Shown: piece after piece, positions 1 through 64,000 of the stretch
How positions within the stretch are numbered: position 1 is the first letter of the stretch
Layout: each line of letters opens with the position of its first letter
Assembly (NCBI GenBank): GCA_963805945.1
Contig: CAWDVP010000001.1
Location: forward strand, 32,001-96,000
Direction: 5' to 3'
Origin: Vulcanimicrobiota bacterium
GTDB lineage: Bacteria > Vulcanimicrobiota > Vulcanimicrobiia > Eremiobacterales > Eremiobacteraceae
DNA length: 64,000 nt
The notes under the pieces: model-generated
What the model saw: the letters and a program-made list of their open reading frames with translations, nothing else
The model's database searches: none
What the model was told of the DNA's origin: nothing
Made by a program: the position numbers and the translations under genes

Positions 1-669
1 TCCGTACGCCGAGAGCAGGTACGAGGAGAAGTCGGTGTTGGGGAACGGCACGAAATCGTTGTGCACGACCTCGCCGCCCGCCGCTTTAACGGCGGCGGCG
101 AAATTCGTAAGCATGGATTGCCCGAACGCGTAGTTCGCGGTGATCATGAACCAGCGTTTTCCGCCCTGTTCGGTGATCAGCTTGCCCGTGTTCTGCGCGA
201 GCGAATAGGTGTCGTAGCCGTAATGGAAGGTGTACTTGTTGCAGGAGCCCATGTTGAGCGCGTCCGTACCGCCCGTCGTCACGAAGAGGATCTTGTGGTC
301 TTGCGCGGCGACGCCGGCGACCGCGAGGGCGACGGACGAGGTCGGAACGTCGAAGATCGCATCGACGTGATCCTGCTCGTACAGCTCATGCGCCTTGGTC
401 GAGCCGAGCGCCGGTTGATTCTGGTGGTCGACCGAGATCACTTTGATCGCGCGACCGAGCACGGCGCCGCCGTAATCCTCGACGGCCATGCGCACCGCGG
501 AGACCGTGCCTTGCCCCGAAAGATCCATATACACGCCCGACTGGTCGTTCATCACCGCGATGATGATCGTGTCGTCGGCGTTGGCGGGCGTCGGCGCGCT
601 CGATGCGGCCACCATCGCCAGCGCGAGCGTGGCGGCCGTGATGAGACCGGCCCGTTTGAACTGTGTCAT
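1..669 (-). CDS. Branched-chain amino acid-type ABC transporter substrate-binding protein (partial, runs off window start)
   Basis: Manual translation MTQFKRAGLITAATLALAMVAAS...IIAVMNDQSGVYMDLSGQGTVSAVRMAVEDYGG...VDHQNQP; signal peptide, AAGGGGA RBS; adjacent to livF/livG-type ATPases. Confidence 0.85.
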   Translation of the reverse strand, partial: MTQFKRAGLITAATLALAMVAASSAPTPANADDTIIIAVMNDQSGVYMDLSGQGTVSAVRMAVEDYGGAVLGRAIKVISVDHQNQPALGSTKAHELYEQDHVDAIFDVPTSSVALAVAGVAAQDHKILFVTTGGTDALNMGSCNKYTFHYGYDTYSLAQNTGKLITEQGGKRWFMITANYAFGQSMLTNFAAAVKAAGGEVVHNDFVPFPNTDFSSYLLSAYG

Positions 670-691
670 CGATGCATATCCCCTTTTTCGT

Positions 692-1385
692 CTAGACGCC
701 CAGGTATTCCAAAAGCTCAGCTTCGCGATCGATGACCGCCTGGTTGTCAAGCGATTCCACGATCGAGCCGTTCACCATCAGGAAATGGCGATCCGAGACC
801 TTGGTTGCGAACCTCACGTTCTGTGAGACCAAGAGCACGGTGATGCCGTCGCGTTTGATTTCGAGCAATAGGTCACGGATGGCCTTTACGATGGCCGGGG
901 CCAAGCCTTCGGTCGGTTCATCCAGCAGCAGCAGACCCGCCCCGGTCCGCAGGGCGCGGGCAATCGCGAGCATCTGCTGCTCGCCGCCGGAGAGGGTCGT
1001 CCCCCCAGAGCGGCGCGCGCTCTGCAAGCCGTGGGAACAGCGCGAAGATCCGCTCGAAGGTCCATGTCGACGGCGCCACGACGCGCGGCAGCTGGAGGTT
1101 CTCCATGACCGAGAGGCTGGCGTAGATGCCGCGCTCTTCGGGCACGAAGGCCACGCCGAGCCGCGCGATCTCGTGCGACTGCGTCTTCTCTATCGATTGG
1201 CCGCGCAGGACGATCGTGCCGGTCTTCTTGCGTATGACGCCGGCGATGGATTTCAGCGTCGTCGTCTTGCCCGCGCCGTTGCGGCCGACGAGCGTGACGA
1301 TCTCGCCCTGGCGCACGTCGAGATTCACGCCGTGGAGCACATGGCTCTCATCGTACCAGGCGTTGAGGTCGCGGACGTCAAGCAT
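692..1385 (-). CDS. livF: ABC ATP-binding protein, LivF-like (frameshift near 1020)
   Basis: GRNGAGKTT Walker A in one frame; LSGGEQQ, LLLLDEPTEGL in the next frame. Confidence 0.85.
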
Positions 1386-2139
1386 CGATGCCGCCCAGAT
1401 ACGCGTCGACGACCCGGCTGTCGGCATGCACCGTCTCGTAGGAACCGCTGCAGATGATCTTGCCGTACTGCAGCACGACGACGTGCGACGCAAGCCGCTC
1501 GACGACGTTCATATTGTGCTCGACGAGGATCACGGTCCGGCCTCGCGAGGCGACGCGGACCAGGTCTATGATCGGCTCGACGTCTTCCGTTCCAAGGCCG
1601 CTCGTCGGCTCATCGAGCAGCAGCAGCGCCGGATCCAACGCGAGCGTGATCGCGAGCTCGAGCGCCCGCTTCTTCCCGTACGGCAGCACGGCCGCGAGCT
1701 GTCCGGCGCGGTCACCGAGGCGCAACCGATCGAGCAGCGCACGGGCCGGCTCATCGAGCGCGTCGGTCACCGACCCGGGGGCCCAGAAGCTCCGCGCGAC
1801 TGATGTCTTCGCGAGCAGGGCCACCTTGAGGTTGTCGAGCACGCTGAGATGGCTGAACACGCTGCTGATCTGAAAGCTGCGGACGATGCCGAGGCGCGCG
1901 ACGGTCGCGGCGTCCAACGCTTCGATCTTGTCCCCGCGGAACGTGATGCTGCCTGCGCTTGGCTTGAGGAAACCCGACAGCAAGTTGAACAGCGTCGTCT
2001 TCCCGGCGCCGTTGGGACCGATGATGGCGAGGGTCTGCCCCTCGGGCACCGTCAGATCCACGCCGTCGACCGCACGGAAACCGGCGAACTCTTTGACGAG
2101 CCCGCTGGTGGTGAGGATCGGCGCCGTGCTGGCCACCAT
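1378..2139 (-). CDS. livG: ABC ATP-binding protein, LivG-like
   Basis: GPNGAGKTT, LPYGKKRALE, LLLDEPTSG, VEHNM, C-terminal VVDAYLG. Confidence 0.9.
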   Translation of the reverse strand: MVASTAPILTTSGLVKEFAGFRAVDGVDLTVPEGQTLAIIGPNGAGKTTLFNLLSGFLKPSAGSITFRGDKIEALDAATVARLGIVRSFQISSVFSHLSVLDNLKVALLAKTSVARSFWAPGSVTDALDEPARALLDRLRLGDRAGQLAAVLPYGKKRALELAITLALDPALLLLDEPTSGLGTEDVEPIIDLVRVASRGRTVILVEHNMNVVERLASHVVVLQYGKIICSGSYETVHADSRVVDAYLGGIDA

Positions 2140-2186
2140 GGCGTGATATACGCGGCGCTCAACGGCGTCGCCTGTAGATGTAGCCT

Positions 2187-3166
<980 letters not shown>

Positions 3167-3170
<4 letters not shown>

Positions 3171-3463
3171 CGATCTTCCACTCCGGTAGGGTCTTTCGCG
3201 GGGAGCGACGCTCTGCCTCGCGCGGTGAGGACGACCACCGCGTCCTCAATCGACTTCCCGCGCTCGATGGCGAGGAGTCCGTCGGCGAACGCATCTTCCC
3301 AGACGGAATGACGCGGACACATGCTCCGCCAGGCCTCCATCGACTCCTTATACGAGCGATGTCCGCTTGCGACCCAGGCGAGGAGTTCGAGGGTCAGCGG
3401 TTCGATGGCTTCGGGCCGCACGGGTGTCCATTGTGCACGTCGCTCTTCTTGTTCGAACTCCAT
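3167..3463 (-). CDS. Hypothetical protein (about 98 aa)
   Basis: ORF whose stop overlaps the AKR start (ATGA); LLAWV...[28 protein letters not shown]-terminal VVLTARGR suggests a winged helix. Confidence 0.6.
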
Positions 3464-3550
3464 CGGCAGCACCTGCGCGTCTCTAGATTCGCTTGGGACG
3501 GTCGATTATCGGCAGGCTAAACGCGTGAAAATCGCTCACTCGGAACATTC

Positions 3551-4205
3551 ATGGCAGTTCACACGCGCCGCTCTGAATCGCGCATATTCCCCGTGCTCGT
3601 CGTCGTCGCACTCGTCACGCTCATCGCGGTTCTGCCGGACCGCTATACGGCGCTGCCCTACTGGTCGTCATTCGTCTTCGGCGGGGCCTTGATCGCGGCT
3701 ATGCTGCTCGCGGGAGCGGCCGGACTAGGATCGCCGTGGACGAAGGTCGAGCGCTACACGACCTATGTCCTCGTGGCGATCGTCTTGCTGCAAGAGCTCA
3801 TCATCCTCAAGCGCTTACGAGCGACATCGTCTTCCATCAGATGCAGCTCGGAGCCATCACGCTGCTGGCGACGGCGATCGGGGTCTGGACCAGCAATGTG
3901 GTCGTGTTCGCCTTCATCTTCTGGCAGCTCGATCGCGGCGGGCCTGAGCGGCAGAGCAAGCGGTTGGCGTGGCTGGGCGGACTTCTCGTTCGCCCGCGGC
4001 GATGAATCGGACGGGATGCCCGTGGACTGGCAGCCGACGTTCGTCGACTATCTGTTCCTCGCGTTCACCACCTCGACTGCGTTCAGCCCGACCGATACGC
4101 TGCCGCTCACCGGGCGCGCGAAGATGCTGATGCTGCTCGGGGCACTTGATCGCCCTCGTCACGCTCTTGATCGTCGCGGCGCGCGCGATCAATACGTTGG
4201 CGTAG
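3551..4205 (+). CDS. DUF1345-like membrane protein (several frameshifts; the ORF track fuses it to the next gene)
   Basis: Hydrophobic segments across frames; FWQLDRGGP, WQPTFVDYLFLAFTTSTAFSPTDTLPLTGRAKMLM, ends IVAARAINTLA*. Confidence 0.75.
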
Positions 4206-4228
4206 TCGGAGCGGCATCGATGCAGGCT

Positions 4229-5173
4229 ATGAAGGCACTTCCCTCCCCAGAGGACGCACGGCAGGCGCGCGACCGCATCGCCGGCTTCGTGCGCCGGACG
4301 CCCTCCATCGAGAGCGGCGGCACCGTCTACAAGCTCGAGTTCCTGCAGGTCACCGGCTCCTTCAAACCGCGCGGCGCGTTCAATTTGGCCCTGCAGCTCG
4401 ACGCGGCCACGCTCGCGCGAGGGCTCGTCGCCGTCAGCGGCGGTAATCACGGGCTTGCCGTCGCGCACGTCGGCGCGCGCCTCAAAGCGCCCACGACCGT
4501 CATCATGCCGCGCACGACGCCCGCGTGGGTCGTCGATCGCGCGCAGGCGGACGGCGCAGAGGTGATCCTCACCCCGAACATAGCCGAGGCATTCGACGAA
4601 GCGCAGCAGCGCGCCGCGGCCGGACAGACGCTTATCCACCCGTTCGACGACGAACGTATCATGGCGGGGCAGGGGACGCTCGGGCTCGAGCTGCTCGAAG
4701 ACATACCGCAGCTCGCGACGCTGGTGATGTCGATCGGCGGCGGCGGGATGGTCGCCGGCGTCGCGTCCGTGATCAAGGCGCTGAAGCCCGATGTGAAGAT
4801 CTACGGCGTCGAGACGCGCGGCGCCGATGCGATGCGCCAGGCGCTCGATGCCGGACATATAGTGACGCTGCCGGCCATCACCTCGATCGCGCGCACGCTC
4901 GGCGCGCCGTACGTCAGCGACGCCACGCTGCACGCGGCGCAGACCTTGCTCGAAGACGTCGTCGTGGTGAGCGACGCCGATGCGGTGCGGTCGATCGTCG
5001 AACTGCAGCAGGAGCTGCACGTCACGGTCGAACCGGCGTCGGCGTGCTGTCACGCGGCCTTGCGCGCGGGTCTCGTGCCGCGCGCGAGCGGCGGTGCGAC
5101 GGCCGTCGTGCTGTGCGGCGGCAACGTCACGCTCGACGAGATCGCCGCGTGGCGCCACGATCTCTTGGGCTAG
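4229..5173 (+). CDS. PLP-dependent threonine/serine dehydratase family protein
   Basis: KLEFLQVTGSFKPRGA (PLP lysine), SGGNHG, IGGGG, VEPA, LCGGN. Confidence 0.9.
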   Translation: MKALPSPEDARQARDRIAGFVRRTPSIESGGTVYKLEFLQVTGSFKPRGAFNLALQLDAATLARGLVAVSGGNHGLAVAHVGARLKAPTTVIMPRTTPAWVVDRAQADGAEVILTPNIAEAFDEAQQRAAAGQTLIHPFDDERIMAGQGTLGLELLEDIPQLATLVMSIGGGGMVAGVASVIKALKPDVKIYGVETRGADAMRQALDAGHIVTLPAITSIARTLGAPYVSDATLHAAQTLLEDVVVVSDADAVRSIVELQQELHVTVEPASACCHAALRAGLVPRASGGATAVVLCGGNVTLDEIAAWRHDLLG

Positions 5174-5219
5174 GACGACGAAGAGTTTCCCATGCGACTG
5201 TCCAAGACATGCAGTCGCG

Positions 5220-6031
5220 ATGACCGACGTATCCCGAGCCGCATCCCTCGTGCTGGCCGCGTCGAGCGCGCTGGTGCTGTGCGCCTGCATCGCGCCGCCT
5301 GCGGGCGAGCCGCAGGCGGTCGGTGACGCGCCGCCGATCGCGGGCACGCTGTACGTGGAGCATACATCCGCCGACCCTGCCGCGCCCGAGGTCGAGGTCC
5401 GGCGCGGCGACAGCGCCTCCGCAGACCATCCACACGACGATTCCGCTGCTGGCGCGAGACAAGCCATCCGTCCGCCTTTCCGATGGTCTACTGTTCGGCG
5501 GCACGTGCGCGCCGCTCGCCATCTCGCCAGACGGCCATTACGGTGCCTGTCTGCGCTCCGACGGCTACGGCAGCTGTGATGATCTTCCGTGTGGATCATC
5601 CGAAGGCGTCGCCGCTCAAGACGCAGTGGCACATCGCGGTCGTCTCCGGACACATGGCGGGATTCTTGGCGGACGACACGCTGGCGGTCGCGGCGGATGA
5701 CCAGAGCTGTCCGCAATACGTGCGCTACGACGGCCATTACTCGTCCGAGCCGCGCGCGCGGCTCTATGTCATCACCGTGGCCGGCAAACAGGTCAAGGCC
5801 GGCCCCTGCATCCACGGCCTCGTGGTGGGCGACCGCAAGGTCGCGTTCATCGGGCACGACGGCAGAGAGCATGCCGCATATTCCTTCGACGGCTCCTCGT
5901 GGCAGCCGGGTCTCGCCGCGGCCTTCGACGGGGGCGATCATCTGCTCGTCATCAATCAGCGCGATCAGCTCGTCGACGACCAGAACCGGCTCGTCGCCGC
6001 CGACGTGGTCGACGCCGCGTGGACGCGGTGA
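5220..6031 (+). CDS. Putative lipoprotein, unknown function (frameshifted)
   Basis: Lipobox-like VLCAC after a hydrophobic stretch; beta-propeller-like ISPDG segment; reading frame switches near 5400-5560. Confidence 0.5.
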
Positions 6032-8004
6032 ACGCGATGCCGGCGCGCCGCATCACCGCATCCGACCTCATGCGCCTGCCGGTCATCAGCGGCGCGGCGC
6101 TCGATCCTTCGCGGCGGCGGATCGCCTTCGTCCGGACGCTCGCCGACGAGGCGGCGAACGGCTATCGCGGCTCCATCCGTGTGTGCGAGCTCGACACCGG
6201 CTCGATCACGGTCATGACCCACGGCGTCGCGCGCGACGGCGCGCCCGCGTGGTCGCCCGACGGCGCACGACTCTTCTTCTTGAGCGACCGCAGCGGCGCG
6301 ATGCAGCTGTGGTGCATCGATTGCGCGGGCGGCGAGGCGTACGCGGCGCCGGCCGTCGATGGGGCCGTGTCGGAGTTCGCCGTGTCGCCGGATGGGCGCT
6401 TCATCGCCGCCGTGGCGACCTCGTCGCAGGGCGGCCGCGACGTCGAGGCACGCGGCTGGCGGCGCGTCACGCGCCAGCGCTACCGCGCCGATGGGATCGG
6501 GTACCACGATGAGCGGCCGCGCATATGGCTCGTCGATCTCGATCACGGCTCCGCCGCGGCGATCACCGACGGTAGTGGATTCGTCGCAGGCCCGGCATGG
6601 TCGCCGGACGGATCGCGGTTCGCGTTCGTCGCCGAGCACGACGAGCGCGCCGACGGCATCGCGATGCGGGAGCTCATGCTCGCTCAAGTGGGCGCAGCGC
6701 AGCCGCAGCGGCTGATCTCGCTTGCGGCGGCGGTCCAAGGCCCGACGTGGTCACCAGATGGCGCCCGTATCGTCTTCATCGGCAGCGACGACCCCAAAGG
6801 CCGTTACGGCCAGACGAACCTGCGCCTGTTCAGCGTCGCGGCCGCCGGCGGCAAGCCGCAGTGTTTGACGCCGGACGCGCAGTGGACGTGCGGCGACTTC
6901 ACCATCACCGACGTCGGCGGCGCAGGGCCTACGACCGCACCGCGCTTTCTGCCCGACGGCGCCATCGCGGTGCTGGGGACGCAAGCCGGCATGACGCACA
7001 TCTTCATCGTCGATCGGATGCTGCGCATGCGCCGCGTCGACACCGCGCCCTCACTTTCGGTTTCGCAGTTCTCCGTCGTGGACAGCCGATACGTTCGCAT
7101 GCTGTGCCACGGATTCGTCGACGCCGCCTGAGCTGTACCTGCTCAAGAGCGGCGCTGCGCGACGGCTCACCACGGAGACAAGGCATGGTGCGAAAACGCC
7201 GGCGTGCGCGCGGCGGAGCACAAGACAGTGAACGGACCCGCGGGAACGATCGACGCGTGGCACCTCAAGGGCGATTCGAAGGCGCCGCGACCTTGCATCC
7301 TGCAGATCCACGGCGGCCCGCACTTCGCCTACGGCGACGCCTTCTTCTTCGAATTCCAGTTGTTGGCGGCGGCCGGCTACGACGTGGTGTATTGCAACCC
7401 GCGCGGCAGCAGCGGCTATGGCGAAGATTTCCTCACGGCGATCATCGGCGATTGGGGCGATTTGGCGCTCGCCGACTGTCTCGCGGCGCTCGACGCCTTC
7501 GTCGGCGAGGGTGGCATCGACGAGCGGCGGCTCGGCGTCGCAGGCGGCAGCTATGGCGGTTACATGACGGCGTGGACGGTAGGGCATAGCACGCGTTTCG
7601 CGGCGGCGGTCGCGATGCGCGCGGCGATCAACCTCGAGAGCCTGTGGGGGACGTCGGAGGTCGGGCGGATGCTCGACGGGGAGCTCGGCGGCACGCCGGC
7701 GCAGATCCCGGAGGTCTATCGCCGCTGTTCGCCGTTGACCTACGCCGACGCGGTCACTACGCCCGTGCTGCTCATCCATTCCGAGCGCGACTATCGCTGT
7801 CCGATCGAGCAGTCAGAGCAGTTCTTCACCGCGCTGCTCCAGCGCGGCCGCGAGGTCGAGTTCTTGCGCTTCACGACGACCGATCACGGTCTCTCGCGCG
7901 GCGGGCCGCCGCGTCAGCGCGTCACGCGGCTCGAAGCGATCATGGATTGGTTCGACCGTCACCTCGACGTCAGTCGAATAAATTCGACCGCTCCAAAGTC
8001 GTAA
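6028..8004 (+). CDS. S9 family (acylaminoacyl/prolyl oligo-) peptidase, frameshifts near 7090-7180
   Basis: WSPDG PD40 repeats; IHGGPH, CNPRGS, GGSYGG (Ser), ERDYRC (Asp), DHG (His). Confidence 0.9.
7972..7996 (-). repeat. REP-like palindrome family A (GGAG-footed), inside the 3' end of the S9 peptidase gene
   Basis: AGTCGAATAAATTCGACCGCTCCAA; near-identical copies at 27626, 30117, 30790, 42100, 42628, 50041, 61979. Confidence 0.85.
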
Positions 8005-8014
8005 GCGCGAGGTA

Positions 8015-8930
8015 CTAGAGGGCGCGGGCGGCGGCGACGTCGCGGTGCATCTGCTCGACGAGCGCCTGTGCGTTCTCGAAACGCTGCTGCTCCCGCACGA
8101 ACGACCAGCTGTGGATGGCTAGCTGCTCGCCGTAGATGCTCCGGTCGAAGTCGAGGATGTACGCCTCGACCGCCGTCGGGCCGCCTCCGCCGAACGTCGG
8201 CTTGTCGCCGATGCTGACAACAGCGCGGTATTCTTGTCCGTCATGGCGCACGGTCGAGCCATAGACGCCGGCATGCGGCACGAGCTTCTCCTCGGCGACA
8301 TGGAGATTCGCGGTCGGAAAGCCGAGCAGATGGCCGCGCCCCTCGCCCCCGGCCACCGTGCCGCGCACGGTGAAGGGCGTGCCGAGCAGGGCGTCTGCTT
8401 CTGCGAAACGTCGCGACTCGATGAGCTCGCGGATGCGAGAGCTGGAGACGCGCGCGCCGTCCTGCATCAAGAGCTGCTCGACCTCGAGCGTACAGCCGCG
8501 TTCGCCCAGCACGCGGCGCGCCAGATCGACGTCGCCGGTGCGGTCTTTGCCGAAACGCCAGTTGCCGCCGACGGCGAGCAGCCGGGTGCGCAGGCTGTCG
8601 ACGAGGATGCGCGACAGGAACGCATCGGCGCCGATCTGCTGGATGTGCGCGTCGAACGGGATCAGGAAGAGGACGTCGAGGCCGCACTCGTCGAGCAGAT
8701 TGATCTTCTCGCCCATGGTGGTGAGACACTTCGGGCTGTGGCCCGGGGTTGAGGAACGCTTGCGGATGATGCTCGAACGTCATCGCGCCGGCGAGCAAGC
8801 CGGGCGCGCGTTTGGCGCGCAGGCGTTCCAGCACCGCGCGGTGGCCCACATGGACGCCGTCGAAAACGCCGATCGTCAAGAGAAGATCGGCATCGGCGTG
8901 ATACGCGTCGAGATCCCGGACGATCTGCAT
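8015..8930 (-). CDS. ribF: Bifunctional riboflavin kinase/FAD synthetase (frameshift near 8740)
   Basis: TIGVFDGVHVGH, VSSSRIR, GRGHLLGFPTAN, KPTFG, VEAYILDF. Confidence 0.93.
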
Positions 8931-8936
8931 GTGCGG

Positions 8937-9920
8937 TTACGGCTTCGCTTCTGCGACTCCCCCGCCTGCGCCGTTGCCGGCGGCCGACGCGACGAGCACG
9001 CGCGTCGGCGCTATGCTCGCGCTGCCGTGGCGCTCTTCGTAATCGCCGACGCCGATGCAGCGGCCCGCGCGCACGACCAAGACCTCGCGTCCTGATTCCC
9101 GGCGCCTGAGACGTTCGAGCTGATCCGGGCGGAACAACGCCGAGGCGTCGGCGACATCGTTGCCGCGGGTGAAGCGCTCGGCGGCAGCTTCGTCGAGCTC
9201 GACTTGCGGCTGCGTGAGGACGCACAGCGGATCGATGAGCGATCCGCCGGGGTCCGCGGCGATCTCCTGCGGCAATCGCGACGCGCCGATGCCGAACGGG
9301 CCTGCTGCGACCCGCACGAGCGCGCCCATATGCGCGGGGGCGCCAATCGCCTGCCCAGCTCTTCGCACAGCGTCCGGACGTAGAGGCCCGCTTCGCAGAC
9401 GACGTGCATCCGCGCCGACCGATCGTCGAGGCCGACGACGCGCAGCGCGAGGACGCGCGTGGCGCGCGCGACGCGCGCGACCGCGATGCCGCGACGCGCG
9501 CTCATGTAGAGCGGGCGGCCTGCGATCTTCACCGCGGAGAACATCGGGGGCACTTGCTCGAGCGGCCCGACAAGGCCGGCGGCGACATCTGCGCGATGAC
9601 GCTCGCGCCAGTCGCTCGGCACGTCGCCCTGCTCGATGATCCGGCCGGTGGCGTCGCCGGTGTCGGTGGCGCTGCCGAGGCGCAGCTCGAATGCGTACTG
9701 CTTATCGGACGGTGTGATGAGCGGGAGCAAGCGCGTCGCTTTGCCGATCGCGAGCACGAGCACGCCGCAGGCCGCAGGATCGAGCGTGCCCCAATGGCCG
9801 ACCGCGGCGCCGTCAAAACGCCTGGCGCACCCATCCGCCGAATCCGGTGGAGGTCACGCCGGGCGGTTTGAACGCGTTGAGGAAACCGAATGGCTCGGAC
9901 GTGGCGGTGTTCCTTGCTGC
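8937..9920 (-). CDS. truB: tRNA pseudouridine(55) synthase (frameshifted, start uncertain)
   Basis: GFLNAFKPPGVTS, GHWGTLDPAACGVL, TDTGDATG, QVPPMFSAVKIAG, GLYVRTL across frames. Confidence 0.9.
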
Positions 9921-9921
9921 T

Positions 9922-10944
9922 TTAGACCGGCGCGACTCGTGCCGGCGATCTCGGCGCGGACAGCTTCGAGCACGACGCGCGAGCGCCGCGGCTTCCGGCC
10001 CCGCGACGGGCGCGCCCGCGCGCGCGGAAATGCCCGCCGCCGCCGAGCGTCTTGGCGATCGCCATGACGTTGACGCGGCCGCGCGAGCGCAGGCTCAGTC
10101 GAAAACTGCCGTCGGGCTGCTCTTTGAGCAGCGCCGCGACCTGACAGCGGTCGACCGCGCGCAGCGCGCCGACCACTTCTTCCAGGTCTTCGCTGTCCGC
10201 GCCGATGTCGCGCAGCATGGCCTGCGTGACGACGGAGTAGCAGATGCCGTCGTCGGTGAGCACTGCGGTGTCGAGCGTGCGGCCGAGGATCTTCTGCGCA
10301 GCGAACGTGCGCGCCTGATAGAGCTGCTCGGTGATGCGGTCCTTGTCGGCGCCCGCTTCGATGAGCGATGCGGCGACGCGCAACGTCTCCGGCGTGGCGT
10401 TCGAGTACATGAAGCAGCCGGTATCCGAGAGGATCGCCGCGAGCAGGCACTCGGCCATCGCGCGTGTGACCGCGACGCCCAGACCGATGATGAGATGCAG
10501 CACGAGCACGCCTGTCGCGGCTTCGCGTTCGTCGACGTAGTTCCAGCGCCCGAAGCGCAGATTGGAGAGGTGGTGGTCGACGTTGATGATGCGCTCCGCC
10601 GGCACCCACGCGAGCGCCTTGCCCGCGCGCGCCTGATCGCTCATGTCGAAGAAGATGAAGATCGCGTCGTCGCCGATGCCGTCGAAGGTGCGTTTCGTGA
10701 GGCCCGATTCGGCCAGGAACGTGAGATTGCGCGGCACCTCGTCGTCGAGGAAGTACGTGACCTCTTTGCCGAGGCTCTTGAGCGCGAGACCGAGCGCGAA
10801 ACCGCTGGCGAGCACGTCGCAATCGGGATTCTCGTGAGCGCACATGACGAAGCGGCGATGCTCGCGCAGCGCGTCGAGCACGCCGGTGACCGACGCCGGA
10901 TTCACCGGGCGTCCGTTACTTGTCGTCGTGGGTTCGAGCTTCAT
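9922..10944 (-). CDS. nrnA: DHH family oligoribonuclease/PAP phosphatase (3' end frameshifted)
   Basis: HENPDCD, NVDHH, SDTGCF, SLRS, GGGGH; canonical position between rbfA and truB. Confidence 0.9.
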   Translation of the reverse strand: MKLEPTTTSNGRPVNPASVTGVLDALREHRRFVMCAHENPDCDVLASGFALGLALKSLGKEVTYFLDDEVPRNLTFLAESGLTKRTFDGIGDDAIFIFFDMSDQARAGKALAWVPAERIINVDHHLSNLRFGRWNYVDEREAATGVLVLHLIIGLGVAVTRAMAECLLAAILSDTGCFMYSNATPETLRVAASLIEAGADKDRITEQLYQARTFAAQKILGRTLDTAVLTDDGICYSVVTQAMLRDIGADSEDLEEVVGALRAVDRCQVAALLKEQPDGSFRLSLRSRGRVNVMAIAKTLGGGGHFRARGRARRGAGSRGARASCSKLSAPRSPARVAPV

Positions 10945-11305
10945 CGCGCCGTTGCACCTCATCGATGATGGTGGACATCTTCACGCCGCGCTCGATCGAC
11001 TCGTCGCGGACGAAGGTCAAGGTAGGCGTGCGGCGCATGCGCATCCGCTTCCCGAGCTCGACGCTCAGGAAACCGGCCGCGGATGCGAGCCCACGCATCG
11101 ACTCGCCGACCGCCCGGCCGTCGCCCATCGGGCTTGCGAAGACGCGCGCGCTGCGCAAGTCTGGGCTCACCTTGCAGCCGGTGATCGTGACGAAGCCGAC
11201 TCGAGGGTCTTTCAACTCCTCATGCAGCAGCTCGCTGAGCTCGCGCACGATCTCGCGCTCGACTCGCTCAAGCCGCTGGCTTCTGCCCTCAGAGCTACCC
11301 GTCAA
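10916..11305 (-). CDS. rbfA: 30S ribosome-binding factor A
   Basis: KDPRVGFVTIT...SPDLRSARVF...RRTPTLTFVRDESIERG. Confidence 0.95.
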   Translation of the reverse strand: MTGSSEGRSQRLERVEREIVRELSELLHEELKDPRVGFVTITGCKVSPDLRSARVFASPMGDGRAVGESMRGLASAAGFLSVELGKRMRMRRTPTLTFVRDESIERGVKMSTIIDEVQRRDEARTHDDK

Positions 11306-11336
11306 AGTTCTTTATCCCACACAGGTGTTCGGGCGT

Positions 11337-11885
11337 CTAGTTGTCGCTGGCGGTGCGCTCGTCGTCGCCGGCTTCTTCTTCATCGTCTTCTAGCCACGCG
11401 CGCGCTTTCTCGTCCTGCGCCGTCGCGAGCGCCCACGCGCGTACGGCCTCGGCGCGTTCCTGGTCGCCGCATTCCACCAGCGTATCGATCAGCTGCGAAC
11501 ACGCCGCAGCCCACTGCTCGTCCGGTTCGTCGACTGCGAGCACGACCGCGGCCGCGAGGTGCGCGACCGCCGACGGCCAGCGCTCGAGATTCGCCAGCGC
11601 GGCGCCGAGATCGCCGTGCAATCCCGCGGCGCTCGGATGCCGATCGAGGCCCTGGCGCAGCAGATGCTCCTCGCGCTCGTCGTTGCCGAGCTCGAGGCAC
11701 AGCGACGCCATGAGCTGCACGCCGTCCGGCCCGAGGTCGCCCGATTCCTCAAGCGGCTCGAGCAGCTGCAGTGCGCGGCGCAGTTCGGAACGCTGTTCCG
11801 GGGTCCACGGATCGTCGGCGTCGCCGTGCGCGACGATGACGTTGAAATAGATCTCGTGGGCTTGTTCGACGACGTCGTTGTCCAT
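11337..11885 (-). CDS. TPR-like all-helical acidic hypothetical protein
   Basis: [14 protein letters not shown]...; TPR-like LHGDLGAALANLERWPSAVAHL; start overlaps infB stop (TAATG). Confidence 0.7.
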   Translation of the reverse strand: MDNDVVEQAHEIYFNVIVAHGDADDPWTPEQRSELRRALQLLEPLEESGDLGPDGVQLMASLCLELGNDEREEHLLRQGLDRHPSAAGLHGDLGAALANLERWPSAVAHLAAAVVLAVDEPDEQWAAACSQLIDTLVECGDQERAEAVRAWALATAQDEKARAWLEDDEEEAGDDERTASDN

Positions 11886-14398
11886 TACGCCGGCGTCGCT
11901 GCGACCTCTTCGGTCGTGAACGCCTCGATGACGTCGCCCACCTTGATGTCGTTGAAGTTCTCGATCGACAAGCCGCAGTCGAAGCCCTCGAGCACTTCGC
12001 GCGCATCGTCCTTGAAGCGCTTGAGCGACGCGAGCTTGCCCTCGTACACGAGCACGCTGTCGCGCAGCACGCGGATCATCGAGTCGCGCGTGATGCGGCC
12101 CGAGCGGACGTGGCAGCCCGCGATGGTGCCGATCTTGCTCACCTTGAAGAGCTGGCGCACTTCGACCTCGCCGATGGCGACCTCGCGCGTCTGCGGCTTG
12201 AGCATGCCGGCGATCGCCGCCTTGACGTCGTCGATGACGTTGTAGATGACGTCGTAGAGCCGGATGTCGACGCCTTCGGTCTCGGCCTTGCGCGAGATCG
12301 TCGCATCCGGCCTGATGTTGAAGCCGATGATGATGGCGCTCGAGGCCGCGGCGAGCATGACGTCGGATTCGTTGATGCCGCCCACGCCGGTGTGGAGGAC
12401 GCGCGTGCGCACCTCCTCGTTGGCGATGCCTTCGAGCTGCGCGCGCAACGCCTCGACCGACCCCTGCGCGTCGGCCTTGACGATGAGGTTGAGGTCCTTG
12501 AGGCCGCCCTCCTTGGCCTGTTCCAAGAAGCCGTCGAGCGTGATCGCACGCTTGGCCGTGGCCATGCGCTTGTCGCGGGCGCGCTGTGAACGCTTCGCCG
12601 CCAGCTCGCGCGCGTCGCGCTCGTCGGACACCACTTCCATGATGTCGCCGGCGGCAGGCACGTCGGAAAGACCCATGATCTCGGCGGGGATCGCTGGACC
12701 GGCGCGTTTGATCGGCGCAAGTTTGTCGTCGAACAGCGCGCGCACGCGGCCCCATGTCGAACCGACGACGACGATGTCGCCGGCGCGCAGCGTGCCGTTC
12801 TTGACGAGCACGGTCGCGACCGGGCCGCGGGACTTGTCGAGGCGCGCCTCGATGATGACGCCTTGCGCGCGGCGGCTCTTGTTCGCCTTGAGGTCGAGCA
12901 GGTCGGCGTTGAGCAGCACCATCTCGAGCAATTCGTCGATGCCGGTCTTCGCCTTGGCGGAGACCGGGATGAACTGCGTCTGGCCGCCGTACTCTTCCGG
13001 CGCGAGACCCAGCTCCGAGAGCTGCTGCTTTACGCGATCCGGATTAGCGTCGGGCCTATCCATCTTATTGATGGCGACGACGATCGGCACGCCCGCCGCT
13101 TTCGCGTGATTCATCGCTTCGATCGTCTGCGGCATGACGCCGTCATCCGCCGCGACCACGAGGATCGCGACGTCGGTGACCTTGGCGCCGCGCGCGCGCA
13201 TCTCGGTGAACGCTTCGTGGCCGGGCGTGTCGATGAAGGTGACCTTGCGATCGCCGGTCTCGACGGTGTACGCGCCGATGCGCTGGGTGATACCGCCCGC
13301 TTCGCCGGCCGCGACCTTGGTCGAGCGTATGGCATCGAGCAGCGACGTCTTGCCATGGTCGACGTGGCCGAGCACGGTGACGACCGGCGGACGCGTGGTG
13401 AGCGAACCCGGCGGGTCCGCCTCGACGACGATCTCCGGAGCGGCTTCTTCGCCGACTTCCTTGACGATGGTGTTGAAGCCGAAGCGGCGCGCCACCTGAC
13501 TGGCCACGTCGGATGCGATGTGCTGATTGACCGTCGCCATCGTGCCCATGCGGATGAGCTGTGCGATGACCTGACCGGCTGGGGTCTCCATCGCTGCGGC
13601 GAGCTGCTGCACGGTGAGCAGGTCGGGGATGAACAGGTCCTTGAGGACCTCCGGCTCGACGACGGCCGTGCCGACTTGCGCGGCTTTCGAACGCGGCTGG
13701 CTCTTCTTGAGCAGCGACTCGCGTTCGCGCTCCTTCCGGTCGCGCTCGAGCTCTTCGCGCGATTTCTTGCGTCCGCCGGACGGCGGCGCGCTCGGCGTGG
13801 ATGACGGCGCCACCGCACCTCGGCCCGGGCCGGCTTGTCCACCCGGTCGAGCTTGACCGGGGCGAGCAAAACCTTGCCGCGCACCCGGCGCCATCGGGCG
13901 CATGGGCACCGGCCGTTGCACGGTGGGATACGTCCTCGGCGCACCAGGCTGCACTTGCGCGGAGGGGATCGGAGCGCTTGGATCCGCTGATGCGGCGGGG
14001 ACGACTTTGGGCTGCGCGGCTGGGCGCACGGGGCGCGGCGCTTTTTGCGCCGGCGGCACGACACGCAACCGCGGCATGGGGGCTTCGGCGACTGGCGCTG
14101 CTGCGGCCGGTTTCGCGACCTCGGGAGCAGCAGGCGGCGGCACGGCCGCAGCCGGCGTGGGCGCGGCTGCGACGGCGGCGCCGTTGCCGGCGACGGGTTT
14201 TTTCGGCGCGACTTTGACGCGCTTCGCCTCTTCAGCGAGATTGCCGGTGAGCACGCCCTTGACGATGCGCGCGCGATGCTCGTCGACGACGCTCATGTGC
14301 GTCGACGCGCGAATACCGACCTTGCTCAGAAGCGCGATCGTCTCCTGATTTGAGAGGTTGAGCTCTTTTGCGAGCTCGTGAACTCGAACTCCAGCCAT
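11885..14398 (-). CDS. infB: Translation initiation factor IF-2
   Basis: [11 protein letters not shown]-domain, [28 protein letters not shown]. Confidence 0.98.
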
Positions 14399-14420
14399 GC
14401 TTTCGGCCGCCGCTGCGGCG

Positions 14421-14686
14421 CTATGTTATCCTTTCATCTCGCGTGGGCCATCCGGTCGCGGTTTCCGCCGCCGCCGCAAGCCCTTTGTACTTCTTGTTCT
14501 TCTTCACTCGCTCGACGCACTGCGGCGAGCACAGATACGCTCCCCTGCCGTCCCGTCGCGCCGCCGCGTCGGCCAGCCAGCCGCCGCCGTCGTCGCGCAC
14601 GAATCGCAGCAGCCCGCGCTTCGGCCCGCGGTTGCGGCATCCCACACATTGCCTGGTGGGCTCGTGGCCGGCGAGCGCTGCGTCAC
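14421..14686 (-). CDS. ylxR: YlxR/RnpM family protein (start uncertain)
   Basis: PTRQCVGCR...LLRFVR...GRGAYLC; between nusA and infB. Confidence 0.85.
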
Positions 14687-16044
14687 TCGTTGGCGCCTGC
14701 CTTTTCGCCGACGTCGACCCCATCCTCCGTCACGGTTTCCGCGCTGCCCGCCGCATCGGCCGGCTCCGCGTCCTCGCTGTCGTCGCGCTGCAGTTCTTGC
14801 AGGCGACGGATGAGATCTTCATCCGCAGCGAGCAGCTCGGGCGTCAACTCGACGCCGGATTCCTGCGCTGCCGCCTCCGCCATCGCGGCGACCTCTTCGG
14901 ATTCTTCTTCCTCGTCGACGCGCTGCGAGAGCACCTTCGCCCACTGCTCCTCGTTGTGGATGTCGATGCGCCAGCCGGTGAGCCGCGCGGCGAGCCGCAC
15001 GTTCTGGCCTTCCTTGCCGATCGCCAGCGACAGCTGATGGTCGGGGACGACGACCTCGGCGAGATGCTGGCGCTCGTTCAGGTGCACTTGGATGACCTTG
15101 GCGGGCTGCAGCGCGTTGGCGACGTAGGTCGCGATGTCGGACGACCACTGGATCACGTCGAGCTTTTCGCCGTGCAGCTCATCGCTGATGTTGTTGATGC
15201 GCGAGCTGCGCGGCCCGAGGCAGGCGCCGACCGCATCGATATCTTCTTCGTCGGTCCACACCGACAGTTTCGAACGCGAGCCGGGCTCGCGCGCGATGTC
15301 CTTGACCTCGACCAGTCCCTGCGCGACTTCCGGGATCTCGGTCTCGAACAGCCGGCGCACGACGTTGGGATGGGTGCGCGACACGACGATCTGCGGACCC
15401 TTGTTCGTCTTGCGCGCTTCGACGACATAGACGCGCACGCGCGAACCGATGCGGAACGACTCGTGCGGCACCTGTTCGGAGAGCGGCAGGATCGCCTCGG
15501 CCTTGCCGAGATCGATGAACATGTTGCGCTGCTCGTAGCGGATGACCGTGCCGCTGCTCATGTGGTCGATCTTGTCGTTGTATTCGTCGAAGACGAGATC
15601 GCGCTCGGCCTCGCGGATGCGCTGCACGATGACCTGCTTGGCGGTCTGCGCGGCGATGCGCCCGAATTCTTTGGGTGTCACTTCGATGTCGAAGTTGTCG
15701 CCGATCGCGTACTTCTCGCCGGCTTCTGCGGCGCTGATCTCGATGAGCGGATCGGTGACCTCTTCGACCACGGCGCGGCGCGCGAACACGCGATACGAGC
15801 CGTCTTCGCGATCGACGATGACGACCGGATTGCCGTTCGCCTCGGCCTCACGCGCGAAGTTGCGCTTGTAGGCGGAGACGAGCGCTGCTTCGAGCGCGTC
15901 GATGAGCACGGCAAAGGACAAGCCGCGATCCTTCTCGAGCTCGCGCAATGCGGCGATCAGCTCGGGATTCGGCTGGGCGGGTGCGGCGACCGCCGAGCCG
16001 TTGCCCGACGCGGCCGCCTTTTTTGCGGTCTTTCGTGGTGTCAT
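14683..16044 (-). CDS. nusA: Transcription termination/antitermination factor NusA
   Basis: [23 protein letters not shown]1 and KH domains ([34 protein letters not shown]). Confidence 0.97.
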
Positions 16045-16065
16045 AGCGTTGTGGGAACCCTTAGG

Positions 16066-16096
16066 AGAAACGAAAGGAGTGGGCTGTCCCACTCCT
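16066..16096 (-). terminator. rimP-leader-like attenuator hairpin in the nusA 5' UTR
   Basis: Minus strand AGGAGTGGG-ACAG-CCCACTCCT followed by TTCGTTTC. Confidence 0.7.
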
Positions 16097-16114
16097 CACG
16101 GAGAATACGTTGGT

Positions 16115-16143
16115 ATAGTACCATACGGGCCGTCCCGGCGCAA
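16115..16143 (-). promoter_or_regulatory. Putative sigma70 promoter of the nusA-infB operon
   Basis: Minus strand TTGCGC-17 nt-TACTAT, with an extended -10 TG. Confidence 0.65.
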
Positions 16144-16168
16144 GGCCCTGCGCTCGCATGTGACCCCT

Positions 16169-16636
16169 TCAGAGCCAGCGGCGAACCCGCCGCGCGTACT
16201 CCCGATAGGTGTCGCCGAAGGTGCGCTCGAGATAGCGTTCTTCCCGCCCGATGACTCCGAACCGGACGATCGCGATCAAAGGAACGAAAAGCACGAGGGC
16301 CCACAACGAGTTCCCGATGACGGCGCATCCGAGATAGAACAGCGCCAGCCCGAGATACACGGGGTTGCGCGTCCATCTATAGATGCCGGTCGTGATGAGC
16401 GCCGTGACCGGCTGTGACGGGTTGAGCGGCGTCTTCGCCTTGGCGAACAGCGGAATCGCGGCGGCCCACACCGCGACCCACAGGACGAGCAGCGCCGCGC
16501 CGAGCGCCCACGCCGCGCTCTGCGGCATGATATGCAGCGGCCAGCGCCAGCTCAGGGCGTAGCCGACGGCCAAACCCGCGACGTAGATGAGCGGCGGCGG
16601 GAAGCGGACGCCGGCGTTGTCACGCACCTCATTCAT
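16169..16636 (-). CDS. Isoprenylcysteine carboxyl methyltransferase (ICMT/PEMT) family membrane protein
   Basis: FPPPLIY, LITTGIYRWTRNPVYLG, REERYLERTFGDTYREYARRVRRWL. Confidence 0.9.
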   Translation of the reverse strand: MNEVRDNAGVRFPPPLIYVAGLAVGYALSWRWPLHIMPQSAAWALGAALLVLWVAVWAAAIPLFAKAKTPLNPSQPVTALITTGIYRWTRNPVYLGLALFYLGCAVIGNSLWALVLFVPLIAIVRFGVIGREERYLERTFGDTYREYARRVRRWL

Positions 16637-17111
16637 GGTGTCTTCTTCTTCAGGTCCTCTTTGGGTTCGTAGACGAGGTTGGCGCGTTTGATCGCGGCGT
16701 ATGGGATCTCGACGGTGCCGGCGTAGCGATCCGCGATCGCCACCTTCTCGTCGTCCGCGGTACCGATGGGCCCCAGAATTCCACGCGATTCGCGATGCGC
16801 AGCGTGGTGATGATGCGCGCGACGCGCCCCGCAAAGCGCCGGAAATGTTCGGGCGCGAGCAGCGGGCGATCGAGTCCGGCGGACGCGACCTCGATCGTGT
16901 AAGGGCCGATAGGCGGCGAGAGCGCATCGGTACGATGCGCGATGAAGCGCGTGATCTGCTCGCACAGCCGTGTGTCGACGCCGCCCTCGCGATCGACGCT
17001 CACCGCCATCACGTACGCGCCGCGCTCGCGGCGCACGCTGGCCTTGAGCACCTCGATCGAACGGAACTCGACGCCGATGCTCTTGAGGATCTCGTCGAGG
17101 CGGTCCGTCAT
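16633..17111 (-). CDS. rimP: Ribosome maturation factor RimP (frameshift near 16775)
   Basis: VDREGGVDTRLCEQITR, YTIEVASAGLDRPL, IPYAAIKRANLV. Confidence 0.9.
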
Positions 17112-17827
17112 AACGGTGCGATCGTGAAGCCCGCCGCGTCGAGCGCCGCGCGGACCTCGAGCGCCATCGCCGCGGCCCCGGGCGTATCGCCGTGGATGCA
17201 CAGAGTCTGCACCCTGCCATCGTTCGCCAGCGCGACCGCCTGCGCCGCCGCCGCGCGCGGATCCGAATACACCGCGCCGCGCTTGTCGCGCGCACGCAGC
17301 GAACCGTCCGGCTCGTATGCGCGGTCGCAGAAGCCTTCGGCAGCCGTCCGCAGCCCCGCCGCCGTTCCGGCGGCGAGCAGCGCGGAGCCAGGCAGACCGA
17401 CCAGAACGAGGTTCTTGTCAAAGCGCGCAGTCCCACGCGCGATAGCTTCGGCCAACGCGCCGTTGCGAACCGCATCGTTGTAGAGCGCGCCGTGCGGCTT
17501 CACGTGCGAGAGCGTGGAGCCGCTCGAGCGCACGAACCCCGCGAGCGCACCGATCTGGTAGAGCACCGCCGCTTCCACGTCGGCCGGCGCAAGATCCATG
17601 CTGCGTCGCCCGAAGCCGGCCAGGTCCGGATACGAAGGATGCGCGCCGATCGCGATGCCGCGGTCCGCCGCGTAGCGCACCGTCGCGTCGATCGTCGTCG
17701 GGTCGCCCGCATGGAAGCCGCACGCGACGTTCGCGGAGGTGACGAGATCGAGCAGCGCCCGGTCGGCGCCCATGCGCCAGGCGCCGTACGATTCGCCGAT
17801 GTCGCAATTCAGATCGATACGCTTCAT
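17108..17827 (-). CDS. pxpA: 5-oxoprolinase subunit A (LamB/YcsF)
   Basis: IDLNCDIGESYG, ACGFHAGD, HVKPHGALYN, LCIHGDTPGA. Confidence 0.95.
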   Translation of the reverse strand: MKRIDLNCDIGESYGAWRMGADRALLDLVTSANVACGFHAGDPTTIDATVRYAADRGIAIGAHPSYPDLAGFGRRSMDLAPADVEAAVLYQIGALAGFVRSSGSTLSHVKPHGALYNDAVRNGALAEAIARGTARFDKNLVLVGLPGSALLAAGTAAGLRTAAEGFCDRAYEPDGSLRARDKRGAVYSDPRAAAAQAVALANDGRVQTLCIHGDTPGAAAMALEVRAALDAAGFTIAPL

Positions 17828-18792
17828 CCCATACCCGCGTTTCGGGCGCGAGGCACTGTGTCCAACTTCCGCAACGCCTCCTCGCGCGCCCGCGCTGCGA
17901 CCACTTGCGACACGAGCTCAAAGCGCAGCCGATCGCCGGGCTGCAGCTGCGCCGCTCGCGGCAGATCGGCGCCGATCACGCATGCGACGGTCGCATACCC
18001 GGCGGTCGTCTGATGCTCCGACAACAGCAACACCGGCACGCCGGCGCTGGTGATTTGCACGCATCCTGCGCATGCACCCGCCGAGGTGACTCCTGTCCCC
18101 GTGCCGCCCGGCAACGGTGCGCCATCGAGCTGCAATCCCTGGCGCGTCGAGCGGCTCGAGACCGTATATTCGGTTTCGTGGAGCGCCGCGCGCGCGGCGG
18201 ATGACAGCGCGCCCGCATGGGGACCCGGCAGGACGCGTAAGGCGGTCCGCGCCGGCCATGCTGGGATGCTCTCTTCATCATATGCATGCAACGCAGAGTC
18301 GCCGTGCGTCAGTCCAAGCCGCAACTCGTCACCGGCTCGCAGCGCCCGGCCCTGGAGGCCGCCGAATCCACCGCCCACATCGGTCGCCGCGCTGCCGAGG
18401 ACGAGCGGCACTTCGACGCCGCCCGCGAAGGCGATATAGGATCGGAATCCCCGCTGCGCCGCGCCGATCTCGATGCGCGAGCCTGCGGGGACGTGCTGGG
18501 AGCTCCACCGTCGCGACGGATGTGCCGCGATGGACAGCACACCGTCCGCGCCGGTCACGGCGACGATCGTGTCGGCGAGCGTGACGAAGACCGCGTCGGT
18601 CATCGTCAGCTCGACGAGCGCCGCGCAGTCGTCGTTGCTGGCGAGCCGGTTCGCCGCTCTCGCGCTGTACCAGTCGGCAGCGCCTGACGGCGACACGCCG
18701 AATCGAGCGACATCCGCGCGCCCGCAGTCCTGGACGCTCGAGAGGATGCCCGGTTTGACGACCCGCACGAGACGCGCACCACCGAGGCTCAT
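17824..18792 (-). CDS. pxpC: 5-oxoprolinase subunit C
   Basis: PGILSSVQDCGR, GFRSYIAFAGG, EHQTTAGY. Confidence 0.9.
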   Translation of the reverse strand: MSLGGARLVRVVKPGILSSVQDCGRADVARFGVSPSGAADWYSARAANRLASNDDCAALVELTMTDAVFVTLADTIVAVTGADGVLSIAAHPSRRWSSQHVPAGSRIEIGAAQRGFRSYIAFAGGVEVPLVLGSAATDVGGGFGGLQGRALRAGDELRLGLTHGDSALHAYDEESIPAWPARTALRVLPGPHAGALSSAARAALHETEYTVSSRSTRQGLQLDGAPLPGGTGTGVTSAGACAGCVQITSAGVPVLLLSEHQTTAGYATVACVIGADLPRAAQLQPGDRLRFELVSQVVAARAREEALRKLDTVPRARNAGMG

Positions 18793-19514
18793 CGCGCCGA
18801 CACCTCGGCGAGCGCGTCCTCGAGGCGCTGCACGTGCTCGAAGCGGACGACATCGCCTGGTGCGAAGAGCGCCGCCGGTTCGCGCGACGGATCAAATATC
18901 GCCGCCGCCGTCCGTCCGAGCAATCGCCAGCCACCGGGTGAGGAGCGCGGGTAGATGCCGCACTGACCGTCGGCGATCGCGACGCTGCCAGACGGCACGC
19001 GATCGCGCGGCGCGGCCAAGCGCGGCGCTCGCAGCTCCTGCGGCAGACCGAAGAGATACGGAAAGCCGGCGAGGAAGCCGAGAAACGCGACGCGATATTC
19101 CGCGGCGCACAACGTGCGCACGTATGCGTCTGGCGCAAGGCCGCACGCGCGCGCCGTCGCCTCGAGATCGACGCCGTCCTCATCGCCGAAACAGACGCCC
19201 ACGCGGATGCGGCGCGGCTCCTCGGCGTCTTCGTCGTGCCCGAGCGCAGCTCGGGTTTCTTCTGCCGCGCCGCGTAGAACCGCCATGACGTTCGCCGGAC
19301 CGACGCGCTCGGGATCGAAGCGCACGAGGACGGACGCATAGGCAGGCACGATATCGAGCACCCGGTCGCCGAACCGCGCGCGCGCCAGCGCCGCCAGCGC
19401 CCACACCCGGCGCAGCGTGGCCGTGTCGATGCGGTCGCCGAACAGCGCGATCACGGCTGCATCGCCGACGGGCACGATCTGGAATTCGCTCACGTCAAGT
19501 AAACCGGCGGGCAT
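18789..19514 (-). CDS. pxpB: 5-oxoprolinase subunit B
   Basis: VPAYASVLVRFDP, GFLAGFPYL, GIYPRSSPGGWRLLGRT. Confidence 0.92.
   Translation of the reverse strand: MPAGLLDVSEFQIVPVGDAAVIALFGDRIDTATLRRVWALAALARARFGDRVLDIVPAYASVLVRFDPERVGPANVMAVLRGAAEETRAALGHDEDAEEPRRIRVGVCFGDEDGVDLEATARACGLAPDAYVRTLCAAEYRVAFLGFLAGFPYLFGLPQELRAPRLAAPRDRVPSGSVAIADGQCGIYPRSSPGGWRLLGRTAAAIFDPSREPAALFAPGDVVRFEHVQRLEDALAEVSAR
19233..19255 (+). repeat. REP-like family C copy inside pxpB
   Basis: GTCGTG-CCCGAGC-GCA-GCTCGGG matches the consensus GTAGTG-CCCGAGC-GAA-GCTCGGG. Confidence 0.65.
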
Positions 19515-19534
19515 GCGTCGAAGCGCGCCTGCCT

Positions 19535-21313
19535 ATGCCGGCCTCGCTGCATTTCTCGCCACGCCCCAACCGCGCATCGGAGATCCGCTGGCAGGCGTGG
19601 GGTCCCGACGCCTTCGAACGCGCCGAGCGCGAGCACAAGCCGGTGCTGCTCGCGATCTCGGCGGTGTGGTGCCATTGGTGCCACGTCATGGACGAGACCT
19701 CATATTCGGACCCGGGCGTTATCGGCTTGATCAATGAAGCGTTCGTCCCGATCCGTGTGGACAACGATCAGCGCCCCGACATCAACGCGCGCTACAACAT
19801 GGGCGGCTGGCCGACGACGGTGCTGCTGACGCCGGACGGCGAGATCCTGCGTGGTGGAACCTATTTGCCGCCGGAGTCCATGCGCCCGTTCCTCCAGCAG
19901 GTCTCCGATCTCTACCGCGAGCCGGCCAATCGGCTGGAGTTCGCGACGCGGATCGCAGAGATCAAGTCGAAACGCGCCGGTCGCAAGCCCCAGCCGCCCG
20001 GCTCGCTCGACCCGGACAACCCGCGCGCCACAGCCGAGGCGATCTCCGAGGCGTTCGATGACGAGTACGGAGGTTTCGGGACAGAACCGAAGTTCCCGCA
20101 GACCGACGCGCTTCACTTCCTCTTAGACGCGTGGACGCGCAGGCCAGACGGGCGCGCCCAGACCATCGTCCAGATGACGCTGCGCGCGATGGCCGGCGGC
20201 GGCATGTACGACCACGTGGAGGGCGGCTTCTTCCGCTATTCGACGACCCGGGATTTCAGCGTACCGCACTACGAGAAGATGCTCGAAGATCTTGCGGGCC
20301 TGTTGCTCGCGTGCGCTCGAGCAAGCGCGCTCTTCGGCGACGAGGGTCTCGGCCGCGTCGCCGTCGACGTGCGGCGTTACCTCGACGCGACGCTGTGGAA
20401 CGCGCAGCGCCGCGGCTATGGCGGCAGTCAAGACGCAGACGAGGAGTATTACCTGCTCAACGCCGCCGGCCGTGAGCCGCTGGCGGCGCCCTACGTCGAT
20501 GCGACGATCTACACCGCGTGGAACGCCCAGACCGCACATGCGCTTATCGTCGCCGGGCCGATGCTCGCTGTCGACGGCGTCGACGCAGCGAGCTGGATCG
20601 CGCGTGGCGTCGAGATCCTCGAAATGCTCTGGTCGACGCTGCTCGTCGACGGCCTGATGGCCCGCTACCACGACGGAACGGCGCACGTGCGCGGGCTGCT
20701 CGCCGACCAGGCCTGGTGTGCGTGGGCCGCGCTCGCCGCATTTTCGGCCACCGGCGACGCCACATGGCTCACGCGCGCCGCGGCCCTGCTGGAAAAGGCT
20801 GAAGCGTTGTACGACGAGAGCGCCGGTGCGTACCTCGACCGGCTGCGCGACCCCAGCGACGCGGGCCGCTTGAGCGAACCGACGTGGCCCCTGCAGGAGA
20901 ATGCGCTCATCGCGCGCGCGTTGCTGCGGTGCGGCACGTTTACGGGCGCCGCTAGTCCCGCGCACAGGGCTCGACAGGTGCTCGAACGCTTCGCCGCCGG
21001 GTATCAGTCGATGGGGATCTTCGCAGCCGGTTACTCGTCGGCGGTGCTCGACGCTCTCGAGCCTCCGTGGGACGTGCGGATCGTCGGGCAAGCGAGCGAC
21101 CCGGCCACGCGCGCGCTGCGCGAGCCGATGTTGCGGTGCGCGACGCCCGCGCTGTGCGTCAACACGCTCGAGCCCGAAGACCGCGAACGTCTCGCGGCGC
21201 TGGACATCGCGCCCGCGCCCGCGCCGACGGCGTCCGTCTGTCGCGAGAACGTCTGCGTCGTCCGCACCGACCGCCCCGACGAACTGCTGCGTTCCGTTTC
21301 AGCGCTCCGCTAA
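19535..21313 (+). CDS. Thioredoxin-domain protein, YyaL/SSP411 (DUF255) family
   Basis: WCHWCHVMDETSY, GGWPTT, PKFP, GGFFRYS, PHYEKML. Confidence 0.9.
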   Translation: MPASLHFSPRPNRASEIRWQAWGPDAFERAEREHKPVLLAISAVWCHWCHVMDETSYSDPGVIGLINEAFVPIRVDNDQRPDINARYNMGGWPTTVLLTPDGEILRGGTYLPPESMRPFLQQVSDLYREPANRLEFATRIAEIKSKRAGRKPQPPGSLDPDNPRATAEAISEAFDDEYGGFGTEPKFPQTDALHFLLDAWTRRPDGRAQTIVQMTLRAMAGGGMYDHVEGGFFRYSTTRDFSVPHYEKMLEDLAGLLLACARASALFGDEGLGRVAVDVRRYLDATLWNAQRRGYGGSQDADEEYYLLNAAGREPLAAPYVDATIYTAWNAQTAHALIVAGPMLAVDGVDAASWIARGVEILEMLWSTLLVDGLMARYHDGTAHVRGLLADQAWCAWAALAAFSATGDATWLTRAAALLEKAEALYDESAGAYLDRLRDPSDAGRLSEPTWPLQENALIARALLRCGTFTGAASPAHRARQVLERFAAGYQSMGIFAAGYSSAVLDALEPPWDVRIVGQASDPATRALREPMLRCATPALCVNTLEPEDRERLAALDIAPAPAPTASVCRENVCVVRTDRPDELLRSVSALR

Positions 21314-21483
21314 AAAATATTTTGCGAGACGTTTCGAGGAGACGAGGAGAACCGCAAGCGCGTGGCCGAACCTCGGCCCTTCGGCTTTCGCACGACCGTA
21401 ATTTCGATACGCGTGGTTGTGTTGCCCGTTCGGCGCGCTGCCGATAAGCACTATAACCGCTCTTCACGATTCTGGAGGCAACC

Positions 21484-22101
21484 TTGGTGTTGCAAGAGTT
21501 GCGAGTCGACGTCGACGTCACTGATATCCGATCCGCGATCCGCGAGCGATTGCGCGAATACGATGACGGCGGACGCGAAGCACAAGCGAATCCGGAGCGC
21601 GCCGACAACGCGTGGCGCGTCGTGCAGAACCTGCTGGCCGAAGAGCTCGCCGAGCTCAACGCCGGGCTGGCGGCGGACGCAAAAATCACCGAAAAGGACA
21701 GGCTGGCGCTGCCCGACGGCAGCCAGGCCATCGACATCCTGTACCGGGACCACAAGTTCTCGATCGTCCGGCCCAAGGACAAGCGCCATCTGTCCCTGGT
21801 GGACCCCTCCGCAGGCAGCCTGCCCATCGAGAACCTCGGCAGCAAGCTGTTTGTGGCAGGCGAGCCGATCGCAGCCGGGCTGCTGCGGGCCATCAACCGG
21901 CTGGTCGAGCGGGCGACGGCCGGCGTCAACAGCAATCCGAAGAACGATCAGAAGTACATGGCGATGGAGCTGCCCGCGACAAGCGCGGCGAAGATCGAAG
22001 CGGCGCTCAATCTTGCGCGCGACAACGGCTATCGTTTCGTGGAATCGTATCGCGGGCAGAGCAAGACGCGTCGCGTCTTCTTATTCGAACGGATGGTGTG
22101 A
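21484..22101 (+). CDS. Hypothetical protein with a DUF4177-like C-terminus
   Basis: GGAGG RBS; C-terminal Y...IEAALN...GYRFV...FLFER pattern. Confidence 0.65.
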   Translation: MVLQELRVDVDVTDIRSAIRERLREYDDGGREAQANPERADNAWRVVQNLLAEELAELNAGLAADAKITEKDRLALPDGSQAIDILYRDHKFSIVRPKDKRHLSLVDPSAGSLPIENLGSKLFVAGEPIAAGLLRAINRLVERATAGVNSNPKNDQKYMAMELPATSAAKIEAALNLARDNGYRFVESYRGQSKTRRVFLFERMV

Positions 22102-22102
22102 T

Positions 22103-22170
22103 GTAGGGTTCGATCTTCAGATCGAACCTGCGAGACGACACAAAGGGCCGATCTAAAGATCGGCCCCTAC
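22103..22170. repeat. REPIN: inverted doublet of family B GTAG-REPs between convergent genes
   Basis: GTAG-GGTTCGATCT-TC-AGATCGAACC (22103-22128, +) and GTAG-GGGCCGATCT-TT-AGATCGGCCC (22145-22170, -). Confidence 0.85.
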
Positions 22171-22180
22171 ATTTATGTCG

Positions 22181-22510
22181 CTAGCGCGGGGTGACGTTCT
22201 TGAGGTCGGAGGGCTTGGCGGCGGCGGGATCCGCGCCGACCACGCCGCGATGCTCGTTGACGATGGCCGCCGGGCTGAACCGCACGAAGAGGTTGACCAG
22301 CAGTATTAGCAGCGCCAGATCGTCGATCGGGCCGAGCAGCGGGAGATCGCCGAGCAGGTCGGCCGGCGAGATGACGACGACTGCCGCCGCGATCGTGGCT
22401 ACCTTGAGCAGTGACGGGACACGCTCATCCATGAACAACCGGGCGGCCAGCATGGCCGTCTTGGGGAATTGGACGACATAGCGCGCCGCCGAGACCAGTG
22501 ATAGAGCCAT
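22181..22510 (-). CDS. YkvA/DUF1232 family small membrane protein
   Basis: DERVP...VISPADLLGDLPLLGPIDDL. Confidence 0.85.
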   Translation of the reverse strand: MALSLVSAARYVVQFPKTAMLAARLFMDERVPSLLKVATIAAAVVVISPADLLGDLPLLGPIDDLALLILLVNLFVRFSPAAIVNEHRGVVGADPAAAKPSDLKNVTPR

Positions 22511-22590
22511 CGAGAAGGTACCCTCCAAACCGAGCTATAGCCATTTCTTATACTCGCCGCACGCAGCCTTTGTTTCCCGCGGGACGCGCC

Positions 22591-22613
22591 CCCGAGTTGC
22601 GCTCGGGCATTAC
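22591..22613 (-). repeat. REP-like family C copy (intergenic)
   Basis: Reverse complement GTAATG-CCCGAG-CGCAA-CTCGGG. Confidence 0.7.
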
Positions 22614-22696
22614 AGAGCGGTTTTGGTCGCAGGCCGGTACAGGTGGCGCAGGCTGCTGCTCCAATATCCACGCCTTGACGTCCTGACGGGGTGTGG

Positions 22697-24277
22697 ATGA
22701 AGAAGTACGACGCGATCATCATCGGCGGCGGGCACAACGGCCTGGTGACCGCCGGCTATCTGGCGCGCGCGGGCCGCAAAGTGCTCGTGCTCGAGCGCCG
22801 CTACATCGTCGGCGGCGCCTGCGTCACCGAACAGCCGTTTCCGGGCTTCAAAGTTTCTACCGCGGCATACGTCAATAGCCTCTTCCGCCCCGAGATCATC
22901 CGTGACTTGCGGCTGCGAGATTACGGATTCGATCTCATCGAGCGCAACCCGGCGTCGTTCTCCCCGACACTGGACGGACGTTACCTCATGCTCGGCTCGG
23001 GCGTCGATTCGGACGTGCGCGAGATCGCGAAGTTCAGCGAAAAAGACGCGCGCGCGTACCCGCTCTACGAGCAGATGCTCGAACGCGTCGCCTCAGTGGT
23101 CGAGCCGACGCTCGTGCAGTCACCGCCGAACGTCGCCAAACCAGGCCTGGGTGACCTGTTCAAAATGGCGCCGCTCGGACGCAGCTTGGGCAAGCTCGGA
23201 TCAGCCATGGGCGAGGCGATCGAGGTGCTCACCGGACCGGCCACGCCGATCCTCGACCGCTGGTTCGAGTCCGAACAGTTGAAAGGCACGCTGGCGACCG
23301 ACGCGATCATCGGCGCGTTCGCGTCGCCGTCTATGCCCGGCACCGCGTACGTGCTTTTCCATCACGTCATGGGCGAGACGAACGGCAAACGCGGCGTTTG
23401 GGCGTACGTGCGAGGCGGCATGGGCGGGCTCACCCAAGCGCTCGCGCGGGCGGCGGCCGACCTCGGCGCGGAGATCCGCACCGAAGCGGAGGTGTCGAAG
23501 ATCCTCGTGCGTGACGGCGCGGTCGAGGGCGTCGTCTTGCGCAACGGCGACGAGTTCCGAGCACGCCATGTCGCGAGCAATGCGGATTGCAACGTCACGT
23601 TCTTGCAGCTGCTCGACACGAAGCTGCTGCCCGACGATTTCGTCGCAGCGGTCAAGCGCATCGACTACGGCAGCGCGTCGCTGAAGATCAACGCGGCGGT
23701 ATCGTCGTTGCCGAACTTCACCGCATGTCCAGGAACCCAGGCCGGGCCGCAGCATCACGGCACGGTGCACCTGGTGCCAAGCCAGGAGTTCATCGAACGC
23801 GCCTTCGACGATGCGAAGTACGGCTATCCTTCGAAGGAGCCGGTGGTCGAGTGCCAGTTCCCATCGTCATTGGATCCCAGCCTGGCGCCGGCCGGCAAGC
23901 ACGTCATGTCGATGTTCGTGCAGTACGCGCCGTATCACCTCAAGGGAGGCACGTGGGACGACGCCACTAAGAACGCGTTTGCGGACCGCTGCTTCGACAT
24001 CGTCGAGCGCTATGCGCCCGGCTTCAAGAGCTCAGTGATCGCGCGCCAGGTGCTCAGCCCGGTCGATCTCGAGCGCACGTTCAATCTGACCGGCGGCAAC
24101 ATATTCCAAGGATCGATGTCGTTGCACCAGCTGTTCATGTTCCGCCCCGTGCCGGGATTTGCAAGCTATCGCACGCCGATCCGAGGTTTGTATTTGTGCG
24201 GCGCGGCTGCGCATCCCGGAGGCGGGGTCATGGGTGCCGCTGGTTGGAACGCCGCGCGCGAAATGCTGCGGGCGTAA
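22697..24277 (+). CDS. Phytoene desaturase-like NAD(P)/FAD oxidoreductase (PYROXD2-like)
   Basis: YDAIIIGGGHNGLV, GGMGGLT, GGNIFQG, LYLCGAAAHPGGGVMGAAG. Confidence 0.9.
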   Translation: MKKYDAIIIGGGHNGLVTAGYLARAGRKVLVLERRYIVGGACVTEQPFPGFKVSTAAYVNSLFRPEIIRDLRLRDYGFDLIERNPASFSPTLDGRYLMLGSGVDSDVREIAKFSEKDARAYPLYEQMLERVASVVEPTLVQSPPNVAKPGLGDLFKMAPLGRSLGKLGSAMGEAIEVLTGPATPILDRWFESEQLKGTLATDAIIGAFASPSMPGTAYVLFHHVMGETNGKRGVWAYVRGGMGGLTQALARAAADLGAEIRTEAEVSKILVRDGAVEGVVLRNGDEFRARHVASNADCNVTFLQLLDTKLLPDDFVAAVKRIDYGSASLKINAAVSSLPNFTACPGTQAGPQHHGTVHLVPSQEFIERAFDDAKYGYPSKEPVVECQFPSSLDPSLAPAGKHVMSMFVQYAPYHLKGGTWDDATKNAFADRCFDIVERYAPGFKSSVIARQVLSPVDLERTFNLTGGNIFQGSMSLHQLFMFRPVPGFASYRTPIRGLYLCGAAAHPGGGVMGAAGWNAAREMLRA

Positions 24278-24279
24278 TT

Positions 24280-24386
24280 TTTCGCGATACTCGGAGACCG
24301 TCCAACCGGGCCACGCTTGCTAGCTCACCGCCGGCCCGGCCGACGGCCTCGTGCCGCTCGAGCACGAGGACCGCGTCGTATCGCAT
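24280..24386 (-). pseudogene. Possible remnant of an FAD oxidoreductase N-terminus
   Basis: Reads MRYDAVLVLERHEAVG after an AGAAGG RBS-like site; resembles MKKYDA...VLVLERRYIVG with the GxGxxG segment deleted. Confidence 0.4.
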
Positions 24387-24462
24387 GCTCTGAGCCTTCT
24401 TCTCACAAAACTCTCATGCCCGCCTCAAGTGCTCTTCATCGAGCGGGTCGTATACTGTCCCC

Positions 24463-25986
24463 ATGAGTACCAGTGTTGATCAACTCACCGGCACCGGTGC
24501 AGAATTTCGCCCTGCAGGCACGCTGCTCGATCCCAACGTGGCCCTCGCGCCTTACAAAGGCCAGTGGAGCCCACGGCTCGCCGCGCATCTGCTGCGGCGT
24601 GCGGGCTTCGGGGGCTCGCCGCAAGAGATCGCCACGCTGTCGTCCGCCGGCATGCACGGCGCCGTCGACGCCTTGCTCCATTTCAGCCAAGACTCGCTGC
24701 CCACACAGCCCGACGGCGACATCAGCTACGAATTCGGACCCAACGCGGATAAGACGCAGCTGCGCCGCGCCTACTTGGCGACGACGCTCTGGTACGTCAA
24801 CCGCCTGCTGCTCACGCCGAACCCGCTGCGCGAGCGCATGGTGTATTTCTGGAGCAACCACTTCACCAGCGGCATCGTGCAGGATGGCATCACGCCGCAG
24901 ATGACTGTCGATCAGTACAACCTCTTCGGACGTTTCGCGCTCGGCAACTACGCGCAGCTGACGCACGAGATCTCTAAGAACGCCGCCATGTTGCTGTACC
25001 TGAACAACGCGCAGAACCGGGTGCAGCATCCCAACGAGAATTACGCGCGCGAGCTGATGGAGCTCTTCACCTTGGGCATCGGCAACTACACCGAGCAGGA
25101 CGTCCGCGAGAGCGCGCGTGCGTTCACCGGCTGGACGGTGAACCGGCGTGCCGGCGACACGGTGGTGTTCATGCCGCGCTTCCACGACGACGGCTCGAAG
25201 ACGTTCCTCGGCCACAGCGGCAATTTCATGGGCGACGACATCGTCGACATCATCATGGGCCAAAGCGCGACGTCGCGCTACATGGCGCACAAATTCGCGC
25301 GCAACTTCATCTATGACAATCCCGAGCCTGAGCTCATCGATGCGCTTGCCGCGCGTTTCCGCGCGAGCGGCTACGACGTCGCCGAACTCATGAGCGTGAT
25401 CCTGCGCTCCGACATCTTCTACTCGGACCGCGCCTACCGCTCGCTCGTCAAGAGCCCGCTGGAACTGGTCATCGGCGCGCACAAGATGCTCGGCGCCACC
25501 CGGGTGGAGCCCGCCGCGCTCGGCGCGCTCGATCGCATGGGCCAGACGCCGATGCGCCCGCCCAACGTCGCGGGCTGGCCGGGCGGCGCGCTGTGGCTCA
25601 ACACCGGCACGCTGCTGTCGCGCATCAACTACCTCAATCAGCTGGCGCTGTCGAAGGCGGCGGCACCGGCGGCTCCGGGCGGCGACATGAACATGAATAC
25701 GATGATGGACAACCCCGCCGCCGCGCAGCGCATGCCCGCCAACGTCGCCGATCCGACGCAATGGATCGCCGGCGTGGCGCCGACCGACCCCGTCGCGGTG
25801 ACCAATCGCGTGCTGTTCATGACGGTGCAGGGTGACGCGACGCCACAGCAGGCGCAGACCATCCTCAACTACCTCTCCACCGATGCGAGCGGCGTCAAGG
25901 CGCCGCTGTCGATGGAGAATCTCGACGAGAAGGTGCGCGGAGCGATGAGCCTTGCGCTCGCGCTGCCGAGCTACCAACTGGCCTAG
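24463..25986 (+). CDS. DUF1800 family protein
   Basis: AAHLLRRAGFG, LRERMVYFWSNHF, PNENYARELMELFTLG, PPNVAGW. Confidence 0.95.
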   Translation: MSTSVDQLTGTGAEFRPAGTLLDPNVALAPYKGQWSPRLAAHLLRRAGFGGSPQEIATLSSAGMHGAVDALLHFSQDSLPTQPDGDISYEFGPNADKTQLRRAYLATTLWYVNRLLLTPNPLRERMVYFWSNHFTSGIVQDGITPQMTVDQYNLFGRFALGNYAQLTHEISKNAAMLLYLNNAQNRVQHPNENYARELMELFTLGIGNYTEQDVRESARAFTGWTVNRRAGDTVVFMPRFHDDGSKTFLGHSGNFMGDDIVDIIMGQSATSRYMAHKFARNFIYDNPEPELIDALAARFRASGYDVAELMSVILRSDIFYSDRAYRSLVKSPLELVIGAHKMLGATRVEPAALGALDRMGQTPMRPPNVAGWPGGALWLNTGTLLSRINYLNQLALSKAAAPAAPGGDMNMNTMMDNPAAAQRMPANVADPTQWIAGVAPTDPVAVTNRVLFMTVQGDATPQQAQTILNYLSTDASGVKAPLSMENLDEKVRGAMSLALALPSYQLA

Positions 25987-25999
25987 GAGCACGATCGCG

Positions 26000-27223
26000 A
26001 TGTCGAACAGACGGCAATTCTTGATCCAAAGCGTCGGCGGTTTCGCCGGCTTCCTGTCGATCGATTCGATCTTCGCGCGCGCCGCGCGGGCGGCGACGCA
26101 GGCGCCTGCCGCCGCGAACTCCGGACGCACGCTGGTCGTCGTCAATTTCCAAGGCGGCAACGACGGCCTCAACACGGTCGTGCCGTACGGCGATCCGACC
26201 TACTATCGCGTCCGCCCGACGATCAACATCCCGCAGGACCAGGTGGTGAAGCTCGACAGCATGCTGGGCCTGAACCCGCAGCTCGCCGCGCTCAAGCCGC
26301 TGTTCGACCAGCAGCGTCTCGCCGTGCTTCAAGGCGTGCACTATCCGAATCCGAATCTCTCGCACTTCCGCTCGACCGAGATCTGGCAGACCGCCGCACC
26401 GGAGAAATACCTGGACACCGGTTGGGCCGGGCGCTACCTCGACGTCGAGGGCAAGGGCGCGGCGCCAAATCTGTTCGCCGGCGTCGCGGTCGGGCCGGTG
26501 CTGCCGAAGATGATGGTCGCCGAGCGCACCGACGTCCCCACCATCAGCGACCTGCGCGGCTTCAAGTTCAACGGCGCGCGCGACGAGCAAGCGCAAGCCG
26601 ATCGGATCCTCGGCGGCGACGGCGTCAAGTATCCTTTCCAGAGCCCGTATCTGCAGCTCGTGCAGGACGTCGAGACGCACGCGCACGCTGCGTCCAACCA
26701 GCTGCCGCACCTCGTCGACGGCTACAAGGCGGCGGCCGAGTATCCGAAGACCCCGTTCGCGCAAGGCCTCAATCTGATCGCCGGCGTCGTCAACGCCAAC
26801 GTCGGGACCAAGGTCTTCTACATCAGCCTCGGCTCGTTCGACACGCACGTCGGGCAGCGCGCGCAGCAAGACCGCCTGCTCGAGCAGTTCGCCTCCGGCA
26901 TGGCCGCCTTCTATCAGGACCTCGCCGCGCACGGCAATGACGGCAAGGTGCTCGCCATGACGTTCTCCGAGTTCGGGCGCCGCGTCGGCGAGAACGCCAA
27001 CCGCGGCACCGACCACGGCACAGCCGCGCCGATGTTCCTCATCGGCGGCAACGCCAAGGGCGGCATCTACGGCGACCATCCGAGCCTCACCGATCTCGAC
27101 TACGGCAACCTCAAGTGGCACACCGACTTCCGTTCGGTGTACGCGACGGTGCTCGAGCGCTGGCTGGGCATCGGCTCCGCCCCGATCCTCGGCTCGCAGT
27201 TCGACACGCTTACGGTGGTGTAG
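26000..27223 (+). CDS. DUF1501 family protein (Tat signal)
   Basis: NRRQFL, GGNDGLNTVVP, SHFRS, FDTH, FSEFGRR, GTDHG. Confidence 0.95.
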   Translation: MSNRRQFLIQSVGGFAGFLSIDSIFARAARAATQAPAAANSGRTLVVVNFQGGNDGLNTVVPYGDPTYYRVRPTINIPQDQVVKLDSMLGLNPQLAALKPLFDQQRLAVLQGVHYPNPNLSHFRSTEIWQTAAPEKYLDTGWAGRYLDVEGKGAAPNLFAGVAVGPVLPKMMVAERTDVPTISDLRGFKFNGARDEQAQADRILGGDGVKYPFQSPYLQLVQDVETHAHAASNQLPHLVDGYKAAAEYPKTPFAQGLNLIAGVVNANVGTKVFYISLGSFDTHVGQRAQQDRLLEQFASGMAAFYQDLAAHGNDGKVLAMTFSEFGRRVGENANRGTDHGTAAPMFLIGGNAKGGIYGDHPSLTDLDYGNLKWHTDFRSVYATVLERWLGIGSAPILGSQFDTLTVV

Positions 27224-27245
27224 GGGTCGACCTTTAGGTCGACCC
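27220..27245 (+). repeat. REP family B copy; its GTAG supplies the DUF1501 stop codon
   Basis: GTAG-GGGTCGACCT-TT-AGGTCGACCC perfect 10 bp stem. Confidence 0.85.
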
Positions 27246-27260
27246 ACAAGGAGACCAAAC

Positions 27261-27623
27261 ATGGAGCGCAAGCGATTCTTAGCGGCAGCCGCGATGGCGA
27301 GCGCCGCGTTTGCAGCGGTGGGCGTCGCAGCGAACGGCGACAGCGCCAGCACAGGTAATTCCGGCAGCAGCGCGTGCCAACCGGGCGCATCGTTGCCGCG
27401 TCCGTCGGGCAGTCCGCATCCGCACACGGCGCGCACTCCGGTGTCGGAAGTGGAGTCAGCGGAACGGCACGTCGAGCGGGTCGTCCAGATGTTGCAGCGC
27501 GACCCGAACGACTACGGCGGCCACAAGGCGCCCGCCATCGCGGCTCTGCTCCAGGCAAGCGGCGAGCTCCAGCAAGCGGTCGCGTACAACACCGAGCATC
27601 CGACCGCGGCGGCCACGCCGTAG
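27261..27623 (+). CDS. Small exported helical protein (Tat-like signal)
   Basis: AAGGAG RBS; MERKRFLAAAA; DYGGHKAPAIAAL helical hairpin. Confidence 0.7.
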   Translation: MERKRFLAAAAMASAAFAAVGVAANGDSASTGNSGSSACQPGASLPRPSGSPHPHTARTPVSEVESAERHVERVVQMLQRDPNDYGGHKAPAIAALLQASGELQQAVAYNTEHPTAAATP

Positions 27624-27625
27624 AT

Positions 27626-27650
27626 GGTCGAATAAATTCGACCGCTCCAT
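27626..27650 (-). repeat. REP family A copy filling the gap between convergent genes
   Basis: GGTCGAAT-AA-ATTCGACC-GCTCCAT. Confidence 0.9.
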
Positions 27651-27652
27651 AA

Positions 27653-28861
27653 CTAAGGGCTGTAGGTCACCCGGTACACATAACCGTTCAGGTCGTCGCT
27701 GATGTAGAGCGAGCCGTCTGCCGCGACAGCCAGTCCCACCGGCCGACCGCTGACGTTGGAGTTCGCCAACCAGCCGGTGATGAAATCTGCATAGCTCACC
27801 GGCTGCCCGTTTTGGAAGGTCACGAAGACCACTTTGTAGCCCGTCTTCACGTCGCGATCCCACGAGCCGTGGAACGCGACGAACGCTCCACCGCGGTATG
27901 GCAACGGGAACATAGTCGCGTCGTAGAACGTGATGCCGAGCGGCGCCGAGTGCGCTTGGAGCGGCAACGTGGTCTTGACCTGGCCCGCACAGTTCGGGTT
28001 CGGCACCGGTGAGTCGGGGCTGGGCTGACGAGCGCCTGTGAGATCGGGATAGCATGACGGCCAGCCATAATCGCCATTGGCGACCACCATGTCGAACTCG
28101 TCCGGCGGCAGATCCTGATGGTTCGGCGTCAAGTTGTCGCGCTGGTTCACGACCATCCACAACTGGCCGGAATGGTCGAACGCGAGGCCGCTGCCGTTAC
28201 GCACCCCGGACGCATAGATCTGCGGCTTGGTGCCATCGACGTTCACGTGCATGATGGTCGCCAATTTGGGGTCCGATTCGGCGCAGAGGTTGCAGTCCGA
28301 ACCCGACGATTCGAAGACGGTGCTATCCGGCGCGATCGCGAGCGAGCGGTTGTTGTGAACCCCGTTGCGCGTGAGGTCGGTGTACAGCGGCTGCACGGTG
28401 GTCCCCGTTGGATAATTGCGGATGACGGAGAACCCGGTCCAGGTCGCGATGTAGAGGTCACTGCCCTTGAACGCCAAGCCGTGCGGTCGCTCGAGATTGG
28501 ATGCGACTACGTGCGGCGCCGCGGATACGGACTGGCCCGGCGCGATCGCAACGACCTGGCCGTTGTTCGTCTCGGACACCAGCAAGTCGCCATTGGGCGC
28601 GACGGCCATGAAGCGAGCGCCAGAGACGTTCGTCGAGACCATGCTGACGCGGAAGCCCGTCGGAACGGTGAGCGCCATCGGCGGGGTGGGTCCCGGCGTG
28701 GGGGTCGCGCCGAACGGCGTCGGCGTCGCCCCCATCCCCGTCGGGGCCAAGGACGAGGACGCGCACGCAGCCAGCGCCGCGGCGAAGACCGCCGCCGCCG
28801 CGGCGATCGTCATCGCGACCGTTTTCTGGGCCACCGCGCGGGGTCTCGAACTTCTCATCAT
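27653..28861 (-). CDS. PQQ-dependent sugar/sorbosone dehydrogenase family lipoprotein
   Basis: Lipobox LAAC; SGVRN, VVNQRD, YGWP, AHSAPLG, FHGSWDR, RPVG, ISDD. Confidence 0.9.
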   Translation of the reverse strand: MMRSSRPRAVAQKTVAMTIAAAAAVFAAALAACASSSLAPTGMGATPTPFGATPTPGPTPPMALTVPTGFRVSMVSTNVSGARFMAVAPNGDLLVSETNNGQVVAIAPGQSVSAAPHVVASNLERPHGLAFKGSDLYIATWTGFSVIRNYPTGTTVQPLYTDLTRNGVHNNRSLAIAPDSTVFESSGSDCNLCAESDPKLATIMHVNVDGTKPQIYASGVRNGSGLAFDHSGQLWMVVNQRDNLTPNHQDLPPDEFDMVVANGDYGWPSCYPDLTGARQPSPDSPVPNPNCAGQVKTTLPLQAHSAPLGITFYDATMFPLPYRGGAFVAFHGSWDRDVKTGYKVVFVTFQNGQPVSYADFITGWLANSNVSGRPVGLAVAADGSLYISDDLNGYVYRVTYSP

Positions 28862-28996
28862 CGATTCACGGACGATTCATAAGCGTCTTAGCGCCGGCTC
28901 ATGTTCGGGGGAACCATGTCCGCTATGCTCATTGCAGTCGGATCTTCCTCCGAGCGTTCCGTCGCTCGACTTCACCAAGAAAGGGTTCTTCATATC

Positions 28997-30100
28997 ATGC
29001 GTACGCGCACTCTCTCCATCTTCGCAGTGATCGCCGCCATCACCCTCGCCGGGTGCGCAGGCGGCGGCAGCGCGAGTCCGTTCAACAATCCGTCTGCACC
29101 GGGTTCCGGCTCGCAGATGACGGCGCAGGAAGCCGCTCAGACCGGCGCCAGCACGGCGCTGTCCGAGATCGAGAACCATAACCTCGACAGCTCGCTCTTC
29201 TCAGGTTCGGTCGGCACGGTGCTCTCGAGCTCGCGATTGCCGATGTCGGTCGGATCGAAGACGACCGGGACGTGCAACAACGGCGTCATCAAGACGGTGA
29301 CCGTCGTGAGCCCGACCGAGACGATCTACGACGTCCAGAGTTTCTACGACCTCGGCTGCACGCAGATCCGCCGCGACTCGTCCTCTGACGTGCAACAGCC
29401 CAACGCCTCGACTGAGAACATCGTCCGCACGATCAAGAACTACAATGCGGCCGGCCTGCTCATGTCGACGCGCACCACCAACTACTCGGTCACCGGCGCG
29501 CCTGGGAACTTCTCGGCCGTCGTGACCAGCGCGCTGCTCATCGGCACGTCTCCGACTCCCGAAGAGCAGGGCGGCCACCAGCTCACCGTCGCGCCACAGA
29601 ACGCCAACGTCTGGACGATCGCCGGCAACGGCGCCCGCATCGAAAACGTCGCCGTGCCTAGCATCAACGAGTCCTTCGGCAGCGATTCCGTGCTCCAGAA
29701 CGTCACCGCGACGACCGACGTCTCCGGCGACGTGACCTTCGCAGGCACGCGCAACCGGACGTACTTCAAAGGTGCGCTCGGCAGCCTGAGCATCCCGGCG
29801 AGCCCGCCGTTCTCGGTCTCGGGCGGCACGAACCTCGGCACGGGTTCGCTCACCGGCTCGGTGCAGTTCGACTCGAACGATCAGCTGCTCAGCGTCGCGC
29901 TCAACGGCACGTTCGCGAACGGCAACACCGTCGTCGTGACGAGCTCCGGCACAGGACCCTCGATCTCGATCAACGGTGTCATCTCCAACCCGTCGGGCAC
30001 GCAGCTGGCGACCTTCTCGGTCGACCGCTTCGGCAACGGCTTGATCACCTACGCGAACGGCGCGCAGGCGGTCATCCTCGACTGGCACGTGGTCAAGTAA
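28997..30100 (+). CDS. Ser/Thr/Gly-rich beta-strand lipoprotein, unknown function
   Basis: Lipobox LAGC; GAAAGG RBS. Confidence 0.75.
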   Translation: MRTRTLSIFAVIAAITLAGCAGGGSASPFNNPSAPGSGSQMTAQEAAQTGASTALSEIENHNLDSSLFSGSVGTVLSSSRLPMSVGSKTTGTCNNGVIKTVTVVSPTETIYDVQSFYDLGCTQIRRDSSSDVQQPNASTENIVRTIKNYNAAGLLMSTRTTNYSVTGAPGNFSAVVTSALLIGTSPTPEEQGGHQLTVAPQNANVWTIAGNGARIENVAVPSINESFGSDSVLQNVTATTDVSGDVTFAGTRNRTYFKGALGSLSIPASPPFSVSGGTNLGTGSLTGSVQFDSNDQLLSVALNGTFANGNTVVVTSSGTGPSISINGVISNPSGTQLATFSVDRFGNGLITYANGAQAVILDWHVVK

Positions 30101-30116
30101 GACACCATACACAAGC

Positions 30117-30141
30117 GGTGGAATGAATTCGACCGCTCCAT
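30117..30141 (-). repeat. REP family A copy (one stem mismatch)
   Basis: GGTGGAAT-GA-ATTCGACC-GCTCCAT. Confidence 0.8.
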
Positions 30142-30153
30142 ACCGGGAAAAGC

Positions 30154-30188
30154 GAAAGGGACGGGCTTGAGGGCCCGTCCCTTTCTTC
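30154..30188. terminator. Probable bidirectional intrinsic terminator
   Basis: GAAAGGGACGGGC-TTGAGG-GCCCGTCCCTTTC between convergent genes. Confidence 0.8.
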
Positions 30189-30202
30189 TCGCGGGGGATC
30201 TT

Positions 30203-30550
30203 CTATTCGGCTTCGGTGCGCCGTTCGGGCTCCGCGGTCGCGCGCATCGGGTTGTTCGAGCAGCGCCGGCACGCATAGGTCGCGATGGTGCGGAAGGCAG
30301 CCTTGTTCACTTCACGCCGCGCGGTGAGCCGGAAGCGCGTATACGCCTCATCGAAGGCGCTCTCCGCGCCGTTCCCGGCGAACAGGTCCATGGTGAAGTG
30401 CTCGCAGCAGGCCGCGCACATCGAATCGGTCTTGAACAGCGGGCAGCGCATGCATCCTTCACCGTGATCACCGAAATGATTCCACGCCTCGGGGCTCGGG
30501 GGAATAGGCCCTTCCAGCAGGCCTGTAAGCAGCTCGTTGACGTTCGTCAT
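30203..30550 (-). CDS. Cys-rich hypothetical protein
   Basis: H...H..CMRC...CAACCEH...CRRC. Confidence 0.6.
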   Translation of the reverse strand: MTNVNELLTGLLEGPIPPSPEAWNHFGDHGEGCMRCPLFKTDSMCAACCEHFTMDLFAGNGAESAFDEAYTRFRLTARREVNKAAFRTIATYACRRCSNNPMRATAEPERRTEAE

Positions 30551-30605
30551 GATGCCCGTATGACTAGCCCAACGGTAAATTTGTGTCGGCCTCGAAGCCG
30601 TTCTC

Positions 30606-30755
30606 ATGGACGAACAGGTGTTCACCGTGGGCCAGCTCGCCGGGCCGGGGACCTACCGCTGCGAGGCGTGCGGCCGCGAGACGGCCGAGTACGCCCTCTC
30701 CTTCGAGATCGAGCCGTGCCCGTGCGGCGGGACCCTTTTCCGCCGGGTTGATTGA
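30606..30755 (+). CDS. 49-aa zinc-ribbon protein (absent from the ORF track)
   Basis: MDEQVFTVGQLAGPGTYRCEACGRETAEYALSFEIEPCPCGGTLFRRVD*. Confidence 0.75.
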   Translation: MDEQVFTVGQLAGPGTYRCEACGRETAEYALSFEIEPCPCGGTLFRRVD

Positions 30756-30789
30756 TAGACCAAGCACCCCGGTCTGAAACGCCGAACTC

Positions 30790-30810
30790 GGTCGAATAAA
30801 TTCGACCGCT
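30790..30810 (-). repeat. REP family A copy
   Basis: GGTCGAAT-AA-ATTCGACC-GCT. Confidence 0.85.
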
Positions 30811-30815
30811 GCAGG

Positions 30816-31322
30816 CTACCTGCGCTTGCCGTCCTTGAAGAGCCATGGCATGTCGGCTTCGCACGAATAGCCGCGCCAGCCGGCGAGCTTCACGCCGCCG
30901 AACTTGCCGAGGATGCGCACGCCGGCCGTCGCTTTGGCTTTGCCAAAACCGGGCAGGGCGAGCAAACGTTCGTAGACTTCGTCCGCGCGTCGCGCGCCTT
31001 GCCAAAGCCTGGCGCCCTTGCCGCCGTAGTCTTCGACGATCGCTGCGCAGACCGCCCGCACCCGCTTGGCCATCATGCCCGGATACCGATGCAGCGCGGG
31101 CTTCTCGCGGAAGATCTTGTCCAGTTTCCCCGGCGAGAGGGCCGCGATCTTGGCCGCGTCGAGCGTGCCGAGTCGGCGGCGCAACTCGTACGGCCCGATC
31201 ATCGCCTTCTCCGTGCGCACCTGCTGCTCGAGACATAGCCCGATGAGCAGCGCCGTGCCGTCGCGCGCGAGCAGGGCGTTGGCCGCGGCGTTCGGCGTGA
31301 AAGGGTACGAGGATTTCGCCAT
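30816..31322 (-). CDS. HhH-GPD-type base excision repair family protein
   Basis: ALLIGLCLEQQV..EKA, PALHRYPGMMAKRV, LLALPGFGKAKA. Confidence 0.85.
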   Translation of the reverse strand: MAKSSYPFTPNAAANALLARDGTALLIGLCLEQQVRTEKAMIGPYELRRRLGTLDAAKIAALSPGKLDKIFREKPALHRYPGMMAKRVRAVCAAIVEDYGGKGARLWQGARRADEVYERLLALPGFGKAKATAGVRILGKFGGVKLAGWRGYSCEADMPWLFKDGKRR

Positions 31323-31344
31323 ACGGCGGCGCACTTTGTCCGCC

Positions 31345-33105
31345 ATGAGGAGTTCTCCCGCACGCGTTTTCGCGCGCGCGCTGGCATGCTTGCTGGCGGC
31401 GCTCTGCATCAGCGTACTCGTTTCGCCGGCGCGAGCCGCTTCGGGCAGCGCCTCTTTCGCCCAACTCGTCGCGCAATATCTCAGCGAGTCCGAAGCGCGC
31501 GATCCTCTGTTCGCGGGGAGCATCGGCGTCCACACGTATGACGACAAACTGCCTGATCTGTCGCCGTCTGGCGTTGAGGACTCGTACCGCTGGGAGCGCG
31601 GGTGGCGCGCACGCTTCGCCGTGCTGAGCCCCGAAGTCCTGAGTCCGGGCGAGCGCGCCGACCGCCAGGCGCTGCTCGACAGCATGGATGCGGACCTGCT
31701 CGAGTCGACGACCGTGCGCCCCTACAACACCGATCCCGGGATCTACACCGGCGCGATCGGGGACGCGGTGTTTCAGCTCACCGGCCGTGATTTTGCACCG
31801 CTTGATCAGCGCTTGGGCTATGTCGTCAAGCGCCTGCCCGGGATCCCCGATCTCGTCCGCGCGGCTGAGGCCGCGTTGACCCATCCGACGCCTGCCGCCG
31901 CCGCGCTTGCGATTCAGCAGAATCAGGGCAACATCGATCTGTACGAGCACGACCTCGTCGAGCTAGCCAAGAGCGCCTCGCCGAAGACCCGCGCCGCGAT
32001 GGAGGCGGCCCTGCCCGCGGCGGTCGCCAGCCTCAAAGACCTGCAGGCGTTCCTCGCCGGGCCGATCCGGGCGCAGGCGAACGGCAATCCCCGAGTCGGC
32101 GCGCAGGTCTTCGACGCCGAACTGCGCCTCGTCGACGGCACGGATACGCCTCGCGCCGTCATCGTCGCGCGCGCGAAAGCGGATTTCGCCGCGACACGCA
32201 AGCGCATGCTCGCGCTCGCGCTGCCGCTCGATCGCAAGTTCTTCCCGCAGCGCGCGCACGCGGAAACCGGCGGCGCGCTCATCAACGCCGTCGTGGGCGA
32301 GGTCCTCGATAAGCTAGCGGACTCGCACCCCCAGGCGGACCAGGTCTTCGCCGCTGCCAGCTCCGATCTCACGGGCATCGAGGCGTTCTTGACTGCCGAT
32401 CGTGTGGTCGTGCTGCCGAGGCCGAGCACGCTGCATGTCATGCCCACACCCGAGTACCAGGCCGGCATCGCCGGCGCCGGCCTGGAGTCGCCCGGACCCT
32501 TCTCGCCGCTTGAGAACTCGTACTATTTCATCGACAGCATCCCGGCATCGTGGTCCGCCGAACGCGTGCGCTCCTATCTGCGCGAGCATAACGACTACGA
32601 GATGCGCATCCTGTCGATCCATGAGGCCATACCCGGCCACTACGTGCAGTTCCGCTACAACGCGCTGACGCCGTCGATCGTGCGGCGCGTATGGGGCAAC
32701 GGCTCGTTCATCGAAGGCTGGGCGGTGTACGGCGAAGGCATGATGCTCGACGCCGGCTACGGCGGCGGCGATCCGGCGCTGCGCCTCTTCCAGCTCAAGT
32801 GGCGACTGCGCGAGTACGCCAACGCGATCATCGACGCCGAATTCCATACGGGCAGCCTGACCGAGCAGCAGCTCTTCGATCTCTTAGAGCACGGTGCGTT
32901 CCAAGAGCACGCCGAGGCGCTCACGAAGTGGAACCGCCTGCAGCTCTCGCATGACCAATTGTCGAGCTACTTCGTCGGACTTGACGCCATCCTCGAGGCG
33001 CAGCGCGGCGCTTCCCTCTCGGTGAGCGCGTTCAACCGCAAGCTGCTCGAGATGGGTTCGGTCGAACCGCGCTTCATCGCACCGCTCCTCACGACCGCGC
33101 CCTAG
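31345..33105 (+). CDS. DUF885 family exported putative metallopeptidase
   Basis: Signal peptide; IHEAIPGHYVQ, FIEGWAVYGE, QLSSYFVG. Confidence 0.9.
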   Translation: MRSSPARVFARALACLLAALCISVLVSPARAASGSASFAQLVAQYLSESEARDPLFAGSIGVHTYDDKLPDLSPSGVEDSYRWERGWRARFAVLSPEVLSPGERADRQALLDSMDADLLESTTVRPYNTDPGIYTGAIGDAVFQLTGRDFAPLDQRLGYVVKRLPGIPDLVRAAEAALTHPTPAAAALAIQQNQGNIDLYEHDLVELAKSASPKTRAAMEAALPAAVASLKDLQAFLAGPIRAQANGNPRVGAQVFDAELRLVDGTDTPRAVIVARAKADFAATRKRMLALALPLDRKFFPQRAHAETGGALINAVVGEVLDKLADSHPQADQVFAAASSDLTGIEAFLTADRVVVLPRPSTLHVMPTPEYQAGIAGAGLESPGPFSPLENSYYFIDSIPASWSAERVRSYLREHNDYEMRILSIHEAIPGHYVQFRYNALTPSIVRRVWGNGSFIEGWAVYGEGMMLDAGYGGGDPALRLFQLKWRLREYANAIIDAEFHTGSLTEQQLFDLLEHGAFQEHAEALTKWNRLQLSHDQLSSYFVGLDAILEAQRGASLSVSAFNRKLLEMGSVEPRFIAPLLTTAP

Positions 33106-33123
33106 GCAATCTCGGAGGTTCCC

Positions 33124-33840
33124 ATGATCGCAATTCTATTGAGCGTTCTCGTGCTTGCGGCGACCGCAGCGTCGCCCACTCCGGTCGGCGCGGTGCAGAC
33201 GGCGGTGCCTGCGCCGCCGGCGATCCTTCGCCAAGTCACCTACAAGGTCTCGACCGCCATCAAGAACTATAGCGCCGGCGAGCACTACGAGGGCTTCAGC
33301 TCGCAGTCGACGCTGTCGAACGACCAGGGCACGGTCACGGTGGCGATAACCGGCGTCCAGAACAACGCGCTCGGCATGGACGTGACCGAATTGATGAACA
33401 AGACGGGCCATCCCAGCACGTTCACCGGCTACGTGACGCCGGACGGCGGGGTCGGCTTCGGCAACGACACGATCACCGACACGACGCGCACGATGCTCCA
33501 GTTCTTCGGCACGAAGTTCATCCCGCCGGACAAAGTCGACGTCGGTGCCACGTGGAGCGTCACCTACAACCAGAACGGCGTCGAGATGCAAAGCGACTAC
33601 AAGGTGACCAAGGTGGACGGGACGCTGGTGACCATCTCGGTCAAGCAGACCCTCAAGATGTCGGCGCAGGCCTCGACGATCACCACCGAGGGTAGCGTCA
33701 CGCTCAAGCCGTCGCTGCTCGTGCCGATGAGCGGCGATATCCACAAGATCGTGCGGCGCGTGTCGGTGTCGGGCGACAACAGGGTCGACATCACCGAGCA
33801 TTTCGAGCGCGTCTCCGACTCGCGCGACACGTCGCCCTGA
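33124..33840 (+). CDS. Secreted hypothetical protein (paralog family, see 35738 and 36528)
   Basis: GGAGG RBS, signal peptide, SPTP; LLVPMSGD, HFERVSDS. Confidence 0.75.
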   Translation: MIAILLSVLVLAATAASPTPVGAVQTAVPAPPAILRQVTYKVSTAIKNYSAGEHYEGFSSQSTLSNDQGTVTVAITGVQNNALGMDVTELMNKTGHPSTFTGYVTPDGGVGFGNDTITDTTRTMLQFFGTKFIPPDKVDVGATWSVTYNQNGVEMQSDYKVTKVDGTLVTISVKQTLKMSAQASTITTEGSVTLKPSLLVPMSGDIHKIVRRVSVSGDNRVDITEHFERVSDSRDTSP

Positions 33841-34751
33841 AGGCCCTCTCACCGCGCGTCCTCGCCAACGTCGACTTCATCGCGCTGTGCTGGATCTGGG
33901 GCAGCACGTGGCTTGCGATCAAGATCGGCGCGGCTCTCGTGCCGCCTGCGACCGGCGTGGCGATCCGCTTCCTCATCGCGGGCACGCTGCTGCTCGGCAT
34001 CGCCGTCGCGACGCGCCGCGTGTGGCCTTCGGACACCGCGTTCCGAGTGCTGGTCGTCGTCCAAGGCGTCAGCCTCGCCACGAACTACTACCTCATCTAC
34101 TGGGCAGAACAGACCGTGTCGAGCGGGCTCACCGCGGTGCTGTTCGCCAGCTTTCCCATCTTCACCGGCGCGGTCGCGGCGCTCGTCTATCGCATGGAGC
34201 GCTTCAGCGTTTTCACGCTGGCGGCGTTGGCGCTCGGTATGGCCGGGCTGTGCGTCATCTTCTGGTCGGAGGTGGTGCTTGCGAGCCGCACGCCGTGGCA
34301 AGGGATGGCCGCGGTCGTGTTCTCCGCCTTCATCGCCTCGCTCGGCACGACGTCCCTCAAGCGCTTCGGCTCTCATGTGCCGGCCCTGCTCATGGCAGCG
34401 CCGAGCCAGCTGCTGTGCGGGGTCTTGCTGACGGCGGTCGCGCTGCTCTTCGAACGCGGCCGGCCGGTGAGCTTCACGCCGACCGCCGTCGCGTCCATCG
34501 CGTATCTCACCATCTTCGGCACGGCGATCGCGTTCGTGGCGTATTACCAGTTGCTGCGGCTCATCCCCGCGACGCGCGCAGCGCTCTTCAACTACGTCAC
34601 GCCCGTCGTGGCGGTGTGTCTCGGTGCGATCTTCCTCCACGAGGCGCTTGGCGCACGAACGCTGCTGGGGGCGGCGATGGTCTTCGCGAGCATCTGGCTC
34701 ATGCACGTCAAGGTCCCGGGCGCCCCGCTCGAAGAAGCAGCGCTGTCATGA
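33837..34751 (+). CDS. EamA/DMT family transporter (start uncertain)
   Basis: IWGSTWLAIK, SSGLTAVLFA, YLTIFGTAIAF, YVTPVVAV. Confidence 0.88.
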   Translation: MKALSPRVLANVDFIALCWIWGSTWLAIKIGAALVPPATGVAIRFLIAGTLLLGIAVATRRVWPSDTAFRVLVVVQGVSLATNYYLIYWAEQTVSSGLTAVLFASFPIFTGAVAALVYRMERFSVFTLAALALGMAGLCVIFWSEVVLASRTPWQGMAAVVFSAFIASLGTTSLKRFGSHVPALLMAAPSQLLCGVLLTAVALLFERGRPVSFTPTAVASIAYLTIFGTAIAFVAYYQLLRLIPATRAALFNYVTPVVAVCLGAIFLHEALGARTLLGAAMVFASIWLMHVKVPGAPLEEAALS

Positions 34752-35746
34752 CGACCGGCGGACGCATCGAGATCCTGCACCACGATTCGAAGGTCTTACG
34801 CGGCAACGCGCTCGGCGACCGGGCGCAGCGTGAGGTGTATTGCTACCTCCCTGCGGGCTACGACGGCGACGCCGCGACGTACCCGGTCATCTATTTCCTC
34901 TCCGGTTTCACCGGCACGGGTCGCATGCTGCTCAACTTCGATCCGTTCAGCGCGCCGCTCGACGCGCGGCTGGACCGTCTCATCGCTTCGGGCGCGATGC
35001 CGCCGGTCATCTGCGTCCTCCCCGACTGCTTCACGCGCCTGGGCGGCAGCCAGTACTGCAACTCCGGCGCGACCGGCCGCTACGAGGACTATCTGATCGA
35101 CGAGATCGTGCCGTTCGTCGACGCGACGCTGCGCACCAAGGCGAGCCGCGATCATCGCGGGGTCATCGGTAAATCGAGCGGCGGTTATGGGGCGTTGCGC
35201 CTGGGGATGCGCCACGCCGACGTGTTCGGCGCGCTCGGCTCCCACGCAGGCGACGCCTATTTCGCCTTCTGCTATCTGCCCGATTTCCCGAAACTGGTGA
35301 TGGGCTTGGAGAGGCATGGCGGCCTCGAGGGCTTCACGCGCTGGTTCGAGGCATTGCCGAAGAAGACGCACGAGGCGCTCGAAGTGCTCAATATGATCGC
35401 CATGGCCGCCTGCTACTCGCCCAATCCGAAAGCGCCGATGGGCATCGACTTGCCGGTCTTTCTGCCGGGCGGGGAGATACGCACCGACGTCTGGGATCGC
35501 TGGGTCGAGAACGATCCGGTGCACATGGCGAGCCGGCACGCGGAGGCGCTGAAGTCGCTGCGCTGCATCTTCATCGACGCGGGCGTGCGTGACGAGTTCA
35601 ACCTGCAGCTCGGCGCGCGCATCCTCTGCTCGCGCTTTGACGCGCTCGGCGTGAAGTACGTCCACGAGGAGTTCGAGGACGGCCACATGGGCATCGTCTA
35701 TCGCTACGAGCGCTCGTTCGCGCTGCTGGCGGCGGCGCTAGCCTAG
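34748..35746 (+). CDS. Putative esterase (alpha/beta hydrolase, Fes/YeiG-like)
   Basis: YLPAGY, YPVIYFL, GKSSGG nucleophile, DAG.RDEF, FEDGH. Confidence 0.9.
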   Translation: MTTGGRIEILHHDSKVLRGNALGDRAQREVYCYLPAGYDGDAATYPVIYFLSGFTGTGRMLLNFDPFSAPLDARLDRLIASGAMPPVICVLPDCFTRLGGSQYCNSGATGRYEDYLIDEIVPFVDATLRTKASRDHRGVIGKSSGGYGALRLGMRHADVFGALGSHAGDAYFAFCYLPDFPKLVMGLERHGGLEGFTRWFEALPKKTHEALEVLNMIAMAACYSPNPKAPMGIDLPVFLPGGEIRTDVWDRWVENDPVHMASRHAEALKSLRCIFIDAGVRDEFNLQLGARILCSRFDALGVKYVHEEFEDGHMGIVYRYERSFALLAAALA

Positions 35747-36514
35747 CGGCCGGGGCGTCGCGGTCGCGGACGGCGCCTGGTCGAATGAGTCGAAGATCTT
35801 CTCGAAGTGCACGGCGGTGACGATGGCATCTTCGGTGTCCATGGTCTTACGCATGCTGGATTCGTCGAAGTCGCCCTTCAGCGGCACCAGGAGCTCGCGG
35901 TCGTAGAGGAGGTGGCCTTTCATCGTGATGTCCGTGCCTTGTGCCGCATTGATCTTCACCTCTTGCAGCTCGTTGAGCCAGAACGCTGCGCCTTCAGGCT
36001 TGCCGACCGTGTAGCTCGTCGTGATCGTCACTTGCGGAGTCTTGAGGACGTCGTTCCACACGGCGCCCGGTGCGAACGTCGTATTGGCCCCGAAGCGACG
36101 CGCGAAGAAGGGAAGCAGATAGCGAGGGATCGGGCTGTGACCCTGGTTCGAGAGCGCTATGAGACCTGCTGGATCGACAGTCGCTTTCGCGACGTAGGCC
36201 GCGCCGCCGAAGTTCTCCGTTATCTGCATATAGAGCACGTCGTCGCGTTGCCCGAGCACGTCGACAGAGATCGTCCCATGGTCCCAGTTCGTCATGTCGC
36301 TCTCGGAAGGCACCGGCCCGGAGGCGCTCGGTATCCCATTGTCACCAGTCGCCACTTTGCCGCCGTAGGTCTCGGTCGCGAGCTGGCGCCGCCGGATGTA
36401 GGAGACCTTGAACTCGACGTGGCGCATCGGCGTTTGAGCCCCTGCCGGCGTCGCCGATGCCTGCGGCGTCGGCGACGCGCTCAGTGCGAGCACGGCGATC
36501 ATCGTGAGGAGCAC
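35738..36514 (-). CDS. Secreted hypothetical protein, tandem paralog 2
   Basis: 258 aa, aligns end to end with 36528-37304. Confidence 0.8.
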   Translation of the reverse strand: MLLTMIAVLALSASPTPQASATPAGAQTPMRHVEFKVSYIRRRQLATETYGGKVATGDNGIPSASGPVPSESDMTNWDHGTISVDVLGQRDDVLYMQITENFGGAAYVAKATVDPAGLIALSNQGHSPIPRYLLPFFARRFGANTTFAPGAVWNDVLKTPQVTITTSYTVGKPEGAAFWLNELQEVKINAAQGTDITMKGHLLYDRELLVPLKGDFDESSMRKTMDTEDAIVTAVHFEKIFDSFDQAPSATATPRPLG

Positions 36515-36527
36515 AGGTGGACCCCAG

Positions 36528-37304
36528 CTATCTCGCTGCGGGCGTCGGGGACGCAGCCGCCGCCGGGTCGAACGAATCCACCGTTCTTTCGAAACGCACC
36601 TTCGTCGTTATCTTGTCCTCGCTGTCCATGGTCTTGCGATCGCCGTCTTCCTCGAAGTCGCCTCGTAGCGGCACGAGAAGATCGTGGTTGTAGAGGATGC
36701 GGCCTTTCGTCGTCAGATCCATGCCCTGTGCGGCGTTGACCTTCACCAGCTGCACCTCGTTGAGCCAGAAGGCCGCGCCGTCGGATTTCTCGACCGTATA
36801 TTTCGTCGTGACGGTCACTTGGGGCGTCTTGAAGTCGTCGTTCCATGCAGCGCCTGGCGCGAACGTGGCGGTGGACCCGAAGCTGCGGGCGAAGAACGGC
36901 AGCAGATAGCGGGTGATGGGGCTATAAAACTGGCTCGAGAACGCGAGCAGGCCTGTTGGATCAACGGTGGCGTTCACCACGAACGGCGCACCGAGTTTGT
37001 GAAGGTTCTCCGTGATCCGCAGGTAGAGCACGCTGTCGCGCAGTCCTAGAACGTCGACCGAAACCGTGCCCTCATCGGAGTCGTTGAAGTCGTTTTGGGA
37101 AGGCGTTCCTCCAGAAGCGTTTCCCCCACGATCCGCGCCGGCTACATTGCCGCCATACGTGCCGATGGCGAGTTGACGTTGCCTTGCGAATGAGGCCTTG
37201 AACTCGACGTGCCGCAGCGGCGCGGGGGTCGCCGGTGGTGCCGTCGCGGACGACGGGGTCGGCGAAGCGCTCAACGCGAGCACGGCTATCATGGTGAACA
37301 GCAT
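36528..37304 (-). CDS. Secreted hypothetical protein, tandem paralog 1
   Basis: AGGAGG RBS; 258 aa; shared RHVEFK, RYLLPFFAR, KTPQVT, LLVPL.GDF. Confidence 0.8.
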   Translation of the reverse strand: MLFTMIAVLALSASPTPSSATAPPATPAPLRHVEFKASFARQRQLAIGTYGGNVAGADRGGNASGGTPSQNDFNDSDEGTVSVDVLGLRDSVLYLRITENLHKLGAPFVVNATVDPTGLLAFSSQFYSPITRYLLPFFARSFGSTATFAPGAAWNDDFKTPQVTVTTKYTVEKSDGAAFWLNEVQLVKVNAAQGMDLTTKGRILYNHDLLVPLRGDFEEDGDRKTMDSEDKITTKVRFERTVDSFDPAAAASPTPAAR

Positions 37305-37321
37305 AGGCGGACCTCCTACAG

Positions 37322-37660
37322 TCAGCTCGCCCCTGGTGTCTCGCCGCTGCGCGCCTTCAGGAGCGCGAGCTCCTTGATCGCGTAATCCAGGGCTTCGTCG
37401 ATGGCACGCCGGGCCTCCTCGGACTGCAGATGGTTTTTCGCATGTTCCGCGAGCGTCTGCAGCAGGTCCGGCGACAATTGCTCGAACGTCTCAAGCGCGC
37501 GCTGGGGAAGCGCGCTTTGCGCAGCCGCCTGCCAAACGGCCACCGCGTTCGCGGTTTCGGCGCCGTACTTCTGGGCGAAATCGTCGCCGAGCAATCGCGC
37601 TTCGACCTGGTTCACCACGTAATGGATCGGATCGAACTTGTCGCCGGGTTGCACCAGCAT
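37322..37660 (-). CDS. Hypothetical helical protein
   Basis: GGAGGG RBS; 112-aa ORF filling the gap. Confidence 0.7.
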   Translation of the reverse strand: MLVQPGDKFDPIHYVVNQVEARLLGDDFAQKYGAETANAVAVWQAAAQSALPQRALETFEQLSPDLLQTLAEHAKNHLQSEEARRAIDEALDYAIKELALLKARSGETPGAS

Positions 37661-37685
37661 GTCCCTCCGTGTGCGGCTACGTTCC

Positions 37686-37708
37686 GTAGTGCCCGAACGA
37701 AGTTCGGG
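37686..37708 (+). repeat. REP family C copy (divergent intergenic region)
   Basis: GTAG-TG-CCCGAAC-GAA-GTTCGGG. Confidence 0.85.
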
Positions 37709-37764
37709 TGACCTGCTTGGGCGCTACAAGGAACGCTGGTGGGACGGCCCGTAATCCGGCCAGC

Positions 37765-38907
37765 ATGATCGATCACCGGCGCATGACCGATTTCGTCCTC
37801 GAACTCCTGCGCATCGACAGCCACTCTAAAGAAGAATCAGCCGTCGCGCAGCGCTTGATCGACGCGCTGCGAGAGATCGGCGCGGACGTGCATGTCGACG
37901 ACGCCGGCAGCCGCGTCGGCGGCGACACGGGCAACGTGGTCGGTCGACTGCCGGGCACAAGACCAGGCGTCGCGCCGCTGCTGCTCAGCTCGCACATGGA
38001 CACCGTGACGCCGGGCAAGGGCGTCAAGCCGGTGCTCGAGGCCGATCGCATCCGCTCTGACGGCACCACCATCCTCGGCGGCGACGACAAGAGCGGGCTC
38101 GCGATCATCGTCGAGGCGCTCCGTGTGCTCACGGCGAGCGGCGCGCCGCGCGGCGATATCGAGATCGCGTTCACCATCTGCGAAGAGGTCGGCCTACTAG
38201 GCGCCAAAGCGCTGGACTATGGCGCGCTGACGTCGCGCGAAGCGCTCGTCCTGGATTCGGATTCGGCGGCGCACATGACGACCAAGGCGCCGTCGTCGCA
38301 GCACTTCGAGTACGTCGTTCACGGGCTGGAGTCGCACGCCGGCGTCGCGCCGGAAGCGGGCATCTCCGCGGTGCGCGTCGCGGCTGAGGCGATCGCCGCG
38401 ATGCCGCTCGGCCGCGTCGACGACGAGACGACGAGCAACCTCGTCATCGTCGAGGGCGGCCTCGCCACCAACGTCGTGCCGAACCGCGTCGTCATCCGCG
38501 GCGAAGCGCGTTCACACGATGATCGCAAGCTCGCCGCCGTCACCGCATCGATCAGCCGCTGCCTGCAGGACGCCGCGTCGCGCGCCGCGGTGACGGTGGA
38601 AGGCGTCACGACGCGCGCGTGGATCGAAGAACGCTCGGTGCTCGAGTACGAGCGCTCGAACGTCGCCGACGACGCGCCGATCGTGGCGCTCCTCAAGCAG
38701 GCCGCCGGCGAACTCGGCCGTCCGATGGCGACCAGGACCGCGGGCGGCGGATCGGACGCCAATGTCTTCAACGCCAAAGGCATCTCCGCGGTGGTGCTCG
38801 GGACCGGCATGCGCGACATCCATACCGTCAAAGAATGGCTCGACCTGGCGGACTTCTACGCGGCCGCCGAGATCGTGCTGCGCGCGCTCACCGTACGAGC
38901 CGCCTGA
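37765..38907 (+). CDS. M20 family peptidase (peptidase T-like)
   Basis: SHMDTV, LGGDDKSG, CEEVGL, GGGSDAN, IHTVKE. Confidence 0.92.
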   Translation: MIDHRRMTDFVLELLRIDSHSKEESAVAQRLIDALREIGADVHVDDAGSRVGGDTGNVVGRLPGTRPGVAPLLLSSHMDTVTPGKGVKPVLEADRIRSDGTTILGGDDKSGLAIIVEALRVLTASGAPRGDIEIAFTICEEVGLLGAKALDYGALTSREALVLDSDSAAHMTTKAPSSQHFEYVVHGLESHAGVAPEAGISAVRVAAEAIAAMPLGRVDDETTSNLVIVEGGLATNVVPNRVVIRGEARSHDDRKLAAVTASISRCLQDAASRAAVTVEGVTTRAWIEERSVLEYERSNVADDAPIVALLKQAAGELGRPMATRTAGGGSDANVFNAKGISAVVLGTGMRDIHTVKEWLDLADFYAAAEIVLRALTVRAA

Positions 38908-38910
38908 CCG

Positions 38911-39648
38911 GTGAGCAGCCGTCGCTTCAGCTCGTGGGCCGGGTCCGACACGCCGGCGGTCTTCGGGCTGCTCGTCATCATGTCGGTCTTCTTCGTGGTC
39001 GGGTTCTTCGGGTTGTCCGAGGATCTCGTCACGTGGCTGGCATGGCCGATCAGCCCGCAGTGGTTGGCGCATCTCCGATTTTGGCAGATGCTCTCGTATC
39101 CGCTCGTCCACGTGTCGTTCTGGAACCTGATCTTCGACGGCATGCTCATCTTCTTCTTCGGCAGCCCGCTCGAGCGCGCGTGGGGCACGGCGCGCTTTCT
39201 CTCCTTCTTCTTCCTCACCGGGATCGTGGCGGGATTCACGATCCTCGCGCTGACGTTTCTCTTCCCGGGCTTTCCGGGTGCGTACTTCATAGGCTCGAGC
39301 GGCCACTTCGTCGGCCTGGGCATCGCCTTCGGCGCGCTCAATCCATATGCGCGCGTGTACCTGTACATGGTGTTGCCCATCGAAGCGCGCTGGCTCGGGC
39401 TCATCAGCGTCGCGCTCGAACTGTTCCTCAACTCGGGCAGCTACGGCAGCATACCCGGCGCCCTCGTCGCGATCGCGGTGAGCGGGCTGTTCGCATGGTT
39501 CTTCACGACCGGCGTGCACTTCGGTCCGCGCGGCGGCGGAGGGCCGGGCATCAAGGACCGTTTCGAGCGCTGGCGCCAGCGTCAGCGCATGCGCGCCTGG
39601 CAGCGCAAGGTGTCGAAGATCGACAAACCCGAGGATCTGTTCAAGTAG
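38911..39648 (+). CDS. Rhomboid-family membrane protein, probably catalytically degenerate
   Basis: WQMLSYPLVH, GSPLERAWG, IGSSG; no His seen in TM6. Confidence 0.8.
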   Translation: MSSRRFSSWAGSDTPAVFGLLVIMSVFFVVGFFGLSEDLVTWLAWPISPQWLAHLRFWQMLSYPLVHVSFWNLIFDGMLIFFFGSPLERAWGTARFLSFFFLTGIVAGFTILALTFLFPGFPGAYFIGSSGHFVGLGIAFGALNPYARVYLYMVLPIEARWLGLISVALELFLNSGSYGSIPGALVAIAVSGLFAWFFTTGVHFGPRGGGGPGIKDRFERWRQRQRMRAWQRKVSKIDKPEDLFK

Positions 39649-40636
39649 CGCTCGGGGGTACGTCCTCCGATACCGGCGCCACTCTGCCCGTGCGGACGAT
39701 CTCTTCGAGCACCGCGCGATCAAGCATGAGCACCCGGCCGCGGCGTAGCTGGATGGCGCCCATCTGCTCCAGGTGCGACAGCGCCCGGCTGCCCATGTCG
39801 CGTACCGTGCCGACGCGCGCGGCAAGATCGGATTGCGTGATGCGCTCGACGCCGCCGATGCCTTTGCCCATGCCGCTGTCGGGCGACGCGTAGTCGAGCA
39901 GCACGCGCGCGATGCGCGTCAGGACGCGGCCGAAGGCGAGATTGCCCGCGGCGCCCGCCAGCCGGCGCTGGCGCTGCGCGAAGAAACGCGCGCAGCCGAG
40001 CGAGACATCGGGGCTGCGCTGGATGAGCTGGCGCATGAACGCCGCCGGGATCTCGATGATGTCGACGTCGCCCCGCGCGATCACCGTCACGTCCGCCGCG
40101 CCCTCATCGAAGACCGGCGCCTCGTTGAACATGCTATACGCCGAGACGTCATAGAGGACGATCTCGCGATCCTCGTCCGTCGCCCGGGTGACCTCGACGA
40201 CGCCGCGGCGCACCAAGCCGAGCTCGTTCCAATTCGTGCCCTCGGCGACGATCACCATGCGGTCGTGATACGTGCGCTCCTTGGAGACGCGATCGATCTC
40301 GCGCAGCACGTCGAGGGGCGCCGTGCGGAACATCGTGCAACGGCGGAAGAACGAGACGCGCGGCGCTTCGCTTGTGAGCGCGGGCTCCGGCAGCCGGGTG
40401 ACGCGGATGATCCAGCGCCCATCGCCGGCGTTGCGGACGTCCCACAGCGCGATGCCGTCGCGCTCGGCCTCGAGCGAGGCGCGCAGCGCCTTCGGCTCGT
40501 GGTCGTTGGTGAACTCGACGATCTGGTTCGCCGACAGGAGATCGAAGGCGGCGACCATGCGGTCGTGGCGTTCCCATGTGGGGAATTGACGCAGGTCTAT
40601 GCGTTCGACCGGCTCGGGCTGCATCGCGCTGCTCAT
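39641..40636 (-). CDS. Crp/Fnr family regulator with an N-terminal DUF2249 domain
   Basis: IDLR...ERH...FDLL...NDHEP..L N-domain; cNMP-binding fold; ITQSDLAARVGTVRDMGSRAL HTH. Confidence 0.85.
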   Translation of the reverse strand: MSSAMQPEPVERIDLRQFPTWERHDRMVAAFDLLSANQIVEFTNDHEPKALRASLEAERDGIALWDVRNAGDGRWIIRVTRLPEPALTSEAPRVSFFRRCTMFRTAPLDVLREIDRVSKERTYHDRMVIVAEGTNWNELGLVRRGVVEVTRATDEDREIVLYDVSAYSMFNEAPVFDEGAADVTVIARGDVDIIEIPAAFMRQLIQRSPDVSLGCARFFAQRQRRLAGAAGNLAFGRVLTRIARVLLDYASPDSGMGKGIGGVERITQSDLAARVGTVRDMGSRALSHLEQMGAIQLRRGRVLMLDRAVLEEIVRTGRVAPVSEDVPPSAT

Positions 40637-40679
40637 GATTGTCGGGCGACGCTTCGCAGAAAGAGGTCCTGTTTCCCCG

Positions 40680-42560
40680 CTACCAGCGATACGCCGCGAT
40701 CGCCGCCCATTGGCCCGGCGTCGTCCCCTGCCACGCGAAGAACATCTCGCCGATGGCGCCCGCCGACTTGGCCGCGCCCAAGCACCAATCGAGCTCGTCG
40801 GGCGACGGCGCGCCGGTCCGCCCGAGATCGGCGCTCTGGCCGGCGACGTTGACGGGTACGTCGCGGCCGGCGAGCGTCTGTGTGAGCGCGACGACATCCG
40901 CGCAATTGTCGCTCACCGCGCTGCGCGCGTACTCGTGCGCCCTGCGATAGTGGTGCCAGTACTCCATCGGCTGCATCGCGCTCGCGTAGCGCGCGATCCG
41001 CGAATACGGATAGTCGTCGTTGGTGAAGTGCGTGAGCCGCGGCGAGATGACAGTGGCGACCACGAGGTAGTCCGGACCGACCGCGTCGCGCGTCATCGCC
41101 ATGTAGTCGGCCATGCGTTCGCGCGCGACCGCGCCGTAGCCCATATAGTTCGTGCCGGGCTCCAGATCCAACGCGAGGCCCGCGAAGCCGTTCCCCGCGG
41201 CGCTGCGATAGCGCGCCATGCGGATCGACTCGGCGACGTCTTCGGCGCTGTTGCGCCGCGGCACCGACCACGCGACCAGACGGATGTCCGCGTCCGCGGC
41301 CGCATCGACGAGTTGATCGAGCCATGCGCGCGCCTGCGGGCTGGCCGCTTCGAAGAAGGTGCCGCGCGACAGACGCAGTTCGATCTCCGACACGCCCGCT
41401 TTGCGCGCTTGCGCGATGACGGTGTCCGGATCGAATCGCTCGTACGAGTTCGGGTCGCTCGTATCCGGCGAGAAGAACAAGAACATGCCCTTGCCGGCGA
41501 TCGCGTCGAGGCTCGTCTGCGCCATCTCCGCCGGCGTCGTCACCGGCGCGCTCGCGGCGCTCAGCGATGCGCTCGGCAGTTCGGCGACGATCGAGTAGCG
41601 GTAGGCGACGCCGGGCTCGACATGCGCGTCGCGCCACGCGCTGCCCGCCGGCGACACGCTGGCGACGAACTCACCGGGCGAGGAAGCGCCCGCGCTGCGG
41701 TAGACCTTGTATTGCCGCACGCCCGCCGATGCGCGCAGCGGCGTCCAACCGACAGCCACGAGGTGCGGGCCGACCGCCTGCGCGACGCTCGCGAACGAAC
41801 CCGGCGAACTTGGCGGCGCGGCTAGCGTGAGCTGCGCGTCGCGCGCGGGGCCGATCGCGTCGGCGACGACGGTGATGGGCGCGCCGCCGCGCGTCGTGAT
41901 CGTGATCGCCGGCGCTTGGTTCACCCACGGCTCGATCTCGAGCGAATCCGCGTCGCTGACGGAGAACCGCACGTCCGCGTGCGGGTCGTGCTGTTGCACA
42001 CCGGCGCTGTCGGCGGTCGACGCAACGACGTCGGTCTGCCACGTGCCGTCAGCGGTGAGCCGCCACGGCTGCGCCGTTATCGTGAAGCCCTGATGGTCCA
42101 TGGAGCGGTCGAATTTATTCGACCGTTGCGGTGCCCGAGCGAGGCCCGGGTGCTTCGGCGCCTGCGGTGCCCGAGCGACTCTTCGCGGTGGGGCGACTGC
42201 CTGAACGGTGCGCTGTAGTGCCCGAGCGGAGTTCGGGGTCTTCTCGTGCAGTGCCCGAGCGAAGCTCGGGCTGATCCGGCTCCCGCTCACGCGCGGCGAC
42301 CCGCTGATGCGCGCCGCGAGCTCCGGCTGCGGCGGATTCGGACCGGCCATCAACAAGATGACGGCGAACAAGAGCGAGCCTGCGGTTCCCGCCATGACCG
42401 CGCCGGCCCCGACCCGTGCCAACGCACCGGCTGCGCGCGGCGCCGGAGCAGCCGCGATCTCGCCGAGATACTCGCGCCGCCGGCGTTCGACCGTTGGGAA
42501 TTCCGTGCGACGACCGCGGACCGGTGTGACGCGATAGCGTCGCTTCGATGCTGCGCTCAC
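40680..42560 (-). CDS. Membrane-anchored protein with an FN3 domain and a C-terminal glycoside-hydrolase-like TIM barrel
   Basis: TM helix; W...YKVYR...WRDAHVEPGVAYRYSI (FN3); GKGMF, LALDLEP, QPMEYW. Confidence 0.7.
   Translation of the reverse strand: MSAASKRRYRVTPVRGRRTEFPTVERRRREYLGEIAAAPAPRAAGALARVGAGAVMAGTAGSLLFAVILLMAGPNPPQPELAARISGSPRVSGSRISPSFARALHEKTPNSARALQRTVQAVAPPRRVARAPQAPKHPGLARAPQRSNKFDRSMDHQGFTITAQPWRLTADGTWQTDVVASTADSAGVQQHDPHADVRFSVSDADSLEIEPWVNQAPAITITTRGGAPITVVADAIGPARDAQLTLAAPPSSPGSFASVAQAVGPHLVAVGWTPLRASAGVRQYKVYRSAGASSPGEFVASVSPAGSAWRDAHVEPGVAYRYSIVAELPSASLSAASAPVTTPAEMAQTSLDAIAGKGMFLFFSPDTSDPNSYERFDPDTVIAQARKAGVSEIELRLSRGTFFEAASPQARAWLDQLVDAAADADIRLVAWSVPRRNSAEDVAESIRMARYRSAAGNGFAGLALDLEPGTNYMGYGAVARERMADYMAMTRDAVGPDYLVVATVISPRLTHFTNDDYPYSRIARYASAMQPMEYWHHYRRAHEYARSAVSDNCADVVALTQTLAGRDVPVNVAGQSADLGRTGAPSPDELDWCLGAAKSAGAIGEMFFAWQGTTPGQWAAIAAYRW
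42100..42270. repeat. Cluster of five REP copies (1 family A, 4 family C) inside a CDS
   Basis: A at 42100-42124; C at 42128, 42164, 42215, 42248, with spacings 36/51/33 nt. Confidence 0.85.
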
Positions 42561-42627
42561 GGGTGGAGCGAGTTGGCCAGCCGCCGGGCGGCTCCTGGTC
42601 GGTCCGCGCCACCGTGCGCCCGGACAC

Positions 42628-42652
42628 GGTCGAGTAAACTCGACCGCTCCAT
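42628..42652 (-). repeat. REP family A copy, compensatory variant
   Basis: GGTCGAGT-AA-ACTCGACC-GCTCCAT. Confidence 0.9.
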
Positions 42653-42704
42653 ACGAGATGAACCCGGGGGTACAAGCGTTCTAGAGATGGAAAATAGGAG
42701 GCCC

Positions 42705-43433
42705 GTGAACGCACGCTCGGTCTGGGCCCGCTTGGCGGCCCCGCTTCTTCTCGCCTCGATAATCACCGCGCTCGGCACCGCCGGCACGCCGTCGGCTGCG
42801 CCTGCCTCGTCACAGGTCGACGCAGCGCCCTCGCCGGCCGGCCTGGCCTCAAGCGTCGAAGGGGTGGTCGATCTCGTCATCAAGCGCAATCCGTCGCTGC
42901 GTTCCTACAGCGCGAGCGCGCACCTCGATTTGCAACAAGTGAACTTCCCATACTTGCACCCGGTGCTCGACGGCCACGAGTATGTCTCGGCGCCTGGCTA
43001 CACGGTCTTCGACTATCCGCACACACCGTTCTACCTCAAAGGCATCACCAAGGTGCAGGGCGCTTTCGGCAACGCAGATCGCTGGCTGCACTGCTACGAC
43101 ATCAGCATGACGCAGGCGCCTGGAGCGTACCGGCTCCATATGGTGCCGAAGATCAACGGCGAGATCAGCGCGGTCGACGTGCTGCTCGGCCGCGATGGCG
43201 CGATCGATCAGGTCAAGTGGTCGTATCACGAGAATCCGAACGACGGACTCACGTTGACCCAGACCTATGCGGTCATCGACGGCTACAGCGTCGTGACCCA
43301 GCAGGCATCAGACGTGAGCCTGCATCACATCCGCGCGAAGGGGACGCAGACATTCAGCGGCTTCGCCTTCAACGTCCCCGTGCCGACGCCGACGCCGACC
43401 CCCTCTGATCCGCTGCACCAGTGCGATAACTAG
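42705..43433 (+). CDS. Secreted hypothetical protein (possibly LolA/RseB-like fold)
   Basis: AGGAGG RBS, signal peptide, NPSLRSY, YRLHMVPK, PTPTPTP tail. Confidence 0.65.
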   Translation: MNARSVWARLAAPLLLASIITALGTAGTPSAAPASSQVDAAPSPAGLASSVEGVVDLVIKRNPSLRSYSASAHLDLQQVNFPYLHPVLDGHEYVSAPGYTVFDYPHTPFYLKGITKVQGAFGNADRWLHCYDISMTQAPGAYRLHMVPKINGEISAVDVLLGRDGAIDQVKWSYHENPNDGLTLTQTYAVIDGYSVVTQQASDVSLHHIRAKGTQTFSGFAFNVPVPTPTPTPSDPLHQCDN

Positions 43434-43634
43434 ATGGAAGTGGGCAAGCCGGTCCGCGTGCTCAAAGCCGTCGACCTCGGCGCCGAAGGCAAGGTCGACA
43501 AGGGCGCGGTCGGCATCCTCGAGAGCATGCACAACAGCCCATACATGCCGTACTTGGTCCGGTTCCCGCAAGGGTCGTTCGCGTTCGAGGACGGCGAGAT
43601 CGAGGACGTCGACGAGCCTAGTGGTGCTGCTTGA
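43434..43634 (+). CDS. Small SH3-like hypothetical protein
   Basis: 66 aa, starts directly after the upstream stop; G.VG....YLVRF pattern. Confidence 0.6.
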   Translation: MEVGKPVRVLKAVDLGAEGKVDKGAVGILESMHNSPYMPYLVRFPQGSFAFEDGEIEDVDEPSGAA

Positions 43635-44493
43635 ACAGCTTCGGGTCGAAGTACCAATCCGGCACCGAGTCCGGGAACCCATAATCGGAGAACGTGTACT
43701 CGTAGTGCCCGCTGTCCCCCAGCGGACCGATGCGCACCGAGCCATCGCCCACCGCTGACGAGACGAGCCAGTGGTCGCCGACCGGCGCGAACACGACCGT
43801 CGCGTTGCCCTTGCCCGTCGCGATGCCTTTGGTGCCGCTTACTTCCGCGTATGCCTTCCAGACCTCAAAGGTCTTGACGTCGACCCACACGTCTTTCCAC
43901 GGATGCGTGCGCTCGTCGTGCAGCGCGCGCAAGGTGAGATGGTAGACCTGCTTGCCGTCGAGATCTTCGATGCCCGCGAGCTTGACCGAGTAATAGCGAT
44001 CGCCGGCCACCGGCTGCACTGAGAGCAGCGGCGGCGGCGTGGCGCCTGACGGCAGCGGACTGGGCGAGCCGATCGCAGGCGCAGGCGTCTCATCGGGCGG
44101 GGCGGTCGCGTAGAGAAGGATGTTGTTGTCGGGCGATGAGGGGAACGGGTAGCCGAAATGCGTCTCCGCATCGCCCGAGCGCTCCTTGTGGGTGCTCTGC
44201 ATCAGCCCTTTGCCGTCGCTGGTCCGATACCAGACACGGTAGTCGTAGTCGGAGCGGCCGCCGAGGTGCAAGAACACCTCGTGCATCTGATAGGTGATGA
44301 ACGGCGGCCGGGTGAGGTCGTGCTTGCGCGTCGCCTTCTCCGCGTTGATCATGATCTGATCGGCGCTGAGCTCGTCGTACACCGCGGGCGTAGGGGAAGG
44401 CGTCGGTGACGGCGGTGGCGTCTGGCCGAACACCGCGGTCGCCATGGCCAATCCCAACGCGACCGCGCCTGCGGCGGCGGCTTGACGTCTCAT
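43618..44493 (-). CDS. Secreted hypothetical protein (possibly LolA/RseB-like fold)
   Basis: Signal peptide, PSPTPSPTP, YSVKLAGIE...VYHLTL...VWVDVKTF. Confidence 0.7.
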   Translation of the reverse strand: MRRQAAAAGAVALGLAMATAVFGQTPPPSPTPSPTPAVYDELSADQIMINAEKATRKHDLTRPPFITYQMHEVFLHLGGRSDYDYRVWYRTSDGKGLMQSTHKERSGDAETHFGYPFPSSPDNNILLYATAPPDETPAPAIGSPSPLPSGATPPPLLSVQPVAGDRYYSVKLAGIEDLDGKQVYHLTLRALHDERTHPWKDVWVDVKTFEVWKAYAEVSGTKGIATGKGNATVVFAPVGDHWLVSSAVGDGSVRIGPLGDSGHYEYTFSDYGFPDSVPDWYFDPKLFKQHH

Positions 44494-44598
44494 GTCCGGA
44501 GAACGAGCCTCATCGCCGGATTGGTTGCGCTCGGCGTCGCGACATTCCTTATCGGACGAGGGGCTGGCCCGTGGTGGCGGAACTGGGATGAGGAGAAC

Positions 44599-47500
44599 AT
44601 GAAGCGTTTCGAACCCACACCGGAGCAGCTCGCCGTCATCATGCATCGCGGCAGCCACGCGCTGGTCTTCGCCGGTCCCGGCACCGGCAAGACCGAGACG
44701 CTGGCGCGCCGCTTCGCGTCGCTCGTGGTGGACGACGGCGTCGACCCCAGTGCTATCCTCGTGCTCACCTTCTCGCGCCGCGCGGCGGAGCAGATGCTCG
44801 AACGCGTCGTGCAGCGGTTGCGTGAGCGCACCGGCTCAGAGCTCGCTGTCAGCGAGCTGTTCGTGCGCACCTTCCATGGGTTTTGCGCCCGCCTGCTCGA
44901 CGGTGACGGCCCCCGTTCGCGCGAGCGGGATCTTCTCACGCCGATCAAAGAACGGGTGCTCTGGAAACGCATCGTCGCACGCGCGCCTTTGCAGTCCTTC
45001 GACGACGACGTACGCACGAGCCCGGCCTTCGCCGCGGATGCGCTCAACCTCATCGCGCAGCTCAAGGGCCAAGGCATCAGCCCATCCGAGCTGGCGGCGG
45101 CGCGCGCACAGGACGCGCGCCTCGGCGACATCGCCGAGCTCTACCGGCTCCTCGACGCCGATCGCGTGCGGCTCGGGCTCTCCGACTTCCGCGACCTGGT
45201 CAAGGATGCGCTCGCGGCGCTGGAGCAGCCCGACACACCCGCGGCACGCTGGCTGCGTCAACGCGGTGGTTTTGCGCACATCCTAGTCGACGAGTTCCAG
45301 GACAGCGATCGCCTGCAGCTGCGGCTGCTCGAAACGCTGGCCGGCGACGGCCGCGCGCGCCCGAACCCGACGCCCGAGATATGCTTCGTCGGCGATTTCA
45401 ACCAGTCGATCTACCGCTTTCGCGGCGCGACGCCGGAGAACATCGCTGCTGCACGCACCGCATTCGCTTGCAGCGAACTCACGCTGCGCACGAATCGGCG
45501 CTCTGCCCAGGCGGTGCTCGACGTCGCCAACAAGACGCCGAGACTCGATACGCAGTCACTCACCAAGGCGGAGGATCCCACGCGGCCTGGGTCGGTCCGG
45601 CTCGTGCGAGCGCCATCGCCTGAAGACGAGATCGCGTTCGTCGGCGACAGCGTCGCGCGACACATCGCCGCCGGCACCGCGCCGGGCCAGATCGCGGTGC
45701 TGCTGCGCGCCGGCGAGCCGTACACGAGCCGCATAGCCGCCGCCCTCGGCGATCGCGGCATCGCGATCGCAGCGCGGCCCGCCGCCGGTTTTCTGGAAGA
45801 CCCCGCGGTCGGCGCCGTGCTCACCGCCATGCGCCTCTGCGCAGACGATCAGGACGAAGCGCTGTGGACGCGGTTGCTCGTCAACCCGATCGTCGGATTC
45901 CGCGCGCTCTCCGTCCGCATGGCTTTCGACGCCGCGCGGCGCGCCGGCGTGGCCAACCCTTTCGTGGCGCTCACCGACGCGCCGCCGGCGGGCTTGCGCT
46001 CGTTCGACGATTTCTTGCGGTCGTGGCGTCGCATCGGACAAGCTGCGCCGAAGACGGGCGCCGCGGCGCTGATCGCGATCATCGCGTGCGAGCTCGACCT
46101 GCTCGGGCCGGTGCGCGACGGCAGCGCTCCACCCGGTTGGGACGCGACCTCGTCGCCGGCGCGTTTAAGCGTGCTCGTCGAGGCTGCACGGGACCTCGAG
46201 TCGGTATCGCGCGCGCTCGGCGAGCCGCGCGTCGCGCCGACGCGCTTCGTCGACGAGATCGAGGAGATCGCCGGTTTGCTGAGCGACCCGATCGAACCCC
46301 CGCGCGTCGAAGGTGCGGGCGTGCACCTCATGTCGATCCACGCCGCGAAGGGGCTCGAATTCGACGTCGTGATCGTGCCGCGCGCGATCGACGGCGTGAT
46401 TCCGCAACGCGCCCGCGGCCACGCCTTGCTGCCGCCCGCATCGCTGACGTCGCTGCGCCGGCTTTCGCCGACCCTGTTCGCCGGCGATGAAGACGTCTAC
46501 CAAGAGGAGTGCTCGTTGTGGTACGTGGCGCTCACGCGTGCGCGACGCGAGGTCGTGGTGACGCTGGCGAGCGCCGACGAGGACGACATCGAGCTGCCGC
46601 CGTCCCCCTTCACCCAAGCGATCGAGGACCGCAGCGCGACGCCCGATCGCAAGAAGGGCGCGCTCCGTCGGCCTATTACGGTTATCGAAGCCGTCGCGCC
46701 ATCGCCGCGCACCGACTGGCCGTCCGTGCGCCTCGCGGTCGATCACCTCTCCCCGAAGTCGGTCGAGACGTTTCTCACGTGTCCGCGCCGCTTCTTCTAT
46801 GGCGACGTGCTGCGGCTACAGGGCGAGCGCGACGAGGAGACGACGCTGCTCGGCCTCATCCTGCACGCGACGCTCGCCGCGTTTCACGAGACGGAGCGCG
46901 ATTTCACCTCGGCTCACGACCTCGCGGCGCGCCGCGAGCGCTGGCGCGCCGCGCTGCTCTCCCGACTGGATATCGCGTCGGCCGAAGCGGCCCGCCGCCA
47001 TGGCCTCGCCCTTGATTCCGGCTTCATGCGCTACGAGCTCGCCCTGGCGCGGAACTATGTGGACGAATACGTCGAACTGCTTGCGCGCGAGACGCTCGCG
47101 GCTCCCTTCGAAGTGCTCGCGAGCGAGCTGACGATCGACGCCGAGATCGACGGTGTGCGCTTCACCGGACGGGCCGACCGCGTCGACCGTCTTGCCGCAG
47201 GCGGCTTGGCGATACGCGACTACAAGAGCGGTAAGACCAGGGGCAAGACGGTGAAAGGGGTTCGGGAAGCGCTCGAACGCCTCGACGAGCGCGCGACGCT
47301 CGCCGGAGACGCGCCGTCCGGGCTCCATCTGCAGACGCTGCTCTACGCGCCCGGCGTGGAGGCGAAATTCGACGAGCGCGTCGTTCTCGCTCAATACATT
47401 TATTTCCGCGGCAAAGGCAAGGGAGAAGGCCTCGAGGTCGACTCGATAGCGATCGTCGAGGATGAGTCGGCGGCGAGCGACACGGCGCTGACGAGGTCGG

Positions 47501-47649
47501 AGGTCGAGCGCGCGCAGCGCGACATCGCCGCGGCGATCGCGCATTCGCTCGACGGCGGAATATCCGCGTTCTCGACCGCCTTTGCCGAACAGACCTGCCG
47601 CTTCTGTGACTACGTGCAGGCGTGCCCCGGCGCTATGACGGTCTCATGA
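44599..47649 (+). CDS. UvrD-type helicase fused to a PD-(D/E)XK nuclease (AdnA/AddB-like)
   Basis: GAGGAG RBS; AGPGTGKT, DEFQD, VGDFNQSIYRFRGA, HAAKGLE, YVALTRA; CPRRF...GRADRVD..DYKSG...CRFCDYVQAC. Confidence 0.9.
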   Translation: MKRFEPTPEQLAVIMHRGSHALVFAGPGTGKTETLARRFASLVVDDGVDPSAILVLTFSRRAAEQMLERVVQRLRERTGSELAVSELFVRTFHGFCARLLDGDGPRSRERDLLTPIKERVLWKRIVARAPLQSFDDDVRTSPAFAADALNLIAQLKGQGISPSELAAARAQDARLGDIAELYRLLDADRVRLGLSDFRDLVKDALAALEQPDTPAARWLRQRGGFAHILVDEFQDSDRLQLRLLETLAGDGRARPNPTPEICFVGDFNQSIYRFRGATPENIAAARTAFACSELTLRTNRRSAQAVLDVANKTPRLDTQSLTKAEDPTRPGSVRLVRAPSPEDEIAFVGDSVARHIAAGTAPGQIAVLLRAGEPYTSRIAAALGDRGIAIAARPAAGFLEDPAVGAVLTAMRLCADDQDEALWTRLLVNPIVGFRALSVRMAFDAARRAGVANPFVALTDAPPAGLRSFDDFLRSWRRIGQAAPKTGAAALIAIIACELDLLGPVRDGSAPPGWDATSSPARLSVLVEAARDLESVSRALGEPRVAPTRFVDEIEEIAGLLSDPIEPPRVEGAGVHLMSIHAAKGLEFDVVIVPRAIDGVIPQRARGHALLPPASLTSLRRLSPTLFAGDEDVYQEECSLWYVALTRARREVVVTLASADEDDIELPPSPFTQAIEDRSATPDRKKGALRRPITVIEAVAPSPRTDWPSVRLAVDHLSPKSVETFLTCPRRFFYGDVLRLQGERDEETTLLGLILHATLAAFHETERDFTSAHDLAARRERWRAALLSRLDIASAEAARRHGLALDSGFMRYELALARNYVDEYVELLARETLAAPFEVLASELTIDAEIDGVRFTGRADRVDRLAAGGLAIRDYKSGKTRGKTVKGVREALERLDERATLAGDAPSGLHLQTLLYAPGVEAKFDERVVLAQYIYFRGKGKGEGLEVDSIAIVEDESAASDTALTRSEVERAQRDIAAAIAHSLDGGISAFSTAFAEQTCRFCDYVQACPGAMTVS

Positions 47650-50600
47650 ACGACGGTCCGATGATGGAGTTTCCCGAGCTTCGATCGGGCACTACAGCAC
47701 TAGAGTCGACGAGCGAACTCACGACCGAGCAGCAGGCGGCAGCGGAGCACGTCCTCAACCGGCCGGCGATCGTCGATGCAGGCGCCGGCACCGGGAAGAC
47801 GCACACGATCATCAATCGCGTCGCGTATCTCGCGCGCAGCGGCATCTGCGCCGCAGACAAGATCTTGTTGCTCACCTTCGCGCGGAAGGCCGCCGCGGAA
47901 CTGCGTCGGCGCGTGCTGGAGCGCCTCGGCCCGGACGTCGAGCCGCCGCACTGCTCGACGTTCCACGCGTTCGCGGCCAACGTGCTCGCCGACCACGCGT
48001 ACGAATTGCAGGTGTCGCCCGATGCGACCGTCATCGAGGACATCGATGCGCGCCTTGAATTCCGCTCGGCGTTCGACGAGGTCATCCACAGCGACCATGA
48101 GGACGCGGACGCCCTGCCGCTGCGCCCGGCGCAGCGCGATCAGCTTCGCGACGGTCTGTTCGCGATCGCGCAAAGGCTCAAGGAGCAGGCGATCAAGGTC
48201 GACGACTTCGAGCGTCGAGCGCTCGCCGCCGCTGACGCCATCGAGCGCATCCCGTTCCGGGAGATCCGGCCGGAAGGCAAGACGAAGAAGCCGCGCAACC
48301 CAGTGGCGCAGACCACTGACGCTCGCTTGCGCGTGGAAGCGGAGGATGCGCGAGCACGCGCCCGGGCCGCCGCCAAGATCTTCCGTCGCTACGAAGAACG
48401 GCTTCACAGGCGTCACGCGCTGACGTACGCCGACCTTCTGCTCCTCGCCCGCGACGGCATCGAGCGCAATCCCAGCCTCGCCAGCCGACTGCGCGGGCGC
48501 TATCGGCATTGCATCGTCGACGAGTTCCAGGACACCGATGAGGCGCAGTGGCGCTTCTTGGCCACGCTGTTCGGCGCAGAGCTCGAGAACGTGACCGCGG
48601 TAGGCGATCCACGCCAGAGCATCTACGGCTTCCGCGGCGCCACGCCGGGGAACGTGACGAAGTTCGCGGGCCTGCCGAACGCCGTGCGGTACGCTCTGTC
48701 GGAGAATCGCCGCTCGCGTCAGGAGATCCTCGACTTCGCGCACGCCGTCATCGGCGAGGTGTCGGAGGATGACGCGCCGCTGCGCGCGCAGCGCGGCGCG
48801 GCCGGCGCGCAGATCGTCCACGTCTCGAGCGCGTGGACGTTCGAGGACGGCGCCAAGCGCAACGCCGATGCCAACCGCGTGGCGCAGGCGGATGCGGTGG
48901 CGCGGCTCATCCGAGCGCGCCTTGCGCGGGGCGGTATCGCACCGCGCGACGTCGCGATCCTCTCGCGCAACAAGACGCAACTGCAGCCCTTCACTGCAGC
49001 GCTGAACGCCGCGGGCATCCCCTATCGGCTCTTGGGAGGTGCCGGGTTCTACGAGACCAGCGAGATCCGCGACGCCCTCGCATGGCTGCGCCTGCTCGCC
49101 GATCCGCTCGACGGCCAGGCCGCAGCGCGCGTGTGCGCGTCTGCCGCTTGCGGACTCACCGATGCGGCGACGGCGGAGCTGGCCGCCGGCCTGCCGAGAG
49201 ACGAGACGGGCTTCGCCCGCCGTCTCTTCGTCGAGCCGATCCCGGAGACGCTCGACGCCGACAGCCGAGCCCGCATCGAGCGCGTTCGATCAACTATCGA
49301 TGCGTTGGAGCCGTACGCGGCGGCGCCGCTTTCAGCTTCCATGCCCGTCGTCATCGGCGTCACCGGCCTCGCGCACGAGCGCGCCGGCGGCGAGCAGGCG
49401 AGCGCGAACCTGCGCAAACTTCTCCGTCTGGCGACCGATTTCGTCACCCGCAACCGCGAGGCGCAAGCGATCGATTTCGTGCATTACGTCGATGAGCTTG
49501 CGCGGATCGAATTCGACGATCGCGAAGCGGATGCTCCGGCCGACGATGCGGTCACGATCATGACGGCCCACGCGGCGAAGGGATTGGAATGGCCGGTCGT
49601 TTTCATCATCGACGTATGGCCTACGAATTTTCCGACGTCGTTGGTCACATTGGATGAAGCGACCGGCGCGCTGCTATGCCGCGAGGGCCGCGACGATACG
49701 CCGCTCTTCCATATCGAGGTGGCGCGGCGTCATCCCGATGCGCGCGGCATGATCCCGCACGAGGACGATAAGGAGTCAGGGCCGAGCGACGAGGAACGCC
49801 GTCTCTTCTACGTCGCGCTCACGCGCGCCAAAGACGAGCTGTACATACTCGGCGGCCGCTCGTACCGCGGCAAGAATCCGAGCGGTCGCACGCATGTCTT
49901 CGTGGAGGAAGCGGAACGATGGCTTGCGACGCAGGGGTGGGAGGTCGACGAGCCGATAGATGACGCCACTCCGGCAATACCGCGATCAGCCGATCTCGCG
50001 CTCGAAACGCCGCAAACGCCCACGCCGAGCGCCGATGCACGGTCGAGTGAACTCGACCGCTCCATAGCCGACCCGCGACAGACGCAGGTCGGTGCGCTGC
50101 AACTCTCGTTTTCGTCACTGCACGCCTTCGAGCGGTGTCCCCGCAGTCTCACGTACGCGATGGTCATGCGGCTGCCTGATCTACGCGTGGGCAGAAAGGC
50201 CGACTCGGACGAGACCGGCGACGGCGAAGCGCGAAGAGACGCATCCGCTCCCGGTGCGCTCATGGCCGATGACTACGGTCGCATCGTGCACCGCGCACTC
50301 GAGCGCTGGTCGGGTGCACGCATGCACGGCGACGGCGTGCAGACGCCCGAGACGTATGTCGCCCAAGCGATATCCGACCTTCGGCTGCGCCTCAAGGCCG
50401 CCGAAGTCAAACGCGCCTCGGCGGACGTGCAGGCGGCGATGACCGCCCTTGCGGCGTGGCGCGTCGAGCACGCGGAAGCGCCGTTTTCGATGCAGTATGA
50501 CGACGTGGTCGTCAAGGGCTATATCGACCTCATCGCCCGCGATCCGCACGGCAGCGCCGTCGTGCTCGACTACAAGACCGGCACGACCGCGGCGCGGGAA

Positions 50601-50876
50601 TACGCGCTCCAGCTCGGCATCTACCGAGAAGCGGCACGACGCGTGTACGACGTCGCGGATGCGGCATGCATCATCGGTAGATTCGCCGACGGCGGCTTTT
50701 CGCTCGAGACGGTCGACGTGCCGGACGTGGCGCTGGTGCGCGGGAGGATCGCCGCCGTCGCGACGGGCCTACGCGACCGCGATCTCACACCGCGCCCCGG
50801 CGACTGGTGCTACACCTGCCAGTATCGGGCGGCGCCCTGCGACGCTTATCCGGCGGCGAAGGATCGCGGCAGCTAG
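47646..50876 (+). CDS. UvrD-type helicase fused to a PD-(D/E)XK nuclease (AdnB/AddA-like)
   Basis: AGAGTGKT, DEFQD, VGDPRQSIYGFRGA, EERRLFYVALTRA; CPRS...GYIDL..DYKTG..QLGIY...CYTCQYRAAPC; ATGA overlap with the upstream gene. Confidence 0.92.
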   Translation: MNDGPMMEFPELRSGTTALESTSELTTEQQAAAEHVLNRPAIVDAGAGTGKTHTIINRVAYLARSGICAADKILLLTFARKAAAELRRRVLERLGPDVEPPHCSTFHAFAANVLADHAYELQVSPDATVIEDIDARLEFRSAFDEVIHSDHEDADALPLRPAQRDQLRDGLFAIAQRLKEQAIKVDDFERRALAAADAIERIPFREIRPEGKTKKPRNPVAQTTDARLRVEAEDARARARAAAKIFRRYEERLHRRHALTYADLLLLARDGIERNPSLASRLRGRYRHCIVDEFQDTDEAQWRFLATLFGAELENVTAVGDPRQSIYGFRGATPGNVTKFAGLPNAVRYALSENRRSRQEILDFAHAVIGEVSEDDAPLRAQRGAAGAQIVHVSSAWTFEDGAKRNADANRVAQADAVARLIRARLARGGIAPRDVAILSRNKTQLQPFTAALNAAGIPYRLLGGAGFYETSEIRDALAWLRLLADPLDGQAAARVCASAACGLTDAATAELAAGLPRDETGFARRLFVEPIPETLDADSRARIERVRSTIDALEPYAAAPLSASMPVVIGVTGLAHERAGGEQASANLRKLLRLATDFVTRNREAQAIDFVHYVDELARIEFDDREADAPADDAVTIMTAHAAKGLEWPVVFIIDVWPTNFPTSLVTLDEATGALLCREGRDDTPLFHIEVARRHPDARGMIPHEDDKESGPSDEERRLFYVALTRAKDELYILGGRSYRGKNPSGRTHVFVEEAERWLATQGWEVDEPIDDATPAIPRSADLALETPQTPTPSADARSSELDRSIADPRQTQVGALQLSFSSLHAFERCPRSLTYAMVMRLPDLRVGRKADSDETGDGEARRDASAPGALMADDYGRIVHRALERWSGARMHGDGVQTPETYVAQAISDLRLRLKAAEVKRASADVQAAMTALAAWRVEHAEAPFSMQYDDVVVKGYIDLIARDPHGSAVVLDYKTGTTAAREYALQLGIYREAARRVYDVADAACIIGRFADGGFSLETVDVPDVALVRGRIAAVATGLRDRDLTPRPGDWCYTCQYRAAPCDAYPAAKDRGS
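47673..47695 (-). repeat. REP family C copy in the helicase N-terminus
   Basis: Reverse complement GTAG-TG-CCCGATC-GAA-GCTCGGG; encodes PELRSGTT. Confidence 0.8.
50041..50065 (-). repeat. REP family A copy in the helicase-nuclease linker
   Basis: GGTCGAGT-GA-ACTCGACC-GCTCCAT; encodes RSSELDRSI. Confidence 0.9.
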
Positions 50877-51676
50877 TTCTGGCTCGCTCCGATGCCCCAC
50901 TTGCGCTGCCACGTGGCGAGCATGTCCGACTTGTCCATCTCGGTGATCTGGTCGGACACCCACTTGGCCAAAGCGCCGTCGCCTTTCTTCGTGGCGACGC
51001 CGTACGGCTCGACGCTGTAGCGCTCCGGCAAGATGACGGTCCGTTGGTCTTGCTGGGCGTAATATCGTAGGATCGAGCTGTCCGTCGACATCGCCTGGAC
51101 CTTGCCGCCTTGCAAGGCGTTCAACACCAACGCGTAGGTGTCGAACGCGGCGAACGTGAGGAGCGTGTCCGTGCCGGCTTTCGCCATGAGGGCGCTCGCG
51201 GTGTCGGTGTCCTTGGCGATGCCTATCGGCTTGCCGCTCAGGTCGGCCAGCCCCTTGATGTTGGATCGTTTCTGGACCAGCAGCGCGATGCCATCGGTGA
51301 AATAGGGTGGGCTGAAATCGAAGACGATCTTGCGTTCGGGCGTCACGCTGAAGGTCGCGATCAACATGTCCACCTCGCCCGCGTCGAGCAAGGTGCCGCG
51401 CGTCTGCGGCGTCACCGCCATGAAGCTGACCTTCCCGGCGTCACCGAGCAGCCGTTTGGCGAGCTCGTGTGCGATGTCGATCTCGTAGCCTTCGTACTGC
51501 TCCGTCTTCGGATTCAGATATGAGAACCCCAACACATCAGCCTTGACGCCGACGTTGAGCGTCCCCCGCGTGCGGATGACGGATAGCGAATCGGCGCTCG
51601 CCGGTCGCGCGAACATCAGTCCGATCGCGAACGCGAGCGTGATGAGCGCGTAAGCGCTTGCGCGGAATTGCCTCAT
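50873..51676 (-). CDS. Polar amino acid (Glu/Asp-type) ABC substrate-binding protein
   Basis: GGAGG RBS; GTLNVGVKAD, GYEIDIA, ATFSVTPERK, EPYGVA. Confidence 0.9.
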   Translation of the reverse strand: MRQFRASAYALITLAFAIGLMFARPASADSLSVIRTRGTLNVGVKADVLGFSYLNPKTEQYEGYEIDIAHELAKRLLGDAGKVSFMAVTPQTRGTLLDAGEVDMLIATFSVTPERKIVFDFSPPYFTDGIALLVQKRSNIKGLADLSGKPIGIAKDTDTASALMAKAGTDTLLTFAAFDTYALVLNALQGGKVQAMSTDSSILRYYAQQDQRTVILPERYSVEPYGVATKKGDGALAKWVSDQITEMDKSDMLATWQRKWGIGASQN

Positions 51677-51814
51677 GTGTCCCTCCCGGCGTCTCTCATA
51701 GGTGCGCACGGCTGTTCTTCGAAGTCACCATTCCGCGCCTGCGGGGCCTCACGACAGGATTCCTTTCGCACGTCGGAAACCCATCGGCGAGCCTCCCTCC
51801 ATGTGAATCGAGCA

Positions 51815-54043
51815 ATGCCGCAAGAACAGCCGTCGGGTACCAACAAGCTGCTGGCCAGCGTCGTGCCGGGGCTGGCGCTCGCCGCGGTCTTCTTCCATCT
51901 CGGCTATGCTGCGGCGAGCGCGCAACCCGCGCTGCACACCGCCCTGCTGCCGCTCGGGCTCGGTTCCTATCTGCTCGGGTTCCTCGCGCTCATCGGGTCG
52001 CTGTCGGCGCGGAGCATCTGGGCGGCGCGCATCCTCCCGGGCCTGTGCGTCGTCGCGTTCATCATCTCGATCGCGATCAATCACCTGGTCAATCCCGCCG
52101 TCGTAAACCCGTCGTATGAGAAATACCAGAGCGATTCGCTCGCCTTCAGCGCCTATTCCGCCCAACTCGTGCTCGAGGGAAGAGACCCGTACACCGAGAG
52201 CATGGCACCGGCGTTCGAACGCTTCCACCTGTCGCCGACGGTCTACACGCCGACGATCGAGGGCGGCACGATCCTCAGCGAACCCTACCCGGCGCTCAGC
52301 TTCTTGATCTACGTCCCTTTCATGGCGATGCACGTGCCGAGCATGATCTGGGTGGATATCGGGTTCCAGATCATCAGCATGCTGCTCATCCTCGTGCTCG
52401 TCCCTGCCCAGACGCGCATCTACTTCGGCCTCTTCTTCTTGCTCATCCCTGAATATCTGAGCTTCGCGGTGAGCTCGGCGACCGACGTGCTGTGGCTGCC
52501 GTTCATGATCGGCGTCGCCGCGACGTGGGACCGGCGCCCGCAGCTGTGCGCCATCCTGCTGGGCCTGGCGTGCGCGATGAAACAGGAGCCGTGGTTCATC
52601 GTGCCGTTCGCGCTCATCTACTGGTGGAAGACGAGCGCTCCGGACGCGGCGCTGGGCACGACGCTGCGACGGCTCGGCTATCTGAGCGCGGCGTTCCTCG
52701 TGCCGAACCTGCCGTTTTTGCTCTGGCATCCGTCGGCGTGGCTCGAGGGCGTCCTTAGCCCGTTGCTGTCTCACGCCGTGCCGCTGGGCAGCGGGCTCAT
52801 CCAGCTCCAGACGAGCGGGCTCATCACGCTGCCGCTGGGCGTCTACACCGCGCTCTGGGTCGCCGCATTCGTCATCTGCGTCGCGGCGTACGCGCGCTGG
52901 ACCGATACGCTGCGCTGGCTGCCCTTCGCGGCGCCGGCGATCGTGTTGTTCTTCAGTCCGCGCTCGCTGCAGAACTACTTCATCTACTGGCCGCTGGTGC
53001 TCGGCGTCTATGCCGCCGTCGCAGCAAGCGAGGCGCCGCCGAAGCTGTACGCGATCCCGTCACCGAGATTGGCCGGCCGCGTCGCGGTGCTGGCGCTCGC
53101 GGGCCTCGCCTCGCTCGTCTTGCTCATCGGCGCCACCGCGGCGGCGGGTGAGCGCATCTCACTCGACGTCAAGCATGTCGGCGTCGACGCCGATACCGGC
53201 CTCGTGAACAGCGTCGTGGTCGACGTCGAAAATCCGACGTCGAACGCCGAGACGCTGCATTTCGCGATCGCCAGTCCGCTCAACTCGCTCGTGTTCTGGC
53301 AGCCCGACCGCTACGAGGTGCCCGCGCACGGATCTGCGACGCTGCGGCTCACGCCGGGCGATCTCGCCGGCGAGGTGCCGCACTCGAAAGACATGGGCTT
53401 CCAAGTGGTCGCCTACGCGCCCCAGGACCGCGTCGCGTCGTATTCGCGCTCGCTGTCGTGGGAAGCGCCGGAGATGCGAGGCGTGCGCAATGGCCGTCTC
53501 GTCTCTGCGGTGAGCAAGTTCCAGACGCTGCCCACACGCGCGCCGTTGGCGTGGAGCGCTGAACCGCAGCCGTTCCTCGACGGGCGCCTGCGCGTCGTGA
53601 GCGAGGGGCCGTTCGGCAACGCGCTCCGCTTCCGCGTTGCGGCGCCGACAGCTTCGGAGTGGGCGATCGTGCAGTGCAGCCAGCCCTTTGTGATGACCGG
53701 TTCGCGCTTCACCTTCTGGCTCAGGCCGCGCCAAGGCGACGCGGGAGCGGCGAGCCCGCCGCAGACCTTCGGCGTCTCGTTCCGCGATGCGCGCGGCCGC
53801 AGAAGCTATTTCGTGGTCGATCCGCGGGTGCGCAGCGTCGCGCGGGTCGCGCGCGGCCGCGACGAGGTCTATCTGCTGCCGGGCCGCGTCGGCTCGTGGA
53901 ACCGCTACACGATCGATCTCGCGCGGCTGCCGGTATTCGCCGAGACGCGCGACAGCCCGCTCTCCGTCACCATCATCGCCGCGGCGCGGCGCGGGGCGCG
54001 CGGCTTTGCGGGCGGCGATTTCGGCGGCATCCTCGAGAACTAG
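51815..54043 (+). CDS. GT-C fold (GT87-like) membrane glycosyltransferase with a soluble C-terminal region
   Basis: About 12 TM segments; SD..A..GRDPY, YPALSFL, GLACAMKQ, FLVPNLPFL. Confidence 0.7.
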   Translation: MPQEQPSGTNKLLASVVPGLALAAVFFHLGYAAASAQPALHTALLPLGLGSYLLGFLALIGSLSARSIWAARILPGLCVVAFIISIAINHLVNPAVVNPSYEKYQSDSLAFSAYSAQLVLEGRDPYTESMAPAFERFHLSPTVYTPTIEGGTILSEPYPALSFLIYVPFMAMHVPSMIWVDIGFQIISMLLILVLVPAQTRIYFGLFFLLIPEYLSFAVSSATDVLWLPFMIGVAATWDRRPQLCAILLGLACAMKQEPWFIVPFALIYWWKTSAPDAALGTTLRRLGYLSAAFLVPNLPFLLWHPSAWLEGVLSPLLSHAVPLGSGLIQLQTSGLITLPLGVYTALWVAAFVICVAAYARWTDTLRWLPFAAPAIVLFFSPRSLQNYFIYWPLVLGVYAAVAASEAPPKLYAIPSPRLAGRVAVLALAGLASLVLLIGATAAAGERISLDVKHVGVDADTGLVNSVVVDVENPTSNAETLHFAIASPLNSLVFWQPDRYEVPAHGSATLRLTPGDLAGEVPHSKDMGFQVVAYAPQDRVASYSRSLSWEAPEMRGVRNGRLVSAVSKFQTLPTRAPLAWSAEPQPFLDGRLRVVSEGPFGNALRFRVAAPTASEWAIVQCSQPFVMTGSRFTFWLRPRQGDAGAASPPQTFGVSFRDARGRRSYFVVDPRVRSVARVARGRDEVYLLPGRVGSWNRYTIDLARLPVFAETRDSPLSVTIIAAARRGARGFAGGDFGGILEN

Positions 54044-55053
54044 GCGTTGGCGAGGCGGACGCCGGCGCCGAGCGATTGCAGCTTCGCGTAGGCGATCTCC
54101 CGGCGCATCGGCGCCATGCCGCAGTTGGTCGACGCGATGATCCGCTCGTCCGGCAGATGGCTCCGCGCCACCTCGATCACCGCACGTACGTCGTCGGCCG
54201 ATTCGACGACATCGCTCGCGACGTCGACCACGCCCACCGCGACGTCCTTGCCGCCGGCGAGCGCGAGCACCTCAGGCGGCACGCGCGAACCCGCCAACTC
54301 GATCGAGATCTCGTCGATCGCGCTGGCCGCGAGCAGCGGCATCAGCCGGCCGTACTGGTCCCACGTCGCGCCGAGCGAGCGCTTCCAGTCGACGTTCGCC
54401 TGGATGCCGTAGCCGTAGCACACATGCACCGCGGTGCGGCAGCGCGCGCCCTGCACGCACGCGTCAAGCGCCTCGATGCCCCATTGCGCCGCTTCCTCGA
54501 GATACGCGTTGAAGGCGGGTTCGTCGAGCTGCACGACGTCGACGCCGACCGAGACGAGGCTGGCGATCTCTTCTCGTTGATGAGCCCGGCGAATGCCATC
54601 GCGAGCGACTTGCGATCGCCGTAGTGCGCGTCGTGCACCGTATCCACGATGGTCATCGGACCGGGCAACGTGACCTTCAAGGCGCGCCGCGTGTGGCTGC
54701 GCGCGAAGGCGGCTTCGTCGAGGTGCACCGAGCCATGACGGCGGACTACGCCGGCGATGGTGGGCACGTCGGCCTGATAGCGATCGGCGCGGATCCCGCG
54801 CCGCACCATCTTGGTGAAGTCGACGCCCTCGATATGCTTCGAGAAAGCCGTGGACGAAATGCCTGCGCGATTGCTCGCCGTCGGTGACACAATCGATGCC
54901 GGCGCGTTCCTGCTCGAAGAGCGCCAGCCGCACGGCGTCGCGCTTCGCGTCGGCGAGTTCGGCGCCGTCGAGCCGCCACGCCGGCCAGAGCGTCTCGCTC
55001 TGCGCAAGCCAATGCGGTTTGGGAAGACTGCCGGCGATGGTGGAGCGTATCAC
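54040..55053 (-). CDS. Core (single-barrel) cobalamin-independent methionine synthase, MesD-like; frameshifts near 54840 and 54575
   Basis: AGSLPKP.WL, TDGEQ.R.HFV, LPGPMT, QLDEPAF, HVCYGYG, TNCGMAP (Zn ligands H-x-C...C). Confidence 0.85.
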   Translation of the reverse strand: MIRSTIAGSLPKPHWLAQSETLWPAWRLDGAELADAKRDAVRLALFEQERAGIDCVTDGEQSRRHFVHGFLEAYRGRRLHQDGAARDPRRSLSGRRAHHRRRSPPSWLGAPRRSRLRAQPHAARLEGHVARSDDHRGYGARRALRRSQVARDGIRRAHQREEIASLVSVGVDVVQLDEPAFNAYLEEAAQWGIEALDACVQGARCRTAVHVCYGYGIQANVDWKRSLGATWDQYGRLMPLLAASAIDEISIELAGSRVPPEVLALAGGKDVAVGVVDVASDVVESADDVRAVIEVARSHLPDERIIASTNCGMAPMRREIAYAKLQSLGAGVRLANA

Positions 55054-55063
55054 CGCGGCGCTG

Positions 55064-55519
55064 CTAGCGGCGTGCCTTGCCTGCGGTCGCCGGATTGCTC
55101 TCCAGCCGCGCCACGTCTTCGTCGTCCGCCGGCTGCGGCCGATCGCGCTGCGCGTCGACGATGCACAGGAAGCCGAACGGCGCATCGCTGTCGTTCACGA
55201 ATTGGTGGAGCGTCATCGGCGAGACGTAGACGTGGTCGAGATTCCGCAGCGCGTGCACGGTGTCGCCGACGATCGCGTAACCCTGGCCGCGGATCACCGT
55301 CACCGAGTGGACGTGCTCGTGCCGTTCCAACCGCGTGTAGCCGTGCGGCTCGACTTCGAAGTAGCGGACCTGGAAGAGCGCCGGCTCGCCGTCGCCGCCC
55401 GAGATGATGTGGCGCGTCACGCCGCGATAGCCGCCGCCCTCGGATTCGCCCTGCGCCTTGTAGCCCGCGGCCTCGACGCCTTCCCACGCGAAGTCAGCCG
55501 CGCGAAATGAATGCTTCAT
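55064..55519 (-). CDS. Cupin, similar to the R. rubrum methylthioxylulose-5-P methylsulfurylase-type cupin
   Basis: WEGV...YK, VTR, VRYFEV.P.G.T.LERHEHVH, HQF, FGFLCIVDAQRDRPQ. Confidence 0.8.
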   Translation of the reverse strand: MKHSFRAADFAWEGVEAAGYKAQGESEGGGYRGVTRHIISGGDGEPALFQVRYFEVEPHGYTRLERHEHVHSVTVIRGQGYAIVGDTVHALRNLDHVYVSPMTLHQFVNDSDAPFGFLCIVDAQRDRPQPADDEDVARLESNPATAGKARR

Positions 55520-56574
55520 GATCTCCCCGGATAGACGATGACCTTGAGCGCGTCGCCGGCGTCGGCGACCAAGCGATACGCCTCCGCGATCGAGTCGAGG
55601 CCGAAGCGGTGCGTGACCAGGCCCGCGAGCGGCAGGCCGTCGGCGAGCAGGGTGAGCGCCTCGCGCGTGTCGTTCGGACCCGCGGAATAGCTCGTGACGA
55701 CGCTGACGTCTTTGAAGTAGAAATCGTGGACCGGCAGCGGCCAGTATTCGGTGGCCTGCGTCGGCGTGAAGAGCACGATCGTGCCGCCGGGCGCGACGCA
55801 TTGCGCCGCCGCGCGCATCGCCTCTACCGAACCCGGACCCACGATGACGACGTCCGCGCCCTCGCCGTCGGTCGCGGCGAGCACCTGCTCGTGGAGCGGC
55901 GCGGCATCGACGTCGAACGCGAGATGCGCGCCGTGCTCGCGCGACCGTTCGAGGCGGCCGCGCACGCGGTCCGCGCTCATGATCAGTTCGGCGCCGCGGA
56001 AGCGCGCGAGCGCCACATGGAGCATGCCCATGATGCCGAGGCCGATGACGAGCACGCGATCGCCCGCACGCAGGTGAGCACGGCGCGCCGATTTCACCAC
56101 GGTCGCGAGCGGCTCGACGAGCGTCGCCCGATCGTCGTCGAGCGAGTCGGGGATGCGCAGCACGTCGGCGCGCACGTTCTCAGCGGAGACGATGGCGTAT
56201 TGCGCCATGCCGCCCGGCCGCAGCCTGGTCTTGCGCCACGTCTCGCACTGCACGTAGTCCTTGCGCTTGCAGCGCCGGCAGGTCATGCACGGCGCATGGT
56301 GATGGACGAAGACACGCTCGCCGGGCGCGAAAGGCTGGCCGCCGGTCGGCGCGGCGCCCTCGCCGCACGCCTCGACGATAGCGACGGGCTCGTGGCCGAG
56401 CACGAACGGCGCCTTGCGGTCGTTGTACCAGCCCATGACCTCGCCCGGGCAGATGCCGCACGCGGTGATGCGCACGAGCAACTCGCCGGGTTGCAGCGCG
56501 GGCAGCTCGACGTCGCGCACGGCGATGCCGCCTCCGCGTTCGTAGACTGCGGCCCGAGTCGTCGTTGGTTGCAT
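55516..56574 (-). CDS. Zn-dependent (MDR) dehydrogenase, sorbitol dehydrogenase-like
   Basis: CGICPGE, LGHE, CMTCRRC..C, VEPL, GLGIMG. Confidence 0.9.
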   Translation of the reverse strand: MQPTTTRAAVYERGGGIAVRDVELPALQPGELLVRITACGICPGEVMGWYNDRKAPFVLGHEPVAIVEACGEGAAPTGGQPFAPGERVFVHHHAPCMTCRRCKRKDYVQCETWRKTRLRPGGMAQYAIVSAENVRADVLRIPDSLDDDRATLVEPLATVVKSARRAHLRAGDRVLVIGLGIMGMLHVALARFRGAELIMSADRVRGRLERSREHGAHLAFDVDAAPLHEQVLAATDGEGADVVIVGPGSVEAMRAAAQCVAPGGTIVLFTPTQATEYWPLPVHDFYFKDVSVVTSYSAGPNDTREALTLLADGLPLAGLVTHRFGLDSIAEAYRLVADAGDALKVIVYPGRS

Positions 56575-56639
56575 TGGAAGTCCCGAGGTTCGCGCTCGAC
56601 GTTCGCTATCCCACCTTGGCTATGAGACTTTTGCAGCCC

Positions 56640-58028
56640 TCACCCGTTCAGGACCTCCAACGGTGCGGTATAGAAATCGCTCTTGTAGGCACGGCGGTAT
56701 ATGACGAGCGGGATGATGCCGAGGACGAGCAAGCCCACCGTGACCGCATCGGCGCGCCATCCGGCGGTGATGAGCTGCGCCACCACCACGATCCAGAGAA
56801 AGACGGCGGCGCCGACCGGCCATATCCCCTTGAGCACGAGCGCCCGGCGATCGGTGGCGAAAGAGCGCCGATAGTAGCGTGCGCACGCGATCGCCGACAG
56901 CCCGTAATAGAACGCGATGTAGATGCCGATGGCGTTGACGGATTCGTTGAGGACCTGTGAGATGCTCGCGCTTGCGGCTGCGGCCGCGAACAGCGCCAGC
57001 GAGATCACTCCCATCACGATGCTGCCGAACCACGGCGTCTGATAGCGCGGATTGAGCTCGGCGAAGCGCTCGCTGATCACGCGGTCGCGGCTCATCGACA
57101 TCAGCGTGCGGCTCACCACGAGCAGCGACGCCTCGAGCGTGCCGATCGTGCTCACGATGACGACGATCACGGCGATATCGCCCCAGGGTCTCGGCAAGAT
57201 CGCATTCGCGAAGACGTCGAGCAGGTTGGAGCCAGCATCTTGGATGGCGTGCACCGGCAGGACCATCTGGACGCTCACTTGCACGCCGATGAACAGCGCC
57301 AGCAGGATGAACATGCCCTGCAGGCCTGCGATGCCCGGCGCCCGGCTATGGTCGACGGTCTCTTCGGCCAGATTGGCGGTGACATCCCAGCCCCAGAAGT
57401 AGAACAATGCGACGAGCGCGCCCGCCATGACGGCGGCGAAGCCGCCCGCGGGATATGGCGAGAACCACGCAAGGGTGAAGGCGTTCGCGTGCCCTGCGGT
57501 GGCGGAGTGGACGATGCCGATGACAGCCAGCGCCGCGAGGCCGGCGATCTCGATGCCGGTCACGATCCGCTGGAAGTATGCGGTCGTGCGGATGCCGACT
57601 AGCACGACGACGTTGACGAGCACGAACCACACCGCGCCGACAGCGGTCACGGCCGCGATGTCGTTCGACAGGCGCGGCGCGAAGAGATCGAGCGTCGCCG
57701 ACGCCGCTGGCAGCGAGCCGGCGACCATGAAGATCGTATTGGCGACGAGGATCGACCAGCCGGCCAGAAATCCGAGATCTGGACTGAGCGCGCGGCCCAC
57801 CCACGCGTAGCCCGCACCGGCATCGGTTCGCCACGCGTTGAGATAGAAGTAGGCGATGGCGAGTCCGAACATCGCGACCGCGCCGAGCAGCAGCGCTCCC
57901 GGGCCGTACAGCCCGACGGCTGCGATGAGCGCGCCGGTGCTCACGGCGACGGAATTCGCCGGCGCTGTGCCGGCCACGGCGATCAAGACCGAGTCCAGCC
58001 GCGAGAGCGCGTTACGACGGAGCTCCAT
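56640..58028 (-). CDS. APC family amino acid/polyamine permease
   Basis: AGTAPA, FYFWGWD...LAEET, SRTL..MSRD, YQTPW; 12 TM. Confidence 0.9.
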   Translation of the reverse strand: MELRRNALSRLDSVLIAVAGTAPANSVAVSTGALIAAVGLYGPGALLLGAVAMFGLAIAYFYLNAWRTDAGAGYAWVGRALSPDLGFLAGWSILVANTIFMVAGSLPAASATLDLFAPRLSNDIAAVTAVGAVWFVLVNVVVLVGIRTTAYFQRIVTGIEIAGLAALAVIGIVHSATAGHANAFTLAWFSPYPAGGFAAVMAGALVALFYFWGWDVTANLAEETVDHSRAPGIAGLQGMFILLALFIGVQVSVQMVLPVHAIQDAGSNLLDVFANAILPRPWGDIAVIVVIVSTIGTLEASLLVVSRTLMSMSRDRVISERFAELNPRYQTPWFGSIVMGVISLALFAAAAASASISQVLNESVNAIGIYIAFYYGLSAIACARYYRRSFATDRRALVLKGIWPVGAAVFLWIVVVAQLITAGWRADAVTVGLLVLGIIPLVIYRRAYKSDFYTAPLEVLNG

Positions 58029-58029
58029 G

Positions 58030-59340
58030 CTAGCTCATCGCATCCAAGAAGCGGTACCATGCGCCGGCTGCGGGCACGAGCCACGAAGAGCTCATGCGCA
58101 GCCCCGCGGGCGACACCGGAAGCGGACGCATCAGCGGATCTGCAGCTGCGCCTGCACGACCGGCGCCGTCACCGCCCGAGATCGATGCGGCAAGCCGCGC
58201 GCCCAGGTGGGTCGCCAGCGCAACCCCGTGGCCTGCGTACCCGACGGCATAGTGGATCCCGTCAAGCACGCCGGCGTGCGGCAGCATGTCCAAAGTGAAA
58301 TCGATCGTGCCGCCCCATGCGTATTCCACCGCGGCGTCGCGCAGTTGCGGGAACACGGCGACCATGTCTTTGCGCAAGATGTCGACGCTTTCCGACAACG
58401 CGCGTTCGGATTCGGGGACGAACGACGCGCGCCCGCCGAAGAGCACGCGATCGTCAGGCGTAAGCCGGAAATAGTGGAGGAAGCGCTTGGAGTCGTACAT
58501 CATCCTGTTCCGCGGCGAGAGCTCGCGCGCGCGCGTCGTACCCAGCGGCTCCGTTGCGATGACATACGAGCCGATAGGCACGATGCGCCGCGTCAGCCAC
58601 GGCGATTCGGCGCCGGTGTAGGCGCCGGTCGCGACGATGACCTCGTTAGCCGCGAGGTCGCCGCGTCCGGTCGCCACGGTGAATCCGGCGGCGCCCGTGT
58701 TGCGCCGGGCGATGCGCGTCACTGGCGTGTTCTCGAGGACTGCGGCGCCCGAGCGACGGGCCGCTTGCGCTAGACCGTACACGAGTTTCGCTGGGTTGAC
58801 GCTTGCGCTTGCGTCGTCGACCATGCCGCCGTGATAGGCGCTCGATCCGACCTCATCATGCAGGTCCGCAGGTGGCACGAGCCGGACGTGCCGTCCGAAT
58901 GCCTGCGCCAGGAGCGCCGCTTCTCGCTCGAACTGCGCGAAGTGAGACCGCTTTGACGCGAGCGCGAGATGGCCGCAGCGGGCGAAATCGCACGCGATCC
59001 GTTCCTCGCCCACGAGCCGCTCGACGAAGTCGATCGCTTCGATCGACGACGCGTCAAGGCGACGCGCGGCGTCGAGCCCGTAGCGCGCGATGAGCTCGTG
59101 CGGTGAGAGCTTGAGCCCGCTCAACACCATGCCGCCGTTGCGCGAGCTCGCTCCCCAACCGACTTCGTGCGTCTCCAGCACGGTCACGCGAGCGCCGAGC
59201 TTGGTAAGCGTCAGCGCGGCGGAGAGCCCGGTCAGGCCGGCGCCCACGATCGCGACGTCCGCCGCCGCCGGCAGGTCGACGGGGCCGCGCGTGTCTCGCC
59301 CGGCCTCGACCGTCTCTCGCCAGTAGGCGAGCCGCTTCAA
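58030..59340 (-). CDS. FAD-dependent oxidoreductase, PuuB/OrdL-like
   Basis: IVGAGLTGLS, GASSRNGG, YFRLTPD.RVLFGG, YAWGG, GYAGHGV. Confidence 0.88.
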   Translation of the reverse strand: MKRLAYWRETVEAGRDTRGPVDLPAAADVAIVGAGLTGLSAALTLTKLGARVTVLETHEVGWGASSRNGGMVLSGLKLSPHELIARYGLDAARRLDASSIEAIDFVERLVGEERIACDFARCGHLALASKRSHFAQFEREAALLAQAFGRHVRLVPPADLHDEVGSSAYHGGMVDDASASVNPAKLVYGLAQAARRSGAAVLENTPVTRIARRNTGAAGFTVATGRGDLAANEVIVATGAYTGAESPWLTRRIVPIGSYVIATEPLGTTRARELSPRNRMMYDSKRFLHYFRLTPDDRVLFGGRASFVPESERALSESVDILRKDMVAVFPQLRDAAVEYAWGGTIDFTLDMLPHAGVLDGIHYAVGYAGHGVALATHLGARLAASISGGDGAGRAGAAADPLMRPLPVSPAGLRMSSSWLVPAAGAWYRFLDAMS

Positions 59341-59377
59341 GCCCGGAGCCGCAGCAGCGTGGCGATCACGTGCGGGG

Positions 59378-60007
59378 TCATACGCGGTACAATCCGCGCC
59401 ACCTCGGCGCGAGCACGAAGAACAACTGTGAGAGCACGATCGCCGCGATGCTCCAGTAGGTGTTGAAGACGCAGAGCGACGCGCTCAACGCATAGAGCAC
59501 CTGGCCGGTGATGATACGGCGTTCGATTGCCCGGCCCACGTCGACAGCCGAATCGTCCTTGAGCAGCCCCGCGCGGGTCGCATACCGCCAACTGACCCAG
59601 AGCGTGCCCCCGAGCAAGACGATGTTGAGCCAATAGATGACCACCGCGAGGCGATAGGTGATGAACTCCGCCAGCAGCGCGGTGGAGAACGGCATCAGCG
59701 CGACCACGAGCAGGAAGGCGATCTGCATCCACGTGAGGTCGCGATTGCTGCGGGCGAAGCTGCTGAGCTGCGTCTGCTGGCCGACCCAGAAGATGCCCAG
59801 CGTCATGAAGCTCATGAAATATGCGAGCAGCCGCGGCGACAGCACGAGCAGGGCGCTCAGCAGGTCGCCTTCGCTATGGATCGCCGTGCTCACCGGCACG
59901 CGCAGGTCGAGCACGAGCAATGTCATCGCGATGGCGAAGACGCCGTCGCTCAACGCAGAAAGCCGCTCCAGGCTTTGACCTGCGACCACGTTGTACAGCG
60001 GTTTCAT
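59378..60007 (-). CDS. TMEM175 family potassium channel
   Basis: RLSALSDGVFAIAMTLLVL signature; YFMSF..LG.FW; PFST. Confidence 0.9.
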   Translation of the reverse strand: MKPLYNVVAGQSLERLSALSDGVFAIAMTLLVLDLRVPVSTAIHSEGDLLSALLVLSPRLLAYFMSFMTLGIFWVGQQTQLSSFARSNRDLTWMQIAFLLVVALMPFSTALLAEFITYRLAVVIYWLNIVLLGGTLWVSWRYATRAGLLKDDSAVDVGRAIERRIITGQVLYALSASLCVFNTYWSIAAIVLSQLFFVLAPRWRGLYRV

Positions 60008-61044
60008 ACCCACTCCGGCGCGCCCGGCTCGGGGATAAGCGCGTACTTGAAGCCGCGACGGTGGTCGAGGTCATCGAAGACGTCCGGCAGATTCGAGAGC
60101 GGCACGATCCCGGACACCAGCGGCCGCAACGCGAGTCGCCCGGTGACGAGCAGGTCACGCGCCTCGCGCACGTCGGCCGGGGTGAAATGAAAGGCACCGA
60201 GACAGGTCAGCTCGTCGTAATGCAGGCGCGTCGCGTCCAGCGGCACCTCGCTGCCTGACGGCAGGCCGCCGAAGAACAGCGTGCGGCCGCCCGGACGGGT
60301 GAGCGCGAGCGCCTGGCGCCAGGCGTCCGGCGACCCCGCGCATTCGATGGCGGCGGCATAGCGCTGCGACAAAGGCACGCCGCCGGCCGCGCGCGCATCG
60401 ATCGTCTCGTCGGCGCCGAGCGCGCGCGCGATCGCGAGACGTTCCTCGCTGCGCGCGATCACGGTCGCGCGCACGCCCGCATGGCGTGCGTAGAGCAGGT
60501 GCAACAGGCCGATCGTGCCGGCGCCGATGATCGCGACGTCGCGCGGCGTCGGACGCTCGGCGTTGGCGCGGCGCAGCGCGCTCCAGCCGTGCACGATGCA
60601 GGACAGCGGCTCCAGGAACGCCGCTTCGATGTAGCTCAGCCCGACCGGCTTCTTGAAGACGTTGCGCCGCACGATCTTCCGCGGCAGCACGATGTGGTCC
60701 GCATACGCCCCGAGCGCGACGTCGTCGAAGATATGCTCGCACAAGTTCTCGTAACCGTCGCGGCAGCGCGCGCACTGCTCGCACGGCGCGGTCTGCACCC
60801 ACATGATCGCGTCGCCCGGCTTGAAGCCGGTCACGTCGGGGCCCACCGCCACGATGTCGCCGGACGCCTCGTGTCCGAACGGACCGTAGGCGAGCTTCGG
60901 GTGGCCGCGGCGATACGTCTTCAGATCCGTGCCGCACGTGAGAGCCGCGCGCACGCGCACGAGGACTTCACCCGCTCCGGGCGCGGGCGTCGGCGCTTCG
61001 TGCCATGCAAGCGTCCTGGGCGCGGTCAGGCGCGCTTGGCGCAT
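60004..61044 (-). CDS. Zn-dependent (MDR) dehydrogenase, sorbitol dehydrogenase-like
   Basis: ALTCGTDLKTYRRGHP, FGHE, CEQCARC..C, LEPL, GAGTIG. Confidence 0.9.
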   Translation of the reverse strand: MRQARLTAPRTLAWHEAPTPAPGAGEVLVRVRAALTCGTDLKTYRRGHPKLAYGPFGHEASGDIVAVGPDVTGFKPGDAIMWVQTAPCEQCARCRDGYENLCEHIFDDVALGAYADHIVLPRKIVRRNVFKKPVGLSYIEAAFLEPLSCIVHGWSALRRANAERPTPRDVAIIGAGTIGLLHLLYARHAGVRATVIARSEERLAIARALGADETIDARAAGGVPLSQRYAAAIECAGSPDAWRQALALTRPGGRTLFFGGLPSGSEVPLDATRLHYDELTCLGAFHFTPADVREARDLLVTGRLALRPLVSGIVPLSNLPDVFDDLDHRRGFKYALIPEPGAPEWV

Positions 61045-61048
61045 CCGC

Positions 61049-61940
61049 TCACTTGATGACCTGCACGCCGGCGGCGCGTTCGTACAGCTCCGAGACGACG
61101 CTGTAGTCGAGTTTGCCGCCGCCTTCGGCCGAGGCTTGCAGGTAGAGCTGGCCCGCAAGCGCCGCCTCGATCATCGGCACGTGCATCTGCTTGGCCGCGT
61201 CGAGCGCGGCGTTGAGGTCCTTGCGCAGCAGGTCGAGCGCGAAGCCGCCCTCGTGGCTACCTTTGAACCACGTGTTCGGCAACCACTTGTCGAGGATGTA
61301 GTTCGAGCCGGTGGCGGTGCCGATCACCTTGCGCAGCAGGTCGATGTCGGCACCCGACTTCTTGGCGAAGGTGAGCGCCTCCACATCGGCGATCATCACG
61401 ATGGCGATGATGATCTGATTCACGAGTTTGAAGGTCTCACCCATGCCCGCGGGGCCGACGAGAGTCGGCGTGCCCATCGCGCGGAACACCTGCTCGCATG
61501 CGGCGAACGTCGCCGCGTCGCCGCCCGCCATGATCGTGAGCTCGCCCGTTGCGGCGCGCGCGGGCCCACCGGAGACCGGGGCGTCGAGCATCTGGATGCC
61601 GCCGCTGCGCAGGCGTTCGTGGAACCCGCGCGAGGCGACCGGCGAGATCGTCGACATGTCGATGACGTAGCCGCCGCTGCGCATACCTGCGGCGACGCCC
61701 CGCTCGCCGAAGAGCGCTTCCTCTACCTGCGGGCTGTCGGGCACCATGGTGACGACTGCATCGCTGGCGGCGGCGACCGCGGCCGGATCCGCCGCTTCGA
61801 CCGCGCCGGCTTTTGATGAGACGCTCGACGCCCGCGCGCGAGCGGTGCGCGCACACGCGCAAGGCGAAACCCGCCCGCAACAGCGACGCGCCCATGGGTT
61901 CGCCCATCGCGCCGATACCGATGAGGCCGATGTTCTTCAT
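61049..61940 (-). CDS. Beta-hydroxyacid dehydrogenase (HIBADH/tartronate semialdehyde reductase family), frameshift near 61810
   Basis: IGIGAMG, DMSTISP, LDAPVSGG, KLVNQ, KDL. Confidence 0.9.
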
Positions 61941-61978
61941 CCGGATAGAATGGGCCGCGAACGGGCTGAGCTCCTGGC

Positions 61979-62003
61979 GGTCGAGTGAACTCGACCGCTC
62001 CAT
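61979..62003 (-). repeat. REP family A copy
   Basis: GGTCGAGT-GA-ACTCGACC-GCTCCAT. Confidence 0.9.
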
Positions 62004-62009
62004 GGGCCG

Positions 62010-64000
62010 TCAGTAGCGCTGCGTCACCGTCAAGCGCAGCGCGGCGCCCTGCAGCGAGTACGCATCGGTCGGCATGGTGCCGCCGGGAACTGGATACGGC
62101 ACGCCGGCGCCCGCCAGCGTGAACCTATCGTTGAATTGATTTGTGAGATTCGTGCCGGCCAGGCTGAGTTCGGTGTGGCCGAACGTCATGCCCGCGCTCG
62201 CATCGAGGACCACGTAGGCCGGGCGGTTGAGCTCATTGTTCGCGCTCTCGTAGGTGCCTGCGATCGCGTAGCCGAGGCCGTGCGCCGGTTGCCGGTCCAG
62301 CGCCAGCCGCGCTTTATGCAGCGGAATGCCCTGGAACTGCTCGCCCGGGATCATCGGCGGCGCAGCGGGGTTGATGAGCGCCGGATCGCCCGTCGGGAAC
62401 GCGGAGTTGATGCCGTAGCTCGCGTGCAGCGCGACGCCGTCCGCCAGAGGTTGATCCGCGCGCAACTCGACGCCCTGGTAATACGATTGGCCGACGTTGC
62501 CGAGGAACGTGAGCGATCCGTCGGCTGCGACGGTCTGCACACCAGCGTCATCGATGAGCGTGCGATAGAGATTGAGCGTGCTGATCGTCGCCAGCCGCCC
62601 GCTGCCGAAGCGGTGCTCGCGCCAAGATCGTATTCGACCGAGCGCTCTGTCTGCAGCGACGGGTTGAAAGCGAGTTCGGTGAGCAGCGGCGCCCGAAAAC
62701 CCGTGCCGAACGAGGCGCGCACCACGGTGTTCGGCGGCGTCCACACGACGGCGAACCGGGGATCGACGCTGGTGCCGAACGTGCTGAACGAGCTGTAATA
62801 CGCCGCCAGCGTGTAATGCAGGTACTGGCTGGCGCTCCACGTGTAGCGCCCGACGATCCAGCGCTCGATCGAGTATTGCGTCGGCGGGCCCGGCGCGAAC
62901 GCGTCGGGCGCGGTGAGCCGTTCTCTGCGCAGATCGAGCGAGACGGCGATCGTCGCGTCCGTCGGACCCGGCAGCGCGCGCTCGTATTGCGCGATGTCGT
63001 CGTCGACGCGATCGGCGTCGTTGAGCAGATACGGGTTGAGCGTCGGACTGATGTTCTCGGTCGACTGGTTGCTGATATTGGTGAGATGGCTGATGGTGAG
63101 CGTCGCGGGCGCCAGGCCGTTCGCCCCGTGCCGGCCGAGCGGCAGCTGCAGGTCGAGACCATACGCCGGCGCGGCGGTCAGCACGGCGGCGCCCGCGTGC
63201 GTTCACCGCGGTGAAGGGCGCGCCCGGCGCGGTGTTGCTCGGATCATCGGGTGCGCTGAGCGGCGCTGAGAGGTTGCGATAGGCGGCGGTGTCGCGAAAG
63301 GTCGCTTCGATGAATCCGGTATTGCCTTCAAGCGAGTAGCGGACTTTTGCGAGCGTCGCGGTGCCATCGATGTTGGAGCCGACAAGAGCCGTCTGCGCCG
63401 GCGCGCCCGGACCGGGCGTGGCGATCGTGATGGGATAGTCGTAGACCTCGCCTTGCGTCGTATAGCGGCGGTACAGCAGCGCATAGCCGAAGCGCTGATC
63501 GGTGCCGGTCGCGGCGATGGTCTCGCCCGCCGAGTCGAAGCTGCCGAAGGACGCGCGGACGAGACCATGGTCTTGGGCGGTGGGTTCGATGGTGCGGAAG
63601 TTGATCGCGCCGCCTTCGGAATCGGCGCCCACCAGCGACGATGGTCCGACGCCGTACACGATCTGCACGCCGGCGAACTCCGACGGGTCGAGCAGTTCGA
63701 GGTCGAAGTCGCCGGTGTTCTCGTTGTTCACCTGGTGACCGTCGATGTCGACGATGGTCTCGGACGGATCCGGACCGCGCAGCGCCGCGGTCTGCGGCAG
63801 ACCCGGTCGCACCGCCCGCTTGGCGCACCATGGTCACCGCGAGCTGCTGCCCGAGGACGTCGCTCAGCTGCGCGCCCCCTTGCGACGCGAGCGCCTGGGG
63901 ATTGATATCTGTCGTGGGCGCCGATGCCCTCGAGAGCGCGCTCGAGCCGTTCACCGTGACGGCGCCCAGCATGGCGACGCCGTTGGCGGCGGCGCGCGCG
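62010..64000 (-). CDS. TonB-dependent receptor (5' end outside the window; several frameshifts)
   Basis: Plug LRGPDPSET.V.IDG, GGAINF; SFGTGFRAP, GTNLTN; C-terminal aromatic residue. Confidence 0.85.

Follow-up and report, generated by a model that had tools for sequence, protein, structure and literature searches.

The window examined here, a 64,000-nucleotide stretch of contig CAWDVP010000001.1 from a Vulcanimicrobiota bacterium (GCA_963805945.1), carries a run of co-oriented genes listed in Table 1. Four of them (MDR2, MDR1, the cupin and the core methionine synthase) had been singled out by a first-pass annotation and were confirmed at the tabulated coordinates, all on the minus strand. 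Throughout the run, junctions measure between -10 and +65 nt. The TGA of MDR1 and the ATG of the cupin share an ATGA, giving a 4-nt overlap, and the methionine synthase starts 10 nt past the cupin stop. MDR2 and MDR1 are separated in the window by 3.4 kb holding three co-oriented genes that had previously gone unmentioned, encoding a TMEM175/DUF1211-like protein, a DAO-type oxidoreductase and an APC permease. Also unmentioned was a HIBADH-type gene lying 4 nt upstream of MDR2, which is frameshifted at an A4 run (61811-61814). No riboswitch was found by Rfam in the window.

Table 1. Genes of the co-oriented run, with window coordinates and supporting matches.
Feature	Coordinates	Strand	Evidence
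HIBADH / tartronate-semialdehyde-reductase-type dehydrogenase	61049..61940	(-)	Pfam NAD_binding_2 + NAD_binding_11; two frames
MDR2, Zn-dependent medium-chain dehydrogenase, polyol/threonine-DH type	60004..61044	(-)	Pfam ADH_N + ADH_zinc_N
TMEM175/DUF1211-like membrane protein	59378..60013	(-)	Pfam PF06736
DAO-type FAD-dependent oxidoreductase (pipecolate-oxidase / aminophosphonate-oxidoreductase-like)	58030..59340	(-)	Pfam DAO, 234 bits
APC-family amino-acid permease	56640..58028	(-)	Pfam AA_permease_2 + AA_permease
MDR1, Zn-dependent medium-chain dehydrogenase	55516..56574	(-)	Pfam ADH_N + ADH_zinc_N
Cupin, member of the Rru_A2000 family (1-methylthio-D-xylulose-5-P methylsulfurylase)	55064..55519	(-)	Cupin_2; PDB matches
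MesD-like core (folate-domain-less) methionine synthase	54040..55053	(-)	Meth_synt_2 as sole Pfam domain; GTG start

We compared this layout with the loci of 79 cupin-bearing genomes; related MAGs are numerous among them, so the counts overstate independent events. The DAO-type oxidoreductase and the APC permease were absent from all 79 loci, a TMEM175-like homologue at ≥ 50% coverage was found at 0/79, and a close relative (L007) carries different, unrelated genes where the permease sits in the window. Judged by this comparison, the three intervening genes are a genome-specific insertion outside the conserved module. Every NCBIfam match of the DAO-type protein fell far under its cut-off. Homologues of the HIBADH-type gene lie upstream of MDR2 at 14 of the 79 loci, all of them Eremiobacterota-type, and its product scored 196 bits against NCBIfam TIGR01505 (cut-off 340). 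The first-pass description of a tightly packed, co-oriented run stands for its genes and coordinates, but with a genome-specific insertion of three genes separating MDR2 from MDR1, the run does not make up a single, unbroken functional unit. Downstream of the cupin, the MesD-like gene was present at just 4/79 loci (L007, L008, L010 and L014, all close relatives), and this distribution marks it as a lineage-specific neighbor outside the module core. The synthase and its 10-nt spacing are as originally described; its suggested link to the pathway is a weak one at four closely related loci.

By alignment, the cupin is a true homologue of the Rhodospirillum rubrum methylsulfurylase Rru_A2000. It matched the Rru_A2000 structure (PDB 3jzv) with an E-value of 3e-29, and of 139 aligned positions 54 were identical (own count on the HMMER alignment); other PDB matches were 3ibm (1.7e-36) and 3kgz (4e-26). 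The motifs W.GV, VTR, RYFEV, LERH.H.H, HQF and GFLC.V.A.RD.PQ, listed in the first-pass annotation, are all conserved between the two proteins, and the invariant residues of the cupin are H67, H69, H71, H105, Q106, C119, R125 and D126. Passages of PMC4334135 and PMC5893883 describe Rru_A2000 as a methylsulfurylase and Rru_A1998 as its partner, a RuBisCO-like protein (RLP). In a cupin tree that left out Rru_A2000 itself, RLP-linked and MDR-linked cupins formed separate sides (support 91/90, 4-5 label changes), and the window cupin fell into the sister group of the RLP-linked cupins rather than within that group. Because of this sister placement, identical substrate specificity is not assured, and the MDR-linked cupins may act on an isomer or substrate different from that of Rru_A2000. 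A search for longer proteins returned five RLP-cupin fusions and no MDR-cupin fusion.

In both dehydrogenases the catalytic Cys/His-Glu is kept, as are GxGxxG and the structural zinc site with its four Cys. MDR2 has an NADP-type beta2 end and a conserved motif, CGTDLKTYRRGHPK; the beta2 end of MDR1 is NAD-type (Asp). The best PDB matches were 4ej6, ketose reductase 1e3j and galactitol-1-P 5-dehydrogenase 4a2c for MDR2, and alcohol dehydrogenase 4cpd, 4ej6, threonine dehydrogenase and sorbitol dehydrogenase for MDR1. The nearest solved relatives of both include polyol, ketose and sugar-phosphate dehydrogenases. Since both proteins score far under every NCBIfam equivalog cut-off (at best 137.7 versus 458, for threonine dehydrogenase), their substrates cannot be named from sequence alone.

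An MDR1-type gene was present in 40 of the 79 cupin genomes and adjoined the cupin in 35. MDR2, MDR1 and the cupin were directly adjacent in that order on one strand at 19/79 loci, with MDR1 and the cupin alone in view at seven more; in Solirubrobacterales, nine loci had MDRs on the opposite strand adjoining the cupin. In other phyla, MDR2 orthologues (34-78% identity) are the immediate upstream neighbors of MDR1. The pair occurs together with the cupin family under at least six phylum labels, including Eremiobacterota/Vulcanimicrobiota, Bacillota, Actinomycetota and Binatota. The pair is located elsewhere in the genome in Planctomycetota and Armatimonadota, and lies ~0.8 Mb away from the cupin in the host phylum's largest family. 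Overlaps of 4 nt are common within the module: besides MDR1/cupin in the window, MDR2/MDR1 overlap in this way in L099 and L041. Lone MDR1-like genes (40-42% identity) were found in genomes without the cupin. Taken across phyla, gene order identifies MDR2, MDR1 and the cupin as a conserved three-enzyme module.

Genomes carrying the dehydrogenases and genomes carrying an RLP were distinct sets. Not one of the 40 MDR1-type carriers gave an RLP-type match to PF00016 (the RuBisCO family); three of these had a PF00016 match of 441-451 bits that looks like true RuBisCO. Among 38 cupin genomes without an MDR1-type gene, 35 had a PF00016 match, and none of these 35 contained MDR1 at E ≤ 1e-45. Neither RLP nor MDR1 was seen in 3/79 cupin genomes. 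Within the host phylum, 14 genomes were selected that carry the cupin and lack MDR1; as predicted beforehand, 13 of them have an RLP-type gene (44-78 bits), which adjoins the cupin in at least six, and PF00016 was matched in 0/5 genomes with both cupin and MDR1. The MDR pair and RLP are thus complementary across the 79 cupin genomes, which gives strong comparative support to the idea that the two Zn-dehydrogenases stand in for RLP beside the cupin. The first-pass proposal of such a replacement is upheld in this respect, while the intermediates it named are putative.

In Solirubrobacterales the pair has as neighbors mtnA, an mtnK-like kinase gene and metX/metY-like genes; this was the one group in which it was directly linked to mtnA or mtnK. 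Gene orders at individual loci include mtnA>MDR1>MDR2 (L100); the cupin beside MDR2<MDR1<mtnA (L040); cupin, MDR, mtnA, a metX-like abhydrolase gene and a metY-like Cys_Met_Meta_PP gene (L035); and a nucleoside hydrolase, MetNIQ-like transporter genes and then the cupin, with MDR2, MDR1 and an APH-family kinase on the other strand (L041). The 19 direct trios and the Solirubrobacterales mtnA genes bear out the anticipated linkage of the pair to cupin and mtnA in other genomes. Across genomes G001-G037, mtnA scored above its cut-off in 33/37.

The host genome, which is 82% complete, encodes both of the salvage enzymes whose presence had been raised as a check: mtnP is above its cut-off, and mtnA is split over three frames (~373 bits summed). 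The frameshifts in mtnA and the HIBADH-like gene may reflect assembly error or gene decay. A dxr gene and two strong PF01053 genes are also present. At 82% completeness, no RuBisCO family member (hence no RLP), no class II aldolase (hence no MtnB or Ald2) and no dxs were found, so no known consumer of 5-methylthio-D-ribulose-1-P (MTRu-1-P) was found in the host.

We consider it fairly probable that the MDR2-MDR1-cupin module is a version of the MTA-isoprenoid shunt that does without RLP and in which MDR2 and MDR1 are proposed to be the two redox steps that shift the carbonyl of MTRu-1-P. MtnP and MtnA, encoded elsewhere in the host genome, would convert 5'-methylthioadenosine (MTA) to MTRu-1-P. 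One dehydrogenase would then reduce the C2 carbonyl to give 5-methylthio-D-arabinitol-1-P; this is probably MDR2, because its cofactor site looks NADP-type. The other, probably MDR1 with its NAD-type site, would oxidize C4 to yield 1-methylthio-D-xylulose-5-P. The cupin and a thiol would remove the methylthio group, releasing DXP, to be used by Dxr, and methanethiol, to be used in making methionine. By two redox steps the pair would thereby achieve the 1,3-carbonyl shift that is the work of the DeepYkr RLP in R. rubrum. We infer the substrate, step order, cofactors, stereochemistry and products; by our own derivation, C2 reduction and C4 oxidation of D-ribulose-1-P derivatives lead via D-arabinitol-1-P to the D-xylulose-5-P configuration. 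An MDR-family D-arabitol-phosphate dehydrogenase that converts arabitol-1-P to xylulose-5-P is on record. No description of an RLP-independent dehydrogenase route was found in the literature. If true, the module would represent an undescribed bacterial way to recycle a by-product of S-adenosylmethionine.

Other readings of the same genes deserve consideration. The MDR pair and its cupin clade might salvage MTA/MTR sulfur via another intermediate, such as another isomer of the pentulose phosphate, a methylthio-pentitol without phosphate or a 5-deoxy sugar, with a carbon product other than DXP. The separate tree sides of MDR-linked and RLP-linked cupins are consistent with this, as is the failure of the MDRs to match any characterized equivalog. 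Moreover, RLP yields a 3:1 xylulose:ribulose isomer mixture in vitro, according to passages of PMC6302742, so several isomers are biologically accessible. However, the metal and C-terminal motifs are kept between the window cupin and Rru_A2000, the host has Dxr, and complementarity with RLP is most simply explained by both routes delivering the same cupin substrate. We regard such altered chemistry as rather unlikely.

It is less plausible still that the MDRs play an accessory part in sulfur or methionine metabolism rather than replacing RLP, perhaps reducing 2-(methylthio)acetaldehyde or handling the thiol adduct, while an unrecognized enzyme makes the cupin substrate where RLP is lacking. 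Passages of PMC5893883 do invoke alcohol dehydrogenases of unknown identity in DHAP shunts, and adjacency speaks to co-regulation rather than reaction order. Yet with no class II aldolase found in the host, no DHAP shunt aldehyde would be produced there; two distinct MDR subfamilies are always kept paired, which fits two sequential steps; and a strict either/or relationship with RLP is not expected of an accessory enzyme. The packing of the permease and the DAO oxidoreductase into a single tight, operon-like string could also suggest an ordinary catabolic cluster for an imported polyol or amino compound, with the cupin and methionine synthase there by chance. This is very improbable, given that the permease, oxidase and TMEM175-like gene occur in 0/79 related loci, that unrelated genes take their place in the closest relative, and that the MDR2-MDR1-cupin trio is conserved across phyla.

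The genes of the run and the proposed pathway resemble parts of several known systems. Like MesD of the MesD/MesX system (Price et al. 2021, PMC7857596), the window synthase is a core MetE without a folate domain, and the MesD structure 3rpd is its best solved relative (255.9 bits). Judged by the residues named in passages of that paper, its Zn ligands align, as do the homocysteine ligands Ser/Glu/Asp and the Tyr of CYGYG that is specific to MesD. However, the synthase is under the NCBIfam equivalog cut-off (NF006589, 325.6 bits versus 392), its central 80 residues do not align with 3rpd, and it follows a methylsulfurylase-type cupin instead of MesX. No MesX/DUF1852 was found adjacent or in the host genome, in a search whose control matched 0/14 control genomes. 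The DHAP shunt (MtnP/MtnN-MtnK, MtnA, Ald2) and classical MtnB-D methionine salvage share the MtnA-made MTRu-1-P start, but differ in using the class II aldolase family (Ald2 or MtnB) not found in the host genome.

Both window MDRs have their fold, zinc sites and Rossmann motif in common with the MDR-family polyol-phosphate dehydrogenases, namely D-arabitol-phosphate dehydrogenase and galactitol-1-phosphate 5-dehydrogenase (PDB 4a2c). Scores are nonetheless low (96 bits to 4a2c; 108 bits where the NCBIfam GatD model requires 550), and D-arabitol-phosphate dehydrogenase is compared by reaction: the second step as proposed parallels the conversion of arabitol-1-P to xylulose-5-P, on a hypothetical methylthio-substituted substrate. 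The proposed MDR pair can also be likened to xylose reductase plus xylitol dehydrogenase, a two-enzyme redox isomerization.

Another parallel is the MTA-isoprenoid shunt of R. rubrum and Rhodopseudomonas palustris, comprising MtnP, MtnA, the DeepYkr RLP (Rru_A1998/RPA2169) and the cupin (Rru_A2000/RPA2170). The likeness lies in the homologous cupin, in MtnP, MtnA and Dxr in the host, and in methionine-salvage genes near the pair in Solirubrobacterales. In contrast to that shunt, neither the host nor a single one of the 40 cupin genomes with MDR1 yielded an RLP, the MDR-linked cupins are the sister side of the family tree, and two Zn-dependent MDRs occupy the place of RLP beside the cupin. The carbonyl shift would proceed by NAD(P)-linked redox chemistry rather than by enediol isomerization.

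Reading the gene run from an ORF listing with Pfam and NCBIfam gave the features collected in the table below. Intergenic distances along the minus-strand run were -10 to +65 nt, the stop of dehydrogenase MDR1 and the start of the cupin overlapped as ATGA, and the methionine synthase began 10 nt past the cupin stop. The first-pass annotation had named two zinc dehydrogenases (MDR2 and MDR1), the cupin and the methionine synthase as a tightly packed run, and all four genes and their junctions were borne out by the listing, the domain matches and the junction sequences. It was silent on the three genes between MDR2 and MDR1 and on the HIBADH-type gene upstream. No Rfam match to a riboswitch, whether for SAM or another ligand, was obtained over the whole window.

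Features of the cupin region and its plus-strand neighbours in the window
Feature	Coordinates	Strand	Remarks
TonB-receptor-like ORF, weak	62010-63833	-	Arg/Ala-rich middle, looks out of frame
HIBADH-type dehydrogenase	61049-61940	-	Frame broken at A4 run 61811-61814
MDR2	60004-61044	-	Pfam ADH_N + ADH_zinc_N
TMEM175/DUF1211-like protein	59378-60013	-	Pfam
DAO-type FAD oxidoreductase	58030-59340	-	Pfam
APC permease	56640-58028	-	Pfam
MDR1	55516-56574	-	Pfam ADH_N + ADH_zinc_N
Cupin_2 protein	55064-55519	-	Pfam Cupin_2
Core methionine synthase without folate domain	54040-55053	-	Meth_synt_2 catalytic domain alone
791-aa ORF	51668-54043	+	High GC3; convergent with methionine synthase; no Pfam/NCBIfam match
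AddA-like UvrD/PD-(D/E)XK helicase-nuclease	47622-50876	+	Downstream of cupin region
1055-aa partner ORF of helicase-nuclease	44482-47649	+	Downstream of cupin region

The Cupin_2 domain of the window's cupin spans about 150 residues and is significantly similar to Rru_A2000 of R. rubrum. Its matches in the PDB were 3ibm (E 1.7e-36), 3jzv (deposited as Rru_A2000; E 3e-29) and 3kgz (E 4e-26), and the 3jzv alignment covers 139 positions, 54 of which were identical by hand count. Every cupin motif that the first-pass annotation had listed was conserved in this alignment, and the LERHxHxH ... HQF cluster and the C-terminal GFLCxVxAxRDxPQ were invariant across 18 homologues. A large protein search with the cupin returned 368 relatives, the named ones being mostly proteins of Eremiobacterota MAGs, and JGI gives one 60%-identical relative the KEGG-style name of the methylsulfurylase. 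According to PMC4334135, PMC5893883 and PMC6302742, Rru_A2000 is the methylsulfurylase of 1-methylthio-D-xylulose-5-P (MTXu-5-P); the DeepYkr RuBisCO-like protein (RLP) Rru_A1998 provides this substrate, and glutathione is the methylthio acceptor in vivo.

Both MDR1 and MDR2 have ADH_N and ADH_zinc_N domains with the catalytic Cys and His-Glu, a four-Cys structural zinc site and GxGxxG. Their closest solved relatives are alcohol, threonine, sorbitol and ketose dehydrogenases and galactitol-1-P 5-dehydrogenase, and all scores against NCBIfam equivalogs fell far under cut-off (GatD 108 versus 550; Tdh 137.7 versus 458). The two are distinct subfamilies, each 34-85% identical to its own positional counterpart and 25-36% to the other one. 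As a usual rule, an acidic residue at the end of beta2 indicates NAD. This position is Asp in 27 of 28 MDR1 orthologues and Glu in one, which by that rule indicates an NAD-type enzyme. In 21 of 26 MDR2 orthologues the beta2 end has no acidic residue and there is an Arg nearby, which suggests an NADP-type enzyme; five Solirubrobacterales sequences have Asp. MDR2 also has a conserved basic loop, CGTDLKTYRRGHPK, suggestive of a putative phosphate-binding site. In this high-GC DNA, ORF cluster c14 proved to be the antisense strand of MDR1, and clusters c42 and c26 are probably antisense ORFs as well (tblastn, Pfam).

To survey the neighbourhoods of related cupins, a cupin alignment was scanned against a single genome of each prokaryote species. 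This matched 159 stretches, 108 of which encode a relative. The best 80 of these 108 were taken, corresponding to 79 distinct loci, and were characterized with the window's proteins by tblastn, by ORF clustering and by Pfam on cluster representatives. Many surveyed genomes are related MAGs. The tallies include five unpublished genomes (G005 with L011, G011 with L017, G025 with L033, G178 and G228); dropping them shifts each tally by at most 3, and no conclusion depends on them alone.

Among the 79 loci from the best 80 of 108 relatives, the cupin has an MDR1-type neighbour in 35. Nineteen of those 35 show the direct succession MDR2, MDR1, cupin on a single strand; in 7, MDR1 precedes the cupin and MDR2 is either displaced or beyond the contig end. 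Both MDR genes stand next to the cupin on the opposite strand in 9 Solirubrobacterales loci of this set, and an RLP gene directly adjoins the cupin, with no MDR, in 10 other loci of the 79. The adjacent MDR2-MDR1 pair also occurs away from the cupin, in genomes G252, G274 (Planctomycetota label) and G275 (Fimbriimonadales label), and in G022 MDR1 lies away from the cupin directly after mtnA. G275 encodes two cupins of the family: one (L099, 9983-10357), 35% identical to the window's cupin, follows MDR2 and MDR1, and the other (L076) lies elsewhere in the genome and groups with RLP-linked cupins. Lone MDR1-like genes occur in genomes without the cupin, where their neighbours were uninformative.

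In Solirubrobacterales, cultured strains included, the module sits among methionine-salvage genes. Locus L100 has mtnA, MDR1 and MDR2 in that order, and L040 reads cupin, then MDR2<MDR1<mtnA. In L041 a nucleoside hydrolase and MetN/MetI/NlpA-type transporter genes lead up to the cupin, and the opposite strand carries MDR2, MDR1 and an MtnK-like kinase of the APH family. In L035 the cupin and an MDR gene are accompanied by mtnA and by genes for a MetX-like alpha/beta hydrolase, a CoA-binding protein and a MetY-like Cys_Met_Meta_PP enzyme. The linkage of the dehydrogenases to the cupin and mtnA that the first-pass annotation had proposed to look for in other genomes was thus found.

TMEM175, DAO and APC were rejected as pathway members, as they are present in 0 of the 79 cupin loci (best 80 of 108). 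In their place, the closest relative (L007) carries genes for a DUF4760 protein and an M48 peptidase and two DUF308 genes. Their absence from the survey and the unrelated genes in L007 therefore identify them as an insertion specific to the host genome.

Other genes recurred around the cupin in particular lineages. The HIBADH-type gene lies upstream of MDR2 in 14 Eremiobacterota-type loci (L007, L009-L012, L015, L018, L026-L029, L031-L033), in some of which an SBP_bac_5 solute-binding gene intervenes between the two; in other phyla it is not part of the MDR-cupin module. The helicase-nuclease and its partner ORF (clusters c3 and c8) are syntenic in many Eremiobacterota loci. In four loci with Bacillota labels (L019, L020, L022 and L024), a saccharopine-dehydrogenase-like NADP-binding protein of about 380 aa (c24) directly follows the cupin and could be a further lineage-specific pathway member. 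In L086, from a genome where the cupin and the MDR pair are apart, a rhodanese-domain protein (9161-10096, minus strand) is encoded some 0.6 kb downstream of the cupin; it may take part in handling thiols or persulfides.

We then compared the distributions of the dehydrogenases and RLP. RuBisCO-family domain PF00016 was searched in all 79 cupin genomes (best 80 of 108), and the search for MDR1 and MDR2, at E<=1e-45, covered the 43 genomes with no MDR beside the cupin and a locus not cut at the cupin. L014, a locus cut at the cupin, was left out of the MDR and RLP classes. MDR1 was found elsewhere in the genome in 5 of the 43. Within this set, RLP-type PF00016 matches occurred in 0 of 40 MDR1-carrying cupin genomes, three of which have one full-length match of 441-451 bits that scores like true RuBisCO. 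PF00016 matched in 35 of the 38 cupin genomes without MDR1 from the same best 80 of 108, and the remaining three (G049, G251 and G261) have neither. In addition, mtnA was over cut-off in 44 of 50 genomes searched.

The host phylum allowed a prediction to be set before the search. Across its 201 genomes, the cupin is present in 125 and an MDR1-type gene (E<=1e-50) in 126. MDR1 and the cupin are adjacent in the host family; in the largest family of the phylum, MDR2 and MDR1 are kept together (47% identity each) about 0.8 Mb from the cupin, and PF00016 is absent from five genomes of that family with the cupin and the MDR pair. The prediction was that genomes of the largest family with the cupin but without MDR1 (n = 14) should have RLP, and 13 of the 14 do (44-78 bits). 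The RLP gene adjoins the cupin in G061, G180, G187, G215, G220 and G243 and is about 0.8 kb off in G171; G089 has a RuBisCO-scoring match only. The anti-correlation with RLP that had been anticipated was therefore evident both across the survey and within the host phylum. Finding both solutions within one bacterial family is the pattern expected of non-orthologous displacement.

A tree of 80 cupin rows, with Rru_A2000 and RPA2170 themselves not among them, divided into an RLP-linked side (33 RLP rows, 2 MDR rows and 1 with neither) and an MDR-linked side (39 MDR rows, 2 RLP rows and 3 unclassified). Support for the split was 91/90, and 4-5 label changes were needed. The window's cupin belongs to the MDR-linked side, the sister of the RLP-linked one, and the same substrate specificity as in RLP-linked cupins is therefore not guaranteed. 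A search for longer proteins returned five clusters (P0123-P0127, 526-540 aa) that fuse this cupin family to a RuBisCO_large (RLP) domain, and no MDR-cupin fusion. A SnoaL-like domain is fused to the cupin in P0122.

The host genome (2.3 Mb, 8 contigs, 82% complete) encodes the enzymes that would supply the pathway. MTA phosphorylase (MTAP, mtnP) scored 300 bits, over cut-off, and mtnA scored 171 + 157 + 44 bits in three frames, amounting to two frameshifts, so that both genes sought by the first-pass annotation are present. Their neighbours, purine genes and an aminotransferase, were uninformative. Dxr was over cut-off at 385 bits, and two PF01053 Cys/Met-PLP genes (523 and 451 bits) were assigned at the family level, O-acetylhomoserine sulfhydrylase being one possibility among PF01053. 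At 82% completeness, the host yielded no RuBisCO-family PF00016 gene, MtnN, class II aldolase or Dxs. Since MtnP and MtnA are present, 5-methylthio-D-ribulose-1-P (MTRu-1-P) can be made, and its three known consumers, RLP, MtnB and Ald2, were not found in the host.

Frame breaks affect conserved host genes, namely the HIBADH-like gene of the window and mtnA (host contig C8:41244-42205). Together with the TonB-like ORF, they suggest uncorrected indel errors in this 8-contig, 82%-complete assembly, the alternative being real gene decay. Two soil-metagenome runs contain just 5-8% of the sampled words, no RNA run is listed as containing them, and the HIBADH frameshift site was spanned by no public-run contig, the contigs coming from relatives 90-99% alike.

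These findings bear on how bacteria that lack Dxs and have the MEP pathway obtain DXP. Dxs was not found in the host, nor in 11 of 15 further family members, and in a 17-genome sample of the family it was over cut-off in 5. All 11 Dxs-less family relatives tested have Dxr, as does the host; of 10 relatives tested for HMG-CoA reductase only G184 gave a match, and the host gave none. Dxs was likewise missing across families of the phylum (f6 18/19, f19 5/5, f20 16/16), and Dxr was present in 13 of 13 genomes tested from these three families and in 24 of 24 Dxs-less genomes overall besides the host. The shunt could contribute DXP in such genomes. However, genus g51 has no Dxs, no HMG-CoA reductase and no cupin; the shunt therefore cannot be a general explanation of Dxs loss, and another DXP source must exist. 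Four Dxs-less genomes with the cupin but without RLP were reported, and left unexplained, in PMC10663253.

The proposed association of the methionine synthase with the cupin route fared less well. The best solved relative of the synthase is the MesD structure 3rpd (255.9 bits), with which it shares the Zn ligands, the Ser/Glu/Asp homocysteine ligands and the MesD-specific Tyr of CYGYG, as listed in PMC7857596. The similarity threshold for MesD is >=390 bits to ACIAD3523 (Price, PMC7857596). The synthase scored 325.6 bits against NF006589 (cut-off 392), and this score and that to 3rpd, as proxies for ACIAD3523, point to a protein below the MesD threshold. It also differs from MesD in its central 80 residues, which are unaligned to 3rpd. 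MesX (DUF1852), which MesD needs, was found neither in the cluster nor in the 82%-complete host genome, in a search whose control matched 0 of 14 control genomes. A MesD-like gene follows the cupin in just 4 of the 79 loci (best 80 of 108), L007, L008, L010 and L014 (59-62% identity), all from near relatives of the host, and a functional link is therefore possible but unsupported.

Given these distributions, the MDR pair and cupin are strongly supported, at the level of gene content, as an RLP-less variant of the known MTA-isoprenoid shunt. C2 of MTRu-1-P would be reduced and C4 oxidized, giving MTXu-5-P after renumbering. The intermediate would require the D-arabinitol configuration, as the first-pass annotation proposed, and the arabitol-phosphate dehydrogenase activity known in the MDR family is consistent with it. 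If the reduction were NADPH-linked and the subsequent oxidation NAD+-linked, the isomerization would be effectively one-way, and the gene order MDR2, MDR1, cupin would mirror the reaction order. The window's cupin is predicted to release the methylthio group from MTXu-5-P in a thiol-dependent manner, yielding DXP. As a proposal, the replacement of RLP by the pair gained strong support from comparative genomics. We consider a far broader reading unlikely. It would make MDR2-MDR1 a general redox isomerase of ribulose-1-P to xylulose-5-P compounds that provides DXP without Dxs, from MTRu-1-P with the cupin and directly from 5'-deoxyadenosine-derived 5-deoxyribulose-1-P; it would be the major or even only DXP source in Dxr-positive, Dxs-less Eremiobacterota, the host genus included, with a MesX-less, MesD-like synthase recapturing the methylthio or methyl group into methionine in the host lineage.

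If the RLP-less shunt is real, RLP has been displaced non-orthologously by two ordinary-looking dehydrogenases, and two unannotated MDR subfamilies acquire a function. It would also account for the cupin-only genomes left open by earlier surveys, such as the four Dxs-less ones, and the range of methionine and sulfur salvage would grow to cover at least six phylum labels, the soil phylum Eremiobacterota being one. The proposal is directly testable, as the genes are present in cultured Solirubrobacter strains (L040, L041 and L048), with S. deserti and S. phytolaccae behind L041 and L048. RLP mutants of R. rubrum and R. palustris exist.

To our knowledge, all described versions of the MTA-isoprenoid shunt have a RuBisCO-like protein as the signature isomerase. 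Our literature search, with subscription journals and supplements outside its reach, found no account of the cupin's substrate being made by dehydrogenases and no paper on methionine salvage in Eremiobacterota; passages of a 2026 review (PMC13474568) describe no such route either. The window's dehydrogenases differ from D-arabitol-phosphate dehydrogenase and other named sugar-phosphate MDRs in missing equivalog-level similarity in NCBIfam. The host differs from the known shunt in that the DeepYkr RLP was not found in its 82%-complete genome, nor an RLP type in the 40 MDR1-carrying cupin genomes. What the two have in common is the supply of MTRu-1-P through MtnP and MtnA and the presence of Dxr.
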